Notes under the pieces: model-generated
Told to the model about the DNA's origin: nothing
Database searches by the model: none
Seen by the model: the letters and a program-made list of their open reading frames with translations, nothing else
Shown: positions 1-32,000 of the stretch, piece after piece
How positions within the stretch are numbered: the stretch's first letter is position 1
How the letters are laid out: each line of letters opens with the position of its first letter
Origin: Candidatus Saccharimonadota bacterium
GTDB lineage: Bacteria; Patescibacteriota; Saccharimonadia; Saccharimonadales; Saccharimonadaceae
DNA length: 32,000 nt
NCBI GenBank assembly: GCA_016700015.1
Contig: CP064995.1
Coordinates: 900,001 to 932,000, forward strand
Reading direction: 5' to 3'
Made by a program: the position numbers and the translations under genes

Positions 1-1049
1 AGCCAGAGAGTTTGCGGGCTACGCTCAGTGGGCGTGTCGATGCCGATACCTTGCGTGCCAAACTTGGCGGCATCAATATGACCGACGCCGAACTACGTGC
101 AGTGAAGCATGTCATGGTGATTGGTTGTGGCACTGCCTACTATGCCGGGCTGATGGCCGGTTACTTTATTGAACAATTTACTACTGATGTTGTGATGAGC
201 TCGCATGTTGCGAGCGAGCTACGGTATCGATCGTTTGCCGTACCAGATAACACGATTGCATTGATTGTCAGCCAAAGTGGCGAAACGGCTGACACCCTTG
301 CCTGTTTGCAAGAACTGAAGCGTCGCGGCGTACGCTGTCTTGGTGTGGTAAATGTTGTGGGTAGCACGATTGCGCGCGAAGTTGATGGTGGCGTGTATGT
401 ACATGTTGGTGCCGAGATAAGTGTAGCGAGTACCAAAGCGTTTACGTCGCAAGTTGTCGCGATGACGATCTTTGGGCTTATGCTGGCGCAGGCTAAGGGC
501 ACGAGTTTGCAACAGCTCAGCGATTATATAAACGAGCTTGCACTACTACCAAGCGAAATCGAAAAGACACTTGAAAAGCAGCAAGCGACCGTGAAGAAAC
601 TCGCGAAAAAATACGCTCACTACGATCATGCGCTCTATGTGGGGCGCGACACACTCTATCCGATTGCGCTCGAAGGCGCGTTGAAGCTAAAAGAAGTCAG
701 CTATATTCACGCTGAGGGTTACGCTGCGGGCGAACTGAAACATGGACCGATCGCACTGATCGACGACAGATTCTTTGAAGTTTGCTACTTGCAGGATAAC
801 TGGCTGTACGAGAAGACTCAAAGTAACCTGATAGAAATGAACGCTCGCGGTGCGCATGCTATTGTCATTACCGATACCGACAAGCGTGTGTCTGCAGAAG
901 TGGTGGTACGAGTGTCGACCAAACTTAAACTACTTACACCCCTAGTATTCAACGTAGTGTCTCAGCTTTTTGCCTATCATATGGCCGCACAACGTGGTAA
1001 TGATGTCGACCAGCCCCGCAACCTAGCGAAAAGCGTGACAGTAGAGTAA
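1..1049 (+). CDS. glmS: Glutamine--fructose-6-phosphate aminotransferase (isomerising), C-terminal SIS-domain part; the 5' end lies outside the window
   Basis: The frame is open from the window edge. Tandem SIS-domain motifs are present (VIGCGTAYYAG, SQSGETADT, EGYAAGELKHGPIALID), as is the family-typical C-terminus ...AKSVTVE*. Confidence 0.93.
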   Translation, partial: PESLRATLSGRVDADTLRAKLGGINMTDAELRAVKHVMVIGCGTAYYAGLMAGYFIEQFTTDVVMSSHVASELRYRSFAVPDNTIALIVSQSGETADTLACLQELKRRGVRCLGVVNVVGSTIAREVDGGVYVHVGAEISVASTKAFTSQVVAMTIFGLMLAQAKGTSLQQLSDYINELALLPSEIEKTLEKQQATVKKLAKKYAHYDHALYVGRDTLYPIALEGALKLKEVSYIHAEGYAAGELKHGPIALIDDRFFEVCYLQDNWLYEKTQSNLIEMNARGAHAIVITDTDKRVSAEVVVRVSTKLKLLTPLVFNVVSQLFAYHMAAQRGNDVDQPRNLAKSVTVE

Positions 1050-1109
1050 GTCTGGCACTATTGCTAACGCTTTTTCACTGAACTACACTTAAACTAGGAG
1101 TGTAGAACC

Positions 1110-2891
1110 ATGAATAAAGATTTGGAAGAAAGTATCGATAGCGCAGTTGATGCGATTGATGAGAAGGAAGTTGCAGAAGAGGAAACGCCAGACGCCGACA
1201 CTTCGCCTAAAGCAGATGACGATGCGAAGCCAGTCGATGGTGCCTTAAAGTTTGGCGATAAGTCAACGCGCCGTTTGCGCAAAAAACGACTTATCGTAGC
1301 TGGCGTAGTAGTAGCGGCGGTTATAGCATTGTTCTCGGTTGTGCCGTTTCTGCGCTATGGTGTAGCAGGTATGGTGGTAAGCAAGCAGGTGGTACTAACC
1401 GTGCTCGACACGGCAACGCAAAAACCAGTCAGCGACGCCATGGTATCGCTTGGGCGGTTTGACGGCGTGAGTGATGGCAAGGGTAAAGTGGTTATTAACG
1501 GTGTACCGGTGGGAGAATATACACTGGTGATTGAGAAGAAAAACTATGAGACGCTAAAAAGCAGCCACATAGTTCCCATATTCATGCTGGCAAAAAATAC
1601 TTCCCTCAGCATGAAAGCTACCGGGCGAACTGTTACGATGACAGTGACGAATAGTCTGACTGGCAAGCCGATTGCAGGGGCGAGAGTGGATATAGAAGGC
1701 TCGACGGCCGCTAGCGATGACAAGGGTGTAGCGAGCGTAGTGCTACCAGTGCGTAGCGATGAACAGCAGGGTACAGTGAAGGCGGATGGTTACAACGATC
1801 AGGCCCTGACAATAAGTATGAAGACGAATGACGACCAAAAGGCGGAAGTTAAACTGACGCCCGCAGGCAAGGTGTATTTCCTTAGCAAGCGCACTGGCAT
1901 GATAAATGTCATGAGTGCCAACCTAGATGGCAGTGGCCAAGCAGTAGTGGTACAGGGTACCGGCAAAGAACTCGACAACGAAACTTCCCTGTTACCATCG
2001 CCCGACTGGAATACGCTTGTACTTATCACTCGCCGTGACAATGAGCGCAGCAAGCTATACGCTGTTTCGACGGCTAGTCCTGAGCCGAAATTGGTAGAAA
2101 GCGGCGATGTGTCGTACGAACCAATTGGCTGGGTTGGCGGTAAGTTTTTCTACAAAACCCGCAGCAATGCCGGTACCATATATAGCAACGAATATATACA
2201 GCTCGTGAGCTACGATAGTGCAACTGGTAGTCGACAAGTTGTCGACAAAACAGTGGGTATTGGTACAAATTGGAATGACTATTCGGCACAACAAATGACA
2301 GCAGGCTACATAATAAATGGTCGGGTGGTATACATGAAGTTTTGGCAGTACGGTACTGCAGCTTCCCCAAAGAATCGCCCATTTGAAGTTATGAGTATTA
2401 ACCCAGTCGGCAATGTAAAATCGGTTGTGAAAACGATTGCTGCTGAGGGTGAGTTTTATGGTGACGCACTCATGAGGCGCCCTAATTCCCTCATGCTACG
2501 CCAAGGTGCAAGTGACAATCAGGCGACCTATTATGAGTATAGCGACGGCAAGGTAGTGTCGATCAAAATGGAAACCGCCGACTTTTATGCCGCCCAGCCA
2601 ACCTACTTTATGTCGCCGAGTGGCGAAAAGGCGTTTTGGCAGGAATCAAGGGACGGCCGGAATGTGCTGTTTGTGGCTGGCAAAAATCTAACCGGTGGCA
2701 ACCAAGTGAGTACCGGTGACTATGCAGCCTACGGATGGGTGAGCGACGACTATGTGCTCTACAGCAAAAACCGCAGTGAACTCTATATTGCTCCGGCGGG
2801 CACAGCATTTGCTGGCGAACATAAAATAACTGATTACCACAAGGCGATGGCATACCCAGGGTACGGCTGGGGTGCGGGCGGCGCAAACTAG
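1110..2891 (+). CDS. Membrane-anchored envelope protein: acidic N-terminus, one TM helix, two carboxypeptidase-regulatory/Ig-like domains, C-terminal TolB-like beta-propeller region
   Basis: AGGAG lies 8 nt upstream of the ATG. There is a TM segment LIVAGVVVAAVIALFSVVPFL. Two segments have a similar pattern (VLTVLDTATQKPVSDAMVSL...GEYTLVIEKKNYE and VTMTVTNSLTGKPIAGARVDIEG...). The later region is rich in G/Y/W repeats, as in beta-propellers. Confidence 0.6.
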   Translation: MNKDLEESIDSAVDAIDEKEVAEEETPDADTSPKADDDAKPVDGALKFGDKSTRRLRKKRLIVAGVVVAAVIALFSVVPFLRYGVAGMVVSKQVVLTVLDTATQKPVSDAMVSLGRFDGVSDGKGKVVINGVPVGEYTLVIEKKNYETLKSSHIVPIFMLAKNTSLSMKATGRTVTMTVTNSLTGKPIAGARVDIEGSTAASDDKGVASVVLPVRSDEQQGTVKADGYNDQALTISMKTNDDQKAEVKLTPAGKVYFLSKRTGMINVMSANLDGSGQAVVVQGTGKELDNETSLLPSPDWNTLVLITRRDNERSKLYAVSTASPEPKLVESGDVSYEPIGWVGGKFFYKTRSNAGTIYSNEYIQLVSYDSATGSRQVVDKTVGIGTNWNDYSAQQMTAGYIINGRVVYMKFWQYGTAASPKNRPFEVMSINPVGNVKSVVKTIAAEGEFYGDALMRRPNSLMLRQGASDNQATYYEYSDGKVVSIKMETADFYAAQPTYFMSPSGEKAFWQESRDGRNVLFVAGKNLTGGNQVSTGDYAAYGWVSDDYVLYSKNRSELYIAPAGTAFAGEHKITDYHKAMAYPGYGWGAGGAN

Positions 2892-4027
2892 CGGGGCAGT
2901 TGGTCGGCTACAACTTTTCGTAATTTCGTAATAAAGAGCGATTTGTCGAAGCGGCGGGCGGTACGGTTAAGCTTGCTTGGGAAAAACTGTAATCGCTCAG
3001 CACGAGTAATGGCAGCGATAACCGCGTCAACTGACTGTTCGCGAAATAGGACACCGGTTTCGCCGTCGGTCACAATGTCCAGTGTACCGGCTTTGCCGAG
3101 TGCAATAACTGGCGCACCAGCAGCCAGGGCTTCAACTTGCACAATGCCGAAATCTTCTTCGGCTGCATAAATAAATCCTTTGGCGGTATTGAGCGTGGTA
3201 TCGACTGCCGTGTCAGAAGCATCGCCGAAACGGTCGGTGCAAAATGTTATGCCAGGACCCGCTATCGCTACCAGTTTTTCGTGCGCGGGGCCATTACCAA
3301 AGACATACAGTGGTACCCCGAGTTTTGTACAAGCCGCGACCACAAGGTCGTAGCGTTTGTAGGGCAGTTGGCGACCAATTGTCACGTAGTGGCTGCCACG
3401 TTCACGTGCTGGCGCAAAGCGTTTGGTATCGACAGGCGGGTGAATGACAGTGCTTTTGCGGCCATAGTAGCGCTGAATACGCTCAGCGGTTTCAGATGAA
3501 TTGGCAATATAAACATCGACTTTTTGCGCCGCTTCAAGGTCAAGCTTGCGTTGGCGCGGTACCACCAGCGGCATCAGGGTACGAATGACTGGGTTTAATT
3601 TGCCAAAGCCCGGGTCGCGGCGGTACTCATCGTAGTGGCTCCAGTAGTAGCGCGGCGGCGTGTGACAATAGGCGATGACTACTTGGTCGGGGCGTGACTT
3701 TGTAACCTGGTGTCCGTGCAGGTATGTACTGGTGACGATGATGTCATATTCCGATAGGTCGAGCCTTCGCATAGCGCCGACAGCCATGGTGGGAAATAAT
3801 TTGTGATAGCTGCGGAGTCTTTTTGGTAGTTTTTGTAGGCTTGATGTACGAACATCGAGTTTGGCAAATGCCGGTACTTTATTGGGGTTATAGAGCGCAG
3901 TGTAGATTGGCGCATCCGGAAACGCTTCGTGCATCGCCAGCACAACATTTTCCGCACCACCCATGACGGTCAGGAAATCGCAGACGATAGCAATGCGGGG
4001 TGTCTTCATCATAATGTAATTATACAA
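2888..4027 (-). CDS. GT4-family (GT-B fold) glycosyltransferase
   Basis: N-terminus reads RIAIVCDFLTVMGGAENV. The C-terminal Glycos_transf_1 signature EEDFGIVQVEALAAGAPVIA...GETGVLF (EX7E) is present. The true start may be the internal MMKTPR a few codons downstream. Its stop overlaps the stop of the convergent gene (shared CTAG). Confidence 0.88.
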   Translation of the reverse strand: MYNYIMMKTPRIAIVCDFLTVMGGAENVVLAMHEAFPDAPIYTALYNPNKVPAFAKLDVRTSSLQKLPKRLRSYHKLFPTMAVGAMRRLDLSEYDIIVTSTYLHGHQVTKSRPDQVVIAYCHTPPRYYWSHYDEYRRDPGFGKLNPVIRTLMPLVVPRQRKLDLEAAQKVDVYIANSSETAERIQRYYGRKSTVIHPPVDTKRFAPARERGSHYVTIGRQLPYKRYDLVVAACTKLGVPLYVFGNGPAHEKLVAIAGPGITFCTDRFGDASDTAVDTTLNTAKGFIYAAEEDFGIVQVEALAAGAPVIALGKAGTLDIVTDGETGVLFREQSVDAVIAAITRAERLQFFPSKLNRTARRFDKSLFITKLRKVVADQLPR

Positions 4028-4029
4028 CC

Positions 4030-6678
4030 ATGTGTCACTTATGCTTGTGTTCGACTAATGTAAGAAGTATGATACGTCCAACTATGAGGCGTAAATATGT
4101 ACGGTATATTACGGTTGTCGTCTTTGTTTGTTTTTGTACGACGACACAAGTTTATGCTGGTAGTACCGCTCCGGACTGGATAAGTGGTCAGCTATATATT
4201 ACCTCTACGCAACCTAACCAGACCAAGGGCTGCTTTAATGGAACAGAAAAACAAACTGTTAAGTTAGTACGCAAAGACGCTACTACCGACAATAAATATG
4301 TCGAGCTTGTTGAGTGCGTTTTGCACGGTAAAGGCTTTGATCTGCTGTACGGTGTAACCTACGTCGGCAACACAGGGATTGTTGGTATATATGCTATTAA
4401 ACTTGAAGGTGATGACGTATTCCGCTACCTACGGCTACAACAGTATTCGTATAGGATCGCAGAAGGGACCGATAAGCTTTTCGTGTACGACTCATCGTAT
4501 GGTCAGATGCATGTTCTGCGTGGCGTGGCGTCGGCCCTCGTGGTATCTGTAAGTTCGTCGGGTGGCGAAGTCATCGAATATACTCCTAACACCCGGATGG
4601 ATAACGGGCATCACTATTGGATTAGTGGTGCAAGCGAAATTACGATAGATCCGAGCGGTACTTACCTAGTATATGCCCATTACTATGATGATACTTTGGC
4701 CAAGATCAACACGGTCGATGACACTCAGCAATTTATTCAATTAAATCCAAGGAAACTGGGCACAACACCATATGTTAAAGCCGTTTCCTCGGATGGTCGT
4801 TTCGTATATATAAACGGTATTGAGCGCATTATTGATACAGACAGCTGTGTTACGCCAGACGAGGTGTTTTTCTCTGTATGTAAGGAGAGGGATATCGGGA
4901 CGCCCCTTATGGGTTATATGGGGGATAATTTTGCGGCGGGTGATGCCATATTTTTCGATGACAACTTCTCACTTAGGTTCATCGGCATCCCTCGTGACTA
5001 TACACATGTGACGCAGGAAATTACGGTGTCGCTTAGGGTTGATATCAGCAAACTAACCTACCTTGCGCTTGGGGATTCATACACGAGCGGAGAGGGGGAT
5101 TTAGAGAAAGATGCAAACGGTATAACCCATTATTTGCCGCTTACTGACATCGGCTCTGACACGTGTCACATCAGTTCACGGTCATATCCATTTTTACTAC
5201 GCGACGCATGGGGAGTTGAGCCGAAAAATATGCACTCGGTGGCATGCTCGGGTTCATGGTTGATAAAAGATTATATGGCTGATCCACAGACATACCTCGG
5301 GCAGGGTGATCGGTTGAGCACACACGAGGACGATTTAGATACAGTCCGGCAGACAGCACTTGAAAAGTACATTCCTGGGAGAGTTCCGCAGATTGAGTTC
5401 GTGAAAAAATACAAACCGGACATCGTCACTTTTACTGGGGGTGGTAACGATGTCGGTTTTGTCGATATACTTACGTATTGTGCTTCAAGCGTGGAGTCCT
5501 GCGGCTATGTCAAGGGGGGATATGGCTCGATGCACGACGACCTCATGGCTTCAATTGACGATCAATATGGGTACACTAAGTTGTTTATCAATAAATTGAA
5601 AACTGCATCACCAGGTTCGCAGGTATATGCGATTGGGTATCCAAAGTTTGTTTATGAAGATGCGATTTGTGGCTTAAATGGTGCGCTGCTTGATAAGAAA
5701 GAACGCCAATTGATTAATGAAGCCGTTGATCGACTTAATGCAGTAATTGCAAGAGCAGCGAAAGACACGGTTACACCATACCTCGACATAACCACAGCGC
5801 TCTCAGGCGGAAGAATATGTGAAGGGTCGGCCTATGTGACAGATTTCTTAAGTGGCTTTCTGGCATCTCAGCGTTTGACGGATCCAAATATGTTTCACCC
5901 AAACGCAGCCGGTCATGCAAAAATGGCTGAATCGATTATTGAGGCAAAAAATAGAGTTGAACAAGGCGTGGGTACAATTGTCCCCACGGTGCCAAGTGTG
6001 GAGCGAACATACAAACTATATCGCCAAGACATAACTGCTCGAGACCTGGTCGCTGGCAGCACGACAATTATTTCAACACCAGACGGTATGTTTGCACCAA
6101 ATTCTGGAGTTTCGATCGGTGGCCAGTCAGAACCAGTATCTATTGCCGATGTAATGGCAGATGCTAACGGAGCGATACATTGGGTGGGTATGCTACCAAG
6201 AGCACTAGCGGGTGGTGTGCATTTACTGACTGCGACAGGCTATGGTACCGATGGTACGCCGATTCAGCTTCAACAGTTTGTGACCGTATTCTCGTCTGAA
6301 GCGGCCAAAACGAATGCTAATATGTGTGACGCGATACACCATTGGTATAGAGATGACGGCTATGATGTATGTTCAAATTCAGCAGAGACCGTGGTAAGCG
6401 CCCCATCGAGTTCGAAGGGTAAAGTGGCGATATCGACGAAGAATTCGACAAATCTTCCTCAACTATCAATCGAATCCTCCAGTATAGCTGCTAATAGCTT
6501 GTCAGAGAAGGAGACTACGCGCGGAGGGTCGAATGTTGCTACCACTACTATCACCACTAGTTCGAGTGATACCAGTGTGAATTTTGGAACCGTCATCGTG
6601 ATCACTTTGGGTATTCTAGGTGTAGTTGGTATACTGGTAATGGTAGTAAAATTCTACGGAAGAGCAAATGGCAGATAA
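4030..6678 (+). CDS. Large secreted/surface SGNH (GDSL) hydrolase with an N-terminal signal peptide and a C-terminal Ser/Thr-rich linker plus TM anchor
   Basis: SGNH block I is YLALGDSYTSGEG, block III is FTGGGNDVGF and block V is FHPNAAGHAKMA. The signal-like segment is RRKYVRYITVVVFVCFCTTTQVYA|GS. The C-terminus reads TTTITTSSSDTS...VIVITLGILGVVGILVMVVKF. The real start is more likely ATG 4069 or 4084 than 4030, which sits only 2 nt from the divergent gene. Confidence 0.82.
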   Translation: MCHLCLCSTNVRSMIRPTMRRKYVRYITVVVFVCFCTTTQVYAGSTAPDWISGQLYITSTQPNQTKGCFNGTEKQTVKLVRKDATTDNKYVELVECVLHGKGFDLLYGVTYVGNTGIVGIYAIKLEGDDVFRYLRLQQYSYRIAEGTDKLFVYDSSYGQMHVLRGVASALVVSVSSSGGEVIEYTPNTRMDNGHHYWISGASEITIDPSGTYLVYAHYYDDTLAKINTVDDTQQFIQLNPRKLGTTPYVKAVSSDGRFVYINGIERIIDTDSCVTPDEVFFSVCKERDIGTPLMGYMGDNFAAGDAIFFDDNFSLRFIGIPRDYTHVTQEITVSLRVDISKLTYLALGDSYTSGEGDLEKDANGITHYLPLTDIGSDTCHISSRSYPFLLRDAWGVEPKNMHSVACSGSWLIKDYMADPQTYLGQGDRLSTHEDDLDTVRQTALEKYIPGRVPQIEFVKKYKPDIVTFTGGGNDVGFVDILTYCASSVESCGYVKGGYGSMHDDLMASIDDQYGYTKLFINKLKTASPGSQVYAIGYPKFVYEDAICGLNGALLDKKERQLINEAVDRLNAVIARAAKDTVTPYLDITTALSGGRICEGSAYVTDFLSGFLASQRLTDPNMFHPNAAGHAKMAESIIEAKNRVEQGVGTIVPTVPSVERTYKLYRQDITARDLVAGSTTIISTPDGMFAPNSGVSIGGQSEPVSIADVMADANGAIHWVGMLPRALAGGVHLLTATGYGTDGTPIQLQQFVTVFSSEAAKTNANMCDAIHHWYRDDGYDVCSNSAETVVSAPSSSKGKVAISTKNSTNLPQLSIESSSIAANSLSEKETTRGGSNVATTTITTSSSDTSVNFGTVIVITLGILGVVGILVMVVKFYGRANGR

Positions 6679-6976
6679 TAAACAACATAAGAAAAGAAAA
6701 CAACTTCTCATAGCGGGAGCAGTGATAATATTGGCCGTACTGCTCTATGACCTTAGCCCTTTTGGGGGCAATATTCGTTTCTACGTCAAGTGGGCACAGT
6801 GCGGTAGCCGTCCTGTAGAGACCGCGGGGCTACCAGGTATTAACTGGTATCAAGAAGCGCCAATTTACGCACCAATACGAACTCAAGTTTGGTATTGTAC
6901 CCCGCTTGAGGCAGAGCAGGCTGGTTACTCCGCTAGTGCAACAACTTGGACATTTCCTCACCTCCACAAGAATTAG
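6668..6976 (+). CDS. Small N-terminally TM-anchored hypothetical protein (102 aa)
   Basis: It overlaps the upstream stop by 11 nt. It has a basic N-terminus plus a TM helix (LLIAGAVIILAVLLY). I recognise no family. Confidence 0.5.
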   Translation: MADNKQHKKRKQLLIAGAVIILAVLLYDLSPFGGNIRFYVKWAQCGSRPVETAGLPGINWYQEAPIYAPIRTQVWYCTPLEAEQAGYSASATTWTFPHLHKN

Positions 6977-8434
6977 TTACTTCGCTCCGGTTTTGCGTAG
7001 TACCACGCCGACCGTTTTGAAAAGAATTCGCAGGTCGAGCCAGAAGCTCCAGTTTTGGGCGTAGTAGAGCTCGAGCTCTATGCGCTCGTCGAAGCTTAGT
7101 TCGCTTCGGCCCGACACTTGCCATAGGCCGGTTACGCCGCTTTTGACGCTATGTAGCAGCGCGGTGCGGGCGGGTGCAAAGTCGACTTCTTGTGGCAATA
7201 TCGGCCGAGGGCCGACAAGGCTTAGATCGCCGCGAATGACATTGAAAATTTGCGGCAGTTCGTCGAGTGAGGTCTCGCGTAGAAATTTGCCCAGCTTTGT
7301 AATGCGTGGATCATCCACAACCTTGTGATTCTTTTTATACTCTGCCGCTAAGTCGGGACGACCCATGTCGATAAATTCCAGGCTCGCGTCTTTTTTGCCG
7401 TACTGCGAACCCATGGTACGGAATTTTATAAGCCGCACCGGCTTGCTAAATTGGCTCAGGCGCTTGCTCACGTAAAATACCGGTCCTGGCGCAAATAGTT
7501 TTTGCAGCAGGGCGATGATGAGTAAAATCGGGCCAATAGGTACAAGGAGTATGATCGAGACGATGAAATCAAAGATGCGTTTGACAATAGCACCCCAGCC
7601 AGTAAGTGGCGTCTGGCTAACCGTTATCATGGGGTAGCCGAGGAACACATCGACAGTGTTTTTGCCTGTGTAAAATTCTGGCTCACCCGGAATAAAGTTG
7701 TACTGAATGTGGTTTACCTGCGCAGCGCCAAGAATTTTGTGGTTGCGGTCTTCGCTATCGTACAGGTCGGTTTGAATGATGGTATCGATATGCAAGCGAT
7801 TAATTTCACGAATCGCTTCTTCGACATTGCTATAGTGCCTGGCGCCAATTTCGACAGGCAGCAAACGAGCCGGGCCGGCCATCGCTACTACCTGGTAGCC
7901 AGAACGGGAAGTCGAGCTGAGGCTACGAATAATATCACGCGTAGCGGCAGAGTTGCCGATGACAAGCACGCGGTTGACACCGCGACCATAGCGGTACAGT
8001 TCGGCACGGGTGGTACGCACAAGTTCGCGCGCAAGAATGATAGTGAATATCGAGCCGGCGAGTACATACCACGTGACCAGACGAGCGGGAAAAATATGAA
8101 CACTTGTAGCGTATTCCCAGCCGATAACAAGTAGCACGCCAATAAACGACCCGAGTGCAATCCGTGCCCATTCAACTAAACGGCGATTATAGACGCCCGG
8201 ACTATACAGGCCTAAATTGGCGAAAATAAAAATCCACACGGGGGCAACGGCCAAGAAGCCGCGGATGTAATCCCATTTATACACTGGGTAAAGCAGATCG
8301 CGCTGGTCAAGCTGAGTACGAATATAGTAGGCTGCGAAAAATACTGCCGCCAGAATCGCGAAGTCGATGGCGATGAGTAACAGGCTGTAAAATTTGGTGT
8401 GTTTCGAGGGCATAATGTAGCTATAGTATACCAT
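6977..8434 (-). CDS. Polyprenyl-phosphate hexose-1-phosphate transferase (WbaP/WcaJ-like bacterial sugar transferase, EPS/O-antigen priming enzyme)
   Basis: It has N-terminal TM helices and a central Rossmann-like region (VLVIGNSAATRDI). The C-terminal Bac_transf motifs are KRIFDFIVSIILLV...GPVFY...RLIKFRTM...DELPQIFNVIRGDLSLVGPRP. An alternative start is MPSKH at 8413. Confidence 0.9.
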   Translation of the reverse strand: MVYYSYIMPSKHTKFYSLLLIAIDFAILAAVFFAAYYIRTQLDQRDLLYPVYKWDYIRGFLAVAPVWIFIFANLGLYSPGVYNRRLVEWARIALGSFIGVLLVIGWEYATSVHIFPARLVTWYVLAGSIFTIILARELVRTTRAELYRYGRGVNRVLVIGNSAATRDIIRSLSSTSRSGYQVVAMAGPARLLPVEIGARHYSNVEEAIREINRLHIDTIIQTDLYDSEDRNHKILGAAQVNHIQYNFIPGEPEFYTGKNTVDVFLGYPMITVSQTPLTGWGAIVKRIFDFIVSIILLVPIGPILLIIALLQKLFAPGPVFYVSKRLSQFSKPVRLIKFRTMGSQYGKKDASLEFIDMGRPDLAAEYKKNHKVVDDPRITKLGKFLRETSLDELPQIFNVIRGDLSLVGPRPILPQEVDFAPARTALLHSVKSGVTGLWQVSGRSELSFDERIELELYYAQNWSFWLDLRILFKTVGVVLRKTGAK

Positions 8435-8454
8435 TTTTTAGTACAATACGGGGT

Positions 8455-9783
8455 ATGACACGTAACGCGCCGACGAGGGTACTTGAGCTATCAGCCGCAT
8501 GGCTGCTGCTTGTCGTACTAGCTTTCATTGTGCTGCATGCGCCGCTTAGTGTGTATGTCGGCAGCAATTGGCCGGCGCTAGAACTAGTGGTAAAAGCCTG
8601 GAAAGAACTGCTTATGAGCCTGGCTGCGGTACTACTAGCGGTGGAAGTGTCACGGCAGCATGCATGGCAGTTATTTACGCGCGACAAGCTGTTCTGGTGT
8701 GTGGTTGGCTATGCGGCACTCCATTTTGTTAGCCTACTACTGCGGCCGACCGACGCACTGGTAGCGGTTGCCGGTATTGCGATTGATCTGCGCTATATAT
8801 TGTACTTTGCGCTCATCTATGCATTTTTGCGACTCTACCCAGGCTACGTACGGTCGTTTTTGAAAGTAGCGGCTATGGGGGCATGTATTGTTGTTGGTTT
8901 TGCGGCCTTGCAACTCGTACTTCCGCCCGACGCGTTGCGGGTATTTGGCTACAGCGACACGACGATCCAACCATACCTCACTGTCGACGAAAACCACGAT
9001 TATATACGACACAACAGCACACTTCGTGGTCCTAACCCGCTTGGCGCCTATGCGCTGATGGTACTGGTAGCGGTGGTCGCGGCAGGTATGCACTATGGTA
9101 GGAGGCTCACTGACGCGAGGCGAAAACTACTCCATGCTGGCCTAGCAATTGGTGGTGGTATTGCGGTGTGGATTAGCTATTCGCGCAGTGCCGTGATTGG
9201 TTTGCTGATTGCGCTCGCGCTAATTGTTGGTGTGAAACGGAAAGTTCGTGCGACAAAGAAAAGCATTATGGTCGCGGTGATTGTGTTAACTGCACTTGGC
9301 GCCATGTGGTACATAGTGCAGGGCACGAGCTTTGTCCACAATGTCGTGTTGCATGACAACCCCAGCACCGGTGCGTCAGTTGATTCGAATACTGGCCATG
9401 CGGTTTCACTAGCTGATGGCCTGCAAAGCGCGCTTATCCAACCACTTGGTACGGGAGTGGGCAGCACGGGATCGGCATCGCTTTTTGGCGATGCGCATAC
9501 CATAATTGAAAACCAATATCTAATGGTCGCTCACGAGACGGGCTGGGCGGGCTTAGCTTTGTTCGTTGTGATTTTTGTTAGTGTATTGCTGCGATTATGG
9601 AAGCTGCGTAGTGATTGGATGGCACTTGCAGTGTGGGCGAGCGGTATTGGACTTGCGACTATTGGCCTTTTACTGCCTGTGTGGGTAGATGATACGGTCA
9701 GTATCGTGTGGTGGGGGTTGGCGGCGGTGATACTAGCGAAGGGAGCAGCATATGGAACAACGTCCAACAAAAAAGCAGCGTGA
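8455..9783 (+). CDS. O-antigen ligase / Wzy-like polytopic membrane protein
   Basis: About 10-12 hydrophobic helices are present. There is a Wzy_C-like stretch (WISYSRSAVIGLLIALAL) followed by a periplasmic loop. It is divergent from the priming transferase. Confidence 0.8.
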   Translation: MTRNAPTRVLELSAAWLLLVVLAFIVLHAPLSVYVGSNWPALELVVKAWKELLMSLAAVLLAVEVSRQHAWQLFTRDKLFWCVVGYAALHFVSLLLRPTDALVAVAGIAIDLRYILYFALIYAFLRLYPGYVRSFLKVAAMGACIVVGFAALQLVLPPDALRVFGYSDTTIQPYLTVDENHDYIRHNSTLRGPNPLGAYALMVLVAVVAAGMHYGRRLTDARRKLLHAGLAIGGGIAVWISYSRSAVIGLLIALALIVGVKRKVRATKKSIMVAVIVLTALGAMWYIVQGTSFVHNVVLHDNPSTGASVDSNTGHAVSLADGLQSALIQPLGTGVGSTGSASLFGDAHTIIENQYLMVAHETGWAGLALFVVIFVSVLLRLWKLRSDWMALAVWASGIGLATIGLLLPVWVDDTVSIVWWGLAAVILAKGAAYGTTSNKKAA

Positions 9784-10147
9784 GCTACTGAGTTTCATAG
9801 ACGGATTTATAAAAGGCTACGGCTATGGGCCGAGCTACCGCGAGATTATGCGGGCACTCGACTACAAAAGCGTGTCAACAGTCGCCACGCATGTGAATGG
9901 GCTGATTGCTCGTGGTTGGTTGGTCAAAAAAGACAACTCGGCACGCACACTCGAAGTGGTTCATCCTAGTGAAAGCGCAGTGCTGAGTGTCGGCACGGTC
10001 GCTTCGACTGCCGAGCAAACGATTCTGAAGAAAATTGAGGAACTGCGTGGTACCGACAACGATGCTCACGCCAAAGACATCGCAACGCTCACTGATACCT
10101 TGCGCATCTTGGGCTACGACACCAACGGTGGCAAAACCATAGTATAA
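9752..10147 (+). CDS. LexA-type winged-helix DNA-binding protein lacking the S24 peptidase domain (131 aa)
   Basis: The N-terminus PTKKQRELLSFIDGFIKGYGYGPSYREIMRALDYKSVSTVATHVNGLIARGWLVKK..RTLEV parallels the LexA N-terminal domain. No Ser/Lys autopeptidase segment follows. GGGAG lies 8 nt upstream of the ATG, and the gene overlaps the upstream gene by 32 nt. Confidence 0.75.
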   Translation: MEQRPTKKQRELLSFIDGFIKGYGYGPSYREIMRALDYKSVSTVATHVNGLIARGWLVKKDNSARTLEVVHPSESAVLSVGTVASTAEQTILKKIEELRGTDNDAHAKDIATLTDTLRILGYDTNGGKTIV

Positions 10148-10155
10148 TAAAAACT

Positions 10156-11880
10156 ATGCATAAGCTAAAAGCAAGAGCTGTAGCGCTCTTGGCACGAGTT
10201 GATTGGAAAAAGTACGGTACATACATTGGGCTCAGCACTGTTGCTGTGTTGTTGTTGGTGCAGCTATTCTACCCAACTGATCGGCTACTTCCATTTACGC
10301 GCATCGACAGTGTTGCGGTTGGTGGTATGACGAAGGCCGAAGCGACGGCCAAAATAAACAGTGCCTACAAACAATACAAAGCTGACATTTATATGGGCGT
10401 TGACACCAAGCCGTTTGTGTCGCCCAAGCTCGCCGATATCGATGTTGTTGTTGACAACACGGCGCGCATAAAAGCACTCGACTACCCGTTTATTGTCCGG
10501 CTTATACCCACCTCGCTATTTTGGGCGGGCGCTAAGCAATCGGTGGTGCCGGCGCCAGTTTTTGGTAGTAAATTTGAAGTGTTTGTCGACGCATCGCTCA
10601 TGAAAGAATGCACCAAGCAGCCGGTAAACGCGACACTGAAGGCTACCGGCGAGTCGCTCGATGTTGTTCCGGCGGTACCTGGCGGGCAGTGTGACCGGAC
10701 CGATGTACTAACAGCGCTTAAGAAAATGCAGCCTAAAGTTGGCACAGCGACTGTGGTAAAAGTAGGCCAGAAAGTTATTCAGCCAGCAATTACTGACGTG
10801 GCCGCCCAGGCACTGGCCAAGGCGCTCAACGTCCGCTTGGCGCGCGGTATCCAGCTACAAGTGGGCGATAGTCAACAGACACTACCTGCTGGCGATGTGA
10901 TGAGCTGGCTTGATTTTATAGTAGACGGTACCGAGCTCGCGCCAACAGTGAACACCGACCGTGCCGGTGCTTATTTGTCGAGCAATATCGCGCCAAAAGT
11001 TGCGGTGAAGCCAGGCGTATCATATATTACCACCGTCGATTTCACCGAAACATCTCGGGTGAACGGTACGAACGGTCAGGCACTCGATAGTGTAAAAACG
11101 GCCAAATCGATCGAGGCGGTGGTAGATGGCAGCGCACAGACGGCGATTGCGCTCACCACTATGGTGCCGCCGACTGAACAATACACACGCAGTTATAGCC
11201 CGACCGATGCTGGGTTATCGGCTCTACTTGCAAACTATGCCAAAGACCACTCGGGCACATTTGGCATTTCGCTGGTCGAACTCGACGGCAAAAAACGTCG
11301 CGCCAGTAGTGACGGCGACAAGAAGTTTGTGACTGCGAGCACCTATAAATTGTTTGTTGCCTATAGTGTGCTGAAGCGAATCGATGAAGGCACGCGTAGC
11401 TGGGACACCGATGGCGCGTGCTTTAACAAAATGATTAGCAACAGCGACAATGCTTGCGCCGAAAGTTTGCAAACGTCGCTCGGCGGCGGATCGATCAGCA
11501 AAGGCGCGTCGCTTATTACCAAAGACATTAAAGCTATTGGCCTAAGCAATAGCAACTTCACCGAAGCAGGCGGGCCGTTTACCACAGCGAACGACTTAGC
11601 GCTGCTGCTCGGCATGTTGCAGAGCGGGCAAAATTTTAGCCCGACCAATCGCGAGCGACTGATCAATGCCATGCTGGCCAATGTGTACCGCAAGGGCATT
11701 CCGGCTGGCGCTAGCGGCAGTGTGGCCGACAAAGTGGGCTTCATGGACGGCCTACTGCACGACGCGGCTATTGTATATAGCCCCAGTGGCACCTACGTGC
11801 TGGTAGTTATGACTAGCGGTAGTAGCTGGGCAACCATCGCGGATCTTGCGAGCCAAATCGACACGCTTCGAGCTAAATAG
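10156..11880 (+). CDS. Membrane-anchored serine hydrolase with a C-terminal class-A beta-lactamase-like (Beta-lactamase2) domain
   Basis: There is an N-terminal TM helix (YIGLSTVAVLLLVQLF). The C-terminal motifs are SxxK (ASTYKLF), SDN (SNSDNAC) and a KxG variant (DKVGFMDG). The middle region is of unknown fold, possibly VanW-like repeats. Confidence 0.78.
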   Translation: MHKLKARAVALLARVDWKKYGTYIGLSTVAVLLLVQLFYPTDRLLPFTRIDSVAVGGMTKAEATAKINSAYKQYKADIYMGVDTKPFVSPKLADIDVVVDNTARIKALDYPFIVRLIPTSLFWAGAKQSVVPAPVFGSKFEVFVDASLMKECTKQPVNATLKATGESLDVVPAVPGGQCDRTDVLTALKKMQPKVGTATVVKVGQKVIQPAITDVAAQALAKALNVRLARGIQLQVGDSQQTLPAGDVMSWLDFIVDGTELAPTVNTDRAGAYLSSNIAPKVAVKPGVSYITTVDFTETSRVNGTNGQALDSVKTAKSIEAVVDGSAQTAIALTTMVPPTEQYTRSYSPTDAGLSALLANYAKDHSGTFGISLVELDGKKRRASSDGDKKFVTASTYKLFVAYSVLKRIDEGTRSWDTDGACFNKMISNSDNACAESLQTSLGGGSISKGASLITKDIKAIGLSNSNFTEAGGPFTTANDLALLLGMLQSGQNFSPTNRERLINAMLANVYRKGIPAGASGSVADKVGFMDGLLHDAAIVYSPSGTYVLVVMTSGSSWATIADLASQIDTLRAK

Positions 11881-11919
11881 AATACTACTATTGACAAAAG
11901 CACAAATAGTAGTATTTTT
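11881..11919 (+). terminator. Rho-independent terminator-like hairpin immediately after the hydrolase gene
   Basis: A perfect 12-bp inverted repeat AATACTACTATT (11881-11892) / AATAGTAGTATT (11905-11916) has a 12-nt loop and is followed by TTT. The loop contains TTGACA (11891-11896), a possible -35 for the next gene. Confidence 0.6.
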
Positions 11920-11962
11920 AAGATTAGTTAGCTAAGAAATTACTGAAGGAGTGTTTCACACG

Positions 11963-13144
11963 ATGGCAACGCTATTACCTATAAAAGAAAGAACTACCAA
12001 TACGCGGGAAGAGCAGCTCATTTCCCATAAGCACGAGCTCGAGATTACCGATGATTCGGCGCGATGGTTGGAGCTTGCTGAGCGCTACGAGGTGCCCGTA
12101 GAAGAGGTTGCGCTTATTGATTTCAATCGCAGCGGAGTGGCACTGCCAAACGGTGAAGTACCCGTGAATTTTCGGGTGCGTTTTAAGGGAATATTGATGG
12201 ATGGAGCGGGTGGCTCATCGTGGTATGCGTTGCCGGTTCGCAGTGAAGGCGATACAAATTTTGTGGCAATTGACGATGGGTTACAGTTCGGAGGGCGACC
12301 AATTGGTACTATCGAAAGCCTCATGCTCGATACGTGCGAAGCATCGTATCAAAGGGGTCCGCACCTGCTCAATCTCAATAGCCGTAGCCGCAGTAACTGT
12401 GGTGGTTGTCGGGCATGTGTGCACAATTATAAGAATCTTTACGATGAAACTGTTATTCGTGACCAAGACCAACTAATGACCGAGGCTGATTTAGAGGCAT
12501 TTTTCGATGCAAAAACAGCAGATGGACTTGATGTTGCTGCATTGCAACAAATCGCGGTAGTAACTGGACTATTTGGCAGTGAACAGGCGGTCGTAGACCA
12601 CATGAAACTAGTAGCCCACGTTGCGGCTAAGCGCGGGTTTGCGGGCGAGTTAATGTATTTTGGCTGCGAAGTTAATTCAGAAGCGGCGCTTGAAGAGCTC
12701 GCCGGTCTTGGCAACTTCGCTCTCGTATACGCTATCGACAACTTTACTCATCGTGACAGGTTGCTCACCAAAACAAAATCACTCATCACCCTTGAAGATG
12801 CGCGCCGAACACTTGAACTCGCGAAGTCGAAGGGCATCGCCACCAACTTTGCGTATATTGCTGGCCTTGACCCAATCGAGGACATGACTGCTGGTTTTAC
12901 GTATCTTCGCGATTCTCTCACGCGCTTTCCTATCGTCAACGTGTACCAGGTGCAGACTACCAGCCAGGTAAAGGCCATGGATCCTGCGGCAAAGGGCCTC
13001 GAGTACTACGTGCAAGCTCGTAAAGCGATCGAGTCAGCTATGCAAGGAAGCGATTTACTACCAGTACGCTGGGAAAATTACCGTCCATTGTGGTACAACT
13101 GGTATGATGGTGAACCACTTGCTACAAAACCGTATGGAGACTAA
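11963..13144 (+). CDS. Hypothetical protein with a CxxCxxC cysteine cluster (possible Fe-S/metal site)
   Basis: The long ORF has AGGAG at 11946-11950, which favours ATG 11963 over the GTG at 11951 reported in the ORF track. The cluster is SRSRSNCGGCRACVHNY. I do not recognise the family. Confidence 0.6.
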   Translation: MATLLPIKERTTNTREEQLISHKHELEITDDSARWLELAERYEVPVEEVALIDFNRSGVALPNGEVPVNFRVRFKGILMDGAGGSSWYALPVRSEGDTNFVAIDDGLQFGGRPIGTIESLMLDTCEASYQRGPHLLNLNSRSRSNCGGCRACVHNYKNLYDETVIRDQDQLMTEADLEAFFDAKTADGLDVAALQQIAVVTGLFGSEQAVVDHMKLVAHVAAKRGFAGELMYFGCEVNSEAALEELAGLGNFALVYAIDNFTHRDRLLTKTKSLITLEDARRTLELAKSKGIATNFAYIAGLDPIEDMTAGFTYLRDSLTRFPIVNVYQVQTTSQVKAMDPAAKGLEYYVQARKAIESAMQGSDLLPVRWENYRPLWYNWYDGEPLATKPYGD

Positions 13145-13675
13145 ATGCTCACTCTTCACGCGAGCGATTCAAGCGCTGTAGCGCTATTTCAGCGCACGCA
13201 TGCTCAGCTGGCAACACTATTGCCGGAAGCAATTTCAATTGAACATGTGGGCAGCACTGCGGTGCCTGGCTTAGCTGGCAAAGGCATTGTGGATATTGTC
13301 ATTGGACTGGCCGACGAGCAAAGGTTGAATGATGCGGCGGCTATACTAACACGGCACGGTTACTATGCTGCACGTGACGCAGCCAAGCGCACTGACCGCG
13401 TATTTATGGCATCTCGGCAGGAAGAAACTGGTCCCGGAGATATTCATCTTCACCTGGTGTTGCAACCAAGCACAACCTACGATGGTTTTATTGCGCTTCG
13501 TGATTATTTATGTGAGCATCCGCAAATAGCCGCAGATTACTATGAAGCCAAACAGCGCTTCGCCAAACAATCAGCATACGACCGCGAAACGTACAAAACG
13601 CTCAAGGGTGAATATGTATCGGAATTACTAAAAAAAGCGCTTGAATGGCGCAAAAGACCTAGTAACGGGCACTAG
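13145..13675 (+). CDS. GrpB-family (UPF0157, nucleotidyltransferase-fold) protein
   Basis: Family-typical strings are present: IEHVGSTAVPGLAGKGIVDIVIG, IHLHLV and LRDYLCEHPQIAADYYEAK. The ATG directly abuts the upstream stop. Confidence 0.85.
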   Translation: MLTLHASDSSAVALFQRTHAQLATLLPEAISIEHVGSTAVPGLAGKGIVDIVIGLADEQRLNDAAAILTRHGYYAARDAAKRTDRVFMASRQEETGPGDIHLHLVLQPSTTYDGFIALRDYLCEHPQIAADYYEAKQRFAKQSAYDRETYKTLKGEYVSELLKKALEWRKRPSNGH

Positions 13676-13728
13676 GTGTATACGGGTGTTTACACCGAAA
13701 GGTATATAAGCTAAAATAACACCTGTAT

Positions 13729-13749
13729 CTGCGCGCTTTATGCGCGCAG
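13729..13749 (+). terminator. GC-rich hairpin between the grpB-like gene and the tRNA (no U-tract)
   Basis: CTGCGCGC-TTTAT-GCGCGCAG forms an 8-bp perfect stem. It lacks a downstream T-run, so its role as a terminator is uncertain. Confidence 0.3.
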
Positions 13750-13768
13750 AAGCACCTGGTAAATATAT

Positions 13769-14070
13769 TCCGGCATAGCTCAGTGGTAGAGCGGATCGCT
13801 GTCGAAGTTGGCAGCCCGCGCAAGCGATTGTGCGGTGACAATGGGGTGAATTGCGGGAAACCTGCGGTCGCGAGACTATGGTAATCCGCAGCCAAGCCGA
13901 AGTTGGGTTAAAAGACTTCGGAAGGTTCAGAGACTAGGACATGAGCCCAACAATACGTGTCCATTAGCGCCCCACATCCCACGTGGATGATGAGATAGTC
14001 CGTTTCAGTGCGAAAGCAATGAGTAAAAGTAACGATTAGGTCGCTGGTTCGAGCCCAGCTGCCGGAGCCA
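13769..14070 (+). tRNA. tRNA-Asn(GUU) gene interrupted in the anticodon loop by a group I intron; CCA is encoded
   Basis: Exon 1 is 13769-13802 and exon 2 is 14030-14070. The acceptor stem is TCCGGCA/TGCCGGA, the D arm is GCTC-AGTGGTA-GAGC, the anticodon stem is GATCG/CGATT and the T arm is GCTGG-TTCGAGC-CCAGC. The discriminator is G, followed by CCA. The spliced loop is CU-GUU-AA. The spliced sequence resembles Bacillus/E. coli tRNA-Asn as I recall them. Confidence 0.88.
13803..14029 (+). ncRNA. Group I intron (227 nt, no ORF)
   Basis: The 5' exon ends in U (13802), which forms a U.G wobble in P1 (GCUGU|C 13798-13803 with GGCAGC 13810-13815). The intron ends in G (14029). Visible helices are P2 (13816-21/13830-35), P6 (CCGAAGU 13897-903/ACUUCGG 13915-21) and P7 (GACUA 13932-36/UAGUC 13996-14000). 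The core strings GCAGCCAAGCC and CAGAGACUAGGAC resemble bacterial tRNA group I introns as I recall them. Confidence 0.8.
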
Positions 14071-14082
14071 AGCTGAGCAGGC

Positions 14083-14290
14083 AAATACCCTGACCGGTTC
14101 TCATGACCGACAGGAGGATTTACCTCTTCAGCTAGTCAGTGATGATGAAGATCATCAAAACAACACCAAACCGAAAGAACCGTCCAAAAGGGCGGTTTTT
14201 GCGTATTTACCTCTGACATTTAGTCCTAAACCCGACTAGTTCCCTGTATGGCTGTTAAGTAGCGAAATACCCGACTGGTTCCCATGACCG
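14083..14290 (+). repeat. Three imperfect direct copies of a ~25-nt motif (AAATACCC(T)GAC(C/T)GGTTC(T/C)CATGACCG) just 3' of the tRNA
   Basis: Copy 1 is 14083-14109, a degenerate copy 2 is 14227-14251 and copy 3 is 14265-14290. ATTTACCTCT also occurs twice (about 14118 and 14204). Confidence 0.6.
14178..14200 (+). terminator. Rho-independent terminator downstream of the tRNA
   Basis: AACCGTCC-AAAA-GGGCGGTT forms an 8-bp stem (one G.U pair) and runs into TTTTT. Confidence 0.7.
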
Positions 14291-14348
14291 GAACGTTCTG
14301 ACCTCGAGAATAACGCGCTCAGAAGGTGATTTTTATGCTATTATTGAA

Positions 14349-14456
14349 GGGTCTAGATTTAAACAACAAGCTGGTCCATTTGCGGACTGTTCGTGCTTAT
14401 AAACGGGCAGCCACAAATAATCAGCCGAGCGCGAGCTTTGTTGTTTAGGTCTAGAC
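14349..14456. repeat. Imperfect ~23-bp inverted repeat enclosing a 62-nt spacer
   Basis: GGTCTAGATTTAAACAACAAGCT (14349-14371) pairs with AGCTTTGTTGTTTAGGTCTAGAC (14434-14456). Pairing includes GTCTAGA/TCTAGAC and AAACAACAA/TTGTTGTTT. Confidence 0.55.
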
Positions 14457-14481
14457 AGCCAGTGGCTGTCCTTTTATTTAT
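14454..14481 (+). terminator. Hairpin plus T-rich tract just upstream of the first island ORF
   Basis: GACAGC-CAGTG-GCTGTC is followed by CTTTTATTTAT. Confidence 0.5.
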
Positions 14482-14503
14482 CGACAGCCATACGGAGAAA
14501 AGT

Positions 14504-15616
14504 ATGGCAATAATAGTATCTCAGAACAACCAAAACGCACGACGTATCGAAGAATCGGGGTTCAACCTTGAGGATAATCTTCAGGAGTACGTTATTAATA
14601 ACCCCGAGATTATTCCTATATACGATATTGACGCAGATGCGCGACTCTTTGTTGCAGCGCGTGAGTTTGGGACACAGAGTGGCCCTATTGATGCACTTGG
14701 CTTTGATGCAAGAGGCAACATCTACATTATTGAAACGAAGCTATTCAAAAACCCAGATAAAAGGACGGTTGTTGCACAAGCGCTCGATTACGGTGCTTCA
14801 ATGTGGAGACACGCAACCGACTTTGATGCATTCATCGCTCAACTTGATGCTCACACACAGAAGCAGTTCGAAGCTACATTCAAAGATAAGTATCAGGCAT
14901 TCTTTTCACTAGATGACGCATCGGATAATTTGCTTACAATCAAAGACAATCTTGCCGAAGGTAATATCAAATTTGTTGTCCTAATGGATTCGCTTGATGA
15001 ACGTCTCAAAGATCTTATCATCTACGTGAATCAGAACAGTAAGTTTGATATTTACGCAGTAGATTTTGAATACTACAAACATGATCAATTCGAGATAGTC
15101 ATCCCGAAACTATATGGTACAGAAGTGAAGAAGACGGTTGCGAATAAGTCCGCAATACGCAGACAGTGGAATGAAGCGGAGTTCTTCAGGGTCGTTGATA
15201 CCGACAGGACTCTTGTAAGCGAAGCGCAGAGCGAGGTTGTTCATAAGTTGTGGGATTGGGCGAAAGCGCAGGGCGCACAATTCAGCTGGGGAACAGCATC
15301 AATTTACGGCACGTTCAACCCATTATTTCCGGAGCTTTTCAATCGTTCTTTTGTAACTGTTTCGCTTGATGGCTATATCCGCATTAACTACGGACATCTC
15401 GATCAATATCCTGAGGCACGTCGACATTTGCGTGATGTGCTTGCAAAACACCTCGTGGGGCAACCTCTTGATTCAGTAACATTGCTATCTGACGAAGAGC
15501 TGACGCACAAATTCCCAAGTATTTCTGCCGCGGGGATGCCGCGATATGTTGATATGATCACTGCCGCCTTTGACGAATTTATGGAGTGGGCAAGGAGCAA
15601 TCGTGGAGATCAATAA
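14504..15616 (+). CDS. NucS/DUF91-like PD-(D/E)xK nuclease-fold protein with an uncharacterised C-terminal domain (370 aa from ATG 14504)
   Basis: GGAG lies 7 nt upstream of ATG 14504. The ORF-track start at 14393 would read through the hairpin/terminator. The motif is GPIDALGFDARGNIYIIETKL...VVAQALDY (D...ExK...Q..Y). Confidence 0.7.
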   Translation: MAIIVSQNNQNARRIEESGFNLEDNLQEYVINNPEIIPIYDIDADARLFVAAREFGTQSGPIDALGFDARGNIYIIETKLFKNPDKRTVVAQALDYGASMWRHATDFDAFIAQLDAHTQKQFEATFKDKYQAFFSLDDASDNLLTIKDNLAEGNIKFVVLMDSLDERLKDLIIYVNQNSKFDIYAVDFEYYKHDQFEIVIPKLYGTEVKKTVANKSAIRRQWNEAEFFRVVDTDRTLVSEAQSEVVHKLWDWAKAQGAQFSWGTASIYGTFNPLFPELFNRSFVTVSLDGYIRINYGHLDQYPEARRHLRDVLAKHLVGQPLDSVTLLSDEELTHKFPSISAAGMPRYVDMITAAFDEFMEWARSNRGDQ

Positions 15617-16250
15617 AGTTGCGCTACGCGCATTTTACGAAACACATAAAGACAACTACTATACTCGACGTGATTCGAATGACGTCGGGTTATGGGACGA
15701 ACAGTACAAGTGGGCTATATTGCCATCACTCAACGCACAGCTTGCAGACTTTAGCGACATTAGTCGAGCAAATGTCGCGAATTTTATCTCGATTATTAAT
15801 AGCAACTCAAACAAAAGTAATTTCACTCACTGGATTGACATGGACGACCTTACGTCACTTGCGGAATTACCTTACGGTAACCAGATACTAGATATTGTCT
15901 GGAGCACAAAGCCTAGTAATGTAAGTGAAGCAATTGATACAGCCAACAATATATCGAACTCATTCGCTCCCCACAAGAAGTTCAGCCCATCAACGTGGGG
16001 CTATATTCTTGCCGCAAAAGACTGCTCGTCATTTGCCGTTTATCGGGAAGTCATAATGAAGAGACTTGTCGATATTAACCAACCGGCAAAGGCGAAGGGT
16101 CTGACTCAGGGCGAAAAGTACGAACTACTTAATGCATCAGCTAGGTTTCTCGGCGAGCTGATGTCTAGCGATAATGGTGATGCATCGTATCGGTATCAGG
16201 CGCTTAATGGGCAAGACTTTCTGTGGGTCACTTTGACCTACGCTACTTAA
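15603..16250 (+). CDS. Hypothetical protein, probably co-translated with the upstream nuclease-like gene
   Basis: The ORF is open from 15570. AAGGAG (15592-15597) lies 5 nt before GTG 15603, and the gene overlaps the upstream stop. I cannot assign a family. The features EQYKWAILP and a C-terminal GQDFLW are noted but uninformative. Confidence 0.55.
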   Translation: MEINKVALRAFYETHKDNYYTRRDSNDVGLWDEQYKWAILPSLNAQLADFSDISRANVANFISIINSNSNKSNFTHWIDMDDLTSLAELPYGNQILDIVWSTKPSNVSEAIDTANNISNSFAPHKKFSPSTWGYILAAKDCSSFAVYREVIMKRLVDINQPAKAKGLTQGEKYELLNASARFLGELMSSDNGDASYRYQALNGQDFLWVTLTYAT

Positions 16251-17515
16251 ACGACTTTTAGTGTACCGTTCTTGATGGCAATCTTGTCATGAATGCCGCC
16301 CGCGAACGCAGTCTTTTCTGTCTCAGTCCCATCACGAAGCACGTAGCGCGAGTATTCGACAAGTGGTGAAGCAAGTGTGACCTCGACACCATGCTGTGTT
16401 AGCACGCTGCGAGATATCATGTGATGTTTTTCGATTTTCCCTTGTAGCTTAGCACTAACATGAAGGCTTCGAGGATGTTTAACGATGAAATCCTCAAGCA
16501 GTTCACAGACGACGTCCTGGTTGAGGTATTTTTCGGTGCATTTCGTATTTATCTTACGAGTGCAGTTGTAATATACGAAGCGTTTGTATGCACCTGTTTT
16601 CTTGATGAGTTTTATTTTTTCCTGTGCAGTCATTTCCGACCCGCACTGCCCACATTTTAGTAGTCCTCGAAAGGCGAATGTTTTTGTGCCCCATTGACCA
16701 CAATATGTTCCTCGCGATTGTTGCACCTCATCCCACAACTCCTTTGTGACGAGTGGCTTGTGCGCTCCGTCGTACCAAGGGTTGTCCGGACCTTCTGGGT
16801 ACTGAAACCTGCCGTAGTAGAAGGGGTTAATGAGCATGGCGAGTATGCTACTGAGCGGTACCGACTTTCCGGTGCGGGTCGTAATATTTTGCGAGTCTAA
16901 CCATACTTTCAATTTCCGCCCGCTCCAGCCCTGTGCTGCTTTATGGAACATCTCTGTGATGATTTCAGCACGTTCAGGGTCGGGGATGATGTCGGCAACT
17001 CCCCCGAATGATCTGTTGATATACCCGAGCGGTGCTGTGCCCGGTCGCCACCCCATTTCGCATTTCGTCCGTATGCCTCGTTTCACGTTTATACTTTTAT
17101 TATCGTTCTCTAGCTTGGCCTGCGAGCAAAGAATCATGAGCAAAAACTTTTCATTTGGACTATTCGTGAAGGTTTGTGAGTAGGTGCGGATGTGAAGCAG
17201 CTTGTGCTGATCCATGAGATCAACAATTGAGCCAAGGTCACCAGCGTTGCGGCTTAGTCGATCTGGTGCCCATGTAAGAATTGCGTTATATTTCTCACTT
17301 TCTATTTCTGCGAGCATCTCATTATATAGTGGTCGCTGTCCGGAGTCTTTCGCTGAGTGGCTTTCATGTTTTTCGCATACTACGTTTAGGCCTTCTGCTT
17401 CTGCGAGTGCACGCATTTCGTTAATTTGAGAATCGATTGACATTGCCTGTCGCTCGTCGCTCTCTGAGCTTTTTCGAGCGTACAGACAATAGGTGAGTTG
17501 GTTGTTCTTTTCCAT
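16247..17515 (-). CDS. Large serine recombinase (resolvase catalytic domain + recombinase domain + zinc-ribbon)
   Basis: The N-terminal catalytic motif is YCLYARKSSESDERQAMSIDSQ. The recombinase domain reads GYINRSFGG...YYGRF. The Cys cluster is CGQCGSEM...YYNCTRK..KC. The ORF-track start at 17527 is a TTG, so ATG 17515 (MEKNN) is preferred. Confidence 0.9.
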   Translation of the reverse strand: MEKNNQLTYCLYARKSSESDERQAMSIDSQINEMRALAEAEGLNVVCEKHESHSAKDSGQRPLYNEMLAEIESEKYNAILTWAPDRLSRNAGDLGSIVDLMDQHKLLHIRTYSQTFTNSPNEKFLLMILCSQAKLENDNKSINVKRGIRTKCEMGWRPGTAPLGYINRSFGGVADIIPDPERAEIITEMFHKAAQGWSGRKLKVWLDSQNITTRTGKSVPLSSILAMLINPFYYGRFQYPEGPDNPWYDGAHKPLVTKELWDEVQQSRGTYCGQWGTKTFAFRGLLKCGQCGSEMTAQEKIKLIKKTGAYKRFVYYNCTRKINTKCTEKYLNQDVVCELLEDFIVKHPRSLHVSAKLQGKIEKHHMISRSVLTQHGVEVTLASPLVEYSRYVLRDGTETEKTAFAGGIHDKIAIKNGTLKVV

Positions 17516-17523
17516 TGCAAGGT

Positions 17524-17556
17524 ACAAGGTACCGCGTAACAGAGGTAAAGTCTAGT
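17524..17556. repeat. 33-bp repeat, copy 1: ACAAGGTACCGCG-N7-GGTAAAGTCTAGT
   Basis: The 13-nt arms are identical to those of the copy at 18845-18877, and only the 7-nt centre differs (TAACAGA vs AGGGGTG). It lies immediately upstream (minus strand) of the recombinase start. Confidence 0.75.
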
Positions 17557-17582
17557 ATAACGTGATACAATAGGAGGCATCT

Positions 17583-18506
17583 ATGAGTTTATATGCAGTA
17601 TCGGGAAATTCAGCCAAACGGGTTAAACCGCTTATCGATCGCAATGGCAAAAAGATCGTAGAGCGTGATATTCAGAATATATTTGAGGCCAGTCTCGATG
17701 AGATTTTGAACGTTACGTTTCTTGCAAGTGAATACTCAACGAGTTTCGGCGGTCGGATGGACACAATTGGAATCGACAACGAAGGTAATCCGTGCATTAT
17801 TGAGTACAAAAAGGGTCACAATGAGAGTGTTATTAACCAGGGCCTGTCATATTTACGCTGGTTACTTGATCATAAGGATAGCTTCGAAAAACTCTGTGGT
17901 TCAAAAGGCGTAACAAGAGCGATCCAGTGGGATTCTCCTCGGGTAATATGCGTAGCTGAAAGCTATAACAAGTTCGACACCGATACTGCCGACCTGCTGC
18001 CAATTAACATCGAGCTCTATCGCTATAAGCTGTATGAAAGCGGCTTGCTAACAGTGGATACGGAGAACTATCAAAAGGTCAAGATTCATAACGTTGCGAG
18101 GGTTATGAATGGTGACAAAAAGAAGCCTGAGAAGTTGCAGGAAATATATTCACTCGAAAGCCACTTGGCGCTCGCAAATGATGCAACGAAGGAACTATTT
18201 GAAGAGCTGCGTGAGCGTATACTTTCTATCGATAAGGACATCTCCGAAGAGCCAAAGAAGCTTTATGTTGCGTACAAAACGACACGCAACTTTGTCGATA
18301 TTGTTTTCAAGAAGACAAAGCTTAAGATAGCGCTTAATATAAAGTCGGGGACGATAGATGACCCGGAGGGTCTTGCTCGCGACCTTGAGTCGCCAGTGCA
18401 CGTTGGTCACTGGGGCAACGGCGATTACGAAATTGAAGTTAGCTCCATGAGTGAGCTTGACTATGCTATGAAACTCATCCAGCAGAGTTACGATATCAAT
18501 CAATAA
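17583..18506 (+). CDS. NucS/DUF91-like PD-(D/E)xK nuclease-fold protein with a DUF5655-like C-terminal domain
   Basis: AGGAGG lies 6 nt upstream. The motif is ERDIQNIF...GRMDTIGIDNEGNPCIIEYKKG...VINQGLSYLRWL. The C-terminus KKLYVAYKTTRNFVDIVFKKTKLKIALNI matches the pattern I associate with DUF5655. Confidence 0.7.
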   Translation: MSLYAVSGNSAKRVKPLIDRNGKKIVERDIQNIFEASLDEILNVTFLASEYSTSFGGRMDTIGIDNEGNPCIIEYKKGHNESVINQGLSYLRWLLDHKDSFEKLCGSKGVTRAIQWDSPRVICVAESYNKFDTDTADLLPINIELYRYKLYESGLLTVDTENYQKVKIHNVARVMNGDKKKPEKLQEIYSLESHLALANDATKELFEELRERILSIDKDISEEPKKLYVAYKTTRNFVDIVFKKTKLKIALNIKSGTIDDPEGLARDLESPVHVGHWGNGDYEIEVSSMSELDYAMKLIQQSYDINQ

Positions 18507-18819
18507 CTCGCTTAGGCGCCGCCGCTATTTGTTCGAGAATGTGCCTGAAGCTGTCAATGTTCTCGCCACCCACATGCCATTCGCGTATCCTGACAACATC
18601 TAACCCATCTTTCTCGCAGTATTTTCTGCCATCTTTGTAGTTATAAATTGTGGCAATACCAAACGGCGTTACAACCACCCATTCCGCATCAGTCTTGTGA
18701 TCGCTAGGGTTATGTATCGGCTTGCCGTATAGCGCAACCAATTGTTCGTATCCGGCCAGTAGGCTACCCTGATAGCTTGTGCCTTCTCGCTTCTTCAACA
18801 TATCTTTTATTGTGCTCAT
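18496..18819 (-). CDS. Hypothetical small protein (107 aa), mobile-element associated
   Basis: An SD-like AAAGGA lies upstream on the minus strand. The gene is preceded by repeat copy 2. I recognise no family. Confidence 0.5.
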   Translation of the reverse strand: MSTIKDMLKKREGTSYQGSLLAGYEQLVALYGKPIHNPSDHKTDAEWVVVTPFGIATIYNYKDGRKYCEKDGLDVVRIREWHVGGENIDSFRHILEQIAAAPKRVID

Positions 18820-18844
18820 TTCGTGTCCTTTCTCTTGTAACGTA

Positions 18845-18877
18845 ACAAGGTACCGCGAGGGGTGGGTAAAGTCTAGT
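18845..18877. repeat. 33-bp repeat, copy 2: ACAAGGTACCGCG-N7-GGTAAAGTCTAGT
   Basis: See copy 1. This copy overlaps the stop of the 203-aa HTH gene and precedes the 107-aa gene on the minus strand. Confidence 0.75.
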
Positions 18878-19484
18878 TACCTTGCGCCTCATCTCGATGT
18901 ACCCTTGTTCGATATTCTTGTTTTTGTTCGGCTATCTTTTCCTTAGCACCTGGAAACGCTCGATAAAATTCTTCTGTGTATACTCTGCCAAAAGCTTCAA
19001 TATCAATCGGCGCATCCGGATTATACATCCCAGCATCTATTTTCGCCGCCTCAAGCTCTTGGCGGATACGGAGCCTCTCAATCATCATGTCCAGTGCCTG
19101 GATGTCCGTACTGAAATACATTGAATCTACGCCGACAGGAAGATGTGTCATACGGCCTACGCCACGTCTGTCAAAGTATTCGCTCTCTACCCGGTTCGAT
19201 GCATACTTCTGACTGTTGTGTCGTAAATAAAATTCAATTGATCTTGGAACGCCATTGCGAGCATTCTCTATCAGTTTGGATTCCACATAGTCATTCATCG
19301 TATCTTGCCCGATTTCCTGCGCGTCGCGTACGGCATCACGAAAAGTCGTGTCGCTCTCCATCCACCGGTAAAGTGTGCTACGAGCAATGCCGATTGTTTT
19401 GCAGGCGCGCAGCATATTCGGATTTTCCTCAAGCAGCTTGAGGAGCTGTTTCTTAATTGCTTTCGATATCCTCATGGGCTGCAC
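18873..19484 (-). CDS. Phage-type HTH protein (phBC6A51 / small-terminase-like helix-turn-helix)
   Basis: NMLRACKTIGIARSTLYRWMESDTTFRDAVRDAQEIGQD...ESKLIENA...SIEFYLRH matches the phage HTH/terminase-small-subunit-like pattern. It overlaps the upstream methyltransferase gene end. Confidence 0.65.
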   Translation of the reverse strand: MQPMRISKAIKKQLLKLLEENPNMLRACKTIGIARSTLYRWMESDTTFRDAVRDAQEIGQDTMNDYVESKLIENARNGVPRSIEFYLRHNSQKYASNRVESEYFDRRGVGRMTHLPVGVDSMYFSTDIQALDMMIERLRIRQELEAAKIDAGMYNPDAPIDIEAFGRVYTEEFYRAFPGAKEKIAEQKQEYRTRVHRDEAQGN

Positions 19485-20847
19485 CTTGTGATATCAATTG
19501 TCGCTTCAAGCCGGTTTCGTTTTCCCAGCGCTTCATGATCACCTCTGCGTAGGTCGGCACCTTTTCCATGATGAAACACCTACGATTCAGTTTGGTCGAC
19601 GCAATGAGCGTACTACCGGAGCCACCGAACGGCTCAATCACAAGCGCATTGCGTTTCGTCAGTACCTTGATGTAGGGGATGAGTATGTCAATTGGCTTTG
19701 TGCCAAATATCACGCCCTGGCCTGAATGTTTTTCGTCGCTGGCGTTGAACTCAATGAAGTCAGTCGGCATATATCGTTGTCCCTTTTCATAACCCTCCCA
19801 CTGCGGCTTGCCTGATATGGCAAACAAGGCTGTTTCGTACAACTCTTGTAGTGGACCTTCCTCTTCATCGGTGTTGTATTTTACATCACCCGAACCACCA
19901 ACCATAGCGATATCGTGCTTACTAAAGAACTTGTACTTTGCACTAAATCCCTGATGTCGGTTTGGCAGGTGCCAGACAATCATATTCTTAACCTTCCAGT
20001 GCTTTTCCATCTCTTCCCATATGATGCGCAGATTCTTCCAGTTCTCGTAGCAGATGATGGAGAAGTCCACTTGTGAATGTCTGGCAACATTGTCCATCCA
20101 TAGCTCGGTGAAATTATCGGGTAGGCTTTCTGTTTCGAGGTATATCCTGTCTTGTTTTGACCCGAAGCCTTTGACTGGCTTGCCGCCGCGCTTTGCATGA
20201 AGATAATCAAGGATATAAGGAGGATCTGTCATGCACATGTCGGCCTTTTCGTCTCCCATGAGCTTTTGAAAATCCTCCACAACAGTTGAATCTCCGCACA
20301 TAAGCCGCGAATCACCCAGCTGATAAATATCACCCTTTTGAACAGATACTGTTTTTATATCAAGTTTTTTCAACTCTTTCTTTAGGTCAAAAGAGTTTTT
20401 CTCGTCCATATCTTCTATGTCAAAGATTTTGTCGATCTCTTCGGAATCAAATCCGATATCAGCAAGGAGGCTCTCGTCGAACTCTTTTAGCAGGTCATAA
20501 TCCCAGTTGCCGCCAGTACGATTGAGGCGCACACTTAAGTCACGCTCCTTCGCCTCATCGAGAGATATGTAGACAATTGGCACTTCGTTGAAGCCGAGGT
20601 TCTGCATGGCCTGTAGGCGCATATTGCCTCCAATGACAACGTTTTGTCTCTGACTGTAAGCATTGACGATGAGTGGATCCACAACGCCATACTTCTCAAT
20701 GCTTTCGCAGAGCTTCTGCATCTGCTCGTCGCTCCACTTACGAGGGTTATACTCGCTTGGCTTCAACTCGCTTATTTTGAGTTGCCGAATCTGCAACTTT
20801 CCACTAATAGTAGCCATGGGGGCACTATTCCTTTCTTTTGTGCCCAA
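19453..20847 (-). CDS. ParB-like nuclease domain fused to an N6/N4 DNA methyltransferase (beta-class, phage-type orphan MTase)
   Basis: The N-terminal ParBc-like region reads LKPSEYNPRKW...GVVDPLIVN...VIGGNMRLQA. The catalytic motif is DPPY (CMTDPPYILDY). The C-terminal AdoMet motif is EPFGGSGST. Confidence 0.9.
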   Translation of the reverse strand: MGTKERNSAPMATISGKLQIRQLKISELKPSEYNPRKWSDEQMQKLCESIEKYGVVDPLIVNAYSQRQNVVIGGNMRLQAMQNLGFNEVPIVYISLDEAKERDLSVRLNRTGGNWDYDLLKEFDESLLADIGFDSEEIDKIFDIEDMDEKNSFDLKKELKKLDIKTVSVQKGDIYQLGDSRLMCGDSTVVEDFQKLMGDEKADMCMTDPPYILDYLHAKRGGKPVKGFGSKQDRIYLETESLPDNFTELWMDNVARHSQVDFSIICYENWKNLRIIWEEMEKHWKVKNMIVWHLPNRHQGFSAKYKFFSKHDIAMVGGSGDVKYNTDEEEGPLQELYETALFAISGKPQWEGYEKGQRYMPTDFIEFNASDEKHSGQGVIFGTKPIDILIPYIKVLTKRNALVIEPFGGSGSTLIASTKLNRRCFIMEKVPTYAEVIMKRWENETGLKRQLISQGAAHEDIESN

Positions 20848-21121
20848 ACAAAAGGCACAACGTTAGATTGATAAAAGTAAATGAATAACGAAAAATCCAC
20901 ACTGTGGTTAGTTAGGATTTTCGCCTCCTTTTTATGCAATCTTGGTTGTGCCTAAGATTTTCAATAATTCATTTAAGGTTCACTTACGATAGGTAAGCAA
21001 TACCAGTATAGCAGGCAGTATTTGACAATGCAACATATTTATTTGGTAAAAAGTAGTATAAAGGGGACAATAACGGTAGATAGTGGTTGCTGCTGTGCGT
21101 GAGTTATCTCAAGAACTAAGG

Positions 21122-21127
21122 TATAAT
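21122..21127 (+). promoter_or_regulatory. Candidate -10 box (TATAAT) for the hsdR operon
   Basis: A perfect TATAAT lies 14 nt upstream of the hsdR ATG in an AT-rich 293-nt intergenic region. A TTGACA (21022-21027) lies further upstream. No clear SD precedes hsdR. Confidence 0.3.
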
Positions 21128-21140
21128 ATACGTAGTTACT

Positions 21141-23546
21141 ATGAACAAAAGCACGCTGACTGAAGCAGAGATACGCACACGCTACATTACACCCGCCATT
21201 CTGGCCGCCGGCTGGCCATTAGACGCTGTCCGAGAAGAGTTTGTTTACTTCACGAAAGGACGCATTGAGGTTCGCGGCAAATTATCCGTAAGGAAAGATG
21301 CAAAACGCGTTGACTATCTACTCATGCGCAACGATGGCACAAACACACCCCTGGCAGTTGTAGAGGCTAAAGACAATAAACACGGCGTTGGTGACGGCAT
21401 GCAGCAAGCAGTCGAATACGCTGAGTCACTTGACGTACCTTTTGTGTTTACATGTAATGGAGATTCCTTTTTGATGCGCGATCGGACGGGGCTGTTGACG
21501 TCTGCAGAAAAGGAGATTGCCCTAAATAACTTTCCATCACCGGCGCACCTAGATAGTCTGTATAAACAGTGGAGGGGAATAGAGAGGGCCGATGTCCAAG
21601 TCCTGAGCTCACCGTATTACGAAGATGGCAGTGGAAAACAGCCGCGCTATTATCAAAGGGTTGCCATTAATCGTACAATTGAGGCGATCGCAAAGGATCA
21701 AAAACGGATACTCCTCGTTATGGCCACAGGGACTGGCAAGACCTACACGGCAGCACAGATTATTTGGAGATACTGGAAGGCACCATCTCAAAGTAGCAAG
21801 CAGAAACGAATTCTATTTCTTGCCGACCGCAACATTCTCGTAGATCAGACTAAGACAAACGATTTTAAACACTTTGGATCGGCCATGACAAAAATTACTG
21901 GTCGTAACATCGAGAAGGAGTATGAGATTTACCTAAGTCTCTATCAGGCCATTTCTGGTAGTGACGAGGCGAGGAACGCATATAAGGAATTTTCCCCAGA
22001 TTTTTTTGATCTCATCGTTGTAGATGAATGTCACAGAGGCAGTTCGAAAGAGGACAGCAGCTGGCAAGAAATCTTACGCTATTTCAACAGTGCTACACAG
22101 GTGGGGCTTACTGCTACGCCAATTGAAACCAAAGAAGCCAGCAACACACATTACTTTGGCGAACCGATATACACGTATTCACTGAAGAACGGCATCGACG
22201 ACGGATTTCTCGCGCCATACAAGGTTATTCGTGTTGCAACCGACGTTGATACATTTGGGTATCGTCCTGAAGAAGGCGAAGTCGACGATGAAGGTAACGA
22301 AATTGAGGATAGGGAATATTCCACGAAGGACTTTGATCGCAGGATTATCCTGCCTCAACGCGACCAAGAGGTGGCTAGGTATTTAACTAAATTTCTAGAA
22401 AAAACAGATCCATATGCGAAAACTATCGTATTTGCCCGTACGATCAATCATGCGGAACGCCTACGCAGAGCACTCGTTAACATCAATGCTGAAAAAGTAC
22501 GTGAAAGCAGCAGATACATTATGCGCATTACGGGAGACGATGAGCTTGGTAAGGCACAGCTTGATAATTTTATTGATCCTGAGTCACGTTATCCTGTCAT
22601 TGCCATCACGAGCAAGCTCATGACGACGGGCGTCGACGCACAAACATGTAAGGTTATTGTTCTTGATAGCAATATCGAAAGCATGACAGAGTTCAAGCAA
22701 ATCATTGGGCGTGGTACTCGCGTCCGCGAAGATTATGGAAAAACCTACTTCACCATTTTAGACTTTCGTAATGTCACTAAGCTTTTTGCTGACCCGGACT
22801 TTGACGGTGACCCCGTAAAAGTATACGAACCTAAAAATGAGGAAGAGTTCAATGACACGATTGACGCTATAGATGAGTCAGTCGATGAAGCTACATCAGG
22901 CAGCGATGATGCCGCCATAGATAGCTTTGTAGATGGGGCTATTTACTACCCAGATCCCAAGGATGGTAGAAGTGACCGACCAGTTGTCCATACTATAAGC
23001 AGTCAGAAGGTTACTATTATCGGTGACAGTGTACGTATTATGGACACAGACGGGAAGCTTATAACAGAGAGCCTAACTGACTATACGCGTAAAAACATTC
23101 TCGGCGAATATGCAACTCTTGATGAGTTTTTACAGAAATGGTCATCGGCAAAGCAGAAATACTTTATTCTAGACGAGATGGCCGAAAAAGATATTCCAAT
23201 CTATGAGCTAGCAGACGCTTACGGCAAAGATGCTGACATGTTTGACGTTGTCACGAGTATTGCGTATGGACAAAAGCCGCTAGGGCGTAAGACTCGAGCC
23301 GAGAAGGTTCGTCACAGCAGGTTTATTAATCAGTACCAAGGTAAAGCTCGTGAAGTGCTGGAAGCACTTGTAGATAAGTACGAATCGACGAACTTAAAAG
23401 CAATTGAGGAGCGGGAAATCCTCAAGGTGCAGCCGCTTGACTCTTTCGGAACACCAATCGAGATTGCTAACTTGTTTGGAGGCATTGATGGTTATGAAGA
23501 GGCGGTCGGTAGACTCGCAGGTGAATTATATGAGGTAGCAATCTAA
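21141..23546 (+). CDS. hsdR: Type I restriction enzyme R subunit (EcoAI/EcoEI-like, type IB-style architecture)
   Basis: The N-terminal PD-(D/E)xK reads VDYLL...AVVEAKD. Helicase motif I is MATGTGKT and motif II is VDECHRGS. Later helicase motifs are TSKLMTTGVDA and QIIGRGTR. A C-terminal EcoEI_R_C-like tail is present. Confidence 0.93.
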   Translation: MNKSTLTEAEIRTRYITPAILAAGWPLDAVREEFVYFTKGRIEVRGKLSVRKDAKRVDYLLMRNDGTNTPLAVVEAKDNKHGVGDGMQQAVEYAESLDVPFVFTCNGDSFLMRDRTGLLTSAEKEIALNNFPSPAHLDSLYKQWRGIERADVQVLSSPYYEDGSGKQPRYYQRVAINRTIEAIAKDQKRILLVMATGTGKTYTAAQIIWRYWKAPSQSSKQKRILFLADRNILVDQTKTNDFKHFGSAMTKITGRNIEKEYEIYLSLYQAISGSDEARNAYKEFSPDFFDLIVVDECHRGSSKEDSSWQEILRYFNSATQVGLTATPIETKEASNTHYFGEPIYTYSLKNGIDDGFLAPYKVIRVATDVDTFGYRPEEGEVDDEGNEIEDREYSTKDFDRRIILPQRDQEVARYLTKFLEKTDPYAKTIVFARTINHAERLRRALVNINAEKVRESSRYIMRITGDDELGKAQLDNFIDPESRYPVIAITSKLMTTGVDAQTCKVIVLDSNIESMTEFKQIIGRGTRVREDYGKTYFTILDFRNVTKLFADPDFDGDPVKVYEPKNEEEFNDTIDAIDESVDEATSGSDDAAIDSFVDGAIYYPDPKDGRSDRPVVHTISSQKVTIIGDSVRIMDTDGKLITESLTDYTRKNILGEYATLDEFLQKWSSAKQKYFILDEMAEKDIPIYELADAYGKDADMFDVVTSIAYGQKPLGRKTRAEKVRHSRFINQYQGKAREVLEALVDKYESTNLKAIEEREILKVQPLDSFGTPIEIANLFGGIDGYEEAVGRLAGELYEVAI

Positions 23547-24991
23547 TGTTAGGCGCAGGATTCATTAAAAGTATTCAAAACGAAATGCGTAAAGATAATG
23601 GTGTCGACGGTGATGCCCAGCGCTTGAGTCAGCTTGTGTGGCTTATTTTCTTAAAGATTATGGATGATAATGAGCAGCAAAAAGAGCTACTCGACAAAAA
23701 ATATGTAGCCGCAGTTCCAGAGAGATATCGGTGGAAAAATTGGGCTGCTTCTCCCGATGGTCTTACTGGCGATCGTTTGCTTGAATTCATCAACAGAGAG
23801 CTGTTTTCAGATCTGAAAAATATTGAGATTAAACAGGACAATCGCCGAACCGCTGTTGTGCGTGAAGTATTCGCTGAGTCTACAAACTTTATGAAAGACG
23901 GTACGCAGCTTCGCAAGGTCATTAATATTATCAATGGCATAAACTTCAACTCTTCCGATGATCGACACTCATTTGGGGATATCTACGAGACGCTGCTTGC
24001 AAGCCTTCAGTCCGCAGGTAACGCAGGAGAATTCTACACCCCAAGGGCGGTTACAAAATTTATTATTGATCGTATCAACCCAAAGCTTGGCGAAAAGGTG
24101 CTCGACCCAGCTGCTGGTACTGGGGGGTTCCTGACGGGTGCAATTGACCATATTCGCAAAGAGGTTGAAACTCCAGAAGATGATGAGCTTTTACAGAAAT
24201 CTATCTACGGGGTGGAGTGGAAACAGCTACCGTACTCGCTCCTGATTACTAATATGATCTTTCACGGTATTGAAGAACCTGACAACATTCGTCATGACGA
24301 CACTTTGTCTAGACCATACATTTCATATGGTCCAGAAGATTATGTTGATTGTATTGCGGCTAACCCTCCATTTGGTGGCGTAGTAAAAGACGGTACTGAG
24401 CATAACTTTCCTTCAAGTTTTCGCACCAAGGAAACTGCAGACCTATTCCTGATTTTGTTCATTCGCTTGCTGAAGCAAGGTGGTCGTGCAGGTATTGTTT
24501 TGCCAGATGGTTTTTTATTTGGTGAAGGTGCTAAAACTCGTATTAAGCAGCATCTACTCGAGGAGTGCAACCTCCACACAATTATTCGTTTGCCCGGTAG
24601 TGTGTTTGCTCCATATACATCTATAGCAACTAACTTATTATTCTTTACAAAGGGCGAGCCAACGAAAGAGATTTGGTATTATGAGCATCGGCTACCTGAA
24701 GGAGTAAAGGCGTACAACAAAACCAAGCCTATTCGTCTCGAAGAATTTGACCCTATCAAGGAATGGTGGGACAACCGCACTGACAGCGACGTCGCCTGGA
24801 AGGTTAGTGTCGATGAGATTAAAAAGCGTGATTACAATCTCGATATTAAGAATCCAAATGTTGTCGAAGTCGATGAGCTGAACCCAGAAGAGGTGCTCGA
24901 GAGCTATCGGGCGAAGCAAGCAGAAGTTAAAAATATCCTGGAACAGATTAAGGTAGAGTTAACTGAGGCGCTGTCGCATCATGACAAGTAG
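23546..24991 (+). CDS. hsdM: Type I restriction-modification N6-adenine DNA methyltransferase M subunit
   Basis: Motif I is VLDPAAGTGGFL and motif IV is IAANPPFGG. The start overlaps the hsdR stop (TAATG). Confidence 0.93.
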   Translation: MLGAGFIKSIQNEMRKDNGVDGDAQRLSQLVWLIFLKIMDDNEQQKELLDKKYVAAVPERYRWKNWAASPDGLTGDRLLEFINRELFSDLKNIEIKQDNRRTAVVREVFAESTNFMKDGTQLRKVINIINGINFNSSDDRHSFGDIYETLLASLQSAGNAGEFYTPRAVTKFIIDRINPKLGEKVLDPAAGTGGFLTGAIDHIRKEVETPEDDELLQKSIYGVEWKQLPYSLLITNMIFHGIEEPDNIRHDDTLSRPYISYGPEDYVDCIAANPPFGGVVKDGTEHNFPSSFRTKETADLFLILFIRLLKQGGRAGIVLPDGFLFGEGAKTRIKQHLLEECNLHTIIRLPGSVFAPYTSIATNLLFFTKGEPTKEIWYYEHRLPEGVKAYNKTKPIRLEEFDPIKEWWDNRTDSDVAWKVSVDEIKKRDYNLDIKNPNVVEVDELNPEEVLESYRAKQAEVKNILEQIKVELTEALSHHDK

Positions 24992-27170
24992 TGTTAAGGA
25001 TTTGAGGGTACTCGTCGATAATCTCGATGAGTATATTCGCATACCTGGTGGCGTAGATCGTCTTAAGAAGATGATACTGCATCTCGCCGTATCGGGTCAG
25101 CTTGTACCCCAGGATGCAGGCGAAGGTACTGGCGAGCAGCTATATGAACAGATTCGCGAAGTCTATAAGCCGAAAAAATCACTGCCAGAAGTTGACGTCG
25201 CTCCATTTACTATACCGATGAGCTGGCGATGGACTAGGCTAGGTGATCTGTTTGATATAACATCTAGTAGGCGTGTTATGCAGGCTGATTGGAAGAGTTC
25301 TGGAATCCCGTTTTTACGGGCTCGTGATTTAGCTAATGCCGTAAAGACTGGCCGTATTGAGGCAGAAGTATTTGTTAGTGAAGAGTATTATGGCGAGGTA
25401 GCTAAGAGTAGTGGCGTACCTGTTCCTGGAGATATAATGGTTAGTGGCGTTGGTACTATCGGTATACCATATATAGTCAAGATTAGTGATAGGTTCTACT
25501 TCAAAGACGCGACTATACTTTGGTTTCGAAATCCAGCAAAAGTCCTTGCTGATTTTGTTGAAATTGTTTTTCATGCTGAGTTCATGAAGAATGTCATCAT
25601 TAGTCAATCACAAGGCACGACAGTAAGTACTTACACAATTGCTGATGCGCGGCTTAATATGATGCCGTTGCCCCCACTCGCTGAGCAGGAGCGGATCATA
25701 GAGAAGAGAGATGTCCTCTTTGCTTTGATAGACGATTTGTCAAAAAAATATGCCGAAGAAGAGGCGCGACGCAAAAAACTAATAGGTAGCTTGTTGGGGG
25801 CATTTTCGGATAAAAATAACAGCAAAGCACTGGAACTATTATCAGAGCTGGTCCGATCTAAGGAGGATATATGGTGGCTGAGAAACTTCATTCTACATCA
25901 GGCTGTTTCTGGTAGGCTTACACAATCAGATCCAAGCTCTGAAGGTGTGCAAGTGCTATATGAAAGAGCACTTTTGGAACGTGCCAAGGTGCAATCGGGT
26001 AGCCACAAGCCACTACCGATCATCGAGAAACATGAAGGTGACTACGAGTTGCCAGATACCTGGCGTTGGGCTCGTCTTGGTGAGGTTACCAACTATGGGA
26101 AAACAGAAAAACGTAAGCCGGTAGATATTTCGGAGGAAACCTGGCTATTGGAACTTGAAGATATAGAGAAGAATTCTTCAAAGTTAATTTCAAAAGTCAC
26201 GGCAAACGAAAGAAACCCTTCAAGCGACAAAAATATATTTCGTAAGGGCGATGTATTATATGGAAAACTGCGTCCGTATTTGGACAAGGTTATTGTGGCG
26301 GATACTGATGGCGTGTGTTCAAGTGAAATACTTCCAATTAGGGCCTATGGTGATTCTATCCACCCCGAATATCTACTACTCGTAATGAAGTCTCCAAACT
26401 TTGTAGCGACAGTTAACGAGATGACGTACGGTGTAAAGATGCCGAGACTGGGCACTGAAGACGGTCGAAAGATGCTGATTCCACTTGCACCTTACGCAGA
26501 GCAGCTAGAGATAGTTGAGAGAACAAAACGACTACTTAGCCTGGTTGCTATGCTTGAGTCTGTATTTGACTCTCCTTGTATACCTATAGAAAGAGTATTA
26601 GTGAAAGACAATAGGTGGTGGTTTGCCCTTAAACAGGGCATTGGATCTGTGTTAGACAAACTTTCTAAAACACAGTACGAGCGTGGCGAGATGGTCATTG
26701 CAAAGTACATGTATCTCCTACAAGAAGTTTATAAAGTACCTTTCGGACTTCAGTTTGTTAAGCATCAGTTTGGACCATATGATCCTGATATCAAGAAGGC
26801 TATTTTAGGTAGTTCGTTCAATAAAGATAAGTTCTTCACGGTTAAAGGGTCGGGTGTGAAGCAGGTCTATAGTTTGGGCATGAAAAGCGATACACTTATG
26901 AAATACTCCTCAGATATCCTCACATCTGCACAGTCGTCACTAGATGAGTTGATGCAATATACTGCGAATGCGAAAAGCCGCGACATTGAGCGACTTGCAA
27001 CGGTCTGTAAAATCATTCAAGATAGCCAGTCAAATGATGAGCGGGTTGTGATAAATGAGATGAAAGCCTGGAAGAATGATAAATTCCCACCAGAAGAGGT
27101 AAGAAAGACTTTAGCCTTTGTTCATCAAAAAGGGTGGGATTCCAAGTTAATAAGAGGATCTTCGGTTTAA
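24981..27170 (+). CDS. hsdS: Type I RM specificity subunit with two target-recognition domains plus an unusual ~195-aa C-terminal extension (Panacea/DUF4065-like)
   Basis: TRD-flanking conserved repeats are present: PMSWRWTRLGDLF / PDTWRWARLGEVT, PLPPLAEQERII / PLAPYAEQLEIV, and LHLAVSGQL / LHQAVSGRL. At 729 aa the protein is far longer than typical HsdS. The tail contains AKYMYLLQEVYKVPFGLQFVKHQFGPYDPDI. Confidence 0.88.
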   Translation: MTSSVKDLRVLVDNLDEYIRIPGGVDRLKKMILHLAVSGQLVPQDAGEGTGEQLYEQIREVYKPKKSLPEVDVAPFTIPMSWRWTRLGDLFDITSSRRVMQADWKSSGIPFLRARDLANAVKTGRIEAEVFVSEEYYGEVAKSSGVPVPGDIMVSGVGTIGIPYIVKISDRFYFKDATILWFRNPAKVLADFVEIVFHAEFMKNVIISQSQGTTVSTYTIADARLNMMPLPPLAEQERIIEKRDVLFALIDDLSKKYAEEEARRKKLIGSLLGAFSDKNNSKALELLSELVRSKEDIWWLRNFILHQAVSGRLTQSDPSSEGVQVLYERALLERAKVQSGSHKPLPIIEKHEGDYELPDTWRWARLGEVTNYGKTEKRKPVDISEETWLLELEDIEKNSSKLISKVTANERNPSSDKNIFRKGDVLYGKLRPYLDKVIVADTDGVCSSEILPIRAYGDSIHPEYLLLVMKSPNFVATVNEMTYGVKMPRLGTEDGRKMLIPLAPYAEQLEIVERTKRLLSLVAMLESVFDSPCIPIERVLVKDNRWWFALKQGIGSVLDKLSKTQYERGEMVIAKYMYLLQEVYKVPFGLQFVKHQFGPYDPDIKKAILGSSFNKDKFFTVKGSGVKQVYSLGMKSDTLMKYSSDILTSAQSSLDELMQYTANAKSRDIERLATVCKIIQDSQSNDERVVINEMKAWKNDKFPPEEVRKTLAFVHQKGWDSKLIRGSSV

Positions 27171-27172
27171 CA

Positions 27173-27694
27173 ATGGCACACGTAGCCCTTATTGACATGA
27201 CGGCCGTCGAAGCACGAAAAGTCCTGTTGAAAAATGATAGCTATATTAACTTTGATTTACCAAATTATTTTAACTTTAGTCCTTTGTTGAACGCGATATC
27301 TACTAAGATGACTGGTAGTGTTTGGCAGGAGTTTCAAGGTATCGTCATTGACGATGACGGAAAGCCAAAGACAGCAAAAGATGGTAGTGAGATTCGAAAG
27401 AATCCGGGCTATCAATTTGGCGTTAATCATAGAATTGTTGTTAACAAAAACTCCAATCTATCATGGAGACCGCTTGAACTGACACATCCTGTCCTTTACG
27501 TTGCTTTGGCGCATTTATTTACCGACGAAGAAAACTGGAAGCTACTCACAGAGCGGTTCAAAAGTTTCAAGAGAGATACGATTGAAGTTGCCAGTATCCC
27601 CCCGGTAAATCATTTGATAAGAAATCAAATAAGGCAGAACAGATCAGGAAGTGGTGGGAGAAGAGCGAACAGCGTAGCGTCGAACTTGGACTAG
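27173..27694 (+). CDS. Abi/UG-type reverse transcriptase, N-terminal fragment (frame 1 of a split gene)
   Basis: ATG 27173 lies 2 nt after the hsdS stop. The N-terminus reads LLKNDSYINFDLPNYFNF. An RT motif 1/2-like segment is NLSWRPLELTHPVLYVAL. The frame ends at 27694, downstream of a C6 tract (27598-27603). Confidence 0.7.
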   Translation: MAHVALIDMTAVEARKVLLKNDSYINFDLPNYFNFSPLLNAISTKMTGSVWQEFQGIVIDDDGKPKTAKDGSEIRKNPGYQFGVNHRIVVNKNSNLSWRPLELTHPVLYVALAHLFTDEENWKLLTERFKSFKRDTIEVASIPPVNHLIRNQIRQNRSGSGGRRANSVASNLD

Positions 27695-27741
27695 AGTATA
27701 GCTATATTAGCGAGACAGACATATCGGACTGCTATAGCTCA

Positions 27742-28749
27742 ATGTATACGCATTCGGTTGCCTGGGCTATACATGGCCGCGATGAAGCCTTTGAGCAACA
27801 GCGCAATAAAGAACTGCTTGGAAATAAAATCGATGACATTTTGATGGCTATGCACCATCGGCAAACCAATGGTATTCCGCAGGGAAGTGCGATGTACGAC
27901 TTTATTGCCGAGCTAGTACTGGGCTATGTTGATACATTGCTAGTTGACGCAATAAGCAAGGAAAGCATTGAAGAGTATCGGATCATTCGATTTAGGGATG
28001 ATTATAAGATTTTCACCAAAAATCCAACAGACGGAAAGAAGATCCTTCGAGTTATTAGCGATACGCTTATAGACTTCGGTCTTAGGCTAAATGCGACGAA
28101 GACTGTCTTTGGCCGAAGTCTCATTGATGCATCGTTCAAGGCAGATAAGCTTGACGGGCTTTTCGTTCCCAAGATCGAAAACAACTACGCGAAACACCTG
28201 ATGCAAATCCATCAATTTTCTGAGAAATATCCAAATTCTGGTCAAGTTTCTAGGATGCTCAACATTCTCCACGATGATATGTATGCACGGTTAGGGGGTG
28301 GGTTAAAGAAGGACCTGAAGGATTACGAGAAGCCAAAAGTTATGATCAGCATTCTTGTTGATATGTGTGCTAAAAATCCAAGATTCTACAATATCATCGC
28401 CGCCATGATTAGTCTTCTTCTTTCGCAGCTGTCTGATGAAGACAAGGTTGCGACGGCACGTATTGTTCATGATCGGCTTCGAGCATTGCCAAACACGGGG
28501 CTACTGGATCTATGGTTGCAACGAGCTGTGTACAAATACGACCAAACTTTGTCATTTGGTGAACCGCTAGCACAAGTCCCAATACTGCATGACGGAAAGC
28601 CTGTTGGGATATGGAACAACGAGTGGCTCAACCAAGAGGCGATAGATCTAATAATGTCAGCAACGGTTGTAGATGTAGACCTCTACGCGAATAACTCTGC
28701 AGTTACGACCCGTGGTGAAGTCGATGAATTTAGGGATATACCGAGTTAA
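27742..28749 (+). CDS. Abi/UG-type reverse transcriptase, catalytic and C-terminal helical fragment (frame 2; the frame is open from 27586)
   Basis: RT motif A is TDISDCYSSMYTH (27715-27753, partly upstream of the first ATG). Motif B is GIPQGSAMYDFIAELVL (27871-). Motif C is RFRDDYKIF (27988-). Motif D/E-like is GLRLNATKT. A C-terminal alpha-helical repeat-like region follows. Confidence 0.8.
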   Translation: MYTHSVAWAIHGRDEAFEQQRNKELLGNKIDDILMAMHHRQTNGIPQGSAMYDFIAELVLGYVDTLLVDAISKESIEEYRIIRFRDDYKIFTKNPTDGKKILRVISDTLIDFGLRLNATKTVFGRSLIDASFKADKLDGLFVPKIENNYAKHLMQIHQFSEKYPNSGQVSRMLNILHDDMYARLGGGLKKDLKDYEKPKVMISILVDMCAKNPRFYNIIAAMISLLLSQLSDEDKVATARIVHDRLRALPNTGLLDLWLQRAVYKYDQTLSFGEPLAQVPILHDGKPVGIWNNEWLNQEAIDLIMSATVVDVDLYANNSAVTTRGEVDEFRDIPS

Positions 28750-28751
28750 CT

Positions 28752-30101
28752 ATGATTTCAAAATCCGACTACATGCTCTTCCTCAAACATCCAGCCTGGC
28801 TCTGGGTGAAGAAGCACGATCCTGGCAGGATTCCACCTGTAGATGATGCAACGCAGGCGATGTTTGATGCCGGTCATGCATTTGAGCCGTACGTTGAGTC
28901 TCTTTTTCCCGAAGGTGTGACGCTTGGTTTCGGTGACTACGATGAATATCTATCATTACCGGTCCGCACTCGGCAGGCGCTCGAATCGGGGGCGCGGATT
29001 TTGTTTCAGCCTCGATTTGAATGGAAAGACTTTACTTGTATATCAGATATCGTGTCGGTTGTAGAGGGCAACACTGTTGACCTATACGAAATTAAATCGA
29101 GTACAAAAGTAAAACCCGAGCATCTGTATGATCTGGCATTTCAGAAGGTAGTGCTAGAAGGCAATGGGTTATCAGTTCGCAATACATCGGTAATACATGT
29201 CAATAATCAGTATGTACGGCGTGGTGAAGTTAATCCACGCGAGCTTACGGCTTTTGAAGACGTGACCGGTAAAGTAAATGAAATTGCCGCCAAGACACCC
29301 GGCTATATGCAAGTGGCGGCACAGGTGGTGCAGTCGACGACAATGCCCGACCCGAATCCAAATCTCACGAAGCTAGGAGCAAAGGCAGAGTGGCTGCAAA
29401 TTTACGAAAATATCTTCCCGCCTGAGCCGAAAGTATGGCCAGAAGATACCGCACCGACGATTGATAAACAGGCTATCGCTGGTTTCTTGAACGACTTAAC
29501 ATACCCACTATACTTCCTCGATTACGAAACAATGTCTGGAATTATTCCGCATTTTGATGGCCAGCGCCCGTACCAACAGGTTCCCATGCAGTATTCATTG
29601 CATATTTTGCAAACACCAGATGGCGAACTCGAGCATCGCGAATTTCTACACCGCGATAATTCTGATCCAGCACGTCCGCTTGTCGAGCAACTAGTGGGCG
29701 ACGTCGGTACGGAGGGTTCAGTTATTGTATGGTTCGAAGGCTTTGAAAAATCGCGTAACGCCGAACTGGGTGAGATGTTTCCGGAGTATAGAGTGGCTAT
29801 GGCAGCACTCAACGATCGAGTGGTCGATTTGATTATTCCGTTTAAAAAGAAATGGTACGACGATCCTCGGTTTGAGGGGAGTGCGAGTATCAAAAAAGTG
29901 CTGCCCGTACTGTGTCCTGAGCTGTCATACAAAACCTTGGGCATTCAGGAAGGTGGTTCCGCTCAGCGATTGTGGATGGAGGCGGTACTAGATGGCACCC
30001 GCGAAGCAGAGAAGGAAAAGATACTCGCTGATTTACTGGAGTATTGCGGGTTGGATACGTTGGCGATGGTCGAGATATATCGGAGATTACGTGAACAATG
30101 A
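28752..30101 (+). CDS. DUF2779-like protein: N-terminal PD-(D/E)xK (Cas4/RecB-like) nuclease fold plus C-terminal RNase-H-fold DEDD-type exonuclease-like domain
   Basis: The N-terminus has ISDIV...VDLYEIKSSTK (D...ExK). The C-terminus has YPLYFLDYETM...RPYQQVPMQYSLHI...YCGLDTLAMVEIY, the pattern I associate with DUF2779. The start lies 2 nt after the RT stop. Confidence 0.75.
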   Translation: MISKSDYMLFLKHPAWLWVKKHDPGRIPPVDDATQAMFDAGHAFEPYVESLFPEGVTLGFGDYDEYLSLPVRTRQALESGARILFQPRFEWKDFTCISDIVSVVEGNTVDLYEIKSSTKVKPEHLYDLAFQKVVLEGNGLSVRNTSVIHVNNQYVRRGEVNPRELTAFEDVTGKVNEIAAKTPGYMQVAAQVVQSTTMPDPNPNLTKLGAKAEWLQIYENIFPPEPKVWPEDTAPTIDKQAIAGFLNDLTYPLYFLDYETMSGIIPHFDGQRPYQQVPMQYSLHILQTPDGELEHREFLHRDNSDPARPLVEQLVGDVGTEGSVIVWFEGFEKSRNAELGEMFPEYRVAMAALNDRVVDLIIPFKKKWYDDPRFEGSASIKKVLPVLCPELSYKTLGIQEGGSAQRLWMEAVLDGTREAEKEKILADLLEYCGLDTLAMVEIYRRLREQ

Positions 30102-30706
30102 GAGTAGCATGCCCTAGCTGTGGTTCGACAAACACGTGTCGCATTCAGTATGGCATGCCTGATTTCACCGAGAAGCTTGAGCGAGATGTTGAAGCCGGAA
30201 AAGTTCACTTAGGCGGGTGTGTCGTATTAGGAGGTGACCCGAATCGTTACTGTAACAACTGCGAAATAGACTTCGATACCAATGCTACAAGTATTTATCT
30301 CGACATCGACGGCGTGCTACTCGCAAATGAAAAAACCGCCGCTAATTATGCCAATGAATTCATTCAGACTGTTTTAGATCGGTATCCGTATACGACTTAC
30401 TGGCTCACCACCCACTGCTGGAGGGGCGAGAATAACGCTAAGGAAGTTCTGAGCCCTTATCTGAGACCAGACATACTCCCACTACTCGATAAGATAAAGC
30501 CGACCGAGTGGGGAGAAGAAAAGACTGACGCTATAGACTTCAGTAAGCCGTTTAAATGGTTTGATGACGACCTGTACGAAAAGGAGCTAGCGGTGCTTGC
30601 GGAAAATAATGCACTTGAGAGCTGGGTAGAGATTGATTTATCTAAGGATCCTGACCAGCTCGCGCAGAGTATCTGTGACCTACAGAACGAGGCGTGGGCA
30701 AAATGA
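30098..30706 (+). CDS. Zinc-ribbon plus HAD-superfamily phosphatase-like protein
   Basis: It shares an ATGA start/stop overlap with the upstream gene. The Zn ribbon is CPSCGS...CNNCE. HAD motif I is YLDIDGVLL, motif II-like is WLTTH and the acidic motif IV-like is WFDDD. Confidence 0.65.
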   Translation: MRVACPSCGSTNTCRIQYGMPDFTEKLERDVEAGKVHLGGCVVLGGDPNRYCNNCEIDFDTNATSIYLDIDGVLLANEKTAANYANEFIQTVLDRYPYTTYWLTTHCWRGENNAKEVLSPYLRPDILPLLDKIKPTEWGEEKTDAIDFSKPFKWFDDDLYEKELAVLAENNALESWVEIDLSKDPDQLAQSICDLQNEAWAK

Positions 30707-31194
30707 AGAAACGAATCACGGATGACTACCTTGCGATTATCGACGGAGAGCCAAGTTTGCGCCAAGACCTATGGTTTTATATTCAGGTAGGTAAGATCGT
30801 AGGTCAGGTCAACTCGATCGAGATGTACATAAATGGCGTCATCGCGAGTTACTACAGTAGGCAGGATATTGATTCCCAAGAAAGGTTGAAGAGGGATATC
30901 GTCCAACCTATGACGCTTGACACTAAAATAGGTCTCGTGAAAAAGATAGCTATAAATCTCAGGCTTGGATTCTCGCGTCAGAATAAAAGTGATTTGTACA
31001 GATGGAAGGACATCAGGAACGTTGTAGCCCATGGAGTTCCTTTGCATGTATCTAGGCCGGACGACCCGATCGAACTCGTGTTGGTGTATAACAATGACTT
31101 CTATGACGTAGGTGTGCTCACTGAGGAGTTCTACGAAAGGCAGAATAGATTAACGAGCTACCTGACCTCCATCCAGGAGTCTATAGAAGATTAA
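30703..31194 (+). CDS. Small HEPN-like (Rx4H; DUF4145-like) protein
   Basis: The ORF is open from 30694. ATG 30703 forms an ATGA overlap with the upstream stop. The Rx4H motif is WKDIRNVVAHG (31015-31032) in a predicted all-helical ~160-aa protein. Confidence 0.55.
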   Translation: MKKRITDDYLAIIDGEPSLRQDLWFYIQVGKIVGQVNSIEMYINGVIASYYSRQDIDSQERLKRDIVQPMTLDTKIGLVKKIAINLRLGFSRQNKSDLYRWKDIRNVVAHGVPLHVSRPDDPIELVLVYNNDFYDVGVLTEEFYERQNRLTSYLTSIQESIED

Positions 31195-31324
31195 TCTTAG
31201 ATAGGCGAAAAGTTCACTTATCGTTTCTGGGGTGGCAAAATGGATCAATGTATGAAATGCCGTGCTCCTTCGTGAATATGTCAGCGATATATCACTATAT
31301 GTTATTGCGCGGAGGTTGAGCACG

Positions 31325-31353
31325 TTGTAATTGATAGCTTACGACTCTATAAT
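31325..31353 (+). promoter_or_regulatory. Sigma70-like promoter giving an apparently leaderless transcript
   Basis: TTGTAA (31325-31330), a 17-nt spacer and TATAAT (31348-31353) are present. The ATG at 31360 lies 7 nt after the -10 box, and there is no SD. Confidence 0.55.
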
Positions 31354-31359
31354 GAGCTT

Positions 31360-31809
31360 ATGAGCAAGGGAAGCCCAGAGGATAAACGAAAACACCTGGA
31401 GATGATCCAGGCTGTTATATCGCGTATGGGCTCGAATTCATTTCTATTTAAGGGGTGGTCAATAACCATTATCGCCGCAGTTTCTGCGTTCGCAGGCAAG
31501 GAGAGCGACCACACTTTGATGCTCATTCCTGTCGTTTCAACACTTTTATTTTGGGCTATTGATGCTTATTATCTTATGAATGAAAGGGCATTTCGTAAGT
31601 TATACGAGAAAGTAGCGGCGACCGACCCAAGTGACATAGACTTCGCCATGACTCCCGCAAAAGAATATATCGGTTTCAAAAACTGGCTGAAGACGCTAAA
31701 GACCACGATTCTTAGTCTATTTTACGGTGTCGTGCTCATGTTATTGATATTCTTAATCTTCGCAATAAATAACATAAGCTTGGAGGTGTTGATACACTAT
31801 GGTGCGTAA
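31360..31809 (+). CDS. Small 3-TM membrane protein (149 aa), partner of the downstream TIR gene
   Basis: The hydrophobic segments are WSITIIAAVSAFA, LMLIPVVSTLLFWAIDAYY and ILSLFYGVVLMLLIFLIFAI. The 3' end overlaps the next ORF by 11 nt. Confidence 0.6.
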   Translation: MSKGSPEDKRKHLEMIQAVISRMGSNSFLFKGWSITIIAAVSAFAGKESDHTLMLIPVVSTLLFWAIDAYYLMNERAFRKLYEKVAATDPSDIDFAMTPAKEYIGFKNWLKTLKTTILSLFYGVVLMLLIFLIFAINNISLEVLIHYGA

Positions 31810-32000
31810 GGTATTTTTTAGTTTTCACTACAAACCAGATAATTGGCGTGCAGCACAGGTACGCAGTATCGGCGTAGTCGAAGGTAATAACCCTGTTTCT
31901 GATAACGACTGGGAGGACATCGCAGATGGTGGTGACGATGCAATTGAAAAATGGATAAACGACCAGATGTCTGGAAAAAGCTGCGCAGTAGTCTTGGTTG
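31799..32000 (+). CDS. ThsB-like TIR domain protein (DUF1863/TIR-like), 3' end outside the window
   Basis: This ORF is not in the ORF track because it is truncated. GGAGGTG (31783-31789) lies 9 nt before ATG 31799. The translation MVRKVFFSFHYKPDNWRAAQVRSIG...DWEDIADGGDDAIEKWINDQMSGKSCAVVLV parallels the N-terminus of Thoeris ThsB (..RVFFSFHY....R.N.VRN...) as I recall it. Confidence 0.7.
   Translation, partial: MVRKVFFSFHYKPDNWRAAQVRSIGVVEGNNPVSDNDWEDIADGGDDAIEKWINDQMSGKSCAVVLV

Follow-up and report, generated by a model that had tools for sequence, protein, structure and literature searches.

A tRNA-Asn(GUU) gene of a Saccharibacteria-like bacterium interrupted inside the anticodon by a group I intron of the Asn.4Ug class

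The window analysed here, a stretch of 32,000 nucleotides from Candidatus Saccharimonadota, holds a tRNA-Asn(GUU) gene in two exons, the intervening group I intron and, directly downstream, a lower-GC region with mobile and defence genes (Table 1). The Rfam scan of the whole window matched the group I intron model (RF00028) full-length at 13725-14022, with 70.2 bits (E 4.6e-16) against a gathering score of 50 bits, and this was the sole Rfam match at the gathering threshold in the window. ARAGORN reported 0 tRNAs in the raw 32-kb window under default settings, and after removal of 13803-14029 it recognized a canonical 75-nt tRNA-Asn(gtt) cloverleaf with loop CU-GUU-AA, discriminator G73 and U1-A72. 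The original prediction had read the locus as a tRNA-Asn(GUU) split at 35/36 by a group I intron and had derived the same cloverleaf from the spliced sequence; both points are borne out by the Rfam and ARAGORN results and by the 67 uninterrupted genes described below.

Table 1. Features of the split tRNA-Asn(GUU) gene, its intron and the flanking DNA (window positions).
Feature	Position	Strand	Description
Promoter-like site	13689-13717	+	TTTACA-17-TAAAAT, 52 nt upstream of tRNA; 10/12 match, not above shuffled expectation
tRNA-Asn(GUU) 5' exon	13769-13802	+	34 nt, TCCGGCATAGCTCAGTGGTAGAGCGGATCGCTGT, 3' end CUGU; acceptor 5' strand, D arm, anticodon stem 5' strand, C32 U33 G34 U35; ARAGORN (spliced), 67 uninterrupted genes
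P1	13798-13815	+	GCUGU plus intron base C (13798-13803) with internal guide GGCAGC (13810-13815); 6-nt loop L1; recovered by MFE
Group I intron	13803-14029	+	227 nt, no ORF; 5' CGAAGTTGGCAGC (first base C), 3' AAAAG; omega-G at 14029
P2	13816-13835	+	8 bp, GCGA tetraloop; compensatory changes in 8/8 pairs; recovered by MFE
P3 5' strand	13842-13848	+	UGGGGUG, partner 13968-13974; 97.8% of cells paired, 3 pairs double-changed
P4	13852-13857 / 13885-13890	+	UGCGGG/UCCGCA; 99-100% paired, compensatory changes; encloses P5, P5a
P5/P5a	13861-13881	+	GCGA tetraloop
P6 and P6a	13891-13926	+	P6 GCC/GGU, P6a 7 bp; loop UGGGUUAAAAG, complementary to P7.1 loop; P6a compensatory changes in 7/7 pairs
P7 5' strand	13930-13936	+	G-AGACUA, bulged A, partner 13996-14001; 6/6 pairs invariant; Rfam alignment
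P7.1-like hairpin	13937-13962	+	GGACA(UG)...(CG)UGUCC, 26 nt; 5 pairs covary; fills P7.1 columns of Williams' alignment
P3 3' strand	13968-13974	+	CGCCCCA
P8	13975-13989	+	CAUCC/GGAUG; 96% paired; 4 pairs double-changed
J8/7 and P7 3' strand	13990-14001	+	J8/7 AUGAGA, P7 3' strand UAGUCC; invariant block ATGA.ATAGTCC
P9	14004-14023	+	GAAA tetraloop; Rfam alignment; 8 pairs covary, 72% paired
tRNA-Asn 3' exon	14030-14070	+	41 nt, TAACGATTAGGTCGCTGGTTCGAGCCCAGCTGCCGGAGCCA, 5' end UAAC; U36 A37 A38, anticodon stem 3' strand, variable loop, T arm, acceptor 3' strand, discriminator G, encoded CCA; ARAGORN, 67 uninterrupted genes
Lower-GC mobile/defence region	14071-32000	.	To window end; context, not part of the intron
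Large serine recombinase	16247-17527	-	2.2 kb downstream of tRNA-Asn, convergent
ParB-methylase	19453-20847	-	
Type I R-M	21141-27170		hsdR 21141-23546, hsdM 23546-24991, hsdS-like 24981-27170
Reverse transcriptase	27742-28749		
DUF2779 protein	28752-30101		

The predicted ligated junction AGAGCGGATCGCTGTTAACGATTAGGTCGC was found on 69 contigs in a scan of a metagenome collection, and 67 of these carry an uninterrupted tRNA-Asn that is identical at 75/75 positions to the predicted spliced product. Many of these contigs also carry the genes that lie upstream in the window (LexA-like, beta-lactamase-like), at 65-86% nucleotide identity. The group I intron is thus present in or absent from an otherwise identical tRNA gene, with exons identical at 75/75 positions. 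Since the spliced sequence equals the 67 uninterrupted genes, the splice sites between U35 and U36 are unambiguous; moreover, the first base of the intron (C) differs from the first base of exon 2 (T) and its last base (G) from the last base of exon 1 (T), so that the deletion of 13803-14029 is unique. At the sequence level, these data confirm that a group I intron genuinely interrupts the tRNA-Asn(GUU) gene between anticodon positions U35 and U36.

Two other accounts of the split were weighed against these data. The metagenomic source of the contig might suggest an assembly chimera, but three independent ENA assemblies (L001-L003) contain the 302-nt split gene without a single difference, which rules out and refutes such an artefact, and the same architecture is met in more than 113 other genomes; we give a chimera next to no credence. 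The other account comes from ARAGORN itself, whose intron mode (-i) reports tRNA-Asp (gtc) i(37,227), meaning that the intron would sit at the canonical 37/38 position of a tRNA-Asp(GUC). However, the program tries only its own fixed intron position, the 5' exon would then end in G and the intron in A, and the call conflicts with the invariant U.G pair of the family and with the CUGUUAA read by all 67 uninterrupted genes. The Asp(gtc) call is refuted by these genes as an artefact of the intron mode, and its chance of being right is practically nil. Default tRNA finders miss the split gene altogether, so that such genomes appear to be without tRNA-Asn, a difficulty in tRNA finding that was also noted by Lui et al. 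2021 (PMC8172020).

A P1-P9 model of the intron was scored on a MAFFT alignment of the window sequence and 25 homologues from other genomes. In these 26 sequences, standard pairs filled 89.5% of cells, versus 36-43% when the 3' partners were slid by 1-3 columns, compensatory changes were seen in 46/66 pairs, and the covariation score reached 0.52, versus 0.08-0.12 in the slid controls. The group I core (P3-P7 pseudoknot, P4-P6 stack and P8) is present in the intron, P7 being the guanosine-binding helix that is pseudoknotted with P3 in the model. Unconstrained minimum free energy (MFE) folding of the 302-nt precursor recovered the acceptor, D and T arms together with P1, P2, P3, P4, P5, P6, P7.1 and P8, and the MFE lay at z = -3.3 relative to shuffles. 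The window copy conforms to the family in every invariant core column; its P9 is short and contains a G.A mismatch. The wobble at the 5' splice site is formed within P1 by U35 (13802) and G13811; neither this U-1.G pair nor any of the six P7 pairs varies (26/26 sequences), and U-1 and omega-G are found in 83/83 family members. By contrast with this invariance, covariation is seen in the pair across the 5' splice site, between intron +1 and the guide, which is AU in 10 sequences, CG in 8, GC in 5, UA in 2 and GU in 1. The original prediction had proposed a 6-bp P1 in which the last U of the 5' exon pairs with a G of the guide GGCAGC, an intron ending in G (here G14029) and visible P2, P6 and P7 helices, and all of these stand: P1 by the invariant U.G and the covarying +1 pair, the terminal G by its conservation, P2 and P6a by compensatory changes and P7 by its invariance in the 26 sequences. 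It had also considered a P10, for which 4 bp (GUUG/UAAC) are indeed possible in the window copy; as a family feature, however, P10 is not conserved, at least 3 bp being available in 22% of homologues versus 14% in shuffled controls. The alignment produced by Rfam placed P1 at 13728-13750, which was rejected as an unrelated upstream hairpin.

The extra hairpin between P7 and P3', called P7.1-like in the original prediction, earns this name by its place in Williams' alignment and by its covarying pairs (Table 1), and its loop carries a conserved GAG...CAAUA motif. In the window copy, L6a (GGGU, 13906-13916) is complementary to L7.1 (GCCC, 13944-13949), and elsewhere the two loops are complementary through other sequences (GAGGA/UCCUC in L173, UGGGG/CCCCA in L161). 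Among 15 members with a single 'GAG...CAAUAA' hairpin, complementarity between L6a and L7.1 was greater within own sequences than across sequences (permutation p ~0.01, for 15 related sequences with kinship ignored). These observations are suggestive of L6a-L7.1 as a candidate tertiary kissing contact, which would explain the peripheral element of the original prediction.

A preprint describes a purely computational screen of ~80,000 genomes (Williams, bioRxiv 2020, 10.1101/2020.01.27.920355), by which the four classical tRNA settings of group I introns (Leu.3Ug, Arg.5Ug, fMet.2Ug and Ile2.5Ug, all IC3) were extended to 21, that is, by 17 new settings. 'Asn.4Ug' is among these 17, and the accompanying seed alignment (gpI.sto) contains 'Pam37.Asn.4Ug', in the same tRNA and at the same site as here. 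Over the intron, the two are collinear, with 67% identity between the window copy and Pam37.Asn.4Ug. Both share the tRNA, the site CUGU/UAA, U-1 and omega-G, the GCAGC guide, a P7.1 hairpin with a GAG..AAC.AAUA loop and P8 CAUCC/GGAUG, whereas the Pam37 intron is longer (270 nt), with additional hairpins separating the 5' splice site from the guide; the 227-nt window intron has a single P2 and a minimal P1 loop of 6 nt. Judged by this likeness, the window intron is a new member of a catalogued and widespread class, Asn.4Ug. The Asn(GUU) host had been thought unfamiliar in the original prediction; with this entry (Williams 2020) and at least 114 species genomes carrying such a gene, that view does not hold. 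Nor is an insertion inside the anticodon exceptional, as had also been supposed, since the same alignment has Lys.4Ug, Tyr.4Ug and Asp.4Ug introns, all at 35/36, and the classical Leu intron lies at 34/35 (Williams 2020). The current understanding of group I introns is left unchanged by the finding.

The classical IC3 introns, such as those of Azoarcus tRNA-Ile(CAU), Anabaena and other cyanobacterial tRNA-Leu(UAA), tRNA-fMet and Agrobacterium tRNA-Arg(CCU), resemble the window intron in being small, ORF-less and located in the anticodon loop; likewise, their P1 is made from the anticodon stem-loop, L2 and L9 are GNRA tetraloops, and the core is GCCAAG + AGAGACUA. They differ from it in host tRNA and site and in the absence of a hairpin between P7 and P3': in IC3 introns the P3' strand comes directly after P7, with no P7.1/P7.2, whereas 26 nt of hairpin (13937-13962) intervene in the window intron. 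Moreover, J8/7 reads AUGAGAUAGUCC in the window versus AAGG.AUAGUCC in the IC3 rows of Williams' alignment, and P3/J3-4 reads GGGUGAAUU versus GUCAAAUUC; the two window motifs match the lower block of that alignment (Lys.2Ug, Phe.2Ug, Leu.1Ug and tmRNA). On architectural grounds, the window intron is not of the classical IC3 type. Its P7-P3' insertion is shared with introns of IA type (P7.1/P7.2), represented by phage introns and by the tmRNA T-loop introns of Williams' alignment, although the window copy has a single hairpin and a tRNA, not a protein gene, as its host; many members of the Asn family possess both P7.1 and P7.2. The core pattern AGAGACTA..AGCGYCC..ATGAKATAGTCC (P7..P3'..J8/7) occurs on at least 120 viral contigs. 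From these features we infer an IA-like architecture, which would be shared with phage introns. A search of a cultured-phage database gave only 5 weak partial matches. Among the viral matches listed (L007-L126, including L041 and L077), 7 are closely followed by a T-arm-like sequence, and two viral contigs match the tRNA-Asn 3'-exon pattern.

The distribution of the family was examined by scanning species-representative genomes with a J8/7-P7'-P9-omegaG-3' exon pattern, which gave at least 120 loci; exons were paired with our own script, the intron mode of ARAGORN having given mixed and wrong calls on homologues. In 114 of 120 loci among the matches listed, the split tRNA-Asn is complete; the intron measures 188-450 nt in 82 loci and 519-723 nt in a further 32. 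The incomplete remainder is cut by contig ends. The hosts among the matches listed are mostly Patescibacteria (Saccharibacteria, Parcubacteria/Paceibacterota and others), in which the Asn setting is very common, and include cyanobacteria, Nitrospirota, delta- and gamma-proteobacterial MAGs, Omnitrophota, Elusimicrobia, Margulisiibacteriota, Rokubacteria and Binatia. The closest introns among the matches listed (L196, L167, L245 and L173) are 74-75% identical to the window intron, and L173, an uncultured Saccharibacteria MAG, shares upstream synteny with the window; this one syntenic locus suggests that the organism of the window is Saccharibacteria-like. Two archaeal-binned contigs, a Woesearchaeota MAG (L208) and a Methanosarcinales MAG (L213), carry a split tRNA-Asn of bacterial type; they are probably mis-binned, a suspicion that Williams (2020) also raised in a comparable case. 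The E. coli genomes searched gave no match, and a literature search for tRNA-Asn with group I intron, by those terms, returned organelle papers only.

In the variants of 519-723 nt, an insertion of ~300 nt in the P1 loop codes for a conserved protein of ~100-135 aa with the motif CxxC...HH...CANCH. Such an HNH ORF is found in about a quarter of the family among the matches listed (L130, L131, L133, L135, L145, L150, L157 and ~25 other genome loci), at intron positions ~20-360. The encoded proteins match PHROG HNH endonuclease families (E ~1e-28, phrog_2255), HNH matches in Pfam being sub-threshold only. The 3' end of the ORF overlaps the guide and P2, the conserved C-terminal ..ITQLP being coded by ..ACGCAGCTTCC.., and the window copy, with its 6-nt P1 loop, has no HNH ORF. 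These ORFs, and with them the presence or absence of the intron between otherwise identical exons, support the view of Asn.4Ug as a family of homing introns. A homing endonuclease, I-Ssp6803I, is carried by the tRNA-fMet intron of Synechocystis. Endonuclease-bearing members are likewise found in the Asn family, implying homing at the DNA level into intron-less tRNA genes; its enzyme differs in being an HNH protein of ~105 aa, coded in the P1 loop with its 3' end over the guide, and is lacking in the window copy.

Apart from the P1 pairing and the core helices with their covariation, which are observed, the splicing mechanism proposed here is taken from the canonical group I pathway. Transcription of the gene would give a 302-nt precursor. 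In it, P1 is formed between the guide GGCAGC and GCUGU, the 5' side of the anticodon stem-loop, and would present the U35.G wobble; the conserved P3-P7/P4-P6 core folds next. An external guanosine bound in P7 would attack after U35; the terminal G14029 would then take the same P7 site, and the free 3'-OH of U35 would attack before U36. Ligation of the exons would yield the 75-nt tRNA, whose anticodon loop reads CUGUUAA. The P7.1 hairpin may act as a peripheral brace, its loop probably kissing the P6a loop. Among intron-less relatives, no contig was listed twice, including six of 0.5-1.07 Mb, in a 30-mer search that is blind to a divergent second copy. Because no contig was listed twice, a single tRNA-Asn locus is suggested, and we infer that the split gene may be the sole tRNA-Asn and that its splicing would be required. 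If the gene is single-copy, the translation of Asn codons depends on ribozyme activity.

Alternatively, the intron could be real but this copy catalytically dead, the split gene being a pseudogene and another, intact tRNA-Asn elsewhere serving translation. Such a gene could lie beyond the window, as the visible genome is 32 kb and ARAGORN finds no other tRNA in it; the HNH ORF is lost or absent in this copy and its P9 has the G.A mismatch. Against decay, no base of the exons differs from the functional-looking genes of 67 relatives, all invariant core columns are kept, the helices are all intact, the sequence is the same in three assemblies, and the near-complete contigs of relatives have one tRNA-Asn locus each. 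We consider a dead copy very unlikely. It might also be that the intron is spliced in vivo only with a protein cofactor or chaperone, and not autonomously. Protein help is needed by many group I introns, and the small size of this copy, its weak P10 and its short P9 would fit with such a need. However, the intron encodes no maturase and combines a compact GC-rich core with three GNRA tetraloops (L2 GCGA, L5a GCGA and L9 GAAA), an arrangement typical of self-sufficient small bacterial introns. A strict dependence on protein is therefore unlikely in our view. The reading that we favor, with a probability of about 0.85, is that a Saccharibacteria-like bacterium here has a genuine tRNA-Asn(GUU) gene, split between U35 and U36 by a 227-nt ORF-less Asn.4Ug intron that would be spliced canonically. 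A wider reading, which we offer as tentative and somewhat doubtful, would join the above observations: Asn.4Ug might home by means of an HNH endonuclease whose C-terminus is coded by the guide, share its core type with phage introns and interrupt the sole tRNA-Asn of ultra-reduced Patescibacteria, in which the ribozyme would be essential for reading AAU/AAC, and a previously undescribed P6a-P7.1 kiss might stabilise the minimal ORF-less form.

The tRNA had also been regarded in the original prediction as the integration landmark of an island. GC content drops at the tRNA from ~0.50 to ~0.45 (after 14000), and the region downstream codes, besides the genes of Table 1, for a DUF5655 protein. In 22 of the 107 related loci with enough flank, tRNA-Asn is followed by a homologous recombinase within 3 kb, and in none is one found upstream; the recombinase is present in 14/43 intact-gene loci and in 8/64 split-gene loci, always convergent, and ~330-920 nt downstream in L242, L157, L131, L301, L278, L284, L253, L277 and others. 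Many intron-less relatives show an empty site, with a terminator hairpin directly after the tRNA followed by unrelated genes. Judged by these related loci, the 3' flank of tRNA-Asn is a hot-spot where insertions recur whether or not the intron is present. No att copy of the tRNA 3' end was found in the window by a direct-repeat search allowing up to 3 mismatches, and the island may pass base 32000; serine recombinases need no long att repeat. The landmark role is thus circumstantially supported by the downstream serine recombinase, the GC shift and the empty sites, but not by any att repeat in the window.

Several smaller features were seen in the flanks. A cluster of defence type (type I R-M, reverse transcriptase and DUF2779 protein) spans 21141-30101. 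In L268, a direct repeat of the tRNA 3' end (CAGCCCAGCTGCCTGCCGGAGCCA) occurs ~75 nt downstream of tRNA-Asn, followed by the usual empty-site terminator, and it resembles the scar left by an element that was once integrated there. Upstream, the stretch from the promoter-like site to the start of the tRNA contains a perfect 10-bp hairpin at 13728-13750 (TCTGCGCGCT-TTA-TGCGCGCAGA), which may be a leader structure or the grpB terminator. A search of the conserved element 14050-14420 against Rfam, by E-value, gave no match. Directly after CCA there is an imperfect palindrome or hairpin of 65 nt (14071-14135, AGCTGAGCAGGCAAATACC...GGATTTACCTCTTCAGCT), whose arms show compensatory changes in L301, L294, L247, L284, L278 and L273 and whose core CYGACCGGTTCYCATGACCG occurs three times in the window (14084-14110, 14228-14250 and 14265-14292); it could be an att site of the recombinase or a small RNA. 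Further downstream, a terminator-like hairpin at 14178-14204 (AACCGTCC-AAAA-GGGCGGTT, then TTT), unflagged by the consensus scan, is kept in the same related loci.

Follow-up and report, generated by a model that had tools for sequence, protein, structure and literature searches.

A conserved promoter element and a DUF2779 nuclease gene probably bracket a slot for exchangeable defence genes in a Saccharibacteria island

Defence genes of many kinds occupy one slot in a Saccharibacteria genomic island, just upstream of a gene for a DUF2779-family nuclease. This cargo slot, anchored by DUF2779, is real, and we found no published description of it; that its two brackets are a promoter element on the left and DUF2779 on the right is probable from the comparison of loci. 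In the window (the whole stretch of DNA analysed, 32,000 nt), the slot appears to hold two independent known systems, a type I restriction-modification (RM) system (hsdR-hsdM-hsdS) and a frameshifted AbiP2 reverse transcriptase (RT). On the 3′ side of DUF2779 would then come an optional HAD-like partner, a rare orphan gene and a separately promoted PDC-M50A/TIR module (Table 1). An earlier note had instead proposed a composite system, in which the type I RM complex, through an extension of HsdS, guards or silences an abortive-infection (Abi) module of RT, DUF2779, HAD and HEPN genes that is freed when restriction is subverted. We consider this very improbable, and comparative genomics largely refutes it: the RT is a stand-alone AbiP2 and is frameshifted, and DUF2779 follows many non-RM cargos, or none.

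Table 1. Features of the island in the window
Feature	Position	Strand	Evidence
tRNA-Asn(GUU) gene split by group I intron	13765..14070	+	exon matches, Rfam RF00028
Large serine recombinase, island backbone	16247..17527	-	Pfam Resolvase, Recombinase, Zn_ribbon_recom
Small-terminase-like HTH protein, island backbone	18873..19484	-	Pfam Sf6_terminase E=1.7e-6
Phage-type ParB_N + N6/N4 DNA methyltransferase, left flank of slot	19453..20847	-	Pfam; phrog_498 E=2e-84
-10 box + short leader ending in hsdR ATG	21121..21143	+	inferred promoter of whole array
hsdR, type I restriction subunit (cargo)	21141..23546	+	PADLOC REase_I E=0, full length
hsdM, type I N6-adenine methyltransferase (cargo)	23546..24991	+	PADLOC MTase_I E=3e-208
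hsdS, two target-recognition domains + C-terminal extension	24981..27170	+	PADLOC Specificity_I, two stretches
AbiP2-type RT gene (cargo), 1-nt deletion or -1 frameshift	27173..28749	+	PADLOC AbiP2, Pfam RVT_1
DUF2779/UU173-family nuclease, conserved right anchor of slot	28752..30101	+	Pfam DUF2779 E=3e-40
Zn-ribbon + minimal HAD-like phosphatase (ZnR-HAD), optional DUF2779 partner	30098..30706	+	invariant motifs, HAD_SAK_2
Small orphan protein, 163 aa, 'HEPN' label unconfirmed	30703..31194	+	invariant RNxVAH motif
Promoter-like site TTGTAA-17-TATAAT in 165-nt gap	31325..31353	+	promoter scan
PDC-M50A membrane protein, separate candidate defence module	31360..31809	+	PADLOC PDC-M50A E=7.9e-43
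ThsB-like TIR gene, runs off window	31799..32000	+	Pfam ThsB_TIR E=3e-11

The slot emerged from a survey of 80 loci with DUF2779 homologs, mostly from Saccharibacteria, recovered via two peptide patterns and with ORFs from a crude ORF caller. The gene directly 5′ of DUF2779 was co-oriented with it in 51 of 55 Patescibacteria loci. The defence cargo preceding DUF2779 comprised more than 12 unrelated kinds, including type I, III, IIG and IV restriction, GmrSD, SIR2-HerA, Thoeris, Shedu-like and AbiP2 systems, and at two loci (L023, L052) there was none; the cargo types are scattered over the DUF2779 tree. In the closest relative, L003 (DUF2779 95% identical in amino acids), GmrSD lies upstream in place of RM and AbiP2; slot similarity to the window is limited to 28755-30080 (91.9% nt identity), with chromosomal flanks at 70-77% identity. 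L004 has the same backbone as the window at 71-77% nt identity (recombinase, TerS-like gene, ParB-MTase, promoter, DUF2779, TIR) with different cargo and without the ZnR and orphan genes. No conserved seven-gene neighbourhood, as the composite system had implied, was found among the 80 loci, and the set of RT, DUF2779, ZnR-HAD and orphan genes recurs only where the window sequence itself is present in near-identical form, which speaks against a guarded module.

At the left edge of the slot, the intergenic region of the window can be aligned with those of L004, L005 and L012 as far as the first cargo ATG. A 20-nt promoter-plus-ATG element, GTATAATGTTGTGTAATATG, is found at this ATG in at least 13 loci (L003-7, L009, L012, L020, L034, L041, L058, L084/85). 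Matches were counted at up to 4 mismatches and fall on the + strand only and at the first cargo ATG only; chance would give about one (an estimate). The element sits 2.2-9.8 kb 5′ of DUF2779 in those cargo-bearing loci, and in L023 it is fused straight onto the DUF2779 ATG, leaving an empty slot. The window has a variant of this 20-mer with a spacer longer by 3 nt, and a -10 box TATAAT at 21122-21127, upstream of hsdR. We infer a nearly leaderless promoter at the hsdR ATG, with a weak -35 region; it is missing from the list of the generic promoter scan. This element is conserved across genomes that differ in cargo, and in L023 the predicted promoter lies directly at DUF2779.

All seven ORFs of the array (7/7, 21141-31194) lie on the + strand, and their tight packing matches its earlier description at all six junctions: hsdR and hsdM have TAATG in common (a 1-nt overlap), hsdM and hsdS overlap by 11 nt, the RT and DUF2779 ATGs start 2 nt after the stops of hsdS and RT, respectively, and the DUF2779/ZnR-HAD and ZnR-HAD/orphan junctions have one ATGA overlap each. 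Tight packing is partly a generic trait of related Patescibacteria genomes, where 38% of same-strand neighbours in the related loci are at most 2 nt apart and 61% at most 30 nt. Six junctions in a row at 2 nt or less are tighter than average, not exceptional for an operon. Over 20500-32000, promoter-like sites (19 observed, 21.3 in shuffled sequence) and terminator-like sites (8 observed, 9.1 shuffled) are about as frequent as in shuffled sequence. The proposal of one transcription unit for the seven genes is plausible, on the basis of the conserved -10/ATG element at the hsdR start; a single transcript from about 21134 would carry hsdRMS, AbiP2, DUF2779, ZnR-HAD and the orphan gene. A one-strand, tightly coupled array with probably a single promoter would favour a guarded module. 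DUF2779 expression by read-through from the cargo promoter would account for co-oriented, tightly abutted cargo, and there may also be a functional reason, beyond expression logistics, for the steady co-orientation of cargo and its coupling to a Cas4-like nuclease. Two independent metagenome assemblies (L088, L089), both starting 3′ of the RT frameshift site described below, are 99.9% identical to 28298-31886, so the sequence of that part is reproducible.

In an integron, the Pc promoter expresses interchangeable, promoter-less, promoter-proximal cassettes. The slot is similar in that exchangeable, co-oriented, promoter-less cargo lies just downstream of a fixed promoter. It differs in that the cargo consists of whole operons of several kb and that the flanks apparently mediate exchange through homologous recombination; the slot junctions showed neither an integron integrase nor attI or attC repeats. 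The homology breakpoints suggest that the conserved flanks recombine when cargo is swapped and that DUF2779 provides the homology arm on the right. Exchange of cargo between conserved flanking genes is known from E. coli defence-island hotspots (PMC10121019), and P2 phages and P4 satellites have variable regions of this kind (cited in PMC9226505). The slot shares with these conserved flanks, fast-swapped unrelated defence cargo, and an island or mobile-element context by a tRNA gene; AbiP2, too, is a typical occupant of hotspots. Unlike them, the slot has a 20-nt promoter/ATG element as its left boundary and the DUF2779 start codon as its right one, so that the cargo would lie inside the anchor gene's transcription unit, and its bacterial host belongs to the CPR and has a reduced genome.

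The hsdR, hsdM and hsdS identities are borne out by PADLOC and Pfam profiles (hsdR: ResIII, EcoEI_R_C, HSDR_N; hsdM: N6_Mtase, HsdM_N). In HsdS the target-recognition domains fall at residues about 80-255 and 357-527, and the extension at about 556-701 (nt 26646-27083). The antitoxin-like domain that had been seen in HsdS is upheld as well: the extension matches NCBIfam DarG at model positions 175-322 of 338 (E=6.7e-9) and, weakly, SocA_Panacea (E=0.12), Panacea being an antitoxin domain (PMC8832971). This resemblance would suit an RM complex acting as guard, as would the known insertion of DarTG into type I RM operons (PMC5179494). The match is to the C-terminal, toxin-binding half of DarG. 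Unlike DarTG, the extension comes without a macrodomain, without DarT or another recognisable toxin partner, and covalently fused to HsdS: 35 of 48 sampled homologs carry Methylase_S. With 183 representative homologs, the extension is part of a widespread HsdS variant, not particular to this locus; it occurs without these neighbours, and the HsdS proteins beside AbiP2 in L005 are without it, both of which argue against a guard role here.

The earlier note was right that the RT is of an Abi type, but it overlooked that the gene is not a single ORF. Its span of 1577 nt (27173-28749) cannot be divided by 3: frame 2 ends at a stop at 27694, and the RT core, which carries an FRDD (FxDD) motif, goes on in frame 1. 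The frameshift site is a C6 run, ATCCCCCCGG (27599-27604), with one base missing in Pro-Pro codons; intact AbiP2 homologs (66-82% identical) read ATC CCT CCT GGC or ATT CCA CCC GGA there. The repaired protein matches PADLOC AbiP2 over positions 6-484 of 489 (E=1.9e-165) and also Pfam RVT_1. The earlier note knew of no described system with this gene content; this profile search places the RT in AbiP2, a named stand-alone defence RT known from the hypervariable region of P2 prophages (PMC9226505). The window gene resembles AbiP2, a UG/Abi class 1 RT, as found in P2-like prophages of E. coli (PMC9226505), in its full-length profile match and its defence-island or mobile-element context; it differs in being saccharibacterial, in its frameshift, and in lying in an operon between type I RM and DUF2779.

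AbiP2 directly precedes DUF2779 in five cases, and in four of the five (window, L005, L008, L011) it stands right behind type I RM, which would fit a guarded module and may reflect a functional RM-AbiP2 link. The type I RM of the window is, however, not orthologous to those in the other three loci, and AbiP2 stands alone elsewhere. The precedent given for a guard in the earlier note is prrC, which is embedded between the EcoprrI hsd genes and kept latent by the RM complex. The window likewise has an abortive-infection gene beside type I hsd genes, all transcribed in one direction. Unlike prrC, no gene is embedded within the hsd genes: AbiP2 follows hsdS, is of a stand-alone type and occurs behind non-orthologous RM operons. 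The modules would act separately, RM restricting unmethylated DNA and AbiP2, if intact, aborting infection.

Profile matches also agree with the description of DUF2779 as a PD-(D/E)xK plus DEDD protein. The window protein has a 100% identical counterpart encoded on a 1.01-Mb Candidatus Saccharibacteria contig. It has a weak Cas4 match (Pfam), an NCBIfam UU173 match, a Cas4-like PD-(D/E)xK domain followed by a DEDD-type exonuclease, and invariant residues D99, E113, K115, D257, E259, D359, Y431 and D435. The DUF2779/UU173 family is RNase H-like family F.17 (PMC3985635). MMSYN1_0389 of JCVI-syn3.0 combines a Cas4-like PD-(D/E)xK domain at its N-terminus with a DEDD(y) exonuclease domain at its C-terminus (PMC13621843); the window protein has the same two domains with conserved catalytic residues, likewise in a reduced genome, and both functions are predicted. 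Unlike MMSYN1_0389, whose DEDD region begins near residue 460, Saccharibacteria DUF2779 proteins are about 450 aa long (the UU173 profile has 650 positions) and are consistently encoded last, behind defence cargo.

DUF2779 and the HAD protein would most likely act as a nuclease-phosphatase pair in DNA-end processing, repair or recombination. An alternative is that DUF2779, alone or together with the HAD phosphatase, serves defence as a common accessory and is no passive anchor. It would degrade or process the DNA ends that restriction-type cargo leaves, much as RecBCD/AddAB might in a reduced genome, which would account for its retention in an operon with any cargo. DNA cleavage is the activity of most cargo types (type I, III, IIG, IV, GmrSD, Shedu-like), both nuclease active sites are conserved (also PMC13621843), cargo is nearly always co-oriented, and the HAD domain is similar to HAD_SAK_2, whose family name refers to RNA-repair proteins. 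We nevertheless hold this accessory role to be unlikely, as some cargo (Thoeris, SIR2-HerA, AbiP2) does not cut DNA, the gene stands cargo-free in L023 and L052, and JCVI-syn3.0 has a mycoplasma homolog that is quasi-essential (PMC13621843). Alphaproteobacterial homologs are without defence-type neighbours where checked: they have wide intergenic gaps around them, and the one recurrent upstream neighbour examined (c12) has no defence features. All these cargo systems are also known to function elsewhere without DUF2779, which again counts against the accessory role.

The tRNA-Asn gene borders the low-GC island on the left, where GC content drops at about 14 kb. Its intron of about 227 nt lies in the anticodon loop (RF00028, 70.2 bits, E=1e-17), and its two exons (13765-13802 and 14030-14070) are 100% and 97.6% identical to the intact L003 tRNA-Asn; in L003 and L018, tRNA-Asn is likewise at the island edge. 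Serine recombinase homologs lie near DUF2779 in 10 loci, the small-terminase-like protein also matches the PHROG terminase small subunit (E=4e-9), and the ParB-MTase gene, divergent from the cargo operon, is syntenic in L004, L005, L012, L015, L020, L042, L058 and L084/85.

These genes, with an FtsK-like translocase in relatives, raise the doubtful prospect that the block belongs, as an accessory region, to a phage satellite or integrative mobile element and is a defence hotspot like those of P2 and P4 that first yielded AbiP2, with DUF2779 as the element's recombination or replication nuclease. The phage-type ParB-MTase, TerS-like protein and serine recombinase would fit it, as would the adjacent tRNA-Asn with the GC drop and the place of AbiP2 in P2 prophages (PMC9226505). 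DUF2779 is 92% identical in nucleotides between genomes with 70-77% backbones, which suggests recent transfer, and two copies of DUF2779, L007 and L023, lie on the same contig. Against such an element, no capsid, portal, replication or att-repeat evidence was found, with the island extending on its right past the window; the backbone of ParB-MTase and recombinase stands beside DUF2779 in only about 10-13 loci; and L003 has tRNA-Asn, GmrSD and DUF2779 without the backbone genes.

Downstream of the anchor, the Zn-ribbon-HAD identity is plausible: the residues DxD (D69, D71), T104/105, K and DD156/157 are invariant, and HAD_SAK_2 matches at E=0.018. The AF2 model has a pLDDT of 94, with weak matches to HAD phosphatases. 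The gene adjoins DUF2779 in about 13 of 55 Patescibacteria loci and is, on this comparison, a common yet optional companion. The HEPN identity proposed for the last gene of the array, on which the guarded module also drew, did not hold: an RNxxAH motif was its one basis, and the protein has no Pfam, PADLOC, NCBIfam or PHROG match, no HEPN profile match and no fold match. Its gene has eight homologs only, some solitary in unrelated contexts. Beyond it, the promoter-like site in the 165-nt gap probably begins a separate unit, in which the M50A and ThsB-like TIR genes overlap by 11 nt.

The seven-gene array of hsdR, hsdM, hsdS, a reverse transcriptase (RT) gene, DUF2779, a gene for a Zn-ribbon, HAD-like protein (ZnR-HAD) and an orphan gene is best explained as type I RM and AbiP2 held in a promoter-proximal slot, followed by the conserved nuclease DUF2779 as anchor, a HAD-like protein as optional partner and the orphan. 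The earlier note had described the array as same-strand genes joined by a shared TAATG, an 11-nt overlap, two 2-nt gaps and two ATGA overlaps, and all of these junctions were confirmed. The array is thus real, although the RT gene is not the single open reading frame it was taken for: frame 2 stops at 27694 and the RT core resumes in frame 1. Promoter-like and terminator-like matches within the array do not rise above chance level. Tight packing is partly generic in these genomes, with 38% of same-strand neighbour pairs in the compared loci lying no more than 2 nt apart, and in a compact CPR genome it is no evidence of a composite immune system.

Features of the array and its surroundings, in window positions
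Feature	Position	Strand	Basis
Phage-/satellite-like backbone	16247-20847	-/+	ParB_N-methyltransferase phrog_498, E=2e-84
hsdR	21141-23546	+	ORF listing and direct reading
hsdM	23546-24991	+	ORF listing and direct reading
hsdS	24981-27170	+	ORF listing and direct reading
RT gene (AbiP2, frameshifted)	27173-28749	+	ORF listing and direct reading
DUF2779	28752-30101	+	ORF listing and direct reading
Zn-ribbon protein (ZnR-HAD)	30098-30706	+	ORF listing and direct reading
Orphan, 163 aa	30703-31194	+	ORF listing and direct reading
PDC-M50A membrane protein	31360-31809	+	PADLOC, E=8e-43; weak 8xMP hit
ThsB-like TIR gene	overlaps PDC-M50A gene; runs off window end at 32000	+	

A 165-nt gap follows the orphan gene, with a promoter-like site (TTGTAA-17-TATAAT) at 31325-31353, and the PDC-M50A/TIR pair beyond it is a separate module from the array. 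A related PDC-M50A/TIR-like pair follows DUF2779 in L004, one of the comparison loci carrying DUF2779 homologs (numbered L003 and so on, mostly from Saccharibacteria). No E. coli genome matched 21141-31900 by megablast, and no Rfam families were found in 20000-32000.

The first three genes have full-length matches to type I RM profiles. HsdR (PADLOC REase_I, E=0 over 1-800; Pfam ResIII, HSDR_N, Helicase_C and EcoEI_R_C) has the N-terminal nuclease region and SF2 helicase/ResIII motor of a type I subunit, HsdM is an N6-adenine methyltransferase of that type (MTase_I, E=3e-208), and Specificity_I models match two stretches of HsdS, ~80-255 and 357-527, as two target-recognition domains. HsdS is 729 aa long, and residues ~556-701 (26646-27083) form an extension beyond both domains. 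The extension matches positions 175-322 of the 338 in the NCBIfam DarG model (E=6.7e-9), the C-terminal, toxin-binding part, and weakly SocA_Panacea (E=0.12 here, 2e-4 in one homolog); by sequence similarity it is a candidate Panacea/DarG-type antitoxin domain. There are 183 representative homologs of the extension, mostly C-terminal in proteins of ~580-640 aa, and because 35 of the 48 sampled also carry Methylase_S it is a widespread HsdS variant. Type I RM operons are also a known insertion site of DarTG (PMC5179494). The sole gene adjoining the extension downstream is AbiP2, which elsewhere occurs without that domain.

When the frameshift is mended in silico, the RT protein matches the PADLOC AbiP2 profile (PDLC03744) at E=1.9e-165 over 6-484 of 489, with an RVT_1 match (E=4e-11) and the FRDD motif. 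The full-length match, RT core included, upholds the assignment to the Abi-type RTs and places the protein in a named family, not in an undescribed system as had been suggested. AbiP2 is a stand-alone, multi-domain defence RT from the hypervariable region of P2 prophages, and E. coli AbiP2 is reported to confer phage resistance alone (PMC9226505).

The window copy encodes its N-terminal 144 aa in frame 2 and its RT core in frame 1; the break sits in the run ATCCCCCCGG, where one nucleotide is missing from the C6 run at 27599-27604. Intact AbiP2 homologs encode Ile-Pro-Pro-Gly at this site with non-homopolymeric codons, so the second Pro codon of the window RT lacks one base. A programmed -1 slip at C_CCC_CCG would also give back the conserved IPPGK, but this is disfavoured because the homologs are in frame there and their codons are not slippery. 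A deletion, or a sequencing error in the homopolymer, is on the same grounds the simpler reading. Exact-protein look-ups for the DUF2779, HsdM and P0001 proteins of the window yielded no records, and the metagenome contigs L088 and L089 begin at 28298, downstream of the frameshift. In L074 (1743-3195) a distant AbiP2-like RT of 33% identity aligns as two overlapping pieces and may be another frameshifted copy.

AbiP2 lies directly upstream of DUF2779 also in L005, L008, L011 and L016, and the AbiP2-DUF2779 pair is collinear with L005 and L008 at ~71% nt. A type I RM system precedes AbiP2 in four of the five cases, with differing RM families and gene orders. That adjacency may go beyond chance; it comes down to no more than about two separate events, and no cargo type is commoner than type I RM. 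In L005 (2670-9995) and L008 and L011 (83-3198), a different type I RM in the order hsdM-hsdS-hsdR is followed by intact AbiP2 and then DUF2779; it is not orthologous to the window RM, although the three-part order agrees.

The DUF2779 protein matches PF11074 (E=3e-40), NCBIfam UU173 (E=3e-21) and Cas_Cas4 (E=7e-4), and residues D99, E113, K115, D257, E259, D359, Y431 and D435 are invariant. These matches and the conserved catalytic residues bear out the PD-(D/E)xK plus DEDD description of the earlier note: the protein is a predicted fusion of a Cas4-like PD-(D/E)xK nuclease and a DEDD exonuclease. It is 100% identical to one Candidatus Saccharibacteria protein and has thousands of homologs, many of them at ~70% identity in Saccharibacteria. 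A mycoplasma homolog has quasi-essential status in the minimal cell JCVI-syn3.0 (PMC13621843), and the family is also treated in PMC3985635. Alphaproteobacterial homologs have large intergenic gaps, and c12, the one recurrent upstream neighbour cluster read there, has no defence features.

We compared 80 genome loci around DUF2779 homologs, calling and clustering their ORFs and annotating the cluster representatives. In 51 of 55 Patescibacteria loci DUF2779 is directly preceded by a gene on its own strand, and in 40 of those 51 the distance is no more than 30 nt. What lies there varies: type I HsdR, alone or followed by YgjP and NUDIX-SRA; GmrSD (9 loci, by our own ORF clustering and Pfam annotation of representatives, as for all cargo-type counts); type III Mod/Res; SIR2-HerA; Eco57I/MmeI-like enzymes with PLD-SNF2 or DEAD helicases and T5orf172; Thoeris ThsB/ThsA-Macro; a C5-methyltransferase with AspBHI/Mrr; a SduA_C protein; and an SF1 helicase-REase. 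By Pfam and PADLOC annotation of the clusters, this cargo belongs mostly to known defence families.

The intergenic region between hsdR and the divergent ParB-methyltransferase gene can be aligned with L004, L005 and L012 up to the first cargo ATG, where a 20-nt element, GTATAATGTTGTGTAATATG, is made up of a -10 box, a spacer of 10 nt and the ATG itself; the window has the variant GTATAATATACGTAGTTACTATG at 21121-21143. Allowing up to 4 mismatches, the 20-mer occurs on the + strand only and at the first cargo-gene ATG only, in L003-L007, L009, L012, L020, L034, L041, L058 and L084/85, against an estimated chance expectation (uniform base composition) of about one match in the 3.1 Mb scanned. 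The first genes behind it differ (hsdM, hsdR, MmeI-like, helicase-methyltransferase and others). In at least 13 loci it encloses, together with DUF2779, 2.2-9.8 kb of cargo that is unrelated from locus to locus, the conserved-flank pattern of a hotspot. In L023 (9978-9997) the 20-mer is fused straight onto the DUF2779 ATG, and this locus represents an empty slot. It shares a Saccharibacteria contig (DIRZ01000002.1) with L007, a second DUF2779 copy ~23 kb away that has ~9.8 kb of cargo.

Together the 20-mer, the variable cargo and DUF2779 give an architecture of conserved putative promoter, variable defence cargo and DUF2779. It lends support, from comparative sequence, to the idea in the earlier note that the array is one transcription unit. 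A need for read-through expression of DUF2779 would explain the co-orientation of the cargo and the tight junctions. We found no published description of such a slot. What the analysis adds is a precisely delimited Saccharibacteria slot for defence cargo, bounded by a promoter 20-mer and DUF2779. It places the uncharacterised DUF2779 family in a genomic setting, lends itself to natural tests of how reduced-genome epibionts exchange immunity genes, and supplies a mining rule for unannotated CPR defence genes, namely to take the interval between the 20-mer and DUF2779.

Cargo types are interspersed on the DUF2779 tree. The closest relative by DUF2779 (95% aa), L003, has GmrSD upstream and different genes downstream. 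Both the tree and this pair of loci indicate a hotspot in which cargo turnover outpaces flank divergence. Besides flanking chromosomal genes at 70-77%, the sole homology between the two loci joins window 28755-30080 to L003 10001-11326 at 91.9% nt, starting at base 4 of DUF2779 and ending ~20 nt short of the stop codon. This disparity, with breakpoints at the gene borders, implies that the DUF2779 gene alone was exchanged horizontally between these lineages in recent time, and it is consistent with DUF2779 serving as a homology arm in recombination. DUF2779 could instead be a plain vertically inherited core gene, a reading weakened by the same comparison with L003, in which DUF2779 is 92% identical in nt and the genes beside it on the chromosome only 70-77%. 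L004 matches the window along the full backbone (serine recombinase, TerS-like gene, ParB-methyltransferase, promoter region, DUF2779 and TIR) at 71-77% nt, with different cargo in the slot and without ZnR-HAD or the orphan gene.

A bolder proposal is that DUF2779 and the 20-nt element form a dedicated Saccharibacteria cassette platform, operons being swapped upstream of a nuclease that would promote the exchange or serve all cargo as effector; we consider this unlikely. On this view the slot would work like the expression slot of an integron, without an integrase. The cargo/DUF2779 junctions show no att-like or attC-like repeats, and the sequence before the DUF2779 ATG is the 3' end of each cargo gene.

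Motifs I-IV of ZnR-HAD (DxD, T, K, DD) are all invariant in 34 homologs. Its matches are weak (HAD_SAK_2, E=0.018; PDB profile hits, E=0.26-0.66; Foldseek, E=0.035 or worse), and its AF2 model (pLDDT 94) likewise gives only weak matches, to HAD phosphatases. By family profile search ZnR-HAD adjoins DUF2779 in 13 loci and lies 1.5-2.3 kb downstream in four more, and it is absent from all other loci within the stretch fetched. The orphan protein had been called HEPN, and R105-N-V-V-A-H110, invariant in 9 sequences, conforms to the HEPN Rx4-6H motif; despite this RNxVAH motif no profile hit or structural match to HEPN was obtained, and the label is not sustained. It has 8 homologs in a large protein database, some encoded right after DUF2779 (L084/85, L013), others solitary among unrelated small genes. 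Outside the window, the block AbiP2-DUF2779-ZnR-orphan turned up in just two metagenome contigs, both 99.9% identical to it.

This distribution bears on the proposal that the RM complex guards a downstream Abi-type module. A module of the PrrC/EcoprrI type would have its effector gene embedded in the hsd operon and conserved with it, but all non-hsd genes of the array stand after hsdS, and most loci with DUF2779, ZnR-HAD or the orphan gene have no hsd genes. Nor is the seven-gene neighbourhood a conserved unit across loci, where the downstream genes are distributed independently and the cargo varies freely. The composite system, and with it the guard proposal, is therefore unsupported, two of its modules being known systems and the remaining genes being independently distributed.

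The slot lies in a tRNA-linked region. ARAGORN calls no tRNA in the window, because an intron splits the gene: tRNA-Asn(GUU) halves lie at 13765-13802 and 14030-14070 on the + strand (region ~13725-14070), with a group I intron of ~227 nt between them in the anticodon loop (Rfam RF00028, 70.2 bits, E=1e-17). The orthologous tRNA-Asn of L003 (7550-7624) is without the intron, and tRNA-Asn is at the edge of the DUF2779 region also in L003 and L018. GC content falls just past tRNA-Asn, and there follow a large serine recombinase, a DUF5655 protein, a small-terminase-like HTH protein and a phage-type ParB-methyltransferase. Such backbone genes accompany DUF2779 in ~10-13 other loci in varying arrangements, and relatives have an FtsK/SpoIIIE-like gene downstream of DUF2779/ZnR. 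From its gene content the tRNA-Asn-linked region looks like an integrated element or a remnant of one, with its right end outside the window. Between tRNA-Asn and the serine recombinase, 14393-16250 (+) holds two overlapping ORFs of 407 and 226 aa with a weak NucS-like PD-(D/E)xK match (E=3e-5). Just upstream of the ParB-methyltransferase start, an inverted repeat at 20860-20885 (TGTGCCC...GGCACA), conserved in L004, may act as an operator or form a hairpin in the 5'-UTR.

What the first reader, a model, noticed from the sequence alone, without database searches (positions are those of the whole stretch)
26575..27170. HsdS carries a ~195-aa C-terminal extension resembling a Panacea (DUF4065/SocA-like) antitoxin domain
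The two-TRD HsdS architecture ends near the second conserved helix (PLAPYAEQLEIVERTKRLLSLVAMLES, about nt 26570), yet the ORF continues for ~195 more codons. The extension contains AKYMYLLQEVYKVPFGLQFVKHQFGPYDPDIKKAI. This resembles the DUF4065/Panacea core as I recall it (..KLqKLLYlaq.....G.pl....F.aw.yGPv.p.vY). Panacea domains are known as promiscuous antitoxin domains paired with diverse adjacent toxins. A fusion to an RM specificity subunit would physically link RM complex integrity to neutralisation of a neighbouring toxin, with the RT or the HEPN protein as candidates.
Basis: inference. Interest (0 to 1): 0.72.

Follow-up and report, generated by a model that had tools for sequence, protein, structure and literature searches.

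The report
Restriction specificity subunit with DarG-like tail
The DNA-recognition subunit of this type I restriction system carries a flexibly tethered extra domain related to the toxin-grabbing part of the DarG antitoxin; the same fusion occurs in over a hundred other lineages, so it is a real but undescribed accessory module whose binding partner is still unknown.

Summary
The hsdS ORF (24981-27170, 729 aa) runs 198 codons past the end of the two-TRD core.

- **What the tail is:** after a roughly 12-residue linker, aa 544-726 form an independently folding domain (AF2 pLDDT 95).
- **Closest relative:** the C-terminal DarT-sequestering domain of the DarG antitoxin. Support: NCBIfam E=4e-10; PADLOC E=3e-13; family profile vs PDB 7YK3_B E=3e-8; Foldseek TM 0.73, the only significant PDB hit.
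- **Panacea claim:** the PF13274 match is sub-threshold (14 bits against a cut-off of 25.7). Panacea is at most a distant superfamily relative.
- **Not an assembly error, not unique:** about 108 of the best 150 cluster representatives (50% identity) are HsdS proteins with this domain at the C-terminus. Sources name them only "subunit S".
- **Context:** in about 17 loci the only conserved neighbours are hsdM and hsdR. Downstream genes vary or are absent, and no DarT is present. The RT here is frameshifted. The proposed RT/HEPN toxin pairing is therefore unsupported.
- **Other properties:** the fused clade is basic (pI about 9.3), unlike the acidic Mtb DarG domain. It also moves between RM families as a module.

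Best reading: a partner-sequestering or docking module carried on the RM methyltransferase core, partner unidentified. This is a new variant of known kinds, of moderate interest.

The parts
21141..23546 (+). hsdR (801 aa): type I restriction/translocase subunit with an EcoEI_R_C C-terminal domain
   Evidence: Pfam ResIII 1e-45, EcoEI_R_C 1e-25, HSDR_N
23546..24991 (+). hsdM (481 aa): type I N6-adenine methyltransferase. It overlaps hsdS by 11 nt.
   Evidence: Pfam N6_Mtase 5e-76, HsdM_N
24981..26573 (+). hsdS core, aa 1-531: two target-recognition domains (about aa 80-255 and 357-527) plus conserved helices. The last helix is aa 505-530.
   Evidence: Pfam Methylase_S 2e-11; PADLOC Specificity_I 1e-80; secondary structure of the full-length model
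26574..26609 (+). Linker, aa 532-543, predicted to be flexible
   Evidence: pLDDT <50 for aa 533-540 between two confident regions; whole-protein pTM 0.55
26610..27158 (+). DarG-C-terminal-domain-like module, aa 544-726. It has two beta-hairpins among N-terminal helices, followed by a helical bundle. It is basic (net +8, pI 9.4).
   Evidence: NCBIfam DarG positions 175-322/338, E=4e-10; PADLOC DarG 171-326/329, E=3e-13; A4 profile vs 7yk3_B E=2.8e-8; AF2 pLDDT 95.1; Foldseek 7yk3_B E=2.6e-6, TM 0.73; charge
27159..27170 (+). Disordered 3-residue tail and the TAA stop codon of hsdS
   Evidence: pLDDT <50 for aa 727-729; sequence
27173..28749 (+). AbiP2-type reverse transcriptase gene, starting 3 nt after the hsdS stop. 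A 1-nt frameshift in a C6 run (27598-27603) interrupts it. This is neighbouring cargo, not shown to be a partner of the domain.
   Evidence: PADLOC AbiP2: ORF 27134-27694 matches model 5-128 (9e-37); ORF 27742-28749 matches model 171-484 (9e-101). The bridging peptide is readable in the third frame.

Best explanation
**Shown**
- The ORF is an intact type I RM specificity subunit.
- After a flexible linker of about 12 residues, its C-terminus carries an autonomous domain of about 180 aa.
- That domain is homologous to the C-terminal domain of the DarG antitoxin. In DarTG, that domain alone binds and sequesters the DarT toxin.
- The fusion recurs in more than 100 divergent HsdS lineages, always inside hsdR/M/S operons.
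- PADLOC HsdS and HsdM profiles carry matching C-terminal regions.
- The domain has been swapped between unrelated type I families as a module.

**Inferred**
- The domain works as a protein-capturing (sequestration or docking) module riding on the M2S methyltransferase core. It would hold a partner protein on the RM complex, so that the partner's activity depends on the state of that complex.
- The nearest analogies are DarG holding DarT, and EcoprrI masking PrrC.
- It does not copy DarG's ssDNA mimicry, because the HsdS-fused clade is strongly basic.
- The partner is not a conserved neighbouring gene. It is not specifically the RT or the HEPN-like ORF of this window, and it remains unidentified.

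**Confidence split:** identity and generality of the fusion about 0.9; the sequestration mechanism about 0.35-0.45.
For: **Homology to the DarG C-terminal domain**
- NCBIfam antitoxin_DarG positions 175-322/338, E=4e-10.
- PADLOC DarG 171-326/329, E=2.9e-13.
- 31-sequence family profile vs PDB 7yk3_B (DarG fragment in the Mtb DarTG complex), E=2.8e-8.
- AF2 model pLDDT 95, pTM 0.91.
- Its only significant PDB neighbours are 7yk3_B/D: E=2.6e-6, prob 1.00, TM 0.73.

**Function of that domain in DarG**
- It suffices to bind DarT and to rescue cells from it (PMC7003065).

**Tethered independent module**
- The linker at aa 533-540 has pLDDT <50, while the domain scores 83-97.

**Generality**
- 421 representatives at E<=1e-3.
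- Of the best 150, 65 match the window's HsdS core.
- 43 of the 45 others tested carry Methylase_S.
- Four positions are invariant across 38 full-length fusions: K575, G598, E670, W697.

**Link to type I RM in other architectures**
- In L020/L021 the domain is encoded just after hsdS, separated from it by a frameshift.
- PADLOC MTase_I PDLC03039 and Specificity_I PDLC03088/03196 have C-terminal regions matching relatives of the domain, E down to 1e-33.
- DarTG itself is often inserted in type I RM operons (PMC5179494).

**Modularity**
- Window vs L010: extension 65% identical, but HsdM 29% and HsdR 35%.
- Window vs L007/L008: extension 43%, but HsdM 60% and HsdR 65%.

**Standalone relatives**
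- They sit in two-gene cassettes, consistent with a partner-binding role.
Against: - No partner is identified. Across about 17 loci, only hsdM and hsdR are conserved neighbours.
- No DarT (DUF4433) is present in the window. None was found among the neighbours of related loci that were scanned or carried precomputed Pfam marks.
- The basic charge (median pI 9.3, net +7.5) fits nucleic-acid binding equally well.
- It differs from the acidic Mtb DarG fragment (net -3, pI 5.6), so the binding mode need not be conserved.
- All functional statements rest on homology at about 15% identity to the one solved relative.
- No interaction prediction or experiment could be run.
Confidence: 0.45

Rival explanations
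1. First reader's model. The tail is a Panacea-type antitoxin that neutralises a toxin encoded next door (the RT or the HEPN-like ORF). Loss of the RM complex would then release that toxin.
For: - The domain belongs to an antitoxin-type superfamily.
- PF13274 gives recurrent sub-threshold hits.
- The RT gene starts 3 nt after the hsdS stop.
- In 8 of about 17 loci some variable defence gene follows co-directionally: Cas4-like, PD-(D/E)XK, Mrr_cat, T5orf172, PemIK.
- Panacea antitoxins are known to swap toxins freely (PMC8832971).
Against: - No RT or HEPN gene accompanies the fusion in any other locus.
- The closest relative of the extension (L010/L011, 65% identity) is followed by T5orf172 and a KAP NTPase instead.
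- hsdR follows directly in L006, L012/L024, L013, L014 and L026. The next gene is convergent in L005, L007 and L020.
- The RT here is frameshifted.
- PADLOC files AbiP2 as a DRT-class defence RT. From my own knowledge, which was not checked here, such RTs act as single-gene systems.
- PF13274 is not reached (14 vs 25.7 bits).
Confidence: 0.12
2. The domain regulates the restriction enzyme itself. It could gate HsdR assembly or activity. Alternatively, like the Panacea protein SocA, it could act as a protease adaptor that delivers HsdR for degradation (restriction alleviation).
For: - HsdM and HsdR are the only universally conserved neighbours.
- hsdR directly follows the fusion in 5 loci.
- The domain is fused to either HsdS or HsdM, both parts of the core that recruits HsdR.
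- SocA works in proteolytic degradation of its toxin SocB (stated in PMC8832971).
Against: - Identity of the extension is decoupled from HsdM and HsdR identity.
- The fusion occurs with two different HsdR C-terminal architectures, EcoEI_R_C and T1RH-like_C. This argues against a co-evolving interface.
- Most type I systems do without the domain.
- The relation to SocA is much weaker than the relation to DarG.
Confidence: 0.15
3. The domain is a nucleic-acid-binding accessory. It would give the complex extra contacts with flanking DNA, or autoregulate the operon.
For: - The charge is consistently basic in the HsdS-fused clade: +5 to +17 in 18 of the 21 fused-clade sequences of A4/A5 (the other three are -5, +1 and +1), median pI 9.3.
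- The N-terminal half combines helices with two beta-hairpins.
- It is tethered beside a DNA-recognition subunit.
Against: - The only solved relative binds a protein, not DNA (PMC7003065).
- No DNA-binding family matches it.
- Foldseek hits to winged-helix regulators are non-significant (E>1).
Confidence: 0.15
4. The domain is a decoy or sensor aimed at invaders. It might capture acidic phage anti-restriction proteins, or incoming DarT-like toxins (an orphan, anti-addiction antitoxin).
For: - A basic surface could bind acidic DNA-mimic proteins.
- There is no cognate toxin in cis.
- It exchanges between systems in a rapid, modular way typical of conflict interfaces.
- Phages and hosts are known to trade orphan DarG-like antitoxins (PMC11825919 and PMC11481870, titles and abstracts).
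Against: - This is purely inferential. No phage partner is known.
- No homologue was found in viral contigs or plasmids.
Confidence: 0.1
5. The tail is a relic or an artefact: a lost stop codon, or the fossil of a deletion that fused hsdS to the 3' end of a darG gene, with no present function.
For: - DarTG is often embedded in type I RM operons, which offers a route to such a fusion (PMC5179494).
- In L020/L021 the domain is frameshifted away from hsdS.
Against: - More than 100 divergent lineages keep the fusion in frame, with invariant residues.
- The fold is very confident.
- Independent assemblies agree.
Confidence: 0.03

Closest known systems
C-terminal domain of DarG (DarTG toxin-antitoxin; PDB 7YK3 chains B/D)
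   Same: - Same fold: TM 0.73, and the only significant PDB hit.
- Significant sequence-profile homology over about 150 residues.
- The same conserved core motifs are visible in the alignment: K-L-x-Y, GPY, ELLAT, W..K.
   Different: - No macrodomain. The N-terminal partner is HsdS rather than an ADP-ribosyl glycohydrolase.
- No DarT nearby.
- About 15% identity to 7YK3_B.
- Basic (pI about 9.3) rather than acidic (pI 5.6 for the aligned Mtb fragment), so ssDNA mimicry is unlikely.
Panacea / DUF4065 antitoxin domain (PF13274; PanA, SocA)
   Same: - Recurrent sub-threshold alignments covering model positions 20-105 of 113.
- A weak structural match to a phage Panacea protein.
- The literature places DUF4065 and the DarG C-terminal domain in one homologous group (PMC13621843).
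- The general logic of a partner-neutralising module.
   Different: - It fails the Pfam gathering score.
- It is about 180 aa, against a Panacea core of about 113.
- It is not in a conserved two-gene toxin-antitoxin pair.
- It is fused to an RM subunit, an architecture not mentioned in the Panacea survey text (no hits for 'HsdS', 'fused' or 'fusion').
PrrC-EcoprrI type arrangement: a latent toxin held in check by a type I RM complex (named from my own knowledge, not checked in the library)
   Same: It offers a functional analogy. An effector's activity is tied to a type I RM enzyme, and defence genes are embedded in hsd operons.
   Different: - No PrrC or RloC homologue is present.
- Here the RM subunit itself carries a dedicated antitoxin-type domain.
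- No masked effector has been identified.
DarTG cassettes inserted in type I RM operons (Jankevicius et al. 2016, PMC5179494)
   Same: The same two players, a DarG-type domain and type I hsd genes, lie in one operon. This is a possible evolutionary source of the fusion.
   Different: There, darT and a complete darG are separate genes. Here only the C-terminal domain survives, covalently joined to HsdS, with no DarT.
Conventional two-TRD HsdS (about 400-470 aa)
   Same: Two TRDs, conserved helices and an operon with hsdM and hsdR.
   Different: It has an extra 198 residues. Sources name it only 'restriction endonuclease subunit S'.

Membership tests
Panacea / DUF4065 (PF13274) antitoxins | Match to PF13274 at or above the Pfam gathering score (25.7 bits) | tested here: not met
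   Window extension: 13.9-14.1 bits, E=0.09-0.11. Among relatives, 5 of 31 reach E<0.1 (best 0.005) and 2 of 45 full-length proteins reach a best of 2e-4.
Panacea / DUF4065 (PF13274) antitoxins | Conserved bicistronic pairing with an adjacent toxin gene | tested here: not met
   Across about 17 loci only hsdM and hsdR are conserved. hsdR follows directly in 5 loci, the next gene is convergent in 3, and the rest carry variable cargo.
Panacea / DUF4065 (PF13274) antitoxins | Panacea fold | tested here: inconclusive
Panacea / DUF4065 (PF13274) antitoxins | Direct binding and neutralisation of a cognate toxin | not testable with these tools
   This needs co-expression rescue and pull-down experiments.
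DarG antitoxin (DarTG) | C-terminal DarT-binding domain | tested here: met
   NCBIfam E=4e-10; PADLOC E=3e-13; profile vs 7yk3_B E=2.8e-8; Foldseek TM 0.73.
DarG antitoxin (DarTG) | N-terminal macrodomain (ADP-ribosyl glycohydrolase) | tested here: not met
   No Macro family hit. Residues 1-531 are HsdS. The NCBIfam DarG equivalog score is 39 bits against a cut-off of 250.
DarG antitoxin (DarTG) | Adjacent darT (DUF4433) gene | tested here: not met
   No DUF4433 hit among 26 of the window's larger ORFs that were scanned, among the neighbours scanned in related loci, or among precomputed Pfam marks. The rest of the 1.01-Mb genome could not be searched.
Type I RM specificity subunit (HsdS) | Two target-recognition domains (Methylase_S) separated by conserved helices | tested here: met
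   Pfam Methylase_S with 2 stretches; PADLOC Specificity_I 1e-80; helices 233-276 and 505-530.
Type I RM specificity subunit (HsdS) | Encoded with hsdM and hsdR in one operon | tested here: met
   hsdR 21141-23546, hsdM 23546-24991, hsdS 24981-27170, all on the + strand and abutting or overlapping.
RM-guarded abortive-infection toxin (PrrC/EcoprrI-like) | A latent toxin physically masked by the RM complex | not testable with these tools
   No PrrC or RloC homologue was seen. Testing for a masked partner would need interaction data.

The most novel reading that the evidence does not exclude
The DarG-like tail turns the type I RM core into a guard platform. It would keep an effector or regulator sequestered on the M2S complex, whether that partner is encoded variably downstream or elsewhere. 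The partner would be released, or HsdR handed to a protease, when the complex is disabled by phage anti-restriction factors or meets unmodified self DNA. That would be a built-in second line of defence or self-protection switch shared by more than 100 HsdS (and some HsdM) lineages.
Probability: 0.2. Interest if true: 0.8.

Novelty: new variant of a known kind. Interest (0 to 1): 0.55.

Why it matters
Type I RM enzymes are usually treated as three-subunit machines, with specificity subunits made of nothing but TRDs and coiled coils.

A widespread C-terminal module homologous to a toxin-sequestering antitoxin domain is therefore of note. It is so far unannotated, and it is fused to HsdS and apparently also to HsdM.

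It would give a physical handle on how RM systems are wired to other defence or toxin functions. DarTG cassettes and other abortive-infection genes are known to nest in hsd operons, and this fusion bears on that question.

There is also a practical side. Annotators calling these proteins simply 'subunit S' miss a domain that may change the enzyme's behaviour.

If the partner turns out to be an effector or HsdR itself, the finding makes coupling between restriction and abortive infection, or restriction alleviation, directly testable.

Tried and rejected
**Explanations rejected**
- Assembly error or lost stop codon. Independent assemblies agree, and more than 100 lineages keep the fusion in frame.
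- Panacea membership. PF13274 is never reached, and the BFVD Panacea hit is weak.
- A full DarG or DarTG system. There is no macrodomain and no DarT.
- A conserved third gene. All-against-all BLAST of neighbours in 11 loci found only HsdM, HsdR and a frequent large serine recombinase. Pfam and PADLOC scans of downstream genes showed unrelated cargo.
- DNA mimicry as in Mtb DarG. The fused clade is basic.
- Co-evolution with HsdM or HsdR. The identities are discordant.

**Searches that led nowhere**
- Single-sequence phmmer against the PDB found only chance hits.
- Plasmid tblastn with two family members found no match.
- The viral contig scan found none.
- Alignment A4 was too diverse for locus scanning.
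- The genome and metagenome scans returned only 3 and 7 loci.
- The third word-indexed protein search returned only 8 short proteins.
- The structural paper on the DarG C-terminal domain (Deep et al. 2023) is not held, so DarT-contact residues could not be compared.
- dN/dS was not attempted, because the closest pairs with DNA are at most 67% identical.
- Six literature searches found no description of an HsdS fusion to DarG or Panacea.
Full report
**1. The observation**

The + strand carries three abutting genes: hsdR (21141-23546), hsdM (23546-24991) and a 729-aa ORF (24981-27170).
- The ORF has two Methylase_S / Specificity_I target-recognition domains, at about aa 80-255 and 357-527.
- Its last core helix spans aa 505-530.
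198 codons follow before the stop.

The extension is therefore real and at the stated place.

**2. What the extension is**

The extension alone gives significant sequence matches to DarG, and only to its C-terminal part, not the macrodomain:
- NCBIfam antitoxin_DarG, E=4.3e-10, model positions 175-322 of 338.
- PADLOC DarG, E=2.9e-13, positions 171-326 of 329.

Pfam's Panacea model PF13274 scores 13.9-14.1 bits (E about 0.1), against a gathering score of 25.7.

A 31-sequence family profile (A4) hits one solved structure: 7YK3 chain B, the DarG fragment in the M. tuberculosis DarTG complex, at E=2.8e-8 over about 150 residues.

The AlphaFold2 model of the domain is very confident (pLDDT 95.1, pTM 0.91).
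- Its only significant Foldseek neighbours in the PDB are 7yk3_B/D: E=2.6e-6, probability 1.00, TM 0.73.
- In the viral structure library nothing passes E<=1e-3.
- A phage protein annotated as Panacea appears only at E=0.34, TM 0.39/0.53.

A 2026 paper states that DUF4065 proteins are homologous to the DarG C-terminal helical domain (PMC13621843).

In DarG, this domain alone binds DarT and rescues cells from it (PMC7003065).

**3. Anatomy in the full-length protein**

The full-length model shows:
- the core helix ending at aa 530;
- residues 533-540 at pLDDT <50;
- the domain at aa 544-723 at pLDDT 83-97.

The overall pTM of 0.55 is low, as expected for two bodies joined by a flexible tether.

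**4. Not an artefact, and not unique**

The identical protein is QQS21844.1, 'restriction endonuclease subunit S', from a 1.01-Mb Candidatus Saccharibacteria contig. A separate Logan assembly carries the same domain.

An exhaustive profile search of 1.84 billion cluster representatives found 421 proteins at E<=1e-3 and 127 at E<=1e-10. Most of the best 150 are 550-650 aa with the domain at the extreme C-terminus.
- Of those 150, 65 match the window's HsdS core directly.
- 43 of the 45 others tested carry Methylase_S.
- That makes about 108 distinct HsdS fusions at the 50% clustering level.
- Across 38 full-length fusions, K575, G598, E670 and W697 are invariant.
- Names given by sources never mention the domain.

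PADLOC's own profiles for some long HsdS (PDLC03088, PDLC03196) and one HsdM (PDLC03039) contain a matching C-terminal region, with E down to 1e-33 against standalone relatives.
- The fusion is therefore silently present in existing resources.
- It also appears to occur on HsdM. This rests on profile positions only and was not inspected directly.

**5. Genomic context**

I assembled about 17 independent loci. Wherever flanks are visible, the fusion lies in an hsd operon.

All-against-all comparison of neighbours in 11 loci finds only HsdM, HsdR and a frequent large serine recombinase.

| What follows the fusion | Loci |
|---|---|
| hsdR directly | L006, L012/L024, L013, L014, L026 |
| Convergent gene | L005, L007, L020 |
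| AbiP2 RT, then Cas4/DUF2779 | this window |
| Cas4 + RNase H-like | L016 |
| HARE-HTH/PD-(D/E)XK, then DUF5677 | L008 |
| T5orf172, then KAP NTPase | L010/L011 |
| Mrr_cat | L022 |
| Unknown 339-aa protein | L023 |
| PemIK | L025 |
| Two unknown ORFs | L009 |

(Sources.)

- No DarT (DUF4433) is seen anywhere.
- In L020/L021 the domain is separated from a normal-length hsdS by a frameshift. Its first helix is still encoded upstream of the called start.
- The RT in this window is itself interrupted by a 1-nt frameshift in a C6 run.
- The specific proposal that the RT or the HEPN-like ORF is the cognate toxin therefore has no comparative support.

**6. Two further properties that bear on mechanism**

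*Modularity.* Identity of the extension is decoupled from the rest of the system.

| Comparison | Extension | HsdM | HsdR |
|---|---|---|---|
| Window vs L010 | 65% | 29% | 35% |
| Window vs L007/L008 | 43% | 60% | 65% |

The fusion also occurs with HsdR proteins of two different C-terminal architectures. The domain has been exchanged between type I families, which argues against a tightly co-evolving interface with HsdM or HsdR.

*Charge.* The HsdS-fused clade is basic, with median pI 9.3 and net charge +7.5.
- 18 of the 21 fused-clade sequences in A4/A5 lie between +5 and +17. The other three are -5, +1 and +1.
- The aligned Mtb DarG fragment is -3 (pI 5.6).
- Distant standalone relatives range from -5 to +6, half of them within ±2 of neutral.

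The published 'ssDNA mimicry' of the DarG C-terminal domain (title of Deep et al. 2023, cited) is thus unlikely to carry over. Binding of an acidic protein or of nucleic acid is possible.

**7. Most likely mechanism**

The following are shown:
- a tethered, autonomous, conserved domain;
- homology to a toxin-sequestering domain;
- strict association with the type I methyltransferase core.

The following is inferred. The domain captures a partner protein and holds it on the RM complex, so that the partner's activity is coupled to the complex.
- This is analogous to DarG-DarT, and functionally to RM-masked abortive-infection toxins.
- I give this mechanism about 0.35-0.45, and the identity of the fusion about 0.9.

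The rivals, with their confidences:

| Rival | Confidence |
|---|---|
| Antitoxin of the adjacent RT/HEPN | 0.12 |
| Regulator of HsdR, including a SocA-like protease-adaptor role | 0.15 |
| Nucleic-acid-binding accessory | 0.15 |
| Decoy, or orphan antitoxin against invaders | 0.10 |
| Relic | 0.03 |

**8. Comparison with the known, and novelty**

- The protein is a member of HsdS.
- It contains a DarG-C-terminal-domain homologue, but it is not a DarG: it has no macrodomain and no DarT, and it scores 39 bits against a 250-bit cut-off.
- It is not a demonstrable PF13274 member.
- DarTG cassettes nested in type I RM operons were noted in 2016 (PMC5179494) and offer a plausible origin.
- Six full-text searches found no description of this fusion.

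I rate it a new variant of known kinds, with interest 0.55. It is real, widespread and unannotated, and it suggests testable RM-toxin or RM-regulation coupling, but its function is still open.

Noticed in passing
window 27173-28749 (C6 run at 27598-27603): The AbiP2-type reverse transcriptase gene right after hsdS is split into two ORFs by a single-base frameshift in a run of six C. The missing segment (model positions about 129-170) reads through in the third frame. This could be a sequencing error, a pseudogene or a phase-variable tract.
   Followed up: partly
window 28752-30101: A Cas4-like PD-(D/E)XK plus DUF2779 protein (449 aa) starts 3 nt after the RT stop. Cas4-like or PD-(D/E)XK nucleases also follow the fusion or its hsdR in L016, L012/L024, L008 and L022. 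They are not mutually similar by BLAST.
   Followed up: partly
window 30694-31194: A 166-aa ORF carries an RNVVAH (Rx4H, HEPN-like) motif.
   Followed up: no
window 31360-31809: A 149-aa membrane protein matches the PADLOC candidate defence family PDC-M50A (E=8e-43), with weak Pfam 8xMP similarity.
   Followed up: no
window about 14000-32000: GC drops from about 0.50 to about 0.44 near 14 kb. A large serine recombinase (16247-17527, - strand), a ParB-N/DNA methylase fusion (19453-20847, - strand) and a small-terminase-like HTH protein (18873-19484, - strand) precede the hsd operon. The right half of the window looks like an integrated defence island. Serine recombinases also lie near the fusion in 5 other loci.
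   Followed up: partly
L017 7355-8729; L018 7343-8729; L019 7343-8723: In Bacteroidota, 240-242-aa standalone relatives of the domain form an overlapping two-gene cassette with a protein of about 220 aa. That protein has weak sigma-70 region-2 similarity (E=0.02-0.06). The cassette is transcribed divergently from CBASS or Pycsar operons. It may be a sigma/anti-sigma-like regulator pair for those defence systems.
   Followed up: partly
L020 6712-8522 and L021 6712-8522: The DarG-like domain is encoded just after a 390-aa hsdS but in another frame. Its first helix lies upstream of the called ATG. The two assemblies agree, which suggests a genuine frameshifted (or frameshift-expressed) version of the fusion.
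   Followed up: partly
PADLOC models PDLC03039 (MTase_I, positions about 504-699 of 708), PDLC03088 and PDLC03196 (Specificity_I): Relatives of the domain match the C-terminal ends of these profiles (E down to 1e-33). Fusions to HsdM as well as HsdS therefore seem to exist and are buried in existing defence-system models.
   Followed up: no
L013 9374-10489: An HsdS with only one TRD (371 aa) still carries the C-terminal domain. The fusion is therefore not restricted to two-TRD subunits.
   Followed up: no
protein P0001 (ENA, 578-bp contig): This 92%-identical fragment begins and ends with peptides that I recognise, from my own knowledge, as translations of Nextera adaptor sequence (MCIRDR, VSYTHLDVYKRQ). 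It looks like an adaptor-contaminated contig in the public collection.
   Followed up: no

Follow-up and report, generated by a model that had tools for sequence, protein, structure and literature searches.

Do three overlapping genes, which encode a putative double nuclease (g1), a candidate zinc-ribbon phosphatase of the HAD type (g2) and a small HEPN-like protein (g3), make up a system of their own, or are they parts of something larger? They lie near the end of the window, the whole stretch of 32,000 nucleotides that was analysed, and were described in the original prediction as a triad joined by two ATGA overlaps. An ORF check returned the same boundaries for the three genes and confirmed both overlaps (Table 1). 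The motif residues quoted in that prediction (SDIV, YEIKS, LDYET, GLDTLAM, DIDGV, FDDD and RNVVAH) proved to be the family-invariant ones, and only the length given for g3 (~160 aa, stated as 164 aa) needed a correction, to 163 aa.

The three genes form the 3' end of a Type I restriction-modification (R-M) array in which seven co-directional genes follow one another without gaps (hsdR-hsdM-hsdS, a frameshifted Abi-P2 reverse transcriptase (RT), DUF2779, Zn-ribbon-HAD and g3). From 21141 to 31194 all genes overlap or are spaced by at most 2 nt, and the next gene appears only after a gap of 165 nt. The hsdM-like ORF shares 1 nt with hsdR and 11 nt with hsdS, and the C-terminal extension of hsdS (~200 aa, residues 531–729) gave no match in a Pfam scan. 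The Type I R-M operon upstream of the triad was overlooked in the first reading. The surroundings of the array correspond to a low-GC integrative defence island, within which g1–g3 have the R-M/RT genes on one side and PDC-M50 on the other. To judge by the distribution of the relatives, the genome probably belongs to Saccharibacteria/Patescibacteria. Repeats near the locus were limited to short matches at chance level, and Rfam detected no RNA families within or beside the triad. Consensus scans located promoter- and terminator-like sites in numbers no higher than in shuffles, so these scans are uninformative on transcription units. Exact look-ups of g1 and of P0130, which is 99% identical to the first half of g3, found neither recorded, and therefore no independent copy of the exact locus was found.

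Table 1. Features of the R-M array and of its 3' end, in window coordinates.
Feature	Position	Strand	Basis
hsdR, Type I restriction subunit, first gene of the array	21141..23546	+	Pfam ResIII 1e-45, EcoEI_R_C 1e-25, HSDR_N
hsdM-like N6-adenine methyltransferase, putative	23546..24991	+	ORF with NPPF motif
hsdS specificity subunit	24981..27170	+	Pfam Methylase_S; PADLOC Specificity_I 1e-80, residues up to ~527/729
Abi-P2-type reverse transcriptase, 1-nt deletion beside C6 run	27173..28749	+	PADLOC AbiP2
RT frameshift site, CCCCCC then missing A	27598..27604	+	Frame repair; comparison with the RT of locus L097
g1, DUF2779 protein, 449 aa	28752..30101	+	ATG 28752, TGA 30099-30101; Pfam DUF2779 3e-40
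g1/g2 ATGA start/stop overlap	30098..30101	+	g2 ATG at 30098
g2, predicted Zn-ribbon-HAD, 202 aa	30098..30706	+	TGA 30704-30706; HAD motifs I-IV
g2/g3 ATGA start/stop overlap	30703..30706	+	g3 ATG at 30703
g3, HEPN-like helical protein, 163 aa	30703..31194	+	Invariant E40...R105-N-x-x-A-H110

The product of g1 passes the gathering score of Pfam DUF2779 (PF11074) with 137.7 bits against 23.3 (E 3e-40, residues 254–379). In an alignment of 18 sequences the N-terminal PD-(D/E)xK triad, formed by D99 (SDIV) together with E113 and K115 (YEIKS), is invariant, as are the DEDDy residues D257 and E259 (LDYET), D359, Y431 and D435 (YCGLDTLAM). Judged by these residues, g1 is a two-domain enzyme with a predicted N-terminal Cas4-like PD-(D/E)xK nuclease and a predicted C-terminal DEDDy 3'-5' exonuclease, in agreement with the DUF2779-like dual nuclease originally proposed. 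This two-domain nuclease architecture has already been published for DUF2779 (PMC3985635, PMC13621843). The RNase H-like family F.17 includes DUF83 (PMC3985635), and the DUF2779 protein MMSYN1_0389 is quasi-essential in the minimal Mycoplasma JCVI-syn3.0, so the family is not defence-specific (PMC13621843). With respect to the known DUF2779/PF11074 proteins (F.17; MMSYN1_0389), g1 has the same two domains and keeps every catalytic residue but differs in context: g1, and the Saccharibacteria members generally, end restriction or defence operons and are paired with HAD, a setting of which no description was found in the literature. The resemblance to Cas4 consists of the N-terminal D...ExK core and of weak matches to Pfam Cas_Cas4 (20.2 bits, under the cut-off of 22.7; E 7e-4) and to PADLOC Cas4 (3e-4); unlike Cas4, g1 carries an extra exonuclease domain, and cas1/cas2 and a CRISPR array are absent. 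No invariant cysteine that could represent the four Fe-S cysteines of Cas4 type was seen in the N-terminal half of the DUF2779 alignment, the sole invariant cysteine (C432) being placed in the exonuclease domain. The DUF2779 profile had no match at E ≤ 1 among PDB sequences.

In g2 a 4-Cys zinc ribbon (residues ~1–60) precedes a cap-less HAD core (residues ~65–195). Across 40 homologues the HAD motifs I–IV (D69-I-D71-G-V, T104/T105, K142 and D156-D157) do not vary, and the long forms of the family keep the CxxC...CxxC cysteines. The top Foldseek matches of the AF2 model (pLDDT 93) were HAD-fold proteins, none of them at E ≤ 0.001. The neighbours of best probability were SCP/FCP CTD phosphatases and YrbI, with SCP3 reaching a probability of 0.93 and a TM of 0.43–0.49 at an E above 0.001; Nir2 LNS2 was also among the top matches. 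The structural neighbours include enzymes with protein and sugar substrates. The nearest Pfam family, HAD_SAK_2 (PF18143), is matched by g2 with 15.9 bits, under the gathering score of 27.5 (E 0.018), and by 25 of the 40 relatives (best E 2e-4). In the PDB, the HAD profile aligned with ordinary HADs at motif I only (E > 0.1). The motifs, the predicted fold and the HAD_SAK_2 matches support the assignment of g2 as a zinc ribbon fused to a cap-less HAD phosphatase, as first predicted. As in HAD_SAK_2, the T4 PNKP phosphatase and SCP/FCP, the HAD part appears to be a minimal core of ~130 aa with no cap and with motifs I–IV intact. It falls outside HAD_SAK_2 by the Pfam threshold, and in contrast to that family the g2-type HAD is found alone or fused to a zinc ribbon, not to a kinase or ligase. 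The family has ~1,700 members, almost confined to Saccharibacteria/Patescibacteria, with two or more copies in some genomes.

For g3, the motif on which the HEPN prediction was based (RNVVAH) is well conserved: in 37 sequences with identities as low as ~20%, R105 and H110 are invariant and N106 and A109 are kept by 90% or more, and E40 is likewise invariant in the family alignments. The AF2 model (pLDDT 86) is mostly helical, with a beta-hairpin placed after the motif helix. No match to g3 was found in Pfam, NCBIfam or PADLOC (the PHROGs match is at chance level, E 0.27), the family consensus sequences and five closer relatives matched none of the Pfam HEPN profiles, and Foldseek returned neither a significant fold match nor a solved HEPN structure. 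The distant relatives alone match HEPN profiles, among them HEPN_RiboL-PSP, which is found by 17 of the 37 wider family members (best E 5e-5; the one match inspected closely, at 20.4 bits, is under the cut-off of 28.4). The weak top match of the g3 profile in the PDB, an entry named only 'CRISPR-associated protein', is aligned on RNsVAHG. We consider g3 a probable HEPN-type RNase, which resembles the RiboL-PSP-HEPN, Csm6/Csx1 HEPN and Abi-type enzymes in its R-N-x-x-A-H motif, helical character and small size, and departs from them in the missing profile and structural matches of g3 and its close relatives and in the hairpin. The family is very rare: 5.8 billion clusters contained 8 close homologues, and a library of 1.84 billion contained 39 representatives. 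An MNT nucleotidyltransferase antitoxin is absent beside g3, whose neighbours are the HAD gene and the intergenic gap. A toxin-antitoxin pair made of HAD and g3 was rejected because g3 is missing from nearly all places where HAD is found.

The linkage of the three genes was followed in 80 HAD-centred genome loci and 80 DUF2779-centred metagenome loci. DUF2779 is found upstream of HAD on the same strand in 18 of the HAD-centred loci, directly adjacent or overlapping in ~10 of them, and HAD downstream of DUF2779 in 16 of the DUF2779-centred ones, a rate of ~20% for each family (62/80 HAD loci are without DUF2779 and 64/80 DUF2779 loci without HAD). The DUF2779 proteins linked in this way share between 36% and 89% identity with g1, and in nine loci (L006, L007, L050, L055, L058, L061, L068, L071, L072) an overlap of 4 nt joins the two genes. 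DUF2779 followed by g3 is seen in three of the six informative g3 contexts (L001, L002, L178), each with a 4-nt overlap, and g3 homologues are also found alone. The arrangements in L069 and L180, described below, count towards this linkage as well. The triad is made of two recurrent pairs, DUF2779-HAD and DUF2779-g3, with DUF2779 as their common hub, and is no fixed system.

The genes around these pairs change from locus to locus. Both flanks of DUF2779 are variable, and 4-nt overlaps couple it to its varying upstream genes, among which HsdR (8 loci), GmrSD (6), Eco57I/MmeI-type enzymes, UvrD, ResIII, PolyA_pol+SLFN, Avs4 and ThsB are seen. Upstream of HAD alone there are HsdR, ResIII/DEAD, T5orf172-ResIII-Eco57I, an SLFN helicase, GmrSD_N+AlbA_2 and SMODS-SLATT. 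Jointly or singly, DUF2779 and HAD are placed just 3' of Type I HsdR, Type IIG/ISP, III-like, ResIII, GmrSD, Avs4 and ThsB genes. HAD is mostly terminal, being coupled to the upstream gene in 50 of 72 cases and to the downstream gene in 24 of 72. A triad commoner than that of g1–g3 is DUF2779 followed by HAD and by an FtsK-like ATPase. The 485-aa FtsK-like protein has the defence ATPases SspH and mad8 as best PADLOC matches, and for this reason a housekeeping FtsK was considered unlikely. Viral contigs yielded HAD at just 4 loci and no g3; therefore the module is not typically phage-borne. As originally predicted, the triad corresponds to no catalogued system: in PADLOC-DB v2.0.0 neither g2 nor g3 has a match at E ≤ 1 and g1 has only the weak Cas4 matches, while the partners DUF6994, DUF2726 and the HEPN-like protein of locus L069 are also without match.

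With moderate confidence, g1–g3 may be regarded as a modular tail that serves restriction and defence operons in an accessory role, with the nuclease at its centre. The catalytic residues are invariant in all three proteins and, on that basis, the enzymes look active. Gene order, linkages and these residues are directly observed, whereas the substrates, the sequence in which the enzymes act and a part in defence are inferred, as follows. DUF2779 would degrade DNA with free ends left by the restriction enzyme that is encoded upstream; its PD-(D/E)xK domain would nick or resect, and its DEDDy domain would digest in the 3'-5' direction. The cap-less HAD would strip terminal phosphates from nucleic-acid ends, letting the exonuclease engage, or might instead dephosphorylate released, possibly modified, nucleotides. 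The HEPN-like protein, where present, would be an additional RNA-cleaving arm of the abortive-infection type. RecBCD and AddAB degrade restricted DNA, and a RecB-family nuclease acting after restriction would similarly complete the destruction of foreign DNA once it is cut; FtsK-like translocases are frequent companions of DUF2779-HAD. DUF2779 is, however, without a helicase and no Chi-like recognition is known, which makes this a functional analogy only. In the same way, PrrC/RloC-type RNases are embedded in Type I hsd loci, and an RNase-like gene such as g3 at the end of a Type I R-M operon could point to a second line of defence for cases in which restriction fails, again by analogy only, as g3 is unrelated to them and has no ABC-ATPase or anticodon-nuclease domain.

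An extension of the accessory tail to Saccharibacteria as a whole is rather unlikely as a complete picture. DUF2779-HAD with a swappable third partner (an FtsK-like ATPase/gamma-domain protein or a HEPN-like RNase) would be an unrecognised Saccharibacteria-wide accessory defence module, attached at the 3' side to a wide range of sensors and restriction enzymes that are not related to one another (Type I, IIG, III-like, GmrSD, Avs4, ThsB), and supplying the destruction of cut DNA that RecBCD/AddAB give in other bacteria. In this picture the phosphatase would prepare ends or clean up the nucleotides that are released, while a sequence-based distinction of self from foreign DNA might come from the FtsK gamma domains.

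The constancy of the FtsK-containing block can be read in another way. DUF2779-HAD-FtsK-like is constant in ~10 loci while the upstream gene differs (Avs4, ThsB, others), eight of them being L055, L058, L061, L068, L071, L072, L085 and L104, with FtsK-like proteins 73–87% identical. DUF2779 and HAD, with or without the FtsK-like gene, could then be resident repair or nucleotide-salvage genes flanking a hotspot for defence-gene insertion, the adjacency to restriction genes being positional and g3 inserted cargo. The quasi-essentiality of DUF2779 in JCVI-syn3.0 (PMC13621843) agrees with such a role, as does the reported inability of CPR bacteria to make nucleotides (bioRxiv 10.64898/2026.07.13.738296). 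We give this explanation a small chance: DUF2779 varies on both flanks and is tied by 4-nt overlaps to its variable upstream genes, g1–g3 sit inside the low-GC island, the FtsK-like protein points to defence ATPases, and some genomes have more than one HAD copy.

The position of the RT, whose stop is 2 nt ahead of the g1 start, had raised the idea that DUF2779, HAD and HEPN are effectors executing the response of an infection-sensing Abi-P2 RT. The RT ORF is not intact; its two parts match PADLOC AbiP2 at 9e-37 and 9e-101, and the addition of one base at 27598–27603 yields a single frame of 538 codons from GTG 27134, or ~525 aa from the likely ATG 27173. In locus L097 an intact RT of 525 aa, 82% identical in protein and with the frameshift site as the sole indel difference, lies directly upstream of a DUF2779 72% identical to g1, also after HsdR, and a different, group-II-like RT is found just upstream of HAD in L019 and L027. 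This keeps the idea weakly supported, but it is improbable: L097 is the sole locus of the 80 DUF2779 ones to have an Abi-P2 RT, the other 79 being without any RT, it is without HAD and g3, and the RT next to g1–g3 is frameshifted. To our knowledge, Abi-P2-class RTs have been described as single-gene systems.

A role in RNA damage and repair, in which the HEPN-like RNase would leave 2',3'-cyclic phosphate ends, the HAD_SAK-like phosphatase would heal them or block repair and DUF2779 would act on RNA or DNA-RNA hybrids, is equally doubtful. HAD_SAK_2, the HAD of 'Swiss Army Knife' RNA repair proteins, is the nearest Pfam family and is matched by most relatives, g2 and g3 overlap, and HAD and g3 are together again in L180. 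Against this, the match of g2 itself is below the gathering score, a kinase or ligase partner is absent, HAD is almost always without a HEPN-like gene (g3 in 0/80 HAD loci) and the genes that most often accompany it encode DNA enzymes.

An independent three-gene effector system, that is, a self-contained abortive-infection or RNA-damage module as the original prediction had it, would fit the two ATGA overlaps and the catalytic residues conserved in the three proteins. Some loci come close to it: in L180 HAD is followed by a DUF2726 nuclease and g3 (4-nt DUF2726/g3 overlap), and in L069 a distant HEPN-like gene follows a Type IIG enzyme directly upstream of a distant DUF2779, all three families being inside 5 kb. 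However, g3 homologues were found in 0/80 HAD-centred and 0/80 DUF2779-centred loci (tblastn, E ≤ 1e-3), the order DUF2779-HAD-g3 is repeated neither in any other g3 context nor in any of these 160 loci, g3 is extremely rare and each gene is often seen without the other two. The triad fails its own synteny test because the three genes are nowhere else syntenic as such, and for lack of synteny this reading, to which we give a low probability, is largely refuted.

That three single-gene modules without any relation came to lie together by chance is the least credible explanation, since DUF2779-HAD in 34/160 loci and DUF2779-g3 in 3/6 informative contexts look far too frequent for unlinked genes, even though every gene occurs alone elsewhere, 4-nt overlaps are commonplace in a compact genome (1- or 4-nt overlaps at 16/72 upstream HAD junctions) and the consensus scans, no better than shuffles, cannot define transcription units.

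CPR bacteria, Saccharibacteria among them, are reported to be mostly without CRISPR and to depend on restriction-type defences (PMC4742961). Should DUF2779 and HAD turn out to be resident genes that only mark an insertion hotspot, they would still help in practice to locate new CPR defence genes. If the accessory tail is real, it would give the first functional context for DUF2779, for the cap-less HAD family and for a very rare HEPN-like family, and a nuclease-phosphatase tail common to many different defence operons would represent a new principle in the organisation of CPR/Saccharibacteria immunity.

The DUF2779 gene (g1), the zinc-ribbon-HAD gene (g2) and the HEPN-like gene (g3) are joined at both junctions by ATGA start/stop overlaps, and the ORF coordinates, all on the forward strand, bear out the original observation of three coupled genes. 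They close a Type I restriction-modification operon in which hsdR, hsdM, hsdS, the gene for an Abi-P2-type reverse transcriptase (RT), g1, g2 and g3 either overlap successively or lie at most 2 nt apart, and a gap of 165 nt separates g3 from the next gene. Therefore, the unit to be explained is this tightly packed seven-gene array and not an isolated triad. The array lies within an island, which starts at about 14 kb, where the GC content of the window falls from roughly 0.51 to 0.44, and whose cargo includes a large serine recombinase, a small-terminase-like gene and a ParB-methylase.

Features of the array, the island and the adjacent candidate defence pair (window positions)
Feature	Position	Strand	Description
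Group I intron	13725-14070		Rfam RF00028, 70 bits, E 5e-16
tRNA-Asp(GTC)	13769-14070		227-nt intron
Recombinase-flanking gene	14393-15616		407 aa, no Pfam match
Large serine recombinase	16247-17527	-	
Recombinase-flanking gene	17583-18506		307 aa, DUF5655 at its end
ParB_N-N6_N4 methyltransferase fusion	19453-20847	-	
hsdR	21141-23546	+	First gene of the array
hsdM	23546-24991	+	Array member
hsdS	24981-27170	+	Array member, 729 aa
Abi-P2-type RT	27173 (likely start)-28749	+	Array member, split by frameshift
Deletion site in RT	27598-27604		1-nt deletion directly after C6 run
g1	28752-30101	+	449 aa
g2	30098-30706	+	202 aa
g3	30703-31194	+	163 aa counted from ATG
Promoter-like site	31325-31353		
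PDC-M50A	31360-31809		Membrane protein, 8e-43
PDC-M50B/ThsB-like TIR	31799-32000		1e-30, cut by window end

Several other elements of the island could be recognized. The group I intron is placed exactly at the GC drop, where ARAGORN finds a tRNA when introns are allowed and none in the standard scan; the island may have integrated here. The two genes flanking the recombinase resemble each other in short I[IY]I[IE]xK motifs, which may indicate nucleases. The ParB-methyltransferase fusion recurs in or near the islands of three related loci (L001, L002 and L009), and a C-terminal extension of hsdS of about 200 aa (residues ~530-729) has no Pfam match. The PDC-M50A/B genes, a candidate defence pair, come next after g3, preceded by the promoter-like site.

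Comparison with related genomic and metagenomic loci (L numbers) revealed that the exact order DUF2779-HAD-g3 is unique to the window. Among 80 genome loci centred on homologues of g2 (HAD), DUF2779 is found upstream on the same strand in 18, abutting or overlapping HAD in about 10 of these, and HAD lies downstream in 16 of 80 metagenome loci centred on DUF2779; g3 homologues are absent from all loci of both sets. The triad thus failed the synteny check as a conserved unit, and only its pairs recur, DUF2779-HAD and DUF2779-g3 both being genuine linkages. The window's DUF2779-HAD pair has its nearest relatives in L006/L007 (89% and 74% identity), where HAD follows DUF2779, and in L096 and L177, where DUF6994 is inserted between the two. 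A g3 homologue stands directly 3' of DUF2779 in L001/L002 and L178, alone in L003 and L004/L005, and at a contig edge in L176 and L179. A looser grouping of HAD, nuclease and HEPN-like gene recurs once or twice: in L180 HAD is followed by a DUF2726 nuclease and then a g3 homologue, and in L069 a distant HEPN-like gene (1e-8, wider-family profile) is flanked by a Type IIG enzyme on one side and a distant DUF2779 on the other, with an FtsK-gamma gene and HAD another 2.4 kb along. The inserted DUF6994 gene (Pfam 2e-81; L096 7347-8057, L177 372-1082) has no PADLOC match, and it is in these two loci that the window's HAD has its nearest relatives.

The three-gene block DUF2779-HAD-FtsK-like ATPase is commoner and better conserved than the window's own triad. 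Of the 30 loci having both DUF2779 and HAD, 13 have an FtsK-like or gamma-only gene no more than 4 kb away; the window contains none. The FtsK-like ATPases placed after HAD in L055, L058, L061, L065, L068, L071, L072, L085 and L104 are about 485 aa long, with SspH and mad8 as their best PADLOC matches. Stand-alone FtsK gamma-domain proteins adjoin DUF2779 and/or HAD in L001, L116 and L134 (77-aa genes) and in L069 (7486-7983).

In g1, residues 254-379 correspond to DUF2779 (Pfam, 3e-40) and residues 99-181 give a Cas4 match below the Pfam threshold. An alignment of 18 relatives (36-89% identity by tblastn) showed invariant PD-(D/E)xK residues (D99, E113 and K115) and invariant DEDDy residues (D257, E259, D359, Y431 and D435), coinciding exactly with the nuclease motifs originally quoted. 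The same alignment contains no conserved cysteines in the N-terminal half, which gives no support to a Cas4-type Fe-S cluster, and a profile search of PDB sequences with DUF2779 found nothing. The combination of two nucleases has been described before: Majorek et al. assigned PF11074 to the 3'-5' exonuclease clade and noted its fusion to DUF83 (PMC3985635), and the same dissection was made in 2026 for MMSYN1_0389, a quasi-essential Mycoplasma member (PMC13621843).

The family of g2 comprises about 1,690 homologues, either in a long form of about 200 aa with an N-terminal CxxC...CxxC ribbon or in a short form of about 132 aa consisting of the HAD core alone. It is nearly confined to Saccharibacteria/Patescibacteria (GTDB species-representative genomes, 237 stretches), with two copies in some genomes, and viral contigs seldom carry it (4 loci). 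The four HAD motifs (D69xD71, T104/T105, K142 and D156D157) are invariant in 40 homologues. Foldseek neighbours of the confident AF2 model (pLDDT 93) are HAD-fold proteins; the small CTD phosphatases have the highest probability (0.93, TM about 0.45) and YrbI comes next, with no match at E<=0.001. The nearest Pfam family, HAD_SAK_2, is matched by 25 of 40 relatives (best E-value 2e-4), and g2 itself reaches 15.9 bits, short of the cut-off of 27.5. On these grounds of motifs, predicted fold and family proximity, g2 therefore looks like a catalytically competent, cap-less HAD phosphatase. The predicted ribbon and HAD core are supported; g2 is close to the RNA-repair HADs yet formally not a member.

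For g3, searches of Pfam, NCBIfam and PADLOC gave no match and PHROGs only a chance-level one. Only 8 close homologues occur among 5.8 billion clusters, and 39 were retrieved at E<=0.001 when 1.84 billion representatives were searched with a profile. Across 37 family members, with identity down to about 20%, the only invariant residues are E40, R105 and H110, and N106 and A109 are nearly so, giving the signature E...RNxxAH. HEPN_RiboL-PSP is matched by 17 of these 37 wider members (best E-value 5e-5; one match examined in detail reached 20.4 bits against a cut-off of 28.4) and other HEPN families by few, but HEPN profiles match neither g3, nor its closer relatives, nor the family consensus. 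The top PDB profile match, an entry named only 'CRISPR-associated protein' (E 0.012), aligns on RNsVAHG. Helices make up the AF2 model (pLDDT 86) apart from a small beta-hairpin following the motif helix, and Foldseek returned no significant match. From the motif and the matches of distant family members to HEPN profiles, g3 is probably a HEPN protein.

The genes found co-directionally upstream of DUF2779 in the DUF2779-centred loci include Type I HsdR (8 loci), GmrSD (6 loci), Eco57I/MmeI-type enzymes, UvrD-like and ResIII helicases, PolyA_pol+SLFN, a helicase with an MTES_1575 restriction-endonuclease domain, SMODS, a Type II methyltransferase, ThsB and Avs4. In L071 (114-4892) and L072 (1784-6529), where the order is Avs4-DUF2779-HAD-FtsK-like, a full-length Avs4 gene (PADLOC 1,971 bits) shares 4 nt with the start of DUF2779. 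In some loci DUF2779 is followed by an AAA_13 ATPase or by macro-domain proteins, one of which is fused to an ADP-ribosylglycohydrolase. Without DUF2779, HAD is placed directly 3' of HsdR, ResIII/DEAD, a T5orf172-ResIII-Eco57I enzyme, a Schlafen-type helicase, GmrSD_N+AlbA_2 and SMODS-SLATT. HAD is coupled to the upstream gene in 50 of 72 cases and to the downstream gene in 24, and most often ends its operon; the window conforms to the general picture, g1-g3 closing a Type I restriction-modification operon. In L128, L131 and L136 (about 3.2-9.8 kb) a conserved six-gene array runs from GmrSD through a 145-aa protein, DUF2779 and proteins of 105 aa and 547 aa to HAD. For the 547-aa protein, whose homologues also precede HAD in L020, L022 and L024, neither Pfam nor PADLOC gave a match, and for the two small proteins PADLOC gave none.

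The reading favoured here, at roughly even confidence, is that g1-g3 form a modular, nuclease-centred accessory tail of restriction and defence operons. Alongside the observed gene order, recurrent linkages, defence neighbourhoods and conserved catalytic residues, a mechanism may be proposed in which DUF2779 would degrade DNA ends made by restriction, HAD would condition nucleic-acid ends or dephosphorylate released nucleotides, and g3 would cleave RNA. The strongest rival, which sees DUF2779-HAD(-FtsK-like) as residents flanking an insertion hotspot, would account for the ten or so loci where a constant DUF2779-HAD-FtsK-like block follows a varying upstream gene; it is nevertheless unlikely, fitting poorly where both flanks of DUF2779 vary or where the genes sit inside an island, as in the window. 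Still less probable is the proposal that g1-g3 are the effector set of the adjacent RT: an intact Abi-P2 RT (82% identical in protein) directly upstream of DUF2779 backs it in one locus, L097, but RT is missing from the other 79 of 80 DUF2779-centred loci and the window RT is frameshifted. The single-base deletion is the sole indel with respect to the L097 RT, splits the gene into two ORFs and could be an assembly error, a pseudogene mutation or phase variation; adding one base regains a single reading frame.

The individual domains of g1-g3 are of known kinds. The PADLOC defence models gave nothing beyond weak Cas4 matches to g1, in keeping with the original view that the triad is not a named system, and a full-text literature search found no published description of DUF2779 in a defence-operon context. 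As an accessory tail, the locus would belong with defence-island accessory nuclease modules; its specific triad is a one-off combination, and what merits further attention is the wider DUF2779-HAD hub of Saccharibacteria.

Follow-up and report, generated by a model that had tools for sequence, protein, structure and literature searches.

A probable type V Thoeris operon at the edge of a defence island in a Saccharibacteria-type genome

A candidate type V Thoeris operon

The analysed window, a stretch of 32,000 nt (G000:C1:900001-932000) in a single-contig genome of 1,011,181 bp and 99.3 % completeness, ends in two overlapping genes, thsF and thsB, which very probably constitute an anti-phage operon of Thoeris type V: ThsB would make a cyclic ADP-ribose (cADPR) isomer and a ring of ThsF would breach the membrane. 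The continuation beyond the window end was fetched as locus L002. Type V Thoeris consists of ThsB and ThsF, an effector with three transmembrane (TM) segments (Yirmiya et al., bioRxiv 10.64898/2025.12.03.692087, December 2025). Its definition rests on this single preprint, in which the systems of Bacillus thuringiensis DAR 81934 and Bacillus sp. 1NLA3E were validated and defence was shown in B. subtilis. The same work reported an infection-dependent synthesis of 3'cADPR and a 3'cADPR-specific toxicity: the exogenous compound was toxic solely with the type V system present, and defence was lost with the Tad1 sponge. In contrast, exogenous 3'cADPR failed to trigger the system of Bacillus sp. 1NLA3E, and type V variants may therefore use different signals. 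An AF3 model presented ThsF as a homo-heptameric ring with basic inter-protomer pockets (Yirmiya et al.). From these Bacillus systems we infer defence, signal, toxicity and ring for the present pair.

In the proposed mechanism, ThsB, a TIR protein with the glutamate E80, would detect phage infection and turn NAD+ into a cADPR isomer. ThsF, with three TM helices in an N-in/C-out orientation, would form a homo-oligomeric ring and bind this signal in basic pockets of the cytoplasmic face, lined by K9, H12, Q17, R22, N26, K31, D68, E75, R76 and R79. The bound signal would open or disrupt the membrane, leading to a growth stop or cell death before phage progeny appear, i.e., to abortive infection. 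The operon appears to have a promoter of its own and to give a leaderless mRNA, on which thsB would be translated by coupling via an internal GGAGG motif and an overlap of 11 nt with thsF.

ThsF, the membrane protein

The gene thsF (31360-31809, plus strand) is an ORF of 149 aa. Its product, placed here as the three-TM effector of type V Thoeris, matched the PADLOC model PDC-M50A (PDLC04686) with an E-value of 7.9e-43. For a direct comparison, the validated ThsF of B. thuringiensis DAR 81934 was retrieved via the ThsB sequence in Table S1 of the preprint: an exact match was obtained with P0270, the locus was fetched and the downstream gene was translated. The resulting protein, P0390, is encoded by the 141-aa gene directly 3' of the exact ThsB of Tables S1 and S2 (10.64898/2025.12.03.692087). 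It matched the same PADLOC model with an E-value of 1.8e-48, and shared 40 % identity with ThsF over 136 aa (E 5e-38). The first-pass annotation had suggested that a small TM protein takes the place of ThsA in a minimal Thoeris-like pair, as a membrane-disrupting effector; this suggestion matches the type V architecture and is supported by the identity to the validated effector.

The three TM segments that had been read from the sequence agree with the ORF, with the hydropathy profile and with the predicted structure. Hydropathy peaks (KD19) were located at residues ~33-46 (TM1, 1.54), 53-72 (TM2, 1.65) and 117-136 (TM3, 2.86). The hydrophobicity of TM1 is moderate, yet AF2 puts this segment within a long helix. 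In the AF2 monomer (pLDDT 84), an N-terminal helix continues into TM1 (6-47), TM2 is extended on the cytoplasmic side (51-87), and TM3 (116-136) is preceded by a short helix (106-113). Basic residues are concentrated in the regions 1-32 (6 K+R) and 73-116 (8 K+R) and are missing from the C-terminal tail, a distribution that suggests an N-in/C-out topology. The TM protein had been described as free of a recognisable SLOG or Macro domain; indeed, 149 aa leave no room for a Macro domain. All Pfam matches of ThsF were below threshold, with E-values of 0.001 for 8xMP, 0.0011 for DUF3278 and 0.049 for DUF2270. Three other identities were considered and dropped: SLATT, for which Pfam gave no family at E <= 1, as well as holin and SpoIIM-like, the latter taken from one JGI name, neither of which had profile support.

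Clustered at 50 % identity, the ThsF family yielded 5,309 representatives with E <= 0.001 in an exhaustive profile search. Among 104 diverse members, 32-47 % identical to ThsF, the residues R22, D68 and E75 were invariant, and K9, H12, L13, Q17, N26, S27, F28, K31, G32, W33, F64, W65 and L72 were conserved in at least 90 %. These conserved residues are confined to the N-terminal helix and to the cytoplasmic end of TM2; TM3 is variable. Judged from this pattern, the conserved residues on the predicted cytoplasmic side would be the place where a nucleotide-derived ligand binds, and their clustering fits the basic inter-protomer pockets modelled by Yirmiya et al. Between ThsF and the B. thuringiensis ThsF, K9, R22, N26, K31, D68, E75 and R79 are retained. 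A search of PDB sequences with the family profile gave no match at E <= 10, and Foldseek, run with the AF2 monomer on PDB structures, returned generic helical hairpins only, the best of them not below an E-value of 0.4.

In the preprint, ThsF is called a 'DUF2270' type (Pfam PF10028). The present ThsF reached 13.7 bits (E 0.049), short of the 25 that PF10028 requires, and the validated B. thuringiensis ThsF had no DUF2270 match at E <= 0.1. Of the 104 family members, 15 matched DUF2270 weakly, 28 matched DUF3278 and 7 matched 8xMP. PF10028 had no match in five homologue-bearing genomes, nor in any of 301 genomes from the order to which G001, the genome with the Bacteroidales locus L043, belongs. 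Because both ThsF proteins miss the cut-off and so few members match even weakly, DUF2270 is, on these sequence comparisons, a loose label, and homology to a validated ThsF is the real criterion. The ThsF family is far larger than the Pfam label suggests.

ThsB, the TIR protein, and its signal

The second gene, thsB (plus strand), extends from 31799 to the window end at 32000 and closes at the window-equivalent position 32290 (L002 3800-4291). It codes for a ThsB-type TIR protein of 163 aa with the N-terminus MVRKVFFSFHYKPDNWRAAQVR; the window holds residues 1-67. A ThsB-like TIR had been suspected from this N-terminal part, and profile searches confirmed it: Pfam ThsB_TIR (PF08937) was matched with an E-value of 4.2e-11 by the 67-aa window fragment and of 3e-28 by the full gene, the PADLOC ThsB model PDLC00433 with 1.1e-74 and PADLOC PDC-M50B with 7.2e-63. 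E80 is the invariant glutamate of a W-x-x-(Y/H)-E-(I/L) motif and was aligned with the glutamate in W-x-x-Y-E-I of B. cereus MSX-D12 ThsB. Following the type I Thoeris literature, we take this glutamate to be the catalytic residue of ThsB. The overlap of thsF and thsB, also claimed in the first-pass annotation, is present in the ORF coordinates and spans 11 nt (31799-31809, plus strand). A Shine-Dalgarno motif for thsB, GGAGG (31782-31786, plus strand), is contained in the terminal part of thsF at a distance of 12 nt from the ATG of thsB. The 11-nt overlap is consistent with translational coupling.

The relationship of the TIR to characterised proteins bears on the nature of the signal. [quoted passage not shown] The type I ThsB of B. 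cereus belongs to the same clade, characterised by the motif FFSFHY, and produces 3'cADPR. The seven candidate pocket residues retained between the two ThsF proteins also point in this direction, since the B. thuringiensis ThsF responds to 3'cADPR. Possible, but to be held only tentatively, is a type V Thoeris with a different signal, i.e., 2'cADPR, canonical cADPR or another ADPR derivative, to which the pocket of the Saccharibacteria-type ThsF would be tuned. This reading gains from the clade structure of the TIRs. The present TIR is outside the clade of the B. thuringiensis ThsB, and the two proteins match separate PADLOC ThsB models (PDLC00433 and PDLC00430, respectively). It shares 40-42 % identity with two TIRs given as 'DUF2270 - Type V' in Table S1, a level similar to its 39 % identity to a type XI TIR; the identity to the type I ThsB of B. 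cereus MSX-D12 is 34 %. Related FFSFHY-type TIRs of type XI make no known signal, and one of the two validated type V systems, that of Bacillus sp. 1NLA3E, did not respond to 3'cADPR (Yirmiya et al.). In a tblastn search of plasmids with the B. thuringiensis ThsB, the related TIRs that emerged stood in contexts of type I or type II, without ThsF. If the signal is another one, for which we see a limited chance, the Saccharibacteria-type pair might represent a mechanistically distinct sub-type of type V, with an obligate episymbiont as host and a conserved leaderless promoter.

Promoter and translation start

A sigma-70-type promoter precedes thsF on the plus strand, with TTGTAA at 31325-31330, a spacer of 17 nt and TATAAT at 31348-31353, matching the consensus in 10 of 12 positions. 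Hexamers and spacer are thus found where the first-pass annotation had placed a near-consensus promoter. The ATG of thsF at 31360 follows 6 nt past the end of the -10 hexamer. It is the sole in-frame start 5' of the codons for K9, H12 and L13, residues conserved across all close relatives of ThsF, and no Shine-Dalgarno motif was found 5' of it. The thsF mRNA therefore appears, as a prediction from sequence, to be leaderless and transcribed from its own promoter. Across the region, promoter-like sites were not more frequent than in shuffled sequences (2 against a mean of 5.0); the weight of the promoter comes from its quality and its conservation in relatives, not from the number of sites.

The layout recurred in all 16 Saccharibacteria-type loci compared (L003-L018): the best promoter-like site matched the consensus in 8-10 of 12 positions, and its -10 hexamer ended 6-9 nt before the aligned ATG. 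For this spacing, the background over all 3,431 plus-strand ATG triplets in the loci was 3.7 % for at least 8 matches, 1.05 % for at least 9 and 0.32 % for at least 10. Several of these loci are near-identical to one another, which leaves roughly a dozen independent lineages; the sequences between the -10 hexamer and the ATG vary among them. An SD-like tetramer near the thsF start was present in only one of the 16 loci (L005). Further loci with the same arrangement of promoter and ATG were L022 and L030 (9 of 12 each) and, weaker, L050 (7 of 12). The comparison gives good support to the layout behind the earlier claim of a leaderless gene, and the leaderless mRNA itself is retained as a prediction. 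Since no terminator-like site was found in 31194-31325, read-through from the upstream operon into thsF may occur.

Conservation of the gene pair

A pattern-based scan with one genome per species yielded 56 homologous loci. They originated from Saccharibacteria, other Patescibacteria, Actinomycetota, Bacteroidales, Clostridia, Rhodobacteraceae, a Helicobacteraceae MAG, Verrucomicrobia, Poribacteria and one archaeon. Of these, 48 had a same-strand TIR-like ORF no more than 150 nt away, and in two of the 48 the partner was an NDT-like/STING-like protein; in three further loci, such an ORF, likewise on the same strand, was located at up to ~600 nt. The co-occurrence of membrane protein and TIR gene, which the first-pass annotation had wanted to see checked, is thus conserved among the homologues. 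The TIR partners were either of the short FFSFHY type or proteins of ~230 aa of the type 'MGRKIFVSYKY', the latter also passing PF08937. Of the 12 Saccharibacteria loci L003-L014, 10 kept the overlap of 11 nt; the other two, L006 and L008, carry a different TIR. At least two TIR genes surrounded one ThsF gene in ten loci, some with two and some with three.

These arrangements also bear on the roles of the two proteins. The TIR could itself be the effector by depleting NAD+, with the membrane protein as sensor, anchor or regulator and no signalling system involved. The limitations section of the preprint allows for TIR proteins as effectors in unverified configurations, and TIR NADase effectors occur in CBASS, Pycsar and pAgo systems (Yirmiya et al.). 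We consider this division of labour very unlikely here. Two or three TIR genes per ThsF at several loci reflect the Thoeris pattern of many sensors and one effector. In the family member P0174, a ThsF-type TM module is fused to a SLOG ligand-binding domain, a fusion that fits the TM module as effector. In the homologous Bacillus system, the toxicity of 3'cADPR and the block by Tad1 demonstrate a diffusible signal that acts on ThsF (10.64898/2025.12.03.692087). All three observations favour a type V Thoeris with ThsB as signal producer and ThsF as effector.

Genomic setting

In the ~1-Mb Saccharibacteria-type genome, the thsF-thsB pair is located on the edge of a defence island of low GC content. 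From ~14 kb of the window to a window-equivalent position of ~35 kb, the GC content drops from ~0.51 to ~0.44. The region 5' of thsF opens with genes for a large serine recombinase, a ParB-methylase and a small-terminase-like protein and continues with a type I restriction-modification system, an AbiP2-type reverse transcriptase, a DUF2779/Cas4-like nuclease and two small genes. Directly 3' of thsB, an ORF on the opposite strand (L002 4275-4919), coding for a Zn-ribbon/HTH_17-like protein, is convergent and overlaps the thsB 3' end by 17 nt. Past this ORF, and thus outside the operon, lie a 192-aa ORF for which Pfam gave no match at E <= 0.01, a GNAT gene, an SDR gene in two ORFs (L002 6871-7622) and a gene for a P-loop kinase-like protein. 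Further 3', the translations indicate housekeeping-type genes (IMPDH-like, polyprenyl synthase-like). The window and the next 14 kb contain no tRNA gene.

The first-pass annotation had considered that the true ThsA may lie beyond the window end. This did not hold: none of the ORFs in the 14 kb downstream codes for a SIR2 ThsA, and profile searches of the complete genome gave no match for SIR2_2 or for Macro domains and a single one for ThsB_TIR, which is thsB itself. With the next gene convergent and these profiles absent, the operon consists of two genes and a canonical ThsA is absent from the genome. ThsF was found in none of 90 genomes of the same genus and in one of 60 other genomes of the order; thsF is therefore an accessory gene, presumably a mobile one.

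In such surroundings, the cassette could be an inactive remnant or a gene pair outside defence, for instance with a membrane gene, holin-like or otherwise, that belongs to a mobile element; its similarity to Thoeris would then be without function in this host. Decay is visible in the adjoining island, where the SDR gene is split. For thsF-thsB itself we judge this reading very unlikely: both ORFs are intact and of full length in comparison to their homologues, the catalytic glutamate and all family-invariant ThsF residues are present, and promoter, overlap and SD layout are kept as in the relatives.

Significance and comparison with known systems

The kind of system described here is already known, from one preprint as type V Thoeris and earlier as the PADLOC candidate PDC-M50; the present pair is a Saccharibacteria-type instance with minor lineage-specific features, namely the conserved leaderless-promoter layout and the 11-nt overlap. 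The findings will not surprise the specialist. They extend type V Thoeris to ultra-small genomes of the Saccharibacteria type, where it is sporadic and part of an island, and a literature search found no paper linking Thoeris to the defence of Saccharibacteria. The architecture had been correctly recognised from raw sequence, whereas its formal description came only with the preprint of December 2025. For mutagenesis of the presumed ligand site, R22, D68 and E75 are the obvious residues.

The type V system of B. thuringiensis is similar in several respects: an operon of a TIR gene and a gene for a three-TM protein of ~140-150 aa, the same PADLOC HMM, a location in a defence island and the absence of SLOG, Macro and SIR2 domains. 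The gene order differs, being thsF-thsB with an overlap of 11 nt here and thsB-thsF there. The TIR of the present pair has 163 aa and belongs to the FFSFHY clade, whereas the B. thuringiensis ThsB has 252 aa with an N-terminal extension. The host has a ~1-Mb Saccharibacteria-type genome, and the promoter is apparently leaderless. In PADLOC-DB v2, both components match PDC-M50 (A with an E-value of 8e-43, B with 7e-63); PDC-M50 itself is a computational candidate system with no mechanism attached, and no paper mentioning it was found in a literature search. With type I Thoeris, the pair shares the clade of the ThsB TIR, at 34 % identity and with the glutamate kept, and probably the signal, 3'cADPR. 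However, type I has a SIR2-SLOG ThsA, while the effector here is no NADase and the genome holds no SIR2. Type II Thoeris with its TM-Macro effector, type VII and the SLATT and other TM effectors of CBASS share with the present pair the idea of a small-molecule signal acting on a membrane effector and leading to abortive infection. In contrast to these TM effectors, ThsF has neither a Macro nor a SLATT domain, and its ligand site must be in the TM protein itself.

Genomic context of the Thoeris pair

The thsF-thsB pair is situated in an island of lower GC content, approximately 0.42-0.48 versus approximately 0.50-0.53 on both flanks, which covers the window from position 14000 to 32000 and, in the numbering carried past the window end, continues to about 35000. 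A large serine recombinase is encoded on the minus strand at 16247-17527. The island also holds genes for a ParB-methylase, a small-terminase-like protein, a type I restriction-modification system, an AbiP2-type reverse transcriptase and a DUF2779 nuclease, and no tRNA genes were found near it. In the genomic continuation past the window end (L002), the 3' end of thsB is overlapped by 17 nt by a convergent ORF on the minus strand (32274-32918; L002 4275-4919). Its product has four cysteines arranged like those of a Zn-ribbon, and its C-terminus matches HTH_17 weakly (E 2e-4, below the cut-off). The ORF may encode an excisionase-like or a regulatory protein belonging to the island. For the 192-aa ORF beyond it (32902-33480; L002 4903-5481), no Pfam family was obtained at E <= 0.01. 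At 34870-35621 (L002 6871-7622), a short-chain dehydrogenase gene is broken into two ORFs, of 170 and 85 aa, which overlap each other; it probably represents a frameshifted pseudogene.

A conserved motif, AGCATAAGC, is located about 20-45 nt upstream of the -35 hexamer of thsF in the homologous loci L003-L013 and L022. It was present in many thsF loci of the Saccharibacteria type and in the locus of a Helicobacteraceae MAG, and absent upstream of the thsF of the window itself. The motif is often followed downstream by a TTATGCT partner, the two forming an inverted repeat immediately upstream of the thsF promoter. This repeat could function as an operator or as the terminator of the gene preceding thsF.

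Partners of ThsF in other genomes

In the locus of Bacillus thuringiensis DAR 81934, the experimentally validated type V thsB-thsF pair (Yirmiya et al. preprint) adjoins a Gabija-like pair composed of an OLD-TOPRIM/AAA_15 protein and a UvrD helicase; upstream is a 271-aa gene with no match in Pfam or PADLOC. P0174 (378 aa) and P0152 (362 aa), longer proteins that were both retrieved in the profile search for ThsF homologues, carry the ThsF-type TM module as their C-terminal domain. The N-terminal domain of P0174 was identified as SLOG cluster2 (E 1.7e-15); a Pfam search with the N-terminal 220 aa of P0152 gave no match. In a further locus (L045), a single ORF of 281 aa (5998-6843) matches both ThsF (E 8e-25) and TIR (E 1e-15) and is either a ThsF-TIR fusion or a frameshift in the assembly; another TIR follows 511 nt downstream.

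In two Rhodobacteraceae loci, the gene after the ThsF homologue codes for a 351-aa protein in place of ThsB (L041 6404-7459; L052 6385-7440). Its N-terminus resembles nucleoside 2-deoxyribosyltransferases weakly (E 0.004), and a match to the prokaryotic STING domain was sub-threshold (E 5e-6, 26.9 bits versus a cut-off of 27.1). The protein may act as a different sensor coupled to the same TM effector. In several loci of Actinomycetota and Bacteroidales (L021, L023, L024, L035-L037, L039, L043, L046 and L048), a single thsF is flanked by two to three different TIR genes, an organization similar to the multi-ThsB arrangement known from other Thoeris types.
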